Shown: positions 1-41,358 of the stretch, piece by piece
How positions within the stretch are numbered: position 1 is the first letter of the stretch
Layout of the letters: every line of letters begins with the position of its first letter
NCBI GenBank assembly: GCA_038208765.1
Contig: JBBQYK010000003.1
Location: 1-41,358, forward strand
Origin: Verrucomicrobiota bacterium
GTDB lineage: Bacteria > Verrucomicrobiota > Verrucomicrobiia > Limisphaerales > SIBH01
Direction: 5' to 3'
Length of the DNA stretch: 41,358 nt
Translations under genes and position numbers: made by a program
The notes under the pieces: generated by a model
Databases searched by the model: none
What the model was told of the DNA's origin: nothing
What the model saw: the letters and a program-made list of their open reading frames with translations, nothing else

Positions 1-96
1 GCTCGTCGAGCAGATCTTCTTTTGCCCGGCCATGCCGACTTCCGGCAGAATCAAGTGGCGCGAATAGCGGCGGATCTCGTCGTTGTTCAGTTCCAT
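1..96 (-). CDS. moeB: Molybdopterin-synthase adenylyltransferase MoeB/MoeZ (ThiF/E1-like), N-terminal fragment running off the window edge
   Basis: Manual translation from ATG at 96: MELNNDEIRRYSRHLILPEVGMAGQKKICSTS. RYSRHLILPEVGxxGQ is the characteristic MoeB/MoeZ N-terminus. Not in the supplied ORF track. Confidence 0.8.
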   Translation of the reverse strand, partial: MELNNDEIRRYSRHLILPEVGMAGQKKICSTS

Positions 97-181
97 AAAA
101 AAGCGGACGCGAGCCTAAGTGACGCGACCGGGAAATCAAGGATGAGGAAGGTTGCAGGTTGAAGATTACGCGACCTGGTTC

Positions 182-235
182 TTCCGCCGGGCTGGAAGCC
201 ACGGCTCACTGGCCGGCAGGGATGCCTGCCGCTCC
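182..235. repeat. REP-like double-hairpin element in the moeB / CotH-protein intergenic region
   Basis: TTCCGCCGGGCTGGAAGCCACGGC-TCACT-GGCCGGCAGGGATGCCTGCCGCTCC forms two adjacent imperfect GC-rich hairpins, similar in style to the other intergenic palindromes in the window. Confidence 0.5.
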
Positions 236-338
236 AGCTCGGATTCCTTGGCGGCTTCCGTCCCTGAAGAATGCATAAGTCATTTGATCCCCCGGTTCAG
301 CGCGAGCACAGTCTGGCGTTACCCGGACAAACCCAATT

Positions 339-3300
339 GTGAATTCTGTGTCACGACTCATCGCCTGCGCGCTTTTTTGCGCCTGTCTCGCTTCGCACTT
401 GCGCGCGCAACACACCACCGACCGCGAGCCGCCGGGGCCGTCGTCGCGCAAGACGGGGCTGGTCATCACCGAGATCATGTATAATCCGCGCCCCATTCCC
501 GGCGTGGCGAACACGAACATTACCCACGAGTTCATCGAAGTTTTTAATTCCAAGCCGTGGGCGGAAGACCTCGGCGGCTTCTTCCTTGATGGCGCGGTGC
601 GCTTCACCTTCCCGACCGGCACGGTGCTGAACGCGGGCGCTTACCTCGTCATCGCGCGGGTGCCGGGGATGATTCAGACGAACTACGGCATCACGAATGT
701 CCTCGGTCCGTGGGTGGGCGCGACCACGAACCGGCTGTCCACCCAGACCGGGCAAATCCGCCTCCGCAGTTCCCTCGGCGCGGTCTTGCTGGAAGTGAAT
801 TACTCCGACTCACCGCCGTGGCCCGAGACGGCGGACGGCACCGGCCATTCGCTCGCGCTGCTGCGTCCGTCCTGGGGCGAGGACAATTATCAAGCGTGGT
901 CGCAAAGCGATGTGGTGGGCGGCTCGCCCGGCGGGCCGGAACCGTCCGCTCCTGAATCCATCGCCTCGCTGTTCATCAACGAGTTTCAGAACCACAGCGA
1001 CCCGGCGGACTGGATTGAACTCTACAATCACAGTAACGGCCCGGTGGATTTGTCGGGCGCGTGGCTGAGCGATGATCCGCGCACGAACAAGTTCCGCATT
1101 CCCGACGGCACGATCATTGCGCCGCGCGGTTTCCTGAGCTGGGATCAAACCCAACTAGGCTTCGAGCTGTTCGCAGGTGGCGAGACGATCCTGCTCTGGA
1201 ACTCCAACCAGACGCGCGTCATTGACGTCGTGGATTTTCGCGGCGCGTCGAACCACGTCTCCCAAGGCCGCTACCCGGATGGCGGGCCGTTCATCTACGG
1301 CATGTCGAGCAACACGCGCAATGGCCCGAACGCCGTGCCCATGCGCTACCCGGTCATCATCAACGAGATCATGTTCAACCCGATCTCCGGCAACAACGAC
1401 GACGAGTATGTGGAGATTCACAACCGCAGCACGGCGCCGGCGAATCTGGCGGGCTACGAATTTGTCACGGGCATCGGCTATGTTTTTCCGACCAACGCGC
1501 TTACGGCGACCATGCCGGCGGGCGCGTATTGGGTCATCGCGCGCAACCCCGCGAGCCTCGCCACGATTTACACCAACCTGAGCACGAACGTGAATTTGTT
1601 CGGCCCTTACACCGGCACGCTGGCCAACGGCGGCGAACGCCTCGTCTTCGCCTCGGCGGACTACGACAACGTCCAGAGGCCGGGCGGCACCGTCGTCGAG
1701 AAGTTGAACGTCCCCGTCTGCGATCTCACCTACGGCGACGGCGGACGCTGGGGCAACTGGAGCGACGGCCTGGGCAGCAGTCTTGAACTCATTGACCCTG
1801 ACGGCGACGCGCATCATCCATCGAACTGGGCCGACAGCAATGACACTGGCGAGAGCCTGTGGACCTCCATCGAATACAACGGGCCGCTCGGCGAATCGCT
1901 TGGCTCACCCGCGAACGACGCGCTCATCATCATGCTGCAAGGTCTCGGCGAATGTCTCGTGGATGAACTCGAGGTGCGTGTGAACCACGGGCCGAATCTG
2001 GTCGCCAACGGCAGCTTCGAGTCAGGACTCGACGGCTGGCTGCTGCAAGGGTCGCATGATTTTTCCACGCTGGAGAACGCGGGTTTCATCGGCGGCAAGA
2101 GCCTGCACGTCCGCACCGGCTCGCGCGGCGACAATCAATCGAACCGCATTCTCTCCGCGCCCTTCACGCATTCCATTCCGCCCGCCGCGCAAGTTTCCAT
2201 CCGTGCGAAGGTGCGCTGGCTGCGCGGCTTTCCCGAAATTCTTTTCCGCCTGCACGGCAGCGCCACCGAGGCCTACGGGCGCATGAATCTCCCGCGCCGC
2301 CTCGGCACGCCCGGCGTGGTGAACAGCACGCGCGTTCCGAACACCGGTCCCGCCGTCTCGGACGTGGCGCACAAACCGTTGCTGCCGCAGACGAACGAAA
2401 GCGTGGTCGTGACGGCGCGCGCGATTGATCGTCAGGGCGTCTCCGTGATCAACCTCCGCTACCGCATTGATCCGAATCCGACTTACACCGACGCGCTGAT
2501 GGTGGACAACGGCACGGCAGGCGACGCGGTGGCCAGCGATGGAATTTATTCCGCCGTGATTCCCGCGCAGGCGGCAGGCGAGATGGCGGCGTTCTACATC
2601 GAGGCCCGCGACGGGCAGAACAACATCGGCACCTTCCCGAAGGATGTCTTCCCGCCGCCCGGGCTGGACCGTTGTTACCCGAGCGACGCGCTGGTCAAGG
2701 AATGCCTCGTGCGCTGGGGCGAGGTGCAGATGCCCGGCGACTTCGCGACGTATCATCTCTGGGTCTCGCAGGTGAACTCGAACCGCTGGCACACGCGCAA
2801 CGCCATGAACAACACCGTGATGGACGCGACGTTCGTGTACAACAACACCCGCGTTTTCTACAACGGCCAGCCGCTCTTCTCCGGCAGCCCGTTCCATCGC
2901 ACGAACTCCACCGCCGGTCCCGCCGGGCCGTTGCGCGTGGATTACGAGATGAATTTCCCTGACGACGATCCGTTCCTCGGCGCGACGGACTTCGTGCTGA
3001 ACAACACGGGCAATGCGGACCGTTTCACCATCAGCGACCTCAGCGCGATCCGTGAGCAGACGGTGTATAAAATTTTTGAAGGACTCGGCTTGCCGCACAA
3101 TCACCGGCGCTACTTTCACATGTTCGTGAACGGCAGCCAGCGCAGCACCGCCTACGAGCGTGCGGGAAATTTCATCTACGAAGATTCGCAGCAGCCGAAC
3201 GGCGACATGACCGCGCAGTGGTTTCCCGACAGCGCGGGCGGGCAGTTGTTTAAGGTCGAGGACTGGTTCGAGTTCGAGACGAACGGCTTCGACGTGGCGA

Positions 3301-6164
3301 TTTACAACGATGCCGACATGACGCGCCGGACCATCATGCAGAATGGCCAGGAGACATTCGTGCCCGCGCCGTATCGTTTCATGTTCCGCAAACGCTCAGT
3401 GGGCGTGGGCAATTCCGCCAACGACTACTCGACGATTTACGCGCTCATTGACGCCGTGAGTCCGGTGGACAACCCGACCAACAGCGTCGTGGACCCGGAC
3501 GTGTTTGGCGCGGTGGCGGACTACGAGGCGTGGATGCGGCACTTCGCGATTCAGCGCGCGGTGGGAAATTTCGACAGCTTCGGCTGGAACCGCGGCAAGA
3601 ACGACTACCTCTACCAGACCACCGCCGGCTTCGCGCACCTGCCTTGGGACATTGATTACTCGCTCGGCCTCGGGCGGCCCGCGAACGAGCCGCTGTTCGA
3701 GTCGAACGACCCGCGCGTCACCGCCATGTTCAACACCCCGGTCATCCAGCGCGCCTACTGGCGGGCGTTTAACGATCTGGTCAATGGGCCGCTGCGGAAC
3801 GAGGTGCTCGATCCCTTCATAGACGCGCGCGTGACGGCGCTGCTCGCGAACAACATCAACATTGATCTCGCCGAGGTCGCGAACACGAAGACTTACATCG
3901 CCGAACGCCGCGCGTATTTGCAGAGCCAGCTCGCGACCGTGGACGTGCCGTTCGCAGTGGACGTGCCGCCGTATTTCGAGGCGGAGACCAATCTCATCAC
4001 CCTCACTGGGACCGCGCCCGTGGGCGTGAAAACGATCCTGATGAACGGCGTGGCGTATCCCATGACGTGGCTGAGTCCGACCCATTTCGTGATGCGCTTC
4101 GTGCTGCATGCGGGGAACAACACCTTCACGCTGCAAGGCTACGACCGTTTCGGGACGAACATCGCGGGCGCGAGCGCGACGGTCACGGCGGTCTTCACCG
4201 GCGACGAGCCGAATCCCGTGGGCGCGCTGGTCATCAGCGAAGTGCTGCACACGCCTTCCATTCCCAACACGCAGTTCATCGAGATCGTGAACCGTTCGAC
4301 GGACAGTTTCGATCTGAGCGGCTGGCGGCTCGAAGGCGCGGGACTCACCTTCCCGCTCGGCTCGATTGTCTTGGACGGCCAGACCATCGTGCTCGCGCGG
4401 AATCGTTCCGCCTTCATCGGCGCGTTTACCGGCGTGCCGGTGTTCAACACGTTCCCCACCACGCTCACGGCCACGCAGTTGCTCCTGCTCACGCGCACGG
4501 TCAGCAACGTGGTACAGACGGTGGACGCCGTGCGCTTCGACCGCAGCGCGCCGTGGGTCGTCTCCGCACCGGGCCAATCCATGCAGTTGATTGACGCCGC
4601 GCAGGACAATGGCCGCGCTGCGAACTGGGACGTGAGCGCGCTCGTGCCAGTCACGCCCGGCGCGTCAAACTCCGTGTCGTTCGCGCTGCCGCCGTTTGAT
4701 CCCGTGTGGATCAACGAGATTCAACACGTCAGTCTCGCAGGAATCGTGGACAACTTCGGCGAACCGTCACCGTGGATTGAAATTTACAACGCGGGCCTGA
4801 CCCCGGTGAGCCTCACGAATTATTTCCTTGGGCAGGATTTTGCCACGAACCTCACGACTTGGCCGTTCCCGCCCAGCGCGACGCTCGCGGCAGGCGAGCA
4901 CAAGATCCTCTGGGCCGACGGCAATCCCGCCCAGGACACCGCCACCGACTGGCACACCAGCTTCGCACTCGGACGCCACGGACGCCTCGCGCTCACGCGC
5001 CTGACCAACGGCATGCCGCAGGTCGTGGATCATCTCTCGTGGCGCTGGCTCGGCGCGAACGTGACGCTCGGCAGCCATCCGGAAGGCCAGTTGATTTTCC
5101 GCTCCACGCTGGTCGAGCCGACGCCGGGCGCGGTGAATGTCGGGCGCCCTTACCCGATCATGATCAACGAGTTCATGGCCGCGAACGTGAACAGCCTGCG
5201 TGACCCGGCGGACAACGAGGCCGAGGACTGGATTGAATTGTGGAATGGCGGACAGCACACCATCGATCTCGGCGGGATGTACCTCACCGATTCGCAGTTT
5301 GATCCGCTCAAGTTTCGCGTGCCGACGAACGGGCAGTATCGGATCGCGCCCGGCGGCTTCCTGCTCGTGTGGGCCGACGACGAGACGGGGCAGAACAATC
5401 CGACGCGCGCCGATCTGCACGTGAATTTCCGGCTGGCGAACAACACCGGCTTCATCGGCCTCTGGGCGCCCGACGGCGCGACCCCGGTGGACCTGATCGC
5501 CTACGGCCCGCAGAGCGGCGACGTCAGCTCCGGACGCTACGGCGATGGCGGCGACGCCGGCCTGGGCGGCATCGGGACTTACTACATGACCCGCCCCACG
5601 CCCCGAAATCCCAACGGCCTTGCCAGCTACAATTCACCGCCCCGCCCGCCCGCGCTCACCAATGTTTTCATCGCGCCGGGCCAGGCCCTGACCACCTTCG
5701 TGCGCGCGACCGATCCCGACGCGCAACTCTTGACCTACACGACGAACGCCGCCTCCGCGCTGCCCGGTTCCACTCTGTCGCAAGGCGGCACCTACCGCTG
5801 GAACGTGCCGACCAACCAACCGCTCGGCGAATATCCCATCACCGTCACCGTGACCGACAGCGGCACGCCGCCGCTCAGCGACACCATGACCTTCTCCTAC
5901 ATCGTGCGCCTGCCCGGCACCGTCAGCACGAACGGCGCGCTCGGGCCGCAGATCCATTCCGTGGCGGCGGTCACGGGCGGCCAGGCCACCTTCACCATCG
6001 ACACCACCGTGGGCCGCACCTACCGCGTGTTTTACAAGGACGAGTTGAATGCGCCGCTGTGGACACAACTCGGCCCCGACTTTGTGGCGGCGAACCCGAC
6101 CGCGAGCATTTCCGACAGTGCTGCGAACCCGCATCGCTTCTACCGGGTGCAGCAGGTGAATTAA
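339..6164 (+). CDS. Secreted lamin-tail-domain (x6) / CotH-kinase-family multidomain protein with C-terminal RFYR domain
   Basis: 1941 aa, GTG start, hydrophobic signal peptide. Six LTD starts (LVITEIMYNP, LFINEFQNH, VIINEIMFNP, LVISEVLHTP, VWINEIQH, IMINEFMAAN). CBM-like NLVANGSFE segment and a DNGTAGDAVASDGIYS motif. CotH motifs REQTVY..F...VNG and NFD...KNDYLY...LPWDIDYSLG. Cadherin-like ATDPD...VTDSG domain. Ends RFYRVQQVN. Confidence 0.85.
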   Translation: MNSVSRLIACALFCACLASHLRAQHTTDREPPGPSSRKTGLVITEIMYNPRPIPGVANTNITHEFIEVFNSKPWAEDLGGFFLDGAVRFTFPTGTVLNAGAYLVIARVPGMIQTNYGITNVLGPWVGATTNRLSTQTGQIRLRSSLGAVLLEVNYSDSPPWPETADGTGHSLALLRPSWGEDNYQAWSQSDVVGGSPGGPEPSAPESIASLFINEFQNHSDPADWIELYNHSNGPVDLSGAWLSDDPRTNKFRIPDGTIIAPRGFLSWDQTQLGFELFAGGETILLWNSNQTRVIDVVDFRGASNHVSQGRYPDGGPFIYGMSSNTRNGPNAVPMRYPVIINEIMFNPISGNNDDEYVEIHNRSTAPANLAGYEFVTGIGYVFPTNALTATMPAGAYWVIARNPASLATIYTNLSTNVNLFGPYTGTLANGGERLVFASADYDNVQRPGGTVVEKLNVPVCDLTYGDGGRWGNWSDGLGSSLELIDPDGDAHHPSNWADSNDTGESLWTSIEYNGPLGESLGSPANDALIIMLQGLGECLVDELEVRVNHGPNLVANGSFESGLDGWLLQGSHDFSTLENAGFIGGKSLHVRTGSRGDNQSNRILSAPFTHSIPPAAQVSIRAKVRWLRGFPEILFRLHGSATEAYGRMNLPRRLGTPGVVNSTRVPNTGPAVSDVAHKPLLPQTNESVVVTARAIDRQGVSVINLRYRIDPNPTYTDALMVDNGTAGDAVASDGIYSAVIPAQAAGEMAAFYIEARDGQNNIGTFPKDVFPPPGLDRCYPSDALVKECLVRWGEVQMPGDFATYHLWVSQVNSNRWHTRNAMNNTVMDATFVYNNTRVFYNGQPLFSGSPFHRTNSTAGPAGPLRVDYEMNFPDDDPFLGATDFVLNNTGNADRFTISDLSAIREQTVYKIFEGLGLPHNHRRYFHMFVNGSQRSTAYERAGNFIYEDSQQPNGDMTAQWFPDSAGGQLFKVEDWFEFETNGFDVAIYNDADMTRRTIMQNGQETFVPAPYRFMFRKRSVGVGNSANDYSTIYALIDAVSPVDNPTNSVVDPDVFGAVADYEAWMRHFAIQRAVGNFDSFGWNRGKNDYLYQTTAGFAHLPWDIDYSLGLGRPANEPLFESNDPRVTAMFNTPVIQRAYWRAFNDLVNGPLRNEVLDPFIDARVTALLANNINIDLAEVANTKTYIAERRAYLQSQLATVDVPFAVDVPPYFEAETNLITLTGTAPVGVKTILMNGVAYPMTWLSPTHFVMRFVLHAGNNTFTLQGYDRFGTNIAGASATVTAVFTGDEPNPVGALVISEVLHTPSIPNTQFIEIVNRSTDSFDLSGWRLEGAGLTFPLGSIVLDGQTIVLARNRSAFIGAFTGVPVFNTFPTTLTATQLLLLTRTVSNVVQTVDAVRFDRSAPWVVSAPGQSMQLIDAAQDNGRAANWDVSALVPVTPGASNSVSFALPPFDPVWINEIQHVSLAGIVDNFGEPSPWIEIYNAGLTPVSLTNYFLGQDFATNLTTWPFPPSATLAAGEHKILWADGNPAQDTATDWHTSFALGRHGRLALTRLTNGMPQVVDHLSWRWLGANVTLGSHPEGQLIFRSTLVEPTPGAVNVGRPYPIMINEFMAANVNSLRDPADNEAEDWIELWNGGQHTIDLGGMYLTDSQFDPLKFRVPTNGQYRIAPGGFLLVWADDETGQNNPTRADLHVNFRLANNTGFIGLWAPDGATPVDLIAYGPQSGDVSSGRYGDGGDAGLGGIGTYYMTRPTPRNPNGLASYNSPPRPPALTNVFIAPGQALTTFVRATDPDAQLLTYTTNAASALPGSTLSQGGTYRWNVPTNQPLGEYPITVTVTDSGTPPLSDTMTFSYIVRLPGTVSTNGALGPQIHSVAAVTGGQATFTIDTTVGRTYRVFYKDELNAPLWTQLGPDFVAANPTASISDSAANPHRFYRVQQVN

Positions 6165-6179
6165 GCCGGAGCCGGATTT

Positions 6180-6292
6180 ACAGAAGGCCACGAAGGAAAC
6201 GAAGACCGGAAATAGCTGAAAAATAAAACCGGCATTGTTCGGGCGTTCACGCTCCCGCCCGCGGCCAGTTTTTTCCCTTCGTTTGCTTCTGT
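6180..6292. repeat. Imperfect inverted repeat between convergent genes (REP-like or bidirectional terminator)
   Basis: ACAGAAGGCCACGAAGGAAA (6180-6199) pairs with TTCCCTTCGTTTGCTTCTGT (6273-6292). It lies between the stops at 6164 and 6308. Confidence 0.55.
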
Positions 6293-6307
6293 GGATCGAA
6301 TGGGCAG

Positions 6308-8584
6308 CTACGGCAAAAACGCGCGGTAGAACCGGTTGCTTTCCACCGCAGGCATGGCGAAGTCCACGCGGCCGGTGGTGTTCGTGAGATCGGCGAGGCG
6401 GGACCAGTTGCTCAGGTCGCCGGAGATTTGCAGTTCCCACACGCCCAGCGGGCCGCCGGTGATGCTCAAGGAAACTTCGCCCGGCACCGTCGCGTTGATG
6501 GAATGGAAAACGAATCCTCCCGTGTAAGCCTCCTGCGTGACTGGCAGGGCTTGTCCCGCCACGAAGACGGTACCGGTGCGCGCGATAAGCCCCCAGTTCG
6601 CGAGCAGGGAATAATCAAAGCTGCCCACGCCCGTGCCGTTGGTAACGGAAGTGAATTGAATCCAGTCGTCCGTGGTCGTCACGTCCCACGCGCAGCCCGC
6701 GCCGGTCGCGATGCTCACGGTGCCGGTGCCGCCGGACGAACCGTGAGCCAGGCTGACCGGCGTCAGCTCGTACGTGCAGCTCGCGCCCGCGCGCTGCGTG
6801 ATAATCAGCGTGGCGCTGTCCACCGTCAGCCAAGCCAGGCGCTCAAGCGGCGCTGGGTTGGCCTCGATCAGGTAGCCCACGGCGTTCGTGCCGTCGCCGC
6901 TGTCCCCCAGCAGTTGAATCCAAGGGTTGGTGTTGTTCACGGTCCAGAGGCAGCCGCTCGCGGCCTGGACGGTGAAGAAATTCGAGTTCGCGCCGGGGCC
7001 GTGCGAGCGGCGCGTGGGCGACAGGGCGTAGGCGCAGAGCACGCCCTGCTGCGCGAGCACGAAGGTCTGCCCGGCGACTTCGAGCAGGCCGGTGCGCGTG
7101 AGGGCCGTGGGATTGGCGGCGAGCGAGTAAGTAATGACGCCGTCGCCCGCACCGTTGCTGCCGGTGAGAAGGTTGATCCACGGATTGGTGTTCACCGCCG
7201 ACCAGGGACACGGCCCGGGCGCGAGCACGGAAATGGTGTCGGTGGCAGGCCCGGATGCGTGGACGCGATCTGTGGGCGAAAGTCCATAGCCGCACACGAC
7301 CGGCTGCTGCGCGACGTTGAAAATTTCCCCGCCCACCACGAGCGCACCGCTGCGCCCGGCGAGCGACTCGTTAGCACTCACGGCATAGGTCACAGTGCCG
7401 TCACCGCTGCCGTCGCCGGAGAGAAGGTTAATCCACGGATTCGTGTTCACCACCGACCACGCGCAGAAATTGCTCGTGGTGATGCTGAAAGAATTCGTGG
7501 TCGAGGCGGCGGTGTGCTCGGCGTTGGTGGACGACAGCGCGTAGGCGCAAGGAAAGGCGTCCTGCAAAATGTTGAACGTCAGCCCGGCGATAACGAGCGT
7601 GCCGGCGCGCGGCGAGGCGGAGAAATTATCCGCGACGGCATAAGCAACCGCGCCATTTCCCGAGCCGCTGGCCCCGGAAAGAATGGTCACCCACGCGTTC
7701 GTGTTGCCCACCGACCAGACGCAGGGATCAGCGGCGAGGACGTTGAACGAATTGGTTTCCGCCCCCGGGCCATGCGAACCGCTGCCAGGCGCGAGCGCGT
7801 AGGTGCAGGTAATTCCTGATTGCGTGACGGTGAAATTCTGCCCCGCGATGACCACCGTGCCGGTGCGCCCGGTGAGATCAGGATGGGCGTCCACGAGGAA
7901 TTCCACCGTCGCGCTGCCCGCGCCGTTCGTGGCGGAGGTGAGGTTGAGCCACGGGTTCGTGTTGACCAGCGACCACGCGCAAACTGGGTGGCTGGCCACA
8001 AGGCTCACAGAGCCGGCACCGCCGACGTCGGAAAAATTCGCCGCGCTGGAACCGAGAGAAAAACCGCACTGCAAAACCACGGACACGCTGGAGCCAACGT
8101 AGGTGGCGGACAACTCGTTGGCGTTTGGATCAGAAATTTCCGTGACGCCCGGCTCGTTCGTGAAGGTGATGGCGCTCACGCCGCCGGTCACGCCCGCCGC
8201 CGGCGTGAAAAAAATGTCGGCGATGAAATTCGTGCCGGCGGGAAAGGTGTTCGTGGTGAAAAAATCGAGGCTCAAGGTCACGCCGAGACGGCCGAAGTTC
8301 GTCGTCTGGTTGGGATTGGGCCTCAGCGTCGCGCCCACGGCCACGGAGTCCGCGCCCGCCGCCGCGTTCACGAACCGCAGCACCGCCGGGTTGTAACCGA
8401 GGTTGAAGCCGAGCGCCTTTTCATCGCCCAGACTTTCCAGCACCACGCGCACGCGCTTCGTCTCGCCGGGCGCCAGGGTCGTGCCTTCGACGCGAATGAC
8501 GCGGCTCGCCGCGTGGCTCGTTGACATCAACAACGTGACCAACAGCAGCGCGCCAATTTTCCAACCGTTCTCCAACCACTTCAT
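6308..8584 (-). CDS. Secreted cohesin-like + 6x BACON-type repeat protein with C-terminal RFYR domain
   Basis: 758 aa with signal peptide (…STSHA/ASR). The N-domain looks cohesin-like (ALGFNLGYNPAVLRF…). Six ~85-aa repeats C-x-Y-x-L-S-P…C-x-W-x-V-x-NTNPW-I…G-x-G-x-V-x-Y…R-x-G-x-L…Q. Ends NRFYRAFLP. The start lies 3 nt after the giant gene's stop. Confidence 0.8.
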   Translation of the reverse strand: MKWLENGWKIGALLLVTLLMSTSHAASRVIRVEGTTLAPGETKRVRVVLESLGDEKALGFNLGYNPAVLRFVNAAAGADSVAVGATLRPNPNQTTNFGRLGVTLSLDFFTTNTFPAGTNFIADIFFTPAAGVTGGVSAITFTNEPGVTEISDPNANELSATYVGSSVSVVLQCGFSLGSSAANFSDVGGAGSVSLVASHPVCAWSLVNTNPWLNLTSATNGAGSATVEFLVDAHPDLTGRTGTVVIAGQNFTVTQSGITCTYALAPGSGSHGPGAETNSFNVLAADPCVWSVGNTNAWVTILSGASGSGNGAVAYAVADNFSASPRAGTLVIAGLTFNILQDAFPCAYALSSTNAEHTAASTTNSFSITTSNFCAWSVVNTNPWINLLSGDGSGDGTVTYAVSANESLAGRSGALVVGGEIFNVAQQPVVCGYGLSPTDRVHASGPATDTISVLAPGPCPWSAVNTNPWINLLTGSNGAGDGVITYSLAANPTALTRTGLLEVAGQTFVLAQQGVLCAYALSPTRRSHGPGANSNFFTVQAASGCLWTVNNTNPWIQLLGDSGDGTNAVGYLIEANPAPLERLAWLTVDSATLIITQRAGASCTYELTPVSLAHGSSGGTGTVSIATGAGCAWDVTTTDDWIQFTSVTNGTGVGSFDYSLLANWGLIARTGTVFVAGQALPVTQEAYTGGFVFHSINATVPGEVSLSITGGPLGVWELQISGDLSNWSRLADLTNTTGRVDFAMPAVESNRFYRAFLP

Positions 8585-8587
8585 GAA

Positions 8588-11500
8588 TCAGTATTCCAAG
8601 ATTTTATAAAACCGCGTGCGTCCGGCGGGCAGGTCTTCCACGGTGGCGTGATATACATCCGAGCGCACCTTGCCGCCAACCTCGCTCCACTTCGCCAGCA
8701 CCTCGCCGTCGAGCCGCGTCCAGGTCTCATCGGCCAGATCGTCCTTGTAATAAACCTCGTAGCTCTTGTGCGTCTGGGCGGTCCATTCGAGCCGCACGGT
8801 GTTCTCCAAAATGGTCAGGCGCGGCGTGATGGCTCCGGTCGCCACAGGCTCCGGCTTGGCGGTGGATCCGCTGTCCGGCGTGAAGGTGATTTGATCCAGC
8901 CAGCCGCGATCCGTGCCGGCGCGGCCGGTGGCGTTCTTGAAATACGTCCAGTCCACAAACTGCGGACCAGCCGAGAGCGGGAACAAAACTTCCTGCCAGT
9001 CCGACTCGCCGGAGATCAGCGCCTCGGTCTGGCCGTTGACCGCGAAGACCAGCACATCGGCATTCGTCTCCGACGACACGCGCCACCAGAAATGCAGCGC
9101 GCCCGGCCCGTCCACGATTGTTTGCAGCGTGGAACTCTGGCCGTCGCCGACCAGTCCGCTGCGCGCCGAGTCGAAGCCATCATGCGTCACGACGGTGTGG
9201 CCTTCCCACAACGAGTGACCATCGGTGAGGAAATCCCACGTCGGCTGATCCACCGCCTCGGCCAGCGAGAGCACGTCATTGACCGTGAGCCGCGCGACCA
9301 GGCTGGTGATGGAACCGGCGGCGTTGCTGACGATGACGGAATAATCTCCGCGCTGCGTGTCGAGCACGTTGAAAATCGTCAGATCATCCGTGGTCGCGCC
9401 GCCGATGTTGCCGCCGTCGCTGAGCCGGTTGGTTTCGTTGAACAGCCAGCGGTAGCTCAATGGCGGAGTGCCGCCCGCCGCCACGGTGAAGTCCACCGTC
9501 TCGCCTTCGTCCACGGTCTGGCTGCCCGGCTGAATCAGGATCGTCGGCGGAGTGCCGGCCACCGGCCCGCCCGTTCCGTAGGTCACACGATCGAGCCATG
9601 CCCGATCTTGTCCGCCCACGCCGCTCGGGCTGCGCGAGTAGCGCCACTGCAATTCATGCGCGCCGGACGGCACTTGAAAACTGACCTGTTGCCAGTCCAC
9701 CTCGCCGGAGATGCGCACCTGATCCGCCGCATCAAGCATGAAGCGGAGATAATCGCTGCCCTCCTGCGTGGAAGTTTTCCACCAGAACGTGAGCGTGCCG
9801 GGTCCGGTGACGTTGGCTTTGATGAACGTGTAAGTGGCATCCGTCATCACGCCGGTCACCGCCGCGTCTTCGCCGTCCGAGGATTCCCCCTGCTGGCCGG
9901 TCCACGCGGGCGCGGTGCCGCCGAGCGTGAAGGTGAGCGCGGTGTTGTCGAGCGCCACCGGAATCGACACGGGTTGCACCAGCGCGAGCGATGCGTTGGC
10001 ACTGATCGCCGTGCCGAGTGTGTTGCTGACGAGCAGAGAGTAATTGCCCACCCGGTCCAACTGCGCATTCGCCACCGTGAGCGTCGGCGTGCCGGAGCCG
10101 CTGATGCCGCCGCCGTCCGCGAGCGGCAACCCGTTGAAACGCCAGCGGTACGTGAGCGTCGCGCTGCCGACGGCCGTGGCGTTGAAGCTGGCGCTCGCGC
10201 CCGCGCTGACGACGCGGTCCGTGGGCTGTGCGGTGATAACTGGGGCGAGCGGGCCGAGGACGACCTCATCCACCCACGCGCGATCCACGCCGCCGGTCAC
10301 GCTGCCATTTTTCAGATATTCCCAGCGCAACGTGTGCGTGCCGGCGGCGATGTGGAAGGCGCGCAACTGCCAGTCCACCGCCCCAGAAATGGCCGCCTGC
10401 TCGTTGCCATCGATCAGGAAACGCAGCCGGTCGTTCGCCGGCTCGCTGGAAACTTTCCACCAGAAGCTCACGGTGTTCAGCCCGGTCACCGTGGTCTGGA
10501 ACCACGCGGATGCGCTGTGCGCCAGCACCGGGCTGCGCGCCGCGTCCACACCGTCGTGCGTGATCGCGCCGTTGCCGATCCAGGTGTTCGCGCCGTTCGT
10601 GGTCCAGTTGAGATTTGTGGTGTCGAGCGCCAGGGCGAGCGTGACATTGGTGAACACCGCGAGCGAAGCATGCGCGCTCGGCACGGTGCCGACCGCGTTG
10701 TTGACGATGACGCGATAGCTGCCGGCGTTGGCGAGTTGCACGCCGGTGAGCGTGAGATTGGAACTCGTCGCGCCGCTGACGCCACCGCCATTGGCGAGCA
10801 GCGTGCCGTTGTAGAGCCATTGATAGGTGAAGGGCGGCGTGCCGCCGGGCGTGACGCGGAAGCTCGTGGTCGCGCCGACATCGACGTTCTGATCCGCCGG
10901 GGGCACGACAATGGACGGCGGCTGCGGGCCGAAGAAGACCTCGTCGAGCCACGCGCGATCCTGTCCGGCGCTGCCGGTGGCATTCTTCAGATACACCCAG
11001 CGGCAAGTCTGGCTGCCGGAACTGAGGGTGAAAGATTGTTGCTGCCAGTCCTGCTCGCCGGAGATGCGCGCCTGCTCCACGCCGTTGATCGTGAAGATCA
11101 GTTTGTCATGCACCGGCTCGCTGGAAACTTTCCACCAGAAGCCGAGGCCGCCCGGGCCGATGATGACCGTCTGCACCATGTTCGAGCCGTTGTTCGCGTT
11201 CGTGCCGCTGCGGGCCGCGTCCGTGCCGTCGTGCGAGACGACTTGCTGCCCGACCCAGGGCGAACTGGTGTTGGTGGCCCAGTTCAAGCCTGCGCCGTCG
11301 AGCGCCGTCGCGAGCGGGACGAGCGGAGTGACACTCAGGAGCGCCCCGTCGCTGGTCACGGCGGATGCGTCGTTCACGACGAGCAGCGCGTAGGTGCCGC
11401 TCTGCGAGGGCTGCACGTTGGAAAGAACCAGCGTGGGCGAAGTCGCGCCGCTGATCTCCGGTCCGTTGGTCAGGTTCACGCCGTTGCGCTGCCAGTAGTA

Positions 11501-14500
11501 ATCCAAGCGCGGCGTGCCAATGGCCGCGCCGGTGAACGTGACGTGCGTGCCAGCCTCGACATTCTGGCCCACCGGATGCGTGACGATGGAAGGGTGCAGC
11601 GGCGTGAAGGCAAATTCATCCACCCAGCCGCGATCCTGTCCGGCCTTGCCGGCGGCGTTCTTCTGGTAAGTGAACTTTACGACCTGGTTGCCCTCGCCAA
11701 TGAAGATGGCGCGTTGCTGCCAGTCCGTCTCGCCGGAGATGCGCGCCTGCTCGGCGTTGTTGACGTAGAGAATCAGCGCGTCCCCGTCCAGTTCGCTCGA
11801 CGACTTCCACCAGAAGGTGATCGTGCCCGGCCCGGTGATCGTGGTCTGAAGGGAGCCCGACTGGTTGTCGTTCAGCGTCGGGCTGCGCGCCGCGTCCACG
11901 CCGTCGTGCTTCGTGATGGGCTGGCCGATCCACGCGGGCGTGCCGGTGCTCCAAGTGTAGTTCGTCGTGTCGAGCGACTGCGCCAGCGGCAACACGGGCG
12001 TGAAGGCCAGCACGGTGTTGGAACTCGTGGCCGTGCCGCCGAGATTCGTGACCAGCAACGAGTAAGTCCCCGCGCGATTCGAGGACATGCCGGTGATGCG
12101 GAGGATCATGTTCGTGGCGCCGCTGATGTTCGGGCCATCGACCAGCGGCAAGCCGTTGAAGCGCCAGCGGTAATTGAGTCCAATGCCGCCGGTCACGAGG
12201 GGTGTGAAGGTGACGGTCGAACCGGCCTCAGCGTCCTGCGAAACGGGCTGCACGACGAAACTCGGCGGCGCGGGCGTGAAGTTCACGTCATCCACCCACA
12301 CGCGGTCCGAGCCGTTCGTGAGCGCGAAGTCCTTCGCGTATTCCCACTGCACGACGGTCGGGCCGGGCGGGATGGCGATGATGCGCTCCTGCCAGCTCAC
12401 GTTGCCGGAAACTTGTACCTGCATCACGCCGTTCATCAGGAAACGCAGGAAGTCCGCGTTCGGCTGCGTCGAAGCCCGCCACCAGTAACGCAGCGTGCCG
12501 GGGCCAACGACCGTCGTCCGCATCCAGGTCGAGTAGCCGTCATCCACGTAGCCGTTGCGCACGGACTGGTTGTCGTTGTGGCTGTCGTCCGTCGTGCCGA
12601 CGAACCAGGAGAAGCCGCCCGTCTCCCAGACGAGGTGGTTCGCGTTCACGGCCGGGCCGATGGGCGCGGCGGCGTTGACGCGCAGATACATGTTGTCGCT
12701 GATGTCGATCCCGGACTCGTTGCCGACCTGGCAGGAGTAGAAGCCCGTCTGGTTCGGCTGCGCATTCGAGAGAATCAGTTTCGAACCCGTGGTCGCGCCA
12801 ATGACGTTGACGCTCGGGAGAAGATTCGTCGTGCCGCGCCGCCATTGATACTGAAACGGCTGGGTGCCAGACGCCGCGACCTTAAAGCGCACGGTCGTGC
12901 CCTGATCCACGATGTTCGTGTCCGGCGCGCTGTTCGTGATGAACGGCGCGATGTGGAGAAACTCAATCTTGTCCACCCAGGCGCGATCCAGGCCCGCGCT
13001 GCCGCTGGCATTCTTGTTGTATTCCCAGCGCAACACCGCGCTGAGATTCGTGAGCGCGAACGAGCGGCGCTGCCAGCCGACTTCGCCGGAAATGTTCGAC
13101 GCCTCCACGCCATCGATCAGGAAGCGCAGCCGGTCCGCATTGGTCTGCGAGGAAACTTTCCACCAGAACGCGATGGCCAGCGGACCGCCGTCGATGGTCG
13201 TCTGAATCCAGTTCGACCGGCCGTGGTTCAGCGCGGAGCTTTGCGCGGCGTCGAGCTGGTCAAGGCTCGTCACGGTCTGGCCGACCCACGGCGAGAAGCC
13301 GCCGGTGCGCCAGAAGAGATTCGTGTGGTCGGTGTCGAGCGCAACGTTCAGCGGCACGGTCGTGGCCACGTTGACCAGCACCGGCTCGCTGTTGGCCACG
13401 CTGTAGCTGTTCCGCACCACCACGTCGTAGAGGCCGCTCTGCGGCACCGTCACGTTGAACAGCCGGAGCGTGGAGGAATTCGCGCCGAGAATGTTGCCGC
13501 CGTCAGAAATGTTCTGGCCCTCGAAGCGCCACTGGTAAATGAGCGGGGCGGTGCCGAGCGCTTCAACGTTCAGCGACACGGTCGCGCCTGGGGCCACGTC
13601 CTGCCCGACCGGATGCGTGAGAATCACCGGCACCGACGGCGCGTTGTTCGGGATGAAATCCAACTCGTCGAGCCACGCGCGATCCAGTCCGGCGAGGACG
13701 TTGGAATTTTTCGCGTAGGTCCAGCGCAGCGGAATCGCGCCGGCCGGCAGGTTGAAGGAAAGTTTCTGCCAGTCCTCGTCGCCGGAGATTTGCGCCCACT
13801 CGGCGTTGCCCACGAAGAACTTCAACGTGTCGGCATTGGTCTGCGACGAGACTTTCCACCAGAAACGGATCGTGCCGGGACCGGTCACCGTCGTCTCCAT
13901 CGAAGTCTCATTGGTGTGGCCGATGAAGCCGCTTTGCGCCGCCGCCTCACCGTCATGCGAGATGTTGGTCTGGACGAACCACGCGCCGTTCGGCGAGGTG
14001 AGCCACTGGAGATACGGCGCGTTGACCGACTCGGCGAGCGTGAGCGGCGGAATGATTTCGACGAAGGCATTCGAACTGACGGCCACGCCCGCGACGTTGC
14101 TCACGACGACGGAGTAGAAACCGGACTGCTCCGGCTGCGCGTTGCTGAACGAAAGCGCGGTCGTGTTCGCGCCGACCAGGCCGGAACCGTTCACCACGTT
14201 CGAGCCATCGCGCTGCCATTGATAACTGAGCGGGAACGTGCCGGTCACGCCCACGGTCAACACCACGGTCACGCCTTGCGGCACGCTCTGCGCCGTGGGT
14301 TGAACCACGATGCTGGGCGGCGAGAGCACGCTGAACGTCGCGTTGGAACTCACGGCGCTGCCCACCGCGTTCACGATCACCACAGAGTAAACACCGGCGG
14401 CAGCGGGCTGGAGATTGGCACGGACCAGAGTGGGGCTGGTCGCGCCGGATATTCCGCCGCCGTCGGTGAGATTGATTCCATTGAAGCGCCACTGGTAGGT

Positions 14501-17500
14501 GAGCGGCGCGCTGCCGCTGGCGTTCACGCTGAACGTGGCGCTGCCGCCCGCGAGGCCCGTCTGGCTGGCGGGATGGCTGCCGATGGACGGCGGCGCACTG
14601 ATGACGAGCGTCGCCAGGACGCTCGTGACGCTGCCGAAAGCATTGCTCACGAGCACCGAGTACTCACCGGCCTGCGCGGCGGTGACGGCGGTGAGCCGCA
14701 AGTTCGTGGCGGTGACGCCGCTGATGTTGCCGGCGTTGAGAAGATTGGTTCCGTCGCGCCGCCATTGGTAACTGAGCGACGGCGTGCCGAGCGCGCTGAC
14801 GAAGAAATTCACGGTGGAACCTTGCGCCGCGTTCTGGCTCAACGGCTCGGTGATGATGATGGGCGAAGTAATCACGGTGAGCGTCGCGACTGTGCTCGTC
14901 GCGCTGCCAGCGGGGTTCGTGACCACGGCGAAATAATCTCCGGCACGCGCGTCGCTGGTGCTGGCGAGCGTAAGGTTCGTGGTCGTCGCGCCGCTGACGC
15001 CGTTGCCGTTGGTGAGCGGTTCGCCGTTGAAGAACCATTGCCAGCCCAGCGGCGTGGAACCGGCGGCGGACGCGGTGAAGACGGTGCCCGCCGTCGCGAC
15101 CGCGGTGCGGTTCGTCGGCTGAATCGCGATCATCGGCGCGGTGGGCGTGGCGTTCGGCACGAAGACGAATTGATCCACCCAGCCACGATCCTGGCCCGCC
15201 GCGAAGCTGCTGCTCTTCACGTAACGCCACTCCAGGATTTGATTTCCGGAGCCGACGGTGAAGGAGCGCCAAGTCCAATCAATCTCACCCGAGATGAACT
15301 CCTGCTGCGAACCGTTGAGGTAGAGACGCAGTCGATCGTTCGCCTCGCTGGAAACTTTCCACCAGAAACTCACCACCCCGGGACCAACGACCGTGGTGCG
15401 GAAGGAAGTCGTCTGGCCGTCGCCGATGCGGCCGCTGCGCGCGGCGTCCGAGCCGTCGCGCGAGACGGCGGTCTGGCCGATCCACGGCGGCGTGCCGCTG
15501 ACGGTCCATGCGAAGCCGGGCGCGTCGAGCGCGTCAGCGAGCGGGACGAGGGTGTTGATCTGGAGCAGCGCGCTGGCACTCGCGACACTGCCCGCGAGGT
15601 TGTTCACGAGCACGGAGTAGTCGCCGCCTTGCGCGAGCGAGACATTGGAAAGCGTGAGCGTGGCCCCAGTCACGCCAAGCACCGTCGCGCTCTCGATCAA
15701 ATTCGTGCCGTTCAACTGCCATTGATAACTGAACGGCGGTGCGCCGCCCGCCGTCACGGAGAAGAACGCCGTGGCGCCTTCATCCACAATTTGCGCGAGC
15801 GGTTGCGCGGTGATGCTCACCGGCAGCGGCGCGAACTCCACGCGATCCACCCACGCGCGATCCGCACCCGCCGAAACGCTGGTGCTCTTGGTGTAGCTCC
15901 AGCGCAAGGTCTGCGCGCCGTTGGGGAGGGCGACGGTGCGCTGGTTCCACTCGACCTCGCCGGAGATGCGGACGCGCTCGGCACCGTTCACGAAGAAGGC
16001 CACGCGGTCGTTGTTCGTCTCGCAGGAAACTTTCCACCAGAAGCTGATCGTGCCGGGTCCCTGCACCGTGGTTTCAAAACTCGTGGTCTGGCCGTGCGTG
16101 ATGTTGCCGCTGCGCGCGGCATCGAAGCCGTCGAGCGTGATCACGGGCTGGCCGATCCACGCGGGTGCGGCGCTGATCCAAGTGAGTTGCGGCGCGTCGA
16201 GCGCCTCGCCGAGCGGCACGGCAGGCGTGACGGTGAGCGTGGCGCTGGCGCTGAGGAGATTGCCGCCGGGATTCGCGACGACCACGGAGTAGTCGCCGGC
16301 CTGCGCCGGTTGGACATTCGACAGGCTCAACGTGGCACTGCGCGCGCCGCGAAGGTCCCCGTCGTTGTTGAGCGCGAGTCCGTTGAACAGCCATTGATAA
16401 CTGATCGGCCCCTGGCCCGACGCGGCGACGGTGAACGTGACCACGGTGCCTTCGTCCGCCTGCCGGCTCGCGGGCTGGCTGGTGATGGCCGGGGGCAGGG
16501 GCGTGAAGATAATTTCATCGATCCACGCGCGGTCGGACCCGCCCACCACGCTGCTGTTCTTCGAGTAGCGCCAGCGCAGGTCATGTTCGCCCGCCGTCAG
16601 ATTGAACGTGCGGAACTCCCAGTCCACTTCGCCGGAGATGCGGAGTTGCTCGGTGTCATCAAGGTAGAAGCGCAGGCGGTCGCTCTCGGGCTGGCTGGAA
16701 ACTTTCCACCAGAAGCTCAGCGTGCCGGGACCGGTCACGGTCGTTTCGAGCAGCGCCTCGCCGCTGTGCGGAGTCACGCCGGTGACCGCCGCGTCCACGC
16801 CGTCGTGCGTCACGCTCGTCTGGCAGGTCCAGCCGGAGCCGCTGGAGATGAAGCTCACGTTGGTGTTGTCGAGTGACTCGGCGAGCGAACAGAGGCCGAG
16901 GATGTTCACGAGTCCGTCGTGGAAGCTCGCGGGCAGTGCCGCGCCCAACGTGTCGTTGAGCCGGCGCGCGACCGGCGTGTCGCACATCGCGAGCGTAGTG
17001 ACGGGACGGCCGAAGACGTTGAGCGCGCGGAAGCAGGCGCGCAGTTGCGGAGCGAAGCCGGGTGTCATGCTCTGGCCGGCCGGCAGGCGGATCGTGAAGC
17101 CGATGCGGCCTTGAGACGCCTGTTGATTGCTGATGGAGAGCGTGGCGTTCGCGACGGCGTTGGATTGCAGGCTGGCCGAAGTGAACGCGAGCAGGTTGGT
17201 GTCGTAGCACACCGTGAAGGCGACCGAGTTTTCGCCGCCCTTCGCATCAATGGTGATGGCGAGACAGCTCGTCTGGCCGCTGCTGACCCCGAACGGCGGC
17301 ACGATGATGTCGCGCACCGCGCTCGCCTGCGACACCGAGTAATCCTGACCGCCGACCGTGAACGTCGTGGTCCGCGCGGCGCCGTCGTTCGGACTCACGA
17401 CGTAGGTCACGGTGCCGGTGGCTTCACCGCTGCCGCCGCTGATGAGGCTGATCCACGGCGGCAAATCCGCAACCGACCAGAAGCAGCTTGGCTCGGCGCG

Positions 17501-20500
17501 CAGGGTCACGCTGCCGGTGCCGCCCGTGTAGGGGAACGCCGCTTCGTCGAGGACGAGCGTGTAGAGACACGGCTTGCCGGCTTGTTCGACAGTGAAAACC
17601 AAGCCCGCCACGTTGAAGACCGCCGTGCGCGGATGGCTGGTGGGATTGGCCGCGAGGTCATACTTCAACTCCTGGCTGCCGAAGCCAACCACCGGCGGCA
17701 GGATCGTGATCCACGAATTCGTGTTGCTCACCGACCACGCGCAGACCGCGCCCGCCGAGACCGTCACCGTGCCGGTCTGCGCGATGAAGGTGTGAACACG
17801 ACCCGACGGCGTGATGGCGTACGAACATGAGGCTTGCGAAATGGCCAGCACCTGGCTGCCCACCGTGAGATGGCCCGCGCGCGGAAGGAACGTGGGATTT
17901 TCGCCCACGAGATACGTGAAGCTGCCGCTGTTCGTGCCGCGATCCAAAGTGGTGAGGAAAATCCAGTCGTTCGTGTTGACGACCTGCCACGCGCAGCCGC
18001 CGGCGGTGGTGACATTGACGGTGCCAAATTCTGACGACTCGCTGTGCGTGCGCGCGGTCGCGCTCAACGTGACGTCGCAGTTCGTGCCCCACTGGGTGAC
18101 CGTGTACACTTCGCCCAGCACCGTGAGATGACCAACGCGTTTGCCGGTCACGCGATTATCCGCGAGGGCATAAAACACGTTGCCCGTGGCCACGCCGCTC
18201 GCACCCGCCGTGATCGTGATCCACGAGTTGGTGTTGATGACCTGCCACGCGCAATCGGCCTTGGCCGTGACTTTGAAGCTGTTACTGCCCGTGCCGAAGC
18301 CGTGGAAACGGCTCGTGGGCGAGAGCGAGTAATTGCAATCAAGCGGATGCTGGCGCACGAGGAACACGTTGTCGCCGATGCTCAGGTAGCCATTGCGCCC
18401 GGCAAAATCAGGATTCGGCAGCACCAGGTAATTCACCCCGCCGGGGCCGGAGCCGGACGCGCCGGACGTGATGACCACCCAGTCGTTCGTGTTCACCACC
18501 GTCCATTCGCACTTCGGCCCCACCGTCACTTCAACCGTGCCGGCGCTGCCCGCGAAGCCGTGGAAGCGCGTGAGCGGCGAGAGCGCGGTGAGGCAGATGG
18601 TGACGTTCACCGCGATGGGCGCGGAGACGGCGCTCGCGCCCGCCGGATCGGTGACGCGCGCCCGCACGATGCGGCTGCCGAGCGTGTAGTAGTTGTTCGT
18701 CATGACGAGTTCGGTGGTCGGCACGGTGTCGTAATGGCCATCGCCATCGAGGTCCCATTCGATTTCCAAAAGATTCTGGCTGAACTCCGGATCAAACGTC
18801 GCTGCACCGTTGAACACGATGTCCTGCCCGAGTCCCGCCACGATCGGCAGCGCGGAAATGAACGGCTGCGGCGAGCGGTTGAACGTGGGGAGCGGGTAGA
18901 TCGTCGTCTCCGCCGTGTGGCGCAATCCCTGGCGGTCGAAGACGGTCAGGCGGTAGCGGTTCGTGCGCTCGGCGTTGAAGTAGGGAATCGAGAAACTCGT
19001 TTGCACGCCCGTCCCAGTGAGCGGGAATTCATCGGCCATCACAAAGCCCTCGTCCGTTTCCCACGTCAGCAGCGCGGCGTGCAGCGCGAGGTTGTCCGTG
19101 GCGAGGAAATCAATTTGCAGCAGGCCGTTGAACGGCGCGCGCTCGCCGCTGGTTTGTATTTCAACCTGCGGCGCGACGGTGTCCGTGACGGGCCGGCCCA
19201 TGTTGAAGAAAGGATTCACGTCCAGCGCCAGCGCCGAGGCGTAGGAGAGGCCGCAGGAATTGTAGGGATAAATTTTCGGATAGAACATCCCGCGCAGCCC
19301 GCGGAAGCCGAAGCCCATCACGTTGCCGTTGAAATTTTCGTCGTTGCGGAAATCCAGATTGAGTCCAAAGGCCTCGCCAAAACTCCGCAGTCCGAGACCG
19401 AGCGCGGACGAACTGATGCCGCTGAACGTCTCACCCTCGAACCACGGGAACGACACGTCCTGCACGAGCGGGAAGGGGCCGAGATCGGGCAGGGTGAGAC
19501 CATCGTAATAGGCGGCGTTGGTGTGAAAGCTCGCAGGATACAACGCGAGCCGGTCGCTGCCGCTCAAGGCCCAGCCGCCAGCCGTGCCCGCCGTCGTCTC
19601 ATAATGACCGAACCCGAAGCCGCCGCTGATCGCGCCGTCCGGCTGTTCGACGTGCGTCTCGGGAATGAGCCACCACATCTGGCCCGCCGCGCCGACCGGC
19701 AGGCCCGCCGCGCGCACCGCGTCCACCACGCGCCCGCCGTAAATGTCCGCGCGCAGGAAGCTGTCCGTGGCCGGCAGTTGCAGCACATGGATGAACGGCG
19801 TCACCCCGTCCGGCTCGGTCTCGAAGATGAAGGTCTTCCGCCCGAAGCCGTTCACTTCCATCTGGTCGGCGAACCATTGCTGGTAGCGCACGAGCAGTTG
19901 CTGCAACGACGCGACGGCGCGCGCCTGCCCGGTGCGGTTCTGCGGCACGAGGTACGCGACGCGGACCAGCGCGTTGCTGGAGAGCGCGCCGACATCAATG
20001 AGAACCTGATTGGTCAACGTGGCGTACGTCGCGCCATCGGTGGGCGTGAAGATCACGGAGAGCGGCTGCGCGTTGCCCACGGGCAGCACGGTGCCGGCGG
20101 GCGGCGTGTAAGCGAAAGCACCGGGGACATTCGCCGTGGCGTTCAACTGCAACGCGCCGAGCGGACTGCCCGAAAGAACCGGCGCCGGCGCGGGCCAGGT
20201 GAGGAACGGCACGGTTTTCCCGCCAAGCTGGACGTTCAGAAAATTGGTGCGCGTGACGGACTGATAATTTGCCGCGTCGTCCGGCGTGAACGTGACGACG
20301 AGTGGCCGCGCGGGATGCGCGGAGAACACCGTGTTGGCCGGCGGAACGTAGTTGAACGTGCCGGGGACGTTCGCCGTGGCGTTCAATTGAAGATCACTGA
20401 GAAGCGTGCCCTGCTCGATGGGCGCGGGTGCGGGCCACGTCACGACCGGCGCGGCCCGGGTCACGCCGATGAACACGGTGCGGCTGGCCGGAAGAAAGTT

Positions 20501-22489
20501 CGTCGTGTTCTCCGGGATGAAATTCACGGTGAGTGCCTGCGCGTTGCCCGCGTTCAACACCGTCCCCGCCGGCGGGACGAACTCGAACGAGCCGGAGGCG
20601 TTGACCGTGGCGTTGAGTTGCGCAGCGGAAAGCGCGGTGCCGTGGACGATGGGCGCGGGGTTGGACCAGTTGATAGTCGGCGTCGCTGGAGTCACGGTGA
20701 TGGTCACGCTCTGCGTGGCGACGGTGAAGCTCGCGAGATCGTTCGGCGTGAAGACGACGGTGAGCAGTTGTGCCGGGCCCGCGTCGAGGATGGTTCCCGC
20801 TGCAGGTGAGTAGGCGAAAGTTCCCGCCGCGTTCGCGCTCGCGCTCAACTGCGCCGCGCCGAGCGGCGTGCCGTAAGTGATGCTCGCGGGATTCGCCCAG
20901 GCCAGCGCCGTGCCGAGCGCGCGCTGCCAGAGCGGGCCGACAACATTCGCGGCGAGCGGCGGATACGCGTGTGCAGATAAAGAGAATTGATCCGCGCCGA
21001 TGTCCTTCAAAGCCGGACGCGCGTCGCCTTCCACGTCCTGCGTCACGTAAGCGTACAGGCCCGCCGCCGCGCCGAGCGCGGGGCTGTTCGTGGCCGGACG
21101 CCAGAGCGCGTCCACGAGATTCGTCGCGAGCAGCGGATCCATGCGCAACGTGCCGCTGTTCGTCGGAATACCGAGCGTGGTGCCGAAGAGAATGTTGCTC
21201 TCCCACGAAATGATTTCCGGCCCTGCTGTCGCGACGCGCAAATCCACGAGGCGTCCCGCCGTCTGCCGCGCGAGGTTGTTGGCGATGACCGAATCCACGA
21301 CCGGCAGCGTGGTGGCCGAACTGCCGAGCGTGCCGGCGAGATTGATGACGAGGGAGTTCGTGCAGTGGACAAAGGTGTTGAACGCCACGGTCGCGCGCTT
21401 CACTTGCAAATAGCCATTGGGCGGGCTGTCCACGAGGCCCTGCATCAGCGAGAGCGGCGCGCGTGTGCCGGTGCCGGTCAGTTCGTGGAAATAGTTGTTC
21501 ACGATGAGATGATCCTCGCCGATGACGCGGACGCCGCCGGTGAGCGCACGGCGGCTGCCGAAGAAGTAATTGCCCTCGACGACGCTGCCGTTGCCGTGGC
21601 GCAAGGTCAGCGCGCCCTCGCACTCAATGAAGGTGTTGCGGCGGAAAAAGTTCCCGCACGACTTGCTGGAGATGAATTCCGCGTCGCCGTTGCATTGCGT
21701 GAACAGGTTGTCCTCGACGATGGTGCGCGACTGGTTCAGCGACTCGTCCGATGTGCCGACGCGAATGGTCTCGCCCCCGTTCGACGCGGCCGTGAGCACG
21801 GGGCGCGGGCCGAAATGATTGCGCGCGATGACGTGATGGTTCGGCGCGTTCGACGCCGCACTGACCCAGACCACGAGCGTCGCACCGATGTTGGCCTTGC
21901 CTTTGAGATAGCAGTTCTCGACGCGATTGCTCAGGCCGTAGAGGGAGACCCACTTGGTGTCGTTCGTGAGATTCGGCGGGTTGTAGTCAACGATGGCGCA
22001 GTTCGTGAGCCGCGAGTGATTCGCGAACGTCGTGGTGTTCTCGCGGAAGGCGATCACATCACCGCTGGTGCGATGGCCGTTGGTGAACGTGAGTCCGTCC
22101 ACGACGAGATAATTTCCCGACAGCCGCAGACGCGACTGGCCGGTGAGATGCACGCGTCCGAGCGTGGCCGCGCGCAGCGTGATCGGCTGCGCTGCGGTCC
22201 CGTTCGCGGAGAACAGAACGTCCGCGTTGGCCCACACGCCGTCGTCCATGACGATGGTGTCGCCAGGATGCGCCAGCGCTGCCGCCGAGGAAATTTCCGC
22301 CACCGTGGAAACAGGAAACTGCGCGGCGTGGGTTGCGGTAGTGAGCGTCAGCAGAAGCAGGACGAGCGGAGCGGCGGACAGCCATGTCCGCCGTTCGTGT
22401 TTCAAGATCCCGGACAAACTTTCCCGGCGCTTTTGCACTGCGGACAAGGCTGTCCGCTGCTCCTTCATTTTTTGAGTGCGATTCATCAT
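8588..22489 (-). CDS. Giant secreted multidomain protein (~4,630 aa): PL6 polysaccharide lyase (chondroitinase B/alginate lyase fold), 4 MBG-like repeats, degenerate metallopeptidase, PKD-like, 5 BACON, cohesin-like, 11 Trp-rich modules, 13 Ig, RFYK C-terminal domain
   Basis: The ORF track gives 8588..22636, but that start overlaps the upstream gene. ATG 22489/22486/22468 are more likely, ahead of a signal peptide (…LLLLTLTTATHA/AQ). PL6 motifs NGGETIRVGTS, EFISSKS (Lys 21662-21664) and LTLRHG (Arg 21599-21601). Domain counts were made by eye from the translation. Confidence 0.85.
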   Translation of the reverse strand: MMNRTQKMKEQRTALSAVQKRRESLSGILKHERRTWLSAAPLVLLLLTLTTATHAAQFPVSTVAEISSAAALAHPGDTIVMDDGVWANADVLFSANGTAAQPITLRAATLGRVHLTGQSRLRLSGNYLVVDGLTFTNGHRTSGDVIAFRENTTTFANHSRLTNCAIVDYNPPNLTNDTKWVSLYGLSNRVENCYLKGKANIGATLVVWVSAASNAPNHHVIARNHFGPRPVLTAASNGGETIRVGTSDESLNQSRTIVEDNLFTQCNGDAEFISSKSCGNFFRRNTFIECEGALTLRHGNGSVVEGNYFFGSRRALTGGVRVIGEDHLIVNNYFHELTGTGTRAPLSLMQGLVDSPPNGYLQVKRATVAFNTFVHCTNSLVINLAGTLGSSATTLPVVDSVIANNLARQTAGRLVDLRVATAGPEIISWESNILFGTTLGIPTNSGTLRMDPLLATNLVDALWRPATNSPALGAAAGLYAYVTQDVEGDARPALKDIGADQFSLSAHAYPPLAANVVGPLWQRALGTALAWANPASITYGTPLGAAQLSASANAAGTFAYSPAAGTILDAGPAQLLTVVFTPNDLASFTVATQSVTITVTPATPTINWSNPAPIVHGTALSAAQLNATVNASGSFEFVPPAGTVLNAGNAQALTVNFIPENTTNFLPASRTVFIGVTRAAPVVTWPAPAPIEQGTLLSDLQLNATANVPGTFNYVPPANTVFSAHPARPLVVTFTPDDAANYQSVTRTNFLNVQLGGKTVPFLTWPAPAPVLSGSPLGALQLNATANVPGAFAYTPPAGTVLPVGNAQPLSVIFTPTDGATYATLTNQVLIDVGALSSNALVRVAYLVPQNRTGQARAVASLQQLLVRYQQWFADQMEVNGFGRKTFIFETEPDGVTPFIHVLQLPATDSFLRADIYGGRVVDAVRAAGLPVGAAGQMWWLIPETHVEQPDGAISGGFGFGHYETTAGTAGGWALSGSDRLALYPASFHTNAAYYDGLTLPDLGPFPLVQDVSFPWFEGETFSGISSSALGLGLRSFGEAFGLNLDFRNDENFNGNVMGFGFRGLRGMFYPKIYPYNSCGLSYASALALDVNPFFNMGRPVTDTVAPQVEIQTSGERAPFNGLLQIDFLATDNLALHAALLTWETDEGFVMADEFPLTGTGVQTSFSIPYFNAERTNRYRLTVFDRQGLRHTAETTIYPLPTFNRSPQPFISALPIVAGLGQDIVFNGAATFDPEFSQNLLEIEWDLDGDGHYDTVPTTELVMTNNYYTLGSRIVRARVTDPAGASAVSAPIAVNVTICLTALSPLTRFHGFAGSAGTVEVTVGPKCEWTVVNTNDWVVITSGASGSGPGGVNYLVLPNPDFAGRNGYLSIGDNVFLVRQHPLDCNYSLSPTSRFHGFGTGSNSFKVTAKADCAWQVINTNSWITITAGASGVATGNVFYALADNRVTGKRVGHLTVLGEVYTVTQWGTNCDVTLSATARTHSESSEFGTVNVTTAGGCAWQVVNTNDWIFLTTLDRGTNSGSFTYLVGENPTFLPRAGHLTVGSQVLAISQASCSYAITPSGRVHTFIAQTGTVTVSAGAVCAWSVSNTNSWITILPPVVGFGSQELKYDLAANPTSHPRTAVFNVAGLVFTVEQAGKPCLYTLVLDEAAFPYTGGTGSVTLRAEPSCFWSVADLPPWISLISGGSGEATGTVTYVVSPNDGAARTTTFTVGGQDYSVSQASAVRDIIVPPFGVSSGQTSCLAITIDAKGGENSVAFTVCYDTNLLAFTSASLQSNAVANATLSISNQQASQGRIGFTIRLPAGQSMTPGFAPQLRACFRALNVFGRPVTTLAMCDTPVARRLNDTLGAALPASFHDGLVNILGLCSLAESLDNTNVSFISSGSGWTCQTSVTHDGVDAAVTGVTPHSGEALLETTVTGPGTLSFWWKVSSQPESDRLRFYLDDTEQLRISGEVDWEFRTFNLTAGEHDLRWRYSKNSSVVGGSDRAWIDEIIFTPLPPAITSQPASRQADEGTVVTFTVAASGQGPISYQWLFNGLALNNDGDLRGARSATLSLSNVQPAQAGDYSVVVANPGGNLLSASATLTVTPAVPLGEALDAPQLTWISAAPAWIGQPVITLDGFDAARSGNITHGQTTSFETTVQGPGTISFWWKVSCETNNDRVAFFVNGAERVRISGEVEWNQRTVALPNGAQTLRWSYTKSTSVSAGADRAWVDRVEFAPLPVSITAQPLAQIVDEGATAFFSVTAGGAPPFSYQWQLNGTNLIESATVLGVTGATLTLSNVSLAQGGDYSVLVNNLAGSVASASALLQINTLVPLADALDAPGFAWTVSGTPPWIGQTAVSRDGSDAARSGRIGDGQTTSFRTTVVGPGVVSFWWKVSSEANDRLRLYLNGSQQEFISGEIDWTWRSFTVGSGNQILEWRYVKSSSFAAGQDRGWVDQFVFVPNATPTAPMIAIQPTNRTAVATAGTVFTASAAGSTPLGWQWFFNGEPLTNGNGVSGATTTNLTLASTSDARAGDYFAVVTNPAGSATSTVATLTVITSPIIITEPLSQNAAQGSTVNFFVSALGTPSLSYQWRRDGTNLLNAGNISGVTATNLRLTAVTAAQAGEYSVLVSNAFGSVTSVLATLVISAPPSIGSHPASQTGLAGGSATFSVNASGSAPLTYQWRFNGINLTDGGGISGATSPTLVRANLQPAAAGVYSVVIVNAVGSAVSSNATFSVLSPPSIVVQPTAQSVPQGVTVVLTVGVTGTFPLSYQWQRDGSNVVNGSGLVGANTTALSFSNAQPEQSGFYSVVVSNVAGVAVSSNAFVEIIPPLTLAESVNAPYLQWLTSPNGAWFVQTNISHDGEAAAQSGFIGHTNETSMETTVTGPGTIRFWWKVSSQTNADTLKFFVGNAEWAQISGDEDWQKLSFNLPAGAIPLRWTYAKNSNVLAGLDRAWLDELDFIPNNAPSVPVILTHPVGQDVAPGATVSLNVEALGTAPLIYQWRFEGQNISDGGNILGANSSTLRLFNVTVPQSGLYDVVVRNSYSVANSEPVLVNVATTVPLNVALDTDHTNLFWRTGGFSPWVGQTVTSLDQLDAAQSSALNHGRSNWIQTTIDGGPLAIAFWWKVSSQTNADRLRFLIDGVEASNISGEVGWQRRSFALTNLSAVLRWEYNKNASGSAGLDRAWVDKIEFLHIAPFITNSAPDTNIVDQGTTVRFKVAASGTQPFQYQWRRGTTNLLPSVNVIGATTGSKLILSNAQPNQTGFYSCQVGNESGIDISDNMYLRVNAAAPIGPAVNANHLVWETGGFSWFVGTTDDSHNDNQSVRNGYVDDGYSTWMRTTVVGPGTLRYWWRASTQPNADFLRFLMNGVMQVQVSGNVSWQERIIAIPPGPTVVQWEYAKDFALTNGSDRVWVDDVNFTPAPPSFVVQPVSQDAEAGSTVTFTPLVTGGIGLNYRWRFNGLPLVDGPNISGATNMILRITGMSSNRAGTYSLLVTNLGGTATSSNTVLAFTPVLPLAQSLDTTNYTWSTGTPAWIGQPITKHDGVDAARSPTLNDNQSGSLQTTITGPGTITFWWKSSSELDGDALILYVNNAEQARISGETDWQQRAIFIGEGNQVVKFTYQKNAAGKAGQDRGWVDEFAFTPLHPSIVTHPVGQNVEAGTHVTFTGAAIGTPRLDYYWQRNGVNLTNGPEISGATSPTLVLSNVQPSQSGTYALLVVNDASAVTSDGALLSVTPLVPLATALDGAGLNWATNTSSPWVGQQVVSHDGTDAARSGTNANNGSNMVQTVIIGPGGLGFWWKVSSEPVHDKLIFTINGVEQARISGEQDWQQQSFTLSSGSQTCRWVYLKNATGSAGQDRAWLDEVFFGPQPPSIVVPPADQNVDVGATTSFRVTPGGTPPFTYQWLYNGTLLANGGGVSGATSSNLTLTGVQLANAGSYRVIVNNAVGTVPSAHASLAVFTNVTLALALDTTNLNWTTNGANTWIGNGAITHDGVDAARSPVLAHSASAWFQTTVTGLNTVSFWWKVSSEPANDRLRFLIDGNEQAAISGAVDWQLRAFHIAAGTHTLRWEYLKNGSVTGGVDRAWVDEVVLGPLAPVITAQPTDRVVSAGASASFNATAVGSATLTYRWRFNGLPLADGGGISGSGTPTLTVANAQLDRVGNYSLLVSNTLGTAISANASLALVQPVSIPVALDNTALTFTLGGTAPAWTGQQGESSDGEDAAVTGVMTDATYTFIKANVTGPGTLTFWWKTSTQEGSDYLRFMLDAADQVRISGEVDWQQVSFQVPSGAHELQWRYSRSPSGVGGQDRAWLDRVTYGTGGPVAGTPPTILIQPGSQTVDEGETVDFTVAAGGTPPLSYRWLFNETNRLSDGGNIGGATTDDLTIFNVLDTQRGDYSVIVSNAAGSITSLVARLTVNDVLSLAEAVDQPTWDFLTDGHSLWEGHTVVTHDGFDSARSGLVGDGQSSTLQTIVDGPGALHFWWRVSSETNADVLVFAVNGQTEALISGESDWQEVLFPLSAGPQFVDWTYFKNATGRAGTDRGWLDQITFTPDSGSTAKPEPVATGAITPRLTILENTVRLEWTAQTHKSYEVYYKDDLADETWTRLDGEVLAKWSEVGGKVRSDVYHATVEDLPAGRTRFYKILEY

Positions 22490-22505
22490 GGCGTGGGTGG
22501 CAAAA

Positions 22506-24458
22506 TCAGTTGTCGAACGTAATCTGCCAGTCCACGACGGCCGTGGTGATCGCAGTGTCAGAAATGGTGATGTAACCCTGCGCGTCGGCGACGTATTCGA
22601 ACTCCACGGCGTTCCGCAGGAGGAGGTATTCCACACCCGGTGTGAGGTCGCCGATCTTGTAAGTGATGCGCCGCGTGGCCGCGCTGGCCTGGGTGAGCCA
22701 GCGCTTGGGCAGATTGCCCGCGATGTTCCAGACCATCATCGTGACTTTGGCCGTGCCGGCGTCCGGCGTCACTTGCAGGTTGCGCGTCTGCACATACGAC
22801 GCCTTGGCAATTTGCGCCGTCGCCAGCGTGAGCGTGGAGCCGCCGCTCGGTCGCGTCGTGGTGGCGAGGCCGGACTCTTCGGGATCGAAGATGCGGTTGC
22901 CTGCGTCATCGAAGGTCATGGTGCTGAACGCATCGAGCGCGATGGCCAGCCCCGGCTGGTTGCGCGCGAACGTGGAGGCGAGAATTTCCGCCGTGCCCTG
23001 CGTGCGCACCTCGACCTCGCGCGGAATGGCGTTGCTCTCGAAACGGTTGCGTTTGCCGTTCACCAAAACCAAATCGCCCGCGTTGCCTTCAAAAATATTG
23101 CCCGCGAACAAGTTGTCATCCGACGTGGTGAGCAGCAGGCCGACGTTGCCGTTGTGATGAACATGGTTCTTCACGAAACGGTTGCGCTTGGGATGGCCGT
23201 CCTCGCCGGGGAACGGCAGGTCGCCGCCCTTGTAGAGATAGATGCCGTAGTTCGCGCCGTGCCCGAACTCGTTGTTCTCGATCAGGTTGTCCGCCGGGCC
23301 GACGGAGAGGCGGATGCCGGAGTTGAAATTCCCGATGCAGACGTTGCCGCGCACGATGGTGGTGTTGTTGTCGAAGAGCGCGATGCCCGAGTCGCCGTTG
23401 TGGAACGAGCGGTTGTTCTCGATGATCGAGTCGTTGCAGTAACGGTGGAGCATGATGCCGTTCTTGCCGTTGTTCCACGTGGTGTTGTTGCGGATGATGA
23501 TGTTGTTGCAACGCTGCGAGGCGATGATGCCGTGCCAGCCGTTGTGATGGACGTTGTTGTTCTCGACCACGAGATAGTCCGAGTCGTCGTGCGGGTCGAA
23601 GCCGTAGCCGATGTTATGATCCATCTCGTTGTCCGCGAGCCGCTGGGCGAAGGAGCCGTAGGAATAGTGGCCGAAGTAGTTGTGATGCACGCGGCTGTTC
23701 AGGATGTCGCCGTACACTTCCACAAAATTGTAGAGGTTCTTCACGTCGCCGTAGGGCCGGTTGGTGTTCTCGATCACCTTCCACGTCAGCCCGTAGGCTT
23801 CGGCGTCGTGCGAGCCAAGGTAGCCCACGTCGCTGTCAATCACGTCCATGCGCGATTCGAGCGGCGTGCCATTGGCGGAGAGGTTGGAGCGCACGCGGAT
23901 GAACGCGCGGCGCAGCGCGCCCGACTCGGTGTCGGGACCGTTCACCGCGTCATCCCAGGAAGTGATCTTCGTGCTGCGGATGTCGATGCTGCCCCAGTCG
24001 GCCGTGACGTGGACGAAGGCGTTGGGCAAACCGTCGTTGTTGCTTTGCAGACGCAGTTCGTTGCAGTCGCCGCCGATCTTCGTGCCGTGCAACACGAGGC
24101 GCGCGCCGTTTTCCATCACGAGATTCGCGCGCAAGTGCCAAACGCCGGGCGTGACCTGCGTGACGAGCGCGTTCGGCATTCCCGCCTTGAGATCACTGAG
24201 CGTCGCCGAGCCGGGGCCGGTGATGTAGATGCGATACGAACCCGCCGACCAGCGGAAGGTGACGCCGAACGCGGGCGCAAGTGAAACGCAGAAAATGAGC
24301 ACGGCCAGCAGCCGCCCGGAGAGAGTTCGCCGAAATGTACCGCGCCCGCCACGTGACTGTAACGACGCGCCGCTGCGCGGGCGTGGAGCCGCCGTTGATT
24401 CGCAATCGATGACCGTCCGCCGTGCGCAAGGCACGGCACCTAGAGTTTTTTGCTGCAT
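22506..24458 (-). CDS. Right-handed parallel beta-helix protein, AlgG-like mannuronan C5-epimerase candidate
   Basis: 650 aa with PbH1/NosD-like Asn-ladder repeats. YGFDPHDDS…HGIIAS (from ~23609 downward) resembles the DPHD/DPHE active-site motif of AlgG/AlgE. Hydrophobic signal-like segment at residues ~45-64; exact start uncertain. Confidence 0.7.
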   Translation of the reverse strand: MQQKTLGAVPCARRTVIDCESTAAPRPRSGASLQSRGGRGTFRRTLSGRLLAVLIFCVSLAPAFGVTFRWSAGSYRIYITGPGSATLSDLKAGMPNALVTQVTPGVWHLRANLVMENGARLVLHGTKIGGDCNELRLQSNNDGLPNAFVHVTADWGSIDIRSTKITSWDDAVNGPDTESGALRRAFIRVRSNLSANGTPLESRMDVIDSDVGYLGSHDAEAYGLTWKVIENTNRPYGDVKNLYNFVEVYGDILNSRVHHNYFGHYSYGSFAQRLADNEMDHNIGYGFDPHDDSDYLVVENNNVHHNGWHGIIASQRCNNIIIRNNTTWNNGKNGIMLHRYCNDSIIENNRSFHNGDSGIALFDNNTTIVRGNVCIGNFNSGIRLSVGPADNLIENNEFGHGANYGIYLYKGGDLPFPGEDGHPKRNRFVKNHVHHNGNVGLLLTTSDDNLFAGNIFEGNAGDLVLVNGKRNRFESNAIPREVEVRTQGTAEILASTFARNQPGLAIALDAFSTMTFDDAGNRIFDPEESGLATTTRPSGGSTLTLATAQIAKASYVQTRNLQVTPDAGTAKVTMMVWNIAGNLPKRWLTQASAATRRITYKIGDLTPGVEYLLLRNAVEFEYVADAQGYITISDTAITTAVVDWQITFDN

Positions 24459-24753
24459 GACCTTCTGATCCCAATGATGCCCGGAGAAGTGTGTTCGATT
24501 CGCGTACGCGTACAGGCGAGGAAGCGCTCACCTCACGTGTTTCTGTCACCGACGAATTCAGCCCCGGTCGTAGATTGACCAGAACCACTGCCTCTCCAGC
24601 ATCGACAGTGATTTAAGCAGGGCCGGACGGACGACAGCAATTGCCTGAAACACGGAGGCAGGGAGAGTGGTAACACCCAGCCGATGAATGCGGATTGCGC
24701 TCAATCATCACTACGCAGTTCACCGTAGCCGCCCAGTCTGCGGCGAGAGTCAG

Positions 24754-24855
24754 AAAAGCGGGGCTGAAGCGACCGCACTCCAAACGGTGACGCGCAGCAC
24801 CCTCCGCCTTGTCACTCGCGGAGCGTTGGGAGTGCGGCACTTCCGCGACGCTTTT
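24754..24855. repeat. Inverted REP-like pair (GGAGTGCG…CGCTTTT family) overlapping the hydrolase 3' end
   Basis: AAAAGCGGGGCTGAAGCGACCGCACTCCAAACG (24754-24786) is the imperfect reverse complement of CGTTGGGAGTGCGGCACTTCCGCGACGCTTTT (24824-24855). A related copy lies at 40624-40720. Confidence 0.7.
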
Positions 24856-27223
24856 CCACAGCCGGCCACTGCAAATGCTTCTCCAAAAAACGGAACGTCC
24901 CCAAGCCATTGATCGTATGCGGCCCGTTGAAGAACTCGATCTCCGTGCGGTCGCCGATTCCCAGCTTCTCATACATCCGGCGCACCTTCGCGTATTCGTA
25001 GGCGACCCATTCGTCGGGAGCCACGCCATCATCGTGGCCGCGCTCGACCATGAAGGGACGCGGCGCGATCAGGCTGGCCATCTCCGCATAGTTGAACGTG
25101 TGGCCGAGGTTCCATTCCGGCATCTCGTATTCGCCGGTGAACAGGTAACTGTACGGCGACTCGGTGGTGACGTTCTTCTGAATCCACTCGTTAAAATCCG
25201 CCGAGCAAATCGAGAGACAGTAACGCTCCACCACCGCCGGCACGCGCATCGCCGTCTTGCCGCCGTAGCTGAGGCCGTAGAACGCGATGCGCTGCGGATC
25301 AACGAACGGCAGCGAGGCCAGCCAGTCCGTCGTGACCTCATGCTGTGCGATGATGAAGGAGAACAGCGACAGCCCGAGCGGATTCGCCTTGCGTTGCAAC
25401 ACGCGGAACTTGTCCTGGCCGCGATACGGATTGTGCGGCGCATAGACGATGAAGCCGCGCTCGGCCAGTCGCGCGGTGAAGGCTTGGTAAGAACCGTAGG
25501 CGCGTGAGTTCGTGTCCTCTATGATTGTGTCCTCGGGCAAGCCTTCCAATCCATGCTGACACACGACCACGGGACGTCGCTCGCCCGGCTTCAGATCTTT
25601 CGGCACCAGCAAGGTGCCCCACGCGAAAACATCCGGCACCACGTCGAGCAGCACTTCGTAGCCGGTCCACTTTGGTTGGTCATAAATCTTTCGCGTGCGC
25701 GGATTCGGCGGGAGCTTCGGTGCGTCGAGTTTGCCAATGACGTTGCGCCAGAAGAACTCGCGGTTCCGTTTGGCGTCGTCGAGAAAGTCGTTGGTTCGGC
25801 TCAAAGTTTTCCAGACGCGCTCGTGGCGCACCGCTTCCGAGCGACGGAAAATGTTCTGCGTGAAGTTCTCCAGCTCGCGCACCGTCCGCGCCTGCCGGTT
25901 CGTGATGGCGGCCAGCGAGACGGCGGTGAGTTCACGGTTCGTGTTGTCGAAGACGACGGCGTTCGTGACGCGCGCCTTGGTCGCGAGCAGCGAGAGCGCC
26001 TTGCGTGAGCCGAATTTCACCGCGCTGCCCTCGCTGCCATAGACCAGTTCCACGAACGGTGCACCGCGCAGCTTGGCTGTGAGTTGATTCGCCCGATCCA
26101 CTTCACCCTCCACGTCGCCAAAACCCGGCGTGCTGATGATTCCGGGGGCTGCACCGCCGCGCCCCGGTTGCGCGGCGGGCGGGCCGCTGATCTGCGGCGG
26201 CTTGCTGTATTCCACGAGGAGCGGGCGCGGTGCGATGAGTGCGGCCAGTTCGGCATCGCCGAACTCGCGCACGAACCCGGACATGTTCCGGTAAATCGGT
26301 TCGCGCCAGAGTTGTTCGCGCGGGCCGAAATAACCGCTGACCAGCGCCGCGTCGAACTGCGTGTCGAGCGCCGCCGCGTGCAGCGCGATCAATCCGCCCT
26401 CGCCATAACCCGCCACGACCACCCGCTGTTCCGCCGCCGTGGACATCGTGGCCAATACCGCGTCGCGTCCCGCGATGACCTTCCGCACTTCGTAGCCGAT
26501 GATGTGCCGGCCCATCTCGTAAGCCTGCCGGTAAATCCATTCGCGATGCGGCTGGTTGGTGAACTTCTTCAGCCGCACGTTTCCGGAGAAAGCATCGTCG
26601 CGACTGACGAGCGCGGGCACGAGCACACGCCAGCCGGTCTCAACGAGATGCCGCGCGAACTGCGATTCCGGCGGCAGCCCGAAACGCAGTCCCGCGATCA
26701 ACTCCGGTGCCTGATCCGCGTCGGGAATCGCGACCGCGAGTGGCGTGGCCGAAAGCGGCGGATGTCCCTCTGCGCCGAGCGGTTCCAGCAAGATACCTTC
26801 ACCAAACACGCCCTCGAACACCGGCCAGCGCACGCGCCACGCGACGAATCCATGCGGGCCGCTCGAACGAAAAATTTCCCCACCCCGTCCCGGACCCCGC
26901 GCGGTGTCGCCAATGAATTCGAGACCGCCGCCCACCGGACGATCCACGTCCCCGATCATTTCGCTGAGTTGCCGCCGCTTCGTGTTCAGAAAATCATCCC
27001 GCGACTCCTGGCTCGCCATCGCCTCCGCCCAAAGCACCATTCGGTTGCTCGCCACGCGCTCCGTCTCGCGCATCAACCAGCGGTCGATCCCTTCGACCAT
27101 CTGTGCCGAGAGATCGCCGGCGGCGGTGAGCGGCGCTGTTTGGGGCAGTGTTGCCGCCGGCTGGGCCTGGCCGATGAATGCGAGGACGACGAGCGCCACT
27201 CCGAAAAAGATTCTTGCGCACAT
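24812..27223 (-). CDS. Secreted tandem alpha/beta-hydrolase (dienelactone hydrolase-like) protein
   Basis: Likely ATG at 27223 (MCARIFFGVALVVLAFIGQA signal peptide). Two hydrolase-like halves. The C-half has the GLSYGG nucleophile elbow, ERGHDDGV and GPH. The N-half has GYGEGG at the equivalent position. Confidence 0.8.
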   Translation of the reverse strand: MCARIFFGVALVVLAFIGQAQPAATLPQTAPLTAAGDLSAQMVEGIDRWLMRETERVASNRMVLWAEAMASQESRDDFLNTKRRQLSEMIGDVDRPVGGGLEFIGDTARGPGRGGEIFRSSGPHGFVAWRVRWPVFEGVFGEGILLEPLGAEGHPPLSATPLAVAIPDADQAPELIAGLRFGLPPESQFARHLVETGWRVLVPALVSRDDAFSGNVRLKKFTNQPHREWIYRQAYEMGRHIIGYEVRKVIAGRDAVLATMSTAAEQRVVVAGYGEGGLIALHAAALDTQFDAALVSGYFGPREQLWREPIYRNMSGFVREFGDAELAALIAPRPLLVEYSKPPQISGPPAAQPGRGGAAPGIISTPGFGDVEGEVDRANQLTAKLRGAPFVELVYGSEGSAVKFGSRKALSLLATKARVTNAVVFDNTNRELTAVSLAAITNRQARTVRELENFTQNIFRRSEAVRHERVWKTLSRTNDFLDDAKRNREFFWRNVIGKLDAPKLPPNPRTRKIYDQPKWTGYEVLLDVVPDVFAWGTLLVPKDLKPGERRPVVVCQHGLEGLPEDTIIEDTNSRAYGSYQAFTARLAERGFIVYAPHNPYRGQDKFRVLQRKANPLGLSLFSFIIAQHEVTTDWLASLPFVDPQRIAFYGLSYGGKTAMRVPAVVERYCLSICSADFNEWIQKNVTTESPYSYLFTGEYEMPEWNLGHTFNYAEMASLIAPRPFMVERGHDDGVAPDEWVAYEYAKVRRMYEKLGIGDRTEIEFFNGPHTINGLGTFRFLEKHLQWPAVEKRRGSAALPTLRE

Positions 27224-27306
27224 GGCTGGTGAGAATCGCCCCACGCTCCGCAAGACGGCAAGCCTGCTATCCCAAGGGGGTGTGATTGGAAGTGGTCGTC
27301 AACCGC

Positions 27307-27423
27307 GCAGGAGCGCGGGCGTCTCGCCCGCCGGATCGCGCGGAAAGTTTGCCGTCGCCCCACGCGGTCAGGGCGCCACGGCACCTGGTTCCATTCGGGC
27401 GGGCGGGACGCCCGCGCTCCTGC
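27307..27423. repeat. REP-like 26-bp inverted repeat pair
   Basis: GCAGGAGCGCGGGCGTCTCGCCCGCC (27307-27332) vs GGCGGGCGGGACGCCCGCGCTCCTGC (27398-27423): one mismatch, 65-nt spacer, and each arm is itself palindromic. Confidence 0.8.
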
Positions 27424-27458
27424 CCGCCACTGCCAATTCTCCCCATCGCGGTGATGAG

Positions 27459-27495
27459 AAAAACAAAACGGGGCCGGGCTTGCGCCCGGCCCCGT
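27459..27495 (-). terminator. Rho-independent terminator of the PA14/Ig gene
   Basis: Perfect 12-bp stem ACGGGGCCGGGC-TTGC-GCCCGGCCCCGT (27468-27495), followed on the minus strand by a U-rich tract (AAAAACAAAA on +). It lies ~20 nt after the stop at 27515. Confidence 0.85.
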
Positions 27496-27514
27496 CGCGA
27501 TATGTCACTCCACC

Positions 27515-30500
27515 TTAGTTCTTCAAGCGGAAGAAGCGATTGGTGCCCGGATTGATGGGCACGGTCACGGTGTTCTCGCTACCGTCCACCACGATCGGAC
27601 CCTCGGGCGTCCACGTCACGGCGGGCAGCACGGGCGTGGACTCCAGCGTGTATCCGGTGAAGCTCGCCGGCCAGGAGAGCACGGCGTCCGCGCCGATGGT
27701 CCGGATGCTGAGGGTCGGTGAGCCGAGGGCGACGGCGACGGTCGCGACGGCGCTGGCCGTATCGGTGCCCGGGATGAAGATGAGCGCCCGGTACTCCGCT
27801 CCGTTGTCCGGCGCTCCGAGCGCGGCGGTGACGTAGTTGGAACTGTTCGCTCCGGCGATGTCCTGCCAGACACCGGAGATTTTCCGCTGCCATTGATAAA
27901 TAATGGGCGCGGCGCCATTGGCGTTCGTGCCCGTGGCGCGGACGGCGAAGGACGCGGTCTGTCCAAGTTGGATGTTCGTGCTCGCGGGTTGTTGCGAGAT
28001 GGTGATGGAGGCTCCGACAGGATCCGCAAGTGCGGCAAAGCTGAGTCCTCCCGTGGACAATGACCCATTGACCGGGACCGGACCGCCCGGAACCTGCCAG
28101 TTCAGCGCGAGGTTATCACCACCACCGCCCTCCTTCATGAGGGTCTCGAAATAGTACTGCTGGCCCGCGACCAGGCTGATGGGGCCGGAGATGTTGGCCT
28201 GCGACCCGCCGGATGGCGACGCGTTGGCCAGACGGCCGCCGCCGCCTGCTTCACCGGTCCAAGTCCGCCGCCCCGACCACACCGGTTCCCGGGCGATGTA
28301 CACGATGTTTGACGGATTGGAATTAGTGCTCAACCAGAGTTCGCCGTTGTCGTCCGAACTCATGTAGAAGACATAGTTGCCGCTCACTGGCGGGATCAAC
28401 ACGCCGCTCATCCGTGCCCCGTAGCCGTCGAACTCATCGAAGGTGTTGAGTTCGGGCGTAGCACCATAGCGAACAATGCTGGGGGAATTGGGATAATTGG
28501 GGGAACTCCTCAGTTCACTGATCGCCACGGTGCTCGCGCTCAAGCCGAGATAAAGTTCCTTGAGCACGAATCCACGGGTGTAGAGCCACGTTTGGAAGGT
28601 GAGGTCAACGGGAGCCAGGGTGTTGCCCCCCACATCGGTCAGGCTCTCCGCGTGGAGAACGTAGTAGGTGCCGGCGGTCTGCGGGTCGGTGCTGAGCACG
28701 ACGGATTGGTTGTCGCCACCGACGGTCACAGCGGTCACGGCGAGCGGGTTGCCATTGGTATCGGCGAGGCTGTAGTTGGCCAGCGTGCCGAGCGAAGCCG
28801 CGTTCATCAGTTCGCTGAAGCGGATGGACACCCCGTTGAGGCCGGCGGTGCCGCGCACACTGGTGATGGTGGGCGGGAAGGTGTCGGTGACCACGGTGAG
28901 CGTGGCCACGGCGCTGGTCGCGCTGGCCCCGGGCACGGAGACGATGGCGCGGAAACGGAGGCCGCTGTCGGCGGGGCTGACGGGACCGAGCGTCAGCGTG
29001 GTACTGGTCGCGCCGAGGATGTTCGTCCAGTCATTGCCGCCGGGGGTGGTCTCAGTTTGCCAATGCACGGCGATTTCATTCTGCGGAGCGTTGGTCGCCA
29101 CGGCCACGACCGTGAGCGAGCCGACATTGTTCTCGGGGATGCTGGTGTCCACCGGTTGCTGGGTGATGCCGATGGCCGCCCCAGCATAGGTGAAATCTCC
29201 GTAGCTGACGAAACTCGCCACGGTGGGCGCGACGGCGTTGTTGTGCGCCGTGGCGGCGAGACCGACCAGGATGCTGGCCGGGTAAGGCTGGGTCGTCTGC
29301 GAGACCAGCACCCAGTCCACTCCGTTGCTGCTGCGATAGCCGGAGAAGATGTTGTCGAACCGGCGCAGCCGCAGCCACGCGTTGGGAATCCCCGCCGGGG
29401 TGGCGAGGCTGCCCAGCGTGGTGGTCACGCTGGCGGTGTTGCTGCGAATGCCCATCTCGATCCCATTGCGGCCTCCGGGCGGATTCGCGAGCAGATGGAT
29501 GGTGCGGCTGTCGGCGGCGGCAGTTTCGCGCGCCATCAAACCAGCTTTGGCGATGGCGTCCGTCTGGGTGAGCCCGGCGAGGCGCACCTTCACATCAAAG
29601 TCTCCGGTGCGTGTGGCCAGCGCGAGTTGGCCCTGATCGGAGACGCCCCAGATGTCCGCCCCGCCGCCGGTCAACTCGATCAGGTTCGGGTCGCAGGCAA
29701 ATGTGCTCCCCGCCGTCGATGGACTGCCCACGTCGAAGGGGGTCAGATGCACGACGGTGCCGGTCGAAGGCGTGCCATCCATGAAGTTGCCCGCGAGATC
29801 GCCCACGAACGCGCCCAAGGTGAAAGTTTCGCCCACGGGCGAAGCCAGATGGAGCACGACGGACATGCCATCCGCCCGGAGTTTGGAGAAATTCGCGAAG
29901 GTGTTTCCCTCATCCACCAAGAAATTCGAGGCCTCGATGACTGTGCCCGGATCCAGCTTCTCGCTGAAACAGATGCTGACGTTCGTGTAGTCGATGCTCG
30001 CGACCGAGACGATGACGGGCACGGTCACATCGTTCGTGACCGTGACGGACGAGACGATGCTGGTGACCGAGTTCAAGAGGTTGCTGGCGATGACATAATA
30101 GCTTCCCGAGTCGGCGGCCTGAGCGAGCTGCTTGGTGTAAGTCCGCGCGGTTGCGCCGGGAATTTCCAGGTCGTCCTTGAACCACTGGTAGCTCGGGGCA
30201 GGCGCGCCGAGGGCCGTGACCGAAAGGGTCAAGGTGCGGTTCTGTTCCATGTTGATCGTGGCGGGCGGCTGCACGGTGATGCTCACCGGCGTCGGTTCAC
30301 CCACTTCCGCGAGCATGATGCCGGAGAAGCCGTAGCCGTAAGTGGTCAGATCGGGCGTCTGTGCATTTGGCAACGGGTTGTCCACGTACTGTTCGCACTT
30401 GACGGTGAAGACGCCATCCGCACCCGGCGCGATGTCGTCCCAACCGATGACTGCGCCGTCGGCCCGGTTCTCACCGCTGTTGTAGGCGGCCTGCCCATTG

Positions 30501-31108
30501 GTCATGGTGCCGGTCGGAAAATTTTCCACCGTGAACACGCCCGCACCCTGGTGGGCGTTGGTGAACGAATCGACATCGCGAAGAGAGGCCAGCGTCCATC
30601 GGCGCAAGTAGTTGCCTCCGCGCACCGCCGTGCCGCGAAAGATGTAGCGGTAGGCCGGATTCAGGTTCGAGAAGGTGAGCGTGATCGTGGAATTCGCGCT
30701 GGAGCGGACGCCGAGCGCGCTGTTGTTGTTGCCCAAGTCCACGATGCCGTTGAACAGGTTCGAGCCGGGCGTGCCGCCGCCGGGATATTGGATTGACCCG
30801 AAGAAATCCGGCGACCCGGTGGCCGTGGCGAAGATGTAAGCCGGGGTCGGCAGCCCGGTGGCGATGTCATTCAAGACGCCGGACGTCGGCTCGGGCGGGG
30901 TGCCGGCGATGCCGCGCATGTTGTAGCGGTTGGCGTTGGCGGCCGTGCCCCAGTTGTTGTTCACGCCGGGGCTGGGCAGCGGTCCGGGGACGTGGTCGTT
31001 GAAGACGGTCCAGTTGGTGACCGGAGCCGCCCCGGCCAGGGGGGCCAGCGCCAGGCAGGCCGCCAGCAGCAGTCCTCGTTTCACCAAGGATATTTTTTTC
31101 GCACTCAT
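27515..31108 (-). CDS. Secreted Ig / ConA-like (DUF1349-like) / PA14 multidomain protein with C-terminal RFFR domain
   Basis: 1197 aa with signal peptide. Ig domains (ITVQP…YQWFKD…DSGSYYV). Two Ig-like FSE…NY/NF domains. Lectin-like GGGADIWG…AKAGLMARE…WLRLRR…VGLA segment. PA14 motifs FYMSSDDNGELWLS and MKEGGGGDNL. Ends NRFFRLKN. Confidence 0.8.
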   Translation of the reverse strand: MSAKKISLVKRGLLLAACLALAPLAGAAPVTNWTVFNDHVPGPLPSPGVNNNWGTAANANRYNMRGIAGTPPEPTSGVLNDIATGLPTPAYIFATATGSPDFFGSIQYPGGGTPGSNLFNGIVDLGNNNSALGVRSSANSTITLTFSNLNPAYRYIFRGTAVRGGNYLRRWTLASLRDVDSFTNAHQGAGVFTVENFPTGTMTNGQAAYNSGENRADGAVIGWDDIAPGADGVFTVKCEQYVDNPLPNAQTPDLTTYGYGFSGIMLAEVGEPTPVSITVQPPATINMEQNRTLTLSVTALGAPAPSYQWFKDDLEIPGATARTYTKQLAQAADSGSYYVIASNLLNSVTSIVSSVTVTNDVTVPVIVSVASIDYTNVSICFSEKLDPGTVIEASNFLVDEGNTFANFSKLRADGMSVVLHLASPVGETFTLGAFVGDLAGNFMDGTPSTGTVVHLTPFDVGSPSTAGSTFACDPNLIELTGGGADIWGVSDQGQLALATRTGDFDVKVRLAGLTQTDAIAKAGLMARETAAADSRTIHLLANPPGGRNGIEMGIRSNTASVTTTLGSLATPAGIPNAWLRLRRFDNIFSGYRSSNGVDWVLVSQTTQPYPASILVGLAATAHNNAVAPTVASFVSYGDFTYAGAAIGITQQPVDTSIPENNVGSLTVVAVATNAPQNEIAVHWQTETTPGGNDWTNILGATSTTLTLGPVSPADSGLRFRAIVSVPGASATSAVATLTVVTDTFPPTITSVRGTAGLNGVSIRFSELMNAASLGTLANYSLADTNGNPLAVTAVTVGGDNQSVVLSTDPQTAGTYYVLHAESLTDVGGNTLAPVDLTFQTWLYTRGFVLKELYLGLSASTVAISELRSSPNYPNSPSIVRYGATPELNTFDEFDGYGARMSGVLIPPVSGNYVFYMSSDDNGELWLSTNSNPSNIVYIAREPVWSGRRTWTGEAGGGGRLANASPSGGSQANISGPISLVAGQQYYFETLMKEGGGGDNLALNWQVPGGPVPVNGSLSTGGLSFAALADPVGASITISQQPASTNIQLGQTASFAVRATGTNANGAAPIIYQWQRKISGVWQDIAGANSSNYVTAALGAPDNGAEYRALIFIPGTDTASAVATVAVALGSPTLSIRTIGADAVLSWPASFTGYTLESTPVLPAVTWTPEGPIVVDGSENTVTVPINPGTNRFFRLKN

Positions 31109-31109
31109 A

Positions 31110-31136
31110 GTTTGTTTGTTTGTTTGTTTGGGGGGG
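31110..31136 (-). repeat. Simple sequence repeat (AAAC)5 plus C7 tract immediately before the start codon
   Basis: The + strand reads (GTTT)5 at 31110-31129, then G7 at 31130-31136. The minus-strand mRNA reads CCCCCCC-(AAAC)5-T-ATG with no Shine-Dalgarno. Confidence 0.85.
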
Positions 31137-31624
31137 AAATCAACCGGCCTTGGTCAGCCGTTCACCACAAAGGTTCGCGACCAGCCTGGGCCGGTGCTCC
31201 TTTAGAGCGGAGCCACTGCAGCGTTCATGCAAAGTATTCATCCGATTCCGACTGAACCCGGAACAAGACGTTTGAATCAGAAAACGAGCGTACGGGATCG
31301 CCGTTGCTGGAACGTGGTCTTGGGTTCGGGCATTTATGAAGCCAGACCTGTGCTACAGGCAACATGTTTTCCTTGGCGGATTGAATCTTTTGCTAGGAGG
31401 ATTTTTACATGGCTGTGCCGGACGGGCGGTGATCGCGGTGAGATTGCCGCCCTTGGAGGAGCGCGGGGGTCGCCCGCCGGACGGGCCTACGACCGCAGCC
31501 CCAAGTCTCTGGTGCTTGGCTTCGGCGGTGGAGGGGATGCCCGCGCTCCGCAGCGAGTCCGTCGCGCTCCTCGGCTGGACAGCAAATCGTTGCCAGTCTC
31601 GTCCGGGCCGTCACACTGCGTGCC

Positions 31625-34564
31625 ATGCGCAACATCATCGCATGGTTGTTCTGCCCTGCGGTCATCGCCACCGCCGCGCCTTCTGCACAGGAGGCGCTCA
31701 AGCAAATGCGCGTGGCCCCTGGCTTCGAGGTGAAACTCGTCGCCAGCGAACCGGACATCCGTCAGCCGGTCACGATGAGCTTCGATGAGCGCGGGCGCAT
31801 CTGGGTCGTGCAGTATTTGCAGTACCCCAATCCCGCCGGGCTGAAGGCGGTGAGCGTGGACCAATATCTCCGCACGAAATACGATCGAGTGCCCGAGCCG
31901 CCGCCGCGCGGGCCGAAGGGCGCGGACAAGATTACCATTTGCGAAGACACCGATGGCGACGGCGCGATGGATAAGTTCAGGGACTTCGTCACCGGATTGA
32001 ATCTCGCTTCGGGCATGGCGCTCGGTCATGGCGGCGTGTTCGTGGCGCAGCCGCCGTATCTGCTCTTCTACGCGGACAAAAATCGCGATGACGTTCCTGA
32101 TGGTGATCCCGAAGTCCTGCTCACCGGCTTCGGCATGGAAGATTCACACGCCTTCGCGAACTCGCTCGTCTGGGGGCCGGACGGCTGGCTCTACGGCGCG
32201 CACGGCAGCACGGTCACGGCGAACATTCGTGGCCTCGAGTTTCAACAAGGCATCTGGCGCTACCATCCGGTCACGCGCGAGTTCGAGCTGTTCGCCGAGG
32301 GTGGCGGCAATACGTGGGGCGTGGACTTCAACGAGGACGGCGAGATCATCGCGGGCACGAACTTCGGCGAGAAGATTGGGCTGCATCAGGTGCAGGGCGC
32401 GTATTACGTGAAAGGTTTTGCCAAGCACGGCCCGCTGCACAATCCGCACAGCTACGGATACTTCGATCACATCCCGATGCGCGGCTTCAAAGGCGGTCAT
32501 GTGACGTGCGGCGGGATTGTTTACCAGGGCGGCGCGTTTCCCGATTCGTTCAACGGCGCTTACGTCGCGGCCAATCTGCTTTCGAGCGCCATCTACTGGC
32601 ACAAGTTGGAACGCGACGGATCGAGTTGGAAGGGCAGCTTCGGCGGCGCGCTGCTGGAGTCGGACGACAGCACGTTTCGTCCAATTGATTGCCTGACCGG
32701 TCCCGATGGCGCGCTCTATGTCGTGGATTGGTGCGACCCGCGTGCGAGCCATGTTGATCCCGTGGACAATTGGGATAAAGCGAGCGGGAGGATCTACAAA
32801 ATCCAGAAAGCAGAAAGCAGAAAGCAGAAAGCGCCAACCTTCGACCTCGCGAAATCTTCCAGCGATGAACTCGTGAACCACCTCACCAATCGCAACGACT
32901 GGTTCCGACGCACCGCGCGCGGGCAACTGGCCGAGCGCCGCGACACAAACATCGTTTCCCGCCTGCGCGGTCTAAGTTTGCAGCGCACGAATCAACCGCT
33001 CGCGCTGCAATCGCTCTGGGCGCTCCAGGTGAGCGGCGGATTCGCTGACGATGTCGCGTCCCAACTTCTATCGCATCCCCACGGACCGGTTCGCGCATGG
33101 ACAGTTCGCCTGCTGGGGGACTCGAAGAAACTTTCGCCCGCCCTGCTTTCACAAGTCGCAGCATTGGCCCGCGCCGAGAAGACCTCCGCCGTGCGCAACC
33201 AACTGGCGTGTTCGGCCAAACGCTGGCCATCGCGCAGTGCGTTGCCAGTGCTTCGTGAACTATTGCGGCGTGATGAGGACGTGAACGATCCGCAGATTCC
33301 GCTGCTGCTCTGGTGGGCCATCGAGCAAAACCTGATGTCTGATCTGAGCGATGGGATCGGTGTGCTGAGTTCGGCGGCGGACTGGCACTTGCCCATGATG
33401 AAGACTCATATCCTCGAGCGCATCGCGCGTCGCGCCGCTTCGGACGCAAGCCGGTCGGCATCTCAGCTCGGCGCGTGGCTGCTCAATGCCGCGCCCGCCC
33501 AAGAGCAGCGCGACGTGGTGTTGCGCGGTTTTGACAAAGCTTGGGAAGGCCAGGGCGTCGTGTCGAATGAGGAAGTGAGGCGTGCTCTCGCCAGAATCTG
33601 GTCACCTGATGACCTCCTGATGATGCGCGTGGGGTTGCGGGTTGGCCTGGAGAGGGCGCAGCAACGGGCGCTCGAATGGGTCGCGGATGATCGCGTGGGC
33701 GAAAGCGGGCGCGTCTCGCTTGCCGAAGCTCTCGGTCAAGCGCGCCTGGAGGCCGCCGTTCCTATTCTCCTCAACTGGCTGGGCGACAACCGCCGTTCTC
33801 TCCGCTACGCGGCCGTGACGGCGCTGCTGAATTTCGACGATCCAAAAATCGCCTCGACGCTCCTCAGTGCTTATCCCGGATTGAACTCGGAGACGAAGGC
33901 GCGCGCACGTTCAGGTCTGGCCGGTCGCGCGAGCTGGTCGATGGAACTGATCCGCGCAGTGGAGGAGAAGAAGTTTGATGAGAAAGAAATCTCGCCCGAT
34001 CTGCTGCGCCAAATGTTGCGGCACCAGGATGCGGCGTTGACCGCAGCGATTGAAAAGCGCTGGGGTAAACTTCAGGCGCAAACCTCGGCCGAGAAGGCCA
34101 GCACGGTGAATCAGCTCAAGTTGGTGTTGAACCCGAGCGGCACCACGCTGCGCTTCCCGGGCGACGCGGCGGCAGGCCAGAAACTCTTCACGCAACTTTG
34201 CGCGAATTGTCATCAGCTCTTTCGTGTGGGGCAGAGCATGGGCCCCGAACTCACCGGTGCGGATCGCAAAAACTCCGAATGGTTGCTGACGCAGATTGTG
34301 GATCCCAGTGCCTTCATTCGCCCCGAGTACGTGAATCACAACGTGGAAATGAAAGATGGACGCGCGCTGACCGGACTCATCGCCGAACAGAGTGACCTGG
34401 CGCTCACGCTGCTCGACGCCCAGAACCAGCGCACCGTTCTGCGACGCGCGGACGTGAAAGAACTGAATGCTTCGGCCATCTCGCTTATGCCGGAAGGTCT
34501 TTTGGAATCACTCACGCCGCAGCAGGTGCGCGACTTGTTCGCGTATCTACAGTCTGCGCCGTGA
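31625..34564 (+). CDS. PVC-type heme-binding CxxCH protein (putative membrane-bound dehydrogenase: beta-propeller, HEAT-like region, cytochrome c)
   Basis: 979 aa. PGFEVKLVASEP..QPV.MSFDERGRIWV start, WGPDGWLYG, FRP…GPDGALYVVDW, CANCH (34199-34213), GPELTG and SLMPEGL match the Planctomycete/Verrucomicrobia family. Confidence 0.9.
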   Translation: MRNIIAWLFCPAVIATAAPSAQEALKQMRVAPGFEVKLVASEPDIRQPVTMSFDERGRIWVVQYLQYPNPAGLKAVSVDQYLRTKYDRVPEPPPRGPKGADKITICEDTDGDGAMDKFRDFVTGLNLASGMALGHGGVFVAQPPYLLFYADKNRDDVPDGDPEVLLTGFGMEDSHAFANSLVWGPDGWLYGAHGSTVTANIRGLEFQQGIWRYHPVTREFELFAEGGGNTWGVDFNEDGEIIAGTNFGEKIGLHQVQGAYYVKGFAKHGPLHNPHSYGYFDHIPMRGFKGGHVTCGGIVYQGGAFPDSFNGAYVAANLLSSAIYWHKLERDGSSWKGSFGGALLESDDSTFRPIDCLTGPDGALYVVDWCDPRASHVDPVDNWDKASGRIYKIQKAESRKQKAPTFDLAKSSSDELVNHLTNRNDWFRRTARGQLAERRDTNIVSRLRGLSLQRTNQPLALQSLWALQVSGGFADDVASQLLSHPHGPVRAWTVRLLGDSKKLSPALLSQVAALARAEKTSAVRNQLACSAKRWPSRSALPVLRELLRRDEDVNDPQIPLLLWWAIEQNLMSDLSDGIGVLSSAADWHLPMMKTHILERIARRAASDASRSASQLGAWLLNAAPAQEQRDVVLRGFDKAWEGQGVVSNEEVRRALARIWSPDDLLMMRVGLRVGLERAQQRALEWVADDRVGESGRVSLAEALGQARLEAAVPILLNWLGDNRRSLRYAAVTALLNFDDPKIASTLLSAYPGLNSETKARARSGLAGRASWSMELIRAVEEKKFDEKEISPDLLRQMLRHQDAALTAAIEKRWGKLQAQTSAEKASTVNQLKLVLNPSGTTLRFPGDAAAGQKLFTQLCANCHQLFRVGQSMGPELTGADRKNSEWLLTQIVDPSAFIRPEYVNHNVEMKDGRALTGLIAEQSDLALTLLDAQNQRTVLRRADVKELNASAISLMPEGLLESLTPQQVRDLFAYLQSAP
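32804..32832 (+). repeat. Heptamer tandem repeat (CAGAAAG)4 inside the CDS
   Basis: CAGAAAG x4 perfect plus C, encoding QKAESRKQKA at the end of the propeller domain. Confidence 0.9.
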
Positions 34565-34749
34565 ACGGAACGTGCCGCCGGTTTGTCACCGGCGGATGAG
34601 GTGCGCGCATTTCCAGGATGCAGAGGCTTGCGAGAACTGATCTCATTTCGCGGCCCCTGCCAGTGGCAAACTGGCAGCACGTTGCGCCGGCCTTGCGCGA
34701 TGTCAGGAAAAGCTTAGGCTGGCGACCAATGACACGCATGTATTCAACG

Positions 34750-35316
34750 ATGACACGCCTGTTGCTCCCCGCGTTGCTCGCGGTGTTGGCGGGATGCCAG
34801 CCGCGCAACTCAACTTCTGTATCAACTCCTGTCGCGCCTATGAAATCCAACGAACCCACGGCCAGTGCCGCCGCGCCTGCTGCGTCAACCGCACCAGCCA
34901 AAGTCGAAAAGACGGAGGAACAGTGGCGCAAGGAACTGACGCCCGAGCAATACCGCGTGCTGCGGGAGGCCGGCACGGAGCGCGCGTTCGGCGCGGCGTA
35001 TGATGAATTCAAGAAGCAGGGCGCGGGCACCTACGTGTGCGGCGGCTGCGGCGCGGAGTTGTTCTCGTCGAAGGAGAAGTTTGATTCGCATTGCGGCTGG
35101 CCGTCCTTCTATGACCCGGCGAATGCGAAGAACGTCATCACGCGCGAGGATAATTCGCTCGGTGGCAAGCGCACGGAAGTTTTGTGCGCGCAGTGCAACG
35201 GGCATCTCGGGCATGTGTTCACGGGCGAAGGTTTTCCCACGCCGACGGACAAACGGTTTTGTATCAACGGCGTGTCGCTGAAGTTCGTGCCGGCGGGCGG
35301 GGCGAAGAAGCCCTGA
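34750..35316 (+). CDS. msrB: Peptide-methionine (R)-S-oxide reductase MsrB, predicted lipoprotein
   Basis: EEQWRKELTPEQYRVLREAGTERAF, two CxxC Zn motifs (CGGC, CAQC), KFDSHCGWPSF, HLGHVF and RFCING. The N-terminus MTRLLLPALLAVLAG/C is a lipobox. Start 34750 is preferred (alternatives 34729/34738). Confidence 0.93.
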   Translation: MTRLLLPALLAVLAGCQPRNSTSVSTPVAPMKSNEPTASAAAPAASTAPAKVEKTEEQWRKELTPEQYRVLREAGTERAFGAAYDEFKKQGAGTYVCGGCGAELFSSKEKFDSHCGWPSFYDPANAKNVITREDNSLGGKRTEVLCAQCNGHLGHVFTGEGFPTPTDKRFCINGVSLKFVPAGGAKKP

Positions 35317-35323
35317 TTGAGAG

Positions 35324-35442
35324 AGTGGGGCAGCCGTCCCGGCTGCCATAGTCCACTGGCCGTCCCGGCTGGTATTTTCCTGATGTTGGATTGGTGAACC
35401 GGCAGGCGAGACGCGCGGCAGCCGGGACGGCTGCCCCACTAC
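35324..35442. repeat. REP/REPIN-like 24-bp perfect inverted repeat downstream of msrB
   Basis: AGTGGGGCAGCCGTCCCGGCTGCC (35324-35347) is the exact reverse complement of GGCAGCCGGGACGGCTGCCCCACT (35417-35440). The right arm reads GTAG-TGGGG… on the minus strand (GTAG REP head). There is a partial inner copy GCCGTCCCGGCTG near 35359. Confidence 0.8.
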
Positions 35443-35460
35443 GATGCGAACCGCGTCACT

Positions 35461-35509
35461 TCACTTCGCCCCGAAAACTTTTTGCAACAGCTCGGTCGTG
35501 CGCGCGGCG
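35461..35509 (-). repeat. Left att-like direct repeat: displaced copy of the DUF4197 gene 3' end
   Basis: The minus strand encodes AARTTELLQKVFGAK*. It is 42/49 nt identical to 39825-39873 (AARTTELLQKVFGTK*). Confidence 0.9.
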
Positions 35510-35513
35510 CAGA

Positions 35514-36413
35514 TCACAACTTGAGTTTTGCAACGAGCGCGGAGCGTAGCTTGCTCAAGCGAGGCCGAATGCGCAGCGTCCGGGTGTTTGATACGAAAGC
35601 GAGTTTGCGATCCAGAGGACGGAGTTCTTTGGTCTCAACTTTTCTGAAGCCGAGCGCGGACATTTCCAATTCGGCTGCTTCTGGGAGAACAGCCGCGCAA
35701 TCCCAACTTGCTGCCACATGCGCCACGAGAGAAAACGACGCGCACTCTGCATCAATTTTGGGTTTGCAGCCCGTTGCCTTGACCAAAGCAGCAAGACCTC
35801 GTTTGAAAGCGCCATCCCCCTCTATCGTCACGAGCGGTTGTTGCTGCAAAATGCACGCCAGATTCTCGTTCGAGACCTTTGGCTTGCGGGTGAACAGCGC
35901 GTATCTCATCACACCGATTGGCGCGCGTGTCAGCGTCTCGAAACTGCTACCATCTCGAACGATGCCGAAATCAACACTGCCGTCGTGGAGCCGCCGCAGT
36001 ATTTCTTCGGTTTGAAGGTTCAAGAACGCAAAACCCGCCTCTGGAAACTCAGCCCTGAGACGATTGCAGCGCGGCAGCACCAACCAGCGCATAATGCTGT
36101 CTCCCGCTGCCACGGTGATTTTCTGAGGCTGGTGAACGCATTCGAGCCGGAAGTCGGACAACGCCGAAAGATGTTCCCGCGCCAAAGCCGCCAGTTCCCT
36201 CCCGGCGCGGGTGAGCACAATTCCGCGCCCGCTTCGCTGCACAAGAGCGGTGCCGAAGAACTCTTCGAGTTCCTTGATCTGCCGGCTGTAAAGGCTCTGC
36301 GCGTTGACATCGCCATTGGCGGCCTTGGTCACTCCACCGGCCTCGGCCACCAGGCAAAAGGTTTGCAACCGTTCGAGTGAGAGGCCGGATTGCTGAAAGA
36401 GTTCGCGAAACAT
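35514..36413 (-). CDS. LysR-family transcriptional regulator
   Basis: 299 aa. N-terminal HTH (LERLQTFCLVAEAGGVTKAA…QSLYSRQIKELEEFFGTALVQRSGRGIVLTRAG) and substrate-binding domain (LHDGSVDFGIV). Confidence 0.9.
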   Translation of the reverse strand: MFRELFQQSGLSLERLQTFCLVAEAGGVTKAANGDVNAQSLYSRQIKELEEFFGTALVQRSGRGIVLTRAGRELAALAREHLSALSDFRLECVHQPQKITVAAGDSIMRWLVLPRCNRLRAEFPEAGFAFLNLQTEEILRRLHDGSVDFGIVRDGSSFETLTRAPIGVMRYALFTRKPKVSNENLACILQQQPLVTIEGDGAFKRGLAALVKATGCKPKIDAECASFSLVAHVAASWDCAAVLPEAAELEMSALGFRKVETKELRPLDRKLAFVSNTRTLRIRPRLSKLRSALVAKLKL

Positions 36414-36505
36414 TACTGGAGAGTCATGCGGCTGATGGTTTTCGATGTAGAACAGTTCACGCGGCTCCGCAATACTCCGGCCAACAAAAGAAAGCGAACA
36501 CGGAA

Positions 36506-38179
36506 ATGTTGACGGAACTACAGTTAGGAAATTTTAAGGCGTTTGCCGAAACGCAGAGAATCCCGATTCGCCCGCTCACCCTGATCTTCGGGCCGAATAG
36601 CGGTGGCAAGTCGAGCATCCTCCACAGCCTCCTGCTCGGGTGCCACGCGATCAAGAGCGGCGAATTGGACGTGCATCAAACCGAGGTCGGCGGTGATGCC
36701 GTGGATTTGGGAGGCTTCCGCCAGTTTGTGCATCGCGGAGACTCAAACAGATGTGTGGAGTGGGGCATTACGCTTGAAACTGCTGGCCTGAGCAAAAAAT
36801 TCGCCGAAGCGTTTTCAGCATTCGAGCAGGTTTCTGTGAAGACTTCGTTTGGTGAATTGGTTGATAGCGAATCCAAACATGACGTGGGCGCACAGAAGTT
36901 TGTCATCGAAACGGACGACAAACATTTCCTTGAAATGGAGTCCGCGCATACTTCGAGTTTCTACAAACTTCATGAACTTCAAACGCCCATGTCAGCACGG
37001 GACTTCACCGCACCGGCGAAGTCGCACCCCGTCACTTTCTGGATTCATGGTGTCAACTTCCACCACCCCCTTGTTCAGAGAGTGCTTAAGGGCACATTCG
37101 CTGAATTCTCGGGCACAAATCTATCGACAAAGGATTTCAACTTGTTGGAGAAGAATTGGGAAGATGTCTGTCACTTGCCGACGTTCATTGAAGGACTAAT
37201 TCCCGAAGCCATAAACGCAAGATTACCGGATTTGAGTGTGCTTTTCCACCCGGTGTCCGCAGGGGGCAGCCGTAAGAAGATGATTGTCAGCGCCGCCCGT
37301 GGCATCATGCACCATTTCCTCGGGAATTTGTTTGAGGAAATGCACAAAGCTATTTCAGACCAACTTGGAAGGGTAATGTATTTAGGGCCGCTTCGCTCCT
37401 ATCCATCTAGGCGCTTGTTGTTTCCACTCGTGCAGACGAACTTCTCAGACGGCAGCTTCGCTTGGCAGGTCATCCGAGAGGAGCCGGCTGTCCGAGCGAA
37501 GATCAATCAGTGGCTGGGCGATGCGAATCGGCTGAACACCACTTTCGAACTGTTGGTTCGAGATTGGTTGGATAGCGATCAAGCTGCGGAGGTCGCAGTC
37601 AAAGCATTGCGTGGCGCAGGCAAACCGGCAGGCCCAAAGAGCCGCGAATTAGTTACGAAAGCGCTCGGCCGACTCGCAGCAAAAATGGGCGAAGGCGTCA
37701 TGGGCGAGGTGTTGCTGAAGGACAAGCGCACGAACACGATCGTTTCGCATCGGGACATTGGCGTTGGAATTTCCCAGGTTCTGCCCATCCTCGTTGCCGC
37801 CCATGCCACGAAGAATCACATCCACGCCATCGAACAGCCGGAACTTCATTTGCACCCGGCGCTTCAAGCAGAACTCGGCGATGTGTTCATCGAATCTGCC
37901 CTTGGTGAACGGAAGAACATCTTCCTGCTGGAAACGCACAGCGAGCACTTGTTGCTGCGGATTATGCGACGGATGCGCGAAACAGCTTCCGGCAAGTTGC
38001 CTAAATCGTGCCTGCCTGTGACGCCCGCAAACGTCGCGCTGCTTTACGTGCAACCGGATGGCGCTAGAAGCATTGTGCGTGAAATCCCGCTGAATGAGCG
38101 CGGCGAACTGCTTAAACGCTGGCCCGGAGGTTTCTTCGAGGAAAGTTTGCGCGAGGTGCTGCCTTCTTATGCTCAGTGA
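36506..38179 (+). CDS. ABC-type AAA ATPase (AAA_15/AAA_21) with C-terminal DUF3696-like tail; Menshen NsnB-like
   Basis: True start is probably ATG 36506 (MLTELQLGNFKAF). Walker A GPNSGGKS, YLGPLR, signature DIGVGISQVLP, Walker B/D-loop IEQPELHLHP, H-loop ETHSEH, and tail GELLKRWPGGFFEE. Confidence 0.85.
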   Translation: MLTELQLGNFKAFAETQRIPIRPLTLIFGPNSGGKSSILHSLLLGCHAIKSGELDVHQTEVGGDAVDLGGFRQFVHRGDSNRCVEWGITLETAGLSKKFAEAFSAFEQVSVKTSFGELVDSESKHDVGAQKFVIETDDKHFLEMESAHTSSFYKLHELQTPMSARDFTAPAKSHPVTFWIHGVNFHHPLVQRVLKGTFAEFSGTNLSTKDFNLLEKNWEDVCHLPTFIEGLIPEAINARLPDLSVLFHPVSAGGSRKKMIVSAARGIMHHFLGNLFEEMHKAISDQLGRVMYLGPLRSYPSRRLLFPLVQTNFSDGSFAWQVIREEPAVRAKINQWLGDANRLNTTFELLVRDWLDSDQAAEVAVKALRGAGKPAGPKSRELVTKALGRLAAKMGEGVMGEVLLKDKRTNTIVSHRDIGVGISQVLPILVAAHATKNHIHAIEQPELHLHPALQAELGDVFIESALGERKNIFLLETHSEHLLLRIMRRMRETASGKLPKSCLPVTPANVALLYVQPDGARSIVREIPLNERGELLKRWPGGFFEESLREVLPSYAQ

Positions 38180-39104
38180 AATCGCAATCATGCCAGAGGC
38201 GTTTCGGAACGATGGCAAACAGCCTCCGGCATCACGGGAGTTTGCGCTCTCGGTGCTCAAGGACTTCTTGCTCGATGCGGCCATTGTGCGCGATCTGTGC
38301 AACGGTGAGTGGACGAAGAAAATGTTCGAGCTTGGGGATCTTCCAACCAGAAAGTTACTCGAAGCATTGAAGGGAAGACTGCATCGGTTTCCCACGGCGC
38401 TGCCGAAGCTGGATCATGAAACGGACGCGGAGTGGTATTGGGAAGCACAAGCGTCCCACGAAAAATCACCGCTTGATGCAATCCTCGTTGCTGATCCTCA
38501 ATCCGCCGATTGGACGGGTGATAAAAAAATCCTCGATCTGATGTCCCTTCCAGCTTCCCGTCTCTGGCAGCAGCGGAATTCCTCAATTCGATTGAGGCGA
38601 CAAACAGATGACTACTTGAAGCTGCTAACGCCGGTGTTCAAGCGTGCAAACTACATCACATTCATTGACCCACACTTGGATGAAAGAGAGCGGGAAGCCC
38701 ACGCGCGTTCTACGTATCGAGAATTCTCAGTGCTCGTGCAACGGATTCCCACTCGCTCAGATGGAGTTGCCGTGCGCCTAGAAATACACATTTGCAAAGG
38801 GGGCGATGCGAGCCGGAGCGACTGGGAAGCGCGTGTGGGAAAATCGGCGCGCGCACTGTTGAAGGCCGGACAAACTGCGGACGTTTTTGTTTGGCCGCTG
38901 AAGTTCCATGATCGGTATCTCATCACCGACCTTCTCGCGCTCAATCTCCCGAATGGATTTGATACTGCCAAGGACGAGCACGAGAAGACGACATGGGCAC
39001 GCCTGACGAGGCACGATGCTGAAGACATCGAAAAAGATTTTGAGGCGAATGGCGCGTGCTTCGGTGTGCCTTGCGTTTTCCAAATTGGAGCCGTGAAACA
39101 ATGA
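38169..39104 (+). CDS. Hypothetical protein with C-terminal PLD-like (MIT_C-type) HDR domain; putative nuclease/effector
   Basis: ATG 38169 overlaps the ATPase stop (11 nt). 311 aa. ITFIDPHL and FHDRYLITD…NGFD motifs resemble the DPY…HDR…G.D pattern of MIT_C/PLD-like domains. Confidence 0.6.
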   Translation: MLSEIAIMPEAFRNDGKQPPASREFALSVLKDFLLDAAIVRDLCNGEWTKKMFELGDLPTRKLLEALKGRLHRFPTALPKLDHETDAEWYWEAQASHEKSPLDAILVADPQSADWTGDKKILDLMSLPASRLWQQRNSSIRLRRQTDDYLKLLTPVFKRANYITFIDPHLDEREREAHARSTYREFSVLVQRIPTRSDGVAVRLEIHICKGGDASRSDWEARVGKSARALLKAGQTADVFVWPLKFHDRYLITDLLALNLPNGFDTAKDEHEKTTWARLTRHDAEDIEKDFEANGACFGVPCVFQIGAVKQ

Positions 39105-39787
39105 ATCACCAAGTTCAACTCCGACTCGCTGCGAAAGCGAGGCGGTTGGCCCGCCTTAAGCAACCGGAGCTGGACAGGCAAAAGGCCGACTACGCGCAGC
39201 TACAGCGCCCTGACTTTTTGTGGCACTACCTGCTTCAAAGCTTTGCCACGATGGGGCGGGCTTCAGGGTGGCGCGGCCTGATCGGTAACAAATCCAACTA
39301 CGACAAACTCCGCTTTGATGTTCTCGCGGAGCTCACGCCAGCCGCGCGCAGCGGTCAGGTCGAAACAACCTGCCGAGCGGCCAAAATCCGAATGCCCGGC
39401 ATCAAAGCCGGATACATCCTCAAGTGCTTTGACCAGGTGCAAGAACTCGGCGGCTTGGAAGCGGCGAAGGCGAAGCTGCTGGCGCAAACAGGACGCGAAG
39501 CCAAGATCGCTTTCCTCAAATCCTTTCGCGGGATTGGCGACAAATATGCCCGCAACATCATGATGGACGTGTACCATCCTGACTTCCGAAACAGCATTGC
39601 GGTAGATGCACGAATCAAAACCCTATCGGAGAAGCTGGGGTTGAGCTTCGGAAGCTACAGAGAGCACGAGGAGTTTTACGTGTCCGTGGCCCGCGAGGCC
39701 GGACTCAATGGTTGGGAATTAGATCGGCTCATTTACAATTTTCAGGCCGAATTTCTGATACTCGCGCACGAATCTAAGGAAAAGTGA
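39101..39787 (+). CDS. HhH-GPD superfamily DNA glycosylase/AP-lyase-like protein (Ogg-like)
   Basis: ATGA overlap with the upstream stop at 39101-39104. 228 aa. HhH LKSFRGIGDKYARNIM with the Lys retained, IAVDARI Asp 21 residues later, and C-terminal ELDRLIY helix. No Fe-S cysteine cluster. Confidence 0.65.
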   Translation: MNHQVQLRLAAKARRLARLKQPELDRQKADYAQLQRPDFLWHYLLQSFATMGRASGWRGLIGNKSNYDKLRFDVLAELTPAARSGQVETTCRAAKIRMPGIKAGYILKCFDQVQELGGLEAAKAKLLAQTGREAKIAFLKSFRGIGDKYARNIMMDVYHPDFRNSIAVDARIKTLSEKLGLSFGSYREHEEFYVSVAREAGLNGWELDRLIYNFQAEFLILAHESKEK

Positions 39788-39824
39788 GGCGGTCGAATTG
39801 TGGTCGGCGGCGGGCCACCAGGCC

Positions 39825-39873
39825 TCACTTCGTGCCGAACACTTTCTGCAACAGTTCCGTGGTGCGCGCGGCG
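39825..39873 (-). repeat. Right att-like direct repeat (current 3' end of the DUF4197 gene)
   Basis: Matches 35461-35509. Identical 12-bp core GTGCGCGCGGCG at 39862-39873 and 35498-35509. Confidence 0.9.
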
Positions 39874-40577
39874 GGGTTCTTGCGGATGCGTTCCTCTTCC
39901 TCGGCGATCATCTTGAACAGGCCGTCACTGGCCTTCTGCGTCACGTATTTGTCCACGTCGAGTGAAGCGATATCGACGTTCAGCCGGCTGAGGTAGGAAC
40001 TCGCGCCACCGCCTTGCGCCAGCAGTTTCTTGTAAGCCGCCGTCACGCCGGCCCTCTCCGTGGCCTGCTTCACGATGGGTGCCATCTTTTCCTGAATCTG
40101 TTTCTCGCCCTTCGTCTTGAAGAACTGCGTCGCGAAATCATTCGTGCCGCTGACCAGCTTCTTCGCGTCCTCGATGGTCATGCTCTTGAGCGTGTCGGTG
40201 AAGATGGGCAGCGCCTCGGGCACGGCGGCTTCGGCAGCGCGGTTCAGGGTGGTCACGAACTCATCGGCGTATTGATCCTGCTTCATGGCGCGCAACGTCT
40301 TCTCCACGGTCTGCAATTTCTCCGGCATGGGAATCTTCACCTTCGGATTGGCGAGGAAGCCGTCGGGCTTGGCGAGATTGGTGATGGCGCTGGAGACGCC
40401 CTTACCGAGCGCCTGCTTCAAGGCTTCCGCGACTTGATCCTGCGAAAGACCGGCGAGCGAGGGCAGTGCGGCGGTGGTGACACTCGTGGAATTAGTTTTC
40501 GGTTTCAGAAAATCCAGTAGCGCGGCCTGCGTGGAACTGGCGAGAGCGAGAACAACGAGAAGCGCCATGAGTTTCAT
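39825..40577 (-). CDS. DUF4197 family exported protein
   Basis: Start ATG 40577 (MKLMALLVVLALASSTQA signal). ALKQALGKG…DGFLANPKVKIPMP, LNRAAEAA, DGLFKMIAEEEERIRKNPAARTTELLQKVF are typical of DUF4197. Confidence 0.9.
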   Translation of the reverse strand: MKLMALLVVLALASSTQAALLDFLKPKTNSTSVTTAALPSLAGLSQDQVAEALKQALGKGVSSAITNLAKPDGFLANPKVKIPMPEKLQTVEKTLRAMKQDQYADEFVTTLNRAAEAAVPEALPIFTDTLKSMTIEDAKKLVSGTNDFATQFFKTKGEKQIQEKMAPIVKQATERAGVTAAYKKLLAQGGGASSYLSRLNVDIASLDVDKYVTQKASDGLFKMIAEEEERIRKNPAARTTELLQKVFGTK

Positions 40578-40623
40578 GGGCGGACGGTAGCGAGAGCAAA
40601 GCGGAGAGTCAAAGTGAGCGCGG

Positions 40624-40720
40624 CGTCTTGGAGTGCGCCGGCAGAGCGGAGTGACGACGGCGCTTTTGAGCGGAAGAAGACGCCACGCCGTGGCCGCGTG
40701 CCGCTCTGCGCGGCACGACG
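40624..40720. repeat. Degenerate REP-like inverted pair (GGAGTGCG…CGCTTTT family)
   Basis: TTGGAGTGCGCCGGCAGAGCGGAGTGACGACGGCGCTTTT, then a partly complementary CGCCGTGGCCGCGTGCCGCTCTGCGCGGCAC. Shares its ends with 24824-24855. Confidence 0.55.
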
Positions 40721-40732
40721 CGTTCCACCACT

Positions 40733-41358
40733 TCAATTCACCGGCACGGAAAACTTCAGCGACAGCTTTTCCTCGCCCCGATAATTCCGCCCGCTGTAAC
40801 GCACGTCGATCTTCGTGCCGCTGTCGCGCACCTGCACGTAGCCGAAGCAGCCTTCGCCGGGCACCGGCTTGTACACACCCTGGCTGTACGGCCCGCCCTT
40901 GATGGATGCATCTTGATCCAGCGGCGCACCCGCCAGCACCGGGATGCGCGGGCCGCCGCCGGTCGTGTAATCGCTGTGCGTGCCGTCATCCGCTGCCAGG
41001 CTGTGCGCGTCGCCGTGCAGGATGACAAGGCCGGTGATCTTTTCGTCGCGAATGAAGTTCGCGATCTCCCGCCGCTCCTCCGCGAACGCACCCCAGAAAT
41101 CCGCGCTGCTGAAAAAGCTGCGACTCTGCTCCGCCAGCGCCGGGTCGCGCGCGAACTGCCACGCGTTCGTCTGATGAATGAACCCCGTGACGTGATCGCG
41201 AATGGGATAATAGTTCGCCCCCGCCGTGCCAATCCACGGCACCGAACTCACCCACACGATGAGCGGATACTGGCCCTTCGCCGCGCGCAGTTCGTTCTTG
41301 AACCACGCCTTCTGCGCTGCGCCGAGCATGGATTTTCCCGGGCCGTCCGGCTGTTCCA
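40733..41358 (-). CDS. Alkaline phosphatase D (PhoD-like) family metallophosphoesterase, C-terminal part; 5' end outside the window
   Basis: The frame is open to the window edge. SMLGAAQKAWFKNEL, VWVSSVPW, DFWGAFAEERREI and LHGDAH are PhoD-family motifs. Confidence 0.75.
   Translation of the reverse strand, partial: EQPDGPGKSMLGAAQKAWFKNELRAAKGQYPLIVWVSSVPWIGTAGANYYPIRDHVTGFIHQTNAWQFARDPALAEQSRSFFSSADFWGAFAEERREIANFIRDEKITGLVILHGDAHSLAADDGTHSDYTTGGGPRIPVLAGAPLDQDASIKGGPYSQGVYKPVPGEGCFGYVQVRDSGTKIDVRYSGRNYRGEEKLSLKFSVPVN

Follow-up and report, generated by a model that had tools for sequence, protein, structure and literature searches.

Attachment sites or recombination scar: a duplicated DUF4197 gene end beside a defence-type gene cassette in a Verrucomicrobiota genome

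When the 3' end of a gene is found twice, on either side of low-GC cargo, do the two copies mark the attachment sites of a mobile element, or are they the scar of an exchange that brought in the cargo together with a foreign allele of the gene? The question is posed by a locus in a 41,358-nt stretch of a Verrucomicrobiota bacterium (assembly GCA_038208765.1, contig JBBQYK010000003.1; hereafter the window). There, the last 15 codons, the stop codon and one further base of a DUF4197 gene (39825-39873) recur at 35461-35509, where the left copy ends 4 nt short of a LysR stop codon (35514-35516). A repeat search returned the two 49-nt copies as a direct repeat, 42/49 identical (86%) with a spacing of 4364 nt; blastn-short against the whole 4.95-Mb assembly gave an E-value of 3.6e-05 for the match between them and detected no third copy in that assembly. 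The seven differences comprise six synonymous third-position changes and one Ala/Thr replacement. At their inner edge the copies share a 12-nt block (35498-35509 and 39862-39873) without any difference, which is also the longest exact identity between them. GC content in 400-nt windows is 0.48-0.59 between 35600 and 39799, compared with 0.55-0.67 leftward and 0.60-0.67 rightward. A preliminary description of this locus had reported the repeat, its seven differences, the identical 12-bp core and the lower GC between the copies, and all of these are present as reported.

The same description had taken the stretch between the copies to be an insertion and proposed a synteny comparison with relatives, which revealed empty sites. 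In G005, G004, G009 and L135, a metagenome contig that is the closest relative, msrB and DUF4197 lie next to each other in convergent orientation, with 119-158 nt between them. The alignment to L135 stops exactly at 35509 and restarts exactly at 39825, and both copies match the same 49 nt of L135. To the left, between msrB and the left copy, lies a REP/MITE-like palindromic element (35324-35440) with perfect 24-nt inverted arms, of which the genome holds dozens of copies; the empty sites of G005 and G004 have it at the corresponding position, and it is native context, outside the import considered below. The left copy (minus strand) matches the L135 gene end at 47/49 positions and encodes ...VFGAK*, as do 18 of 20 relatives, whereas the right copy matches L135 at 40/49 and G009, another species, at 46/49, and encodes ...VFGTK*, an ending seen in none of the 20. 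The left copy is the displaced native gene end and the right one is foreign. When seven substitutions were drawn at random 50,000 times, the mean number of synonymous changes was 1.8, and six or more arose with P = 0.0008. This bears out the further proposal that each end evolved under translation, in a lineage of its own: the differences between the copies are synonymous because both served as working gene ends in two lineages.

The foreign DNA begins at 35510, within the four bases (35510-35513) that separate the native remnant from the LysR stop codon; homology to L135 and to the DUF4197 gene body ends after 35509. Its first gene (35514-36413, minus strand) encodes a LysR-family transcription regulator with an N-terminal HTH_1 domain (PF00126, E 2.2e-14) and a LysR substrate-binding domain (PF03466, E 1.3e-15). 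It is divergent from the ATPase gene that follows (36377-38179, plus strand, as the longest ORF), and the same linkage of LysR to ATPase occurs in G482, G529, G016, G015 and L115. The ATPase is an NsnB-like ABC/AAA_15 protein (PF13175, PF13304) with a C-terminal DUF3696 (PF12476), and its PADLOC matches are PDC-M55A (1.3e-43), NsnB (9.6e-41) and HEC-03B (1.1e-36). Relatives' ATPases align from residue 38-48 onward, and the true start probably lies about 30-40 codons inside the longest ORF.

The next gene (38190-39104, plus strand) encodes a 304-aa NsnC-like effector candidate, which had no Pfam, PADLOC or NCBIfam match and has 294 homologues of about 310 aa. Its structure model (pLDDT 88.4) yields Foldseek matches to PLD3/4, Nuc, NgoAVII, BfiI, SauUSI and MITD1, pointing to a C-terminal PLD-like nuclease fold, and H240, D241 and R242 are invariant; an HDR motif is reported for PB-PLD1 in PMC12065111. 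The ATG of the last cargo gene (39101-39787, plus strand) overlaps the stop codon of the effector candidate gene. Its product had no Pfam match at E 0.01 but did give a PDB profile match to 3fhg (E 0.0077), and its model (pLDDT 94.9) has its best Foldseek matches in MjOgg (3knt/3fhf), with TM scores of 0.68-0.76 to MjOgg, TmOgg and SsOgg. The predicted fold is that of an HhH-GPD DNA glycosylase of the Ogg2 type, with the helix-hairpin-helix Lys followed by an Asp. Across 26 sequences K145 and D166 do not vary; from their position, they would be the catalytic residues. A 37-nt foreign spacer (39788-39824) separates this gene from the DUF4197 stop codon; it is unlike the DUF4197 downstream sequence of any relative read, and the L135 alignment begins only at 39825.

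As a set, the islet genes appear phage-defence-like, and the closest comparison is with Menshen (NsnABC; PMC12065111). The likeness, as far as Menshen is described there, lies in an ABC ATPase with a DUF3696 tail, here the NsnB match given above, and in an effector candidate with a PLD-like nuclease domain and HDR motif, comparable to the PB-PLD1 class of NsnC; NsnC proper joins an N-terminal inactive-PIN-like domain to a C-terminal nuclease, and the likeness seen here concerns the C-terminal part. The islet differs in that NsnA (ParB-DUF262) is absent, none of the four islet proteins matching it by Pfam or PADLOC; it has instead the divergent LysR gene, and four of the six cassette loci also carry the Ogg2-like glycosylase gene. 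The words 'glycosylase' and 'LysR' do not occur in the main text of PMC12065111. The same cassette is present at unrelated loci in four other genomes, on contigs with no PF00589 (tyrosine recombinase) match, and an element specific to DUF4197 is not supported. A conserved terminal sequence shared by the cassette loci was not seen by eye, and no other member of the genus was found to carry the cassette.

The right-hand side of the islet is where the two answers to our question diverge, and here the comparison with L135 extends through the gene body and into the next gene. The DUF4197 gene (39825-40577, minus strand; PF13852, E 3e-70), probably an imported allele, has an identified start codon (ATG, 40577-40575) and signal peptide, and its last 49 nt are the right copy. 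Over its whole length it is 90.5% identical to that of L135, compared with 97.4% for msrB. At 39874-40064 the window is 92.1% identical to L135 and 92.1% to G005, while L135 and G005 are 91.1% identical to each other; at 40425-40595 the window and L135 share only 80.7%, whereas L135 and G008 share 91.8%. In a tree built without the 49 nt, the window and L135 pair at only 55/62 support, with end branches of 0.052 and 0.049, matching in length the branch of a different species, G008 (0.051). By these comparisons the gene body stands at between-species divergence from L135 (segments A, B1 and C). The flanks are much closer to L135, at 96.5-98.8% identity on the left (33128-35127) and 98-100% on the right (40725-41024), although several 400-nt windows in the left 10 kb are just 92-94% identical. 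Two observations on the gene itself sit less easily with an import: its middle (40065-40424), a conserved part, shares 96.4% with L135, little more than is seen there between species, and the 58 nt at 39862-39919, which have no mismatches to L135, would also be expected from a switch at the 12-nt block.

Beyond the DUF4197 start, a native gene is missing. Six of the seven relatives' loci searched (L135, G004, G008, G009, G007 and L136) hold a gene for a 209-aa protein matching PF22741/PF03162 (DSP/PTP phosphatase) between DUF4197 and PhoD; it is not in the G002 locus, and the G005 locus ends too early to reveal it. The window lacks this gene, and the genome holds only a paralogue of 25% identity. 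In its place are about 97 nt with no match to L135 (40597-40693). The right junction, near 40693/40694, sits at a conserved hairpin downstream of the PhoD-like phosphatase gene (40733-41329, minus strand; PF09423, E 3.5e-10) that forms the native right flank, and no donor-type tract is visible rightward of it. By these comparisons the DNA outside the left repeat is native and that immediately outside the right repeat appears not to be the recipient's own, so that the recipient flanks of an integrative element would be present on the left side only.

We favour, and hold to be somewhat probable, an import of about 5.2 kb (35510 to about 40693) at the cost of about 1.6 kb of native sequence, in a manner fitting homology-facilitated illegitimate recombination (HFIR), by which foreign DNA is integrated through one homologous and one illegitimate joint; the left copy would be what was left behind. 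The 5.2 kb would have come from another lineage of the same genus and would comprise the four-gene defence-type cassette and the 37-nt spacer, then the whole of a foreign DUF4197 allele with about 97 nt of its upstream sequence. The native DNA lost would be the DUF4197 gene minus its last 49 nt, together with the neighbouring DSP/PTP phosphatase gene. The right end would have been joined by homology, in or beside the conserved PhoD terminator region, and the left end illegitimately, 49 nt short of the stop within native DUF4197; the left copy would then be a native leftover and the right copy the tail of the imported allele. Because the gene body is diverged and the phosphatase gene is missing, the simplest reading of the supposed replacement end is that it closes a whole imported allele. 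The locus therefore looks like ordinary gene exchange and not like a new kind of mobile element. We infer that all of the features observed here, namely the empty sites, the exact boundaries, the native copy, the divergence pattern, the missing gene and the absent recombinase genes, go back to one event, and we likewise infer which enzymes acted; the genome encodes Ku and two ATP-dependent ligases.

Several features agree with published HFIR products, which are described in PMC3240628 as insertions coupled with deletions. The foreign insertion is coupled with loss, 5.2 kb standing for about 1.6 kb with the phosphatase gene gone and little of native DUF4197 left, and the similarity ends abruptly at 35509|35510, giving a joint without homology on one side; the other joint would lie in shared homology. 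The fit is imperfect in that the insertion is 5.2 kb, compared with the roughly 1 kb stated in PMC3240628, and the process is known there from other phyla, having been demonstrated in a few transformable species only. The anchor, moreover, is not seen as a donor tract: no long homologous stretch of diverged donor type shows, because identity to L135 rises to 98-100% immediately to the right of 40694. A separate recombination event could also account for the diverged DUF4197 patch, since the window and L135 are mosaic elsewhere too. The donor arrangement, with the cassette beside a DUF4197 gene ending in ...FGTK* and no phosphatase gene, was not found in the genomes or contigs searched.

Displaced 3' ends are known from T6SS and Rhs arrays (PMC5361080). 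In the T6SS effector-immunity, Rhs and CDI arrays described there, a module with a homologous gene part ousts the resident and the remnant of the old 3' end is pushed downstream, as would have happened at our locus; those arrays too are integrase-free, with HFIR as the proposed mechanism. They differ from the present locus in that the gene concerned here is a single-copy periplasmic DUF4197 gene in place of a polymorphic toxin, a defence cassette forms the cargo, and there is only one remnant.

Against the import stands above all site-specific integration, which is the weaker rival and which we regard as unlikely. Here a CIME-like or trans-mobilised satellite unit of 4,364 bp, with an attP bearing a recoded DUF4197 end, would have crossed over in the 12-nt block, its integrase being lost or encoded elsewhere. 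The layout is that of classical attL and attR sites, with direct repeats that include the target gene end and an identity block at the gene-proximal edge; the donor-type differences are confined to the first 37 nt, followed by the 58 mismatch-free nt, and the Thr of the right copy is in none of the 20 native ends. Elements flanked by att sites and lacking an integrase are known (PMC5704250), and like the CIMEs described there the locus carries a small cargo flanked by direct repeats that take in the 3' end of a protein-coding gene. It differs from them in having no evidence of a cognate integrase, a second element or excision, and in that the DNA beyond its right repeat is not native. Contigs of run X1 contained neither an empty-site nor a circle junction, which weighs on neither side, as contigs drop rare variants. 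The preliminary description was right that the islet lacks a recombinase, in that the window's contig has no PF00589 or PF00239 match and the four cargo proteins are not recombinases. Five tyrosine-recombinase matches on other contigs of the genome could act in trans, but nothing links them to this site, and no attP-like copy was found near an integrase, the only exact matches being 16 nt long and within unrelated coding sequences on contigs C175 and C32. From the core to the LysR stop there are only 4 nt. The idea that DUF4197 is an attB-like hotspot found no second occupied site to sustain it: among 401 genomes of the order the window alone has two gene-end copies on one contig, the gene-end pattern had 0 matches in viral contigs, and the genus-level loci read hold no second copy. 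Two pattern matches in G769 were set aside, coming from two contigs 90% identical over 2.5 kb and not from a displaced copy. The occurrence of the cassette at unrelated loci, on contigs with no tyrosine recombinase match, also counts against this reading. So does its need for two extra neighbouring events, an allele change in DUF4197 and the loss of the phosphatase gene; the between-species divergence of the whole gene and the missing gene likewise tell against the earlier proposal of a crossover in the 12-nt core with an element-borne recoded end. We think it improbable that the repeat is a real attL/attR pair around a 4.4-kb integrase-less four-gene cassette moved in trans, with a recoded end keeping the target intact and with the body divergence and the phosphatase loss as separate matters.

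A duplication at the 12-nt block made by no recombinase, leaving the gene body native, is improbable as well. It would have arisen by repair of a break at codon 16 from the end, through donor copying followed by end-joining, or by a single crossover of a circularised donor fragment carrying the 49 nt. Either route explains why the edge of the duplication coincides with the switch between donor and recipient; the genome has Ku and LigD-type ligases, and single crossovers of circularised DNA gave duplications of 109-950 bp in 56/60 E. coli clones (PMC3240628). Yet RecA would find a very poor substrate in 49 nt that are 86% identical and match exactly over no more than 12 nt in a row, and the divergence of the DUF4197 body and the absence of the phosphatase gene are left as coincidences, as they are under site-specific integration. 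We consider it very improbable that the occupied state is ancestral and was lost in relatives by precise recombination between the copies, although the single copy of L135 does equal the 37 nt of the left copy plus the core, as a deletion crossing the core would leave. Four relatives at different distances are empty, which would require repeated precise losses, the GC of the cargo is below that of the flanks, and the rest of the genus did not yield the cassette when searched. Least credible of all is that the left copy represents the tail of a decayed paralogue, a target-site duplication or an assembly artefact, a view that has the repeat itself as its sole support and is contradicted by the L135 flank, the genome search and the unitigs. 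L135 has one DUF4197 gene, the native flank runs straight into the left copy, and the genome holds no other DUF4197-like sequence. The copies of a target-site duplication would begin identical, yet the functional right copy has nine changes relative to L135 and the non-functional left copy two. As to assembly, the copies share only 12 nt of exact identity, and Logan unitigs of run X1 cross both junctions, on the left at 35414-35584 and on the right at 39771-39891, with 0 differences, a support that is not independent because X1 is probably the source sample.

Similar gene-piece remnants beside small cargo occur in G529, in G016 and on contig C283 of the same genome. A genome-wide screen for diverged direct repeats gave 138 candidate pairs, from which 18 were picked and the ORFs around six of these annotated; most look like paralogue or domain repeats, and only C283 resembles the case in the window. 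The G004 orthologue of C283 revealed no empty site.

A synonymously diverged duplicate of a gene end beside low-GC cargo looks like att sites but can be a recombination scar left by the swap of a foreign allele together with cargo, and a very close relative, compared over the gene body and the gene beyond it, tells the two readings apart. The cargo is itself of some interest, as a Menshen-like pair of ATPase and PLD nuclease without the usual ParB-DUF262 sensor, linked to a LysR regulator and an Ogg2-like glycosylase. If the recombination reading is true, defence cassettes of these soil Verrucomicrobia move between related genomes with adjacent core genes, perhaps commonly in view of the similar remnants at three other loci, and need no recombinase of their own.

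The 49-nt repeat (35461-35509 and 39825-39873, spacing 4364 nt) is real, and the preliminary description of it was accurate in coordinates, identity, synonymous pattern, identical block and GC content. The copies agree at 42 of 49 positions; of the seven differences, six fall at third positions and are synonymous and the other is Ala/Thr, and at least six synonymous changes by random substitution would have P of about 0.0008. Both share an identical 12-nt stretch at their inner edge. It is the right copy that forms the true 3' end of the DUF4197 gene (PF13852, E 3e-70), and the left copy ends 4 nt short of the stop of the LysR gene. GC is 0.48-0.59 within the copies' interval versus 0.55-0.67 outside. 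The copy-to-copy match has E 3.6e-05 across the whole assembly, which contains no third copy, and both junctions are spanned with 0 differences by unitigs of sequencing run X1, which is probably the source sample and so does not count as independent support.

Empty sites, anticipated in the preliminary description, are present in relatives. Three congeneric species (G005, G004 and G009) have msrB and DUF4197 side by side in convergent orientation, with 119-158 nt between them, and in two of these (G005 and G004) the same REP-like palindrome separates the genes as in the window, where this REP/MITE-like element (35324-35440) has perfect 24-nt inverted arms and dozens of full or half copies in the same genome. 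Far closer to the window is the metagenome contig L135 (protein identity 98% for msrB, 96% for PhoD and 94% for DUF7133), whose site is also empty: alignment to the window stops exactly at 35509 and restarts exactly at 39825. Both copies align to one and the same 49 nt of L135, the left at 47/49 and the right at 40/49, and the right copy matches G009 at 46/49. A conserved ...AARTT(E/D/Q)LL... tail is encoded in all 20 relatives read, none of which has the Thr of the right copy. This conserved tail and the differing affinities of the copies for L135 and G009 indicate that both were functional gene ends in different lineages, as had been proposed. On these alignments, the islet is an insertion relative to the relatives and the left copy is native.

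Outside the islet the window and L135 are 96.5-98.8% identical over the 2 kb to the left, 97.4% in msrB, and 98-100% at 40725-41024. DUF4197 itself is uneven: in its first 37 nt (39825-39861) the window is 75.7% identical to L135 and 91.9% to G009; at 39874-40064 it is 92.1% identical to both L135 and G005, which are 91.1% identical to each other; at 40065-40424 it is 96.4% identical to L135 and 94.7% to G008; and at 40425-40595 it is 80.7% identical to L135, with L135 and G008 at 91.8%. Without the 49 nt, a DUF4197 tree pairs the window with L135 at only 55/62 support, on end branches (0.052 and 0.049) similar to that of another species, G008 (0.051). Homology to L135 persists for about 20 nt beyond the start codon (40577) before it ceases, and about 97 nt of the window (40597-40693) have no counterpart in L135, which carries there a 209-aa DSP/PTP-type phosphatase gene (9277-9903, + strand; PF22741, PF03162). 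Six relatives (L135, G004, G008, G009, G007 and L136) have this gene between DUF4197 and PhoD, and it is absent from the window and G002 loci; the window's genome, in an assembly 88.5% complete, has only a 25%-identity paralogue. As far as sequence comparison goes, foreign DNA extends beyond the islet. The cassette, the diverged DUF4197 allele and the missing phosphatase gene adjoin one another in otherwise near-identical genomes, and a single import from 35510 to about 40693, replacing about 1.6 kb, would explain all three differences.

We consider it probable that this import occurred by homology-facilitated illegitimate recombination (HFIR), with the left copy as its scar. The imported segment would have taken the place of the native DNA through an abrupt, non-homologous left joint (35509|35510) and a right joint at a conserved hairpin downstream of PhoD, giving a coupled insertion and deletion. 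Insertion plus deletion with such joints is described for HFIR (PMC3240628), and the same pattern has been proposed where 3' ends are displaced in T6SS and Rhs arrays (PMC5361080); the locus resembles the former in its coupled insertion/deletion and single abrupt non-homologous joint, and the latter in its displaced 3' gene end. Recombination of this type does not require a recombinase, and the window's contig has none. At other places the window's genome encodes Ku and two ATP-dependent ligases; the Ku gene adjoins one ligase gene (contig C13, 24457-26451), and the second ligase ORF (964 aa) is on contig C109. Import by HFIR is weakened by several observations: no donor arrangement was found, no donor tract is visible right of 40694, 39862-39919 has 0 mismatches to L135, the middle of DUF4197 is a poor discriminator because it is conserved in all species, and some 400-nt windows elsewhere are 92-94% identical between the window and L135. 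At 31925-33127 identity to L135 is 82-94%, with 19- and 32-nt indels in a DUF7133/HEAT/cytochrome c gene; since identity over most of the remaining 10 kb is 96-100%, both genomes are mosaics.

The earlier interpretation was site-specific integration with crossover in the 12-nt block. The layout fits this, as does the place of the identity block within it, and att-flanked elements without an integrase are known (PMC5704250). Nevertheless we regard such integration as unlikely. No integrase or integrase relic is present; the suggestion that DUF4197 is an attB-like hotspot is not supported, there being no reuse of the site in 401 genomes of the order, genus-level loci or viral contigs; G482, G529, G016 and G015 carry the same cassette at unrelated loci, and the contigs concerned give 0 tyrosine recombinase matches; no conserved sequence is common to the cassette ends; and the DUF4197 and phosphatase gene changes become coincidences. 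If the 12-nt block was the site of break repair or of a single crossover, these same changes remain coincidences and the event would depend on very short, mismatched homology, making this reading improbable. That the islet is ancestral and was repeatedly lost with precision in the relatives is contradicted by the evidence and highly improbable, and derivation of the left copy from a paralogue, a target duplication or an artefact is scarcely credible, being contradicted by the clean break in the L135 alignment, the lack of a third copy and the spanned junctions.

Pieces of host genes are duplicated beside small cargo at three more loci. In G529 (contig C14) a Phd/YefM-type antitoxin ORF is bracketed by two ends of a DUF1553 gene, whose 3' end (3725-3787) recurs 688 nt downstream (4413-4475) as a frameshifted fragment abutting the cassette's glycosylase-like gene; the entire insert divides a DUF1553-DUF1501 gene pair. 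In G016 (contig C67) an MNT-HepT pair and a uvrB 5' fragment stand on either side of the cassette, 75-87% identical (repeated pieces at 63-1126, 4621-5435 and 6178-6371), and because a third uvrB 5' end opens the intact gene, the locus resembles an array built by serial displacement. The window's own genome supplies the third case, on contig C283: a 123-nt direct repeat (2000-2122 and 5514-5636; 93.5% identical, one amino-acid change), derived from the N-terminal portion of a gene for a secreted protein, encloses 3.4 kb with DUF3644 and Fic/DOC genes, its left copy being a truncated fragment with a different signal peptide. In G007 (contig C297, 1078-8833) the place of msrB between DUF4197 and DUF7133 is taken by two genes for giant surface proteins with Ig domains (882 and 1759 aa), and on contigs L137 and L140 DUF4197 and DUF7133 adjoin directly, so this interval is variable across the genus.

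The cassette comprises the LysR regulator (35514-36413), an ABC/AAA_15 ATPase with DUF3696 (best PADLOC matches PDC-M55A, NsnB and HEC-03B), a 304-aa protein with no Pfam match and a family of 294 homologues, and a glycosylase-like protein with an Ogg2-type HhH-GPD fold. The C-terminal half of the 304-aa protein is predicted to be a PLD-like nuclease, and the protein has an invariant H-D-R motif, which has been described for the PB-PLD1 class of Menshen NsnC effectors (PMC12065111). The cassette resembles Menshen in its NsnB-matching ATPase and in this shared motif, but it lacks a ParB-DUF262 NsnA gene and is therefore not a canonical Menshen system. In the window, G482, G529 and L115 the glycosylase-like gene accompanies the cassette, and in G016 and G015 it does not; in reference genomes the ATPase is near a glycosylase-like homologue at only 3 of 58 loci. 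In the window the glycosylase-like gene starts with an ATG that overlaps the TGA ending the PLD-like gene (ATGA, 39101-39104), which suggests translational coupling. In Thiomicrorhabdus cannonii a different PLD-like nuclease (locus L085, 9289-9930; PF13091, PF09565) immediately precedes the glycosylase-like homologue. From family resemblance alone we infer that the gene set is a defence system. The locus is best explained as the scar of ordinary recombination rather than as a mobile element of a new kind, and its cargo would be a member or variant of a known defence family.
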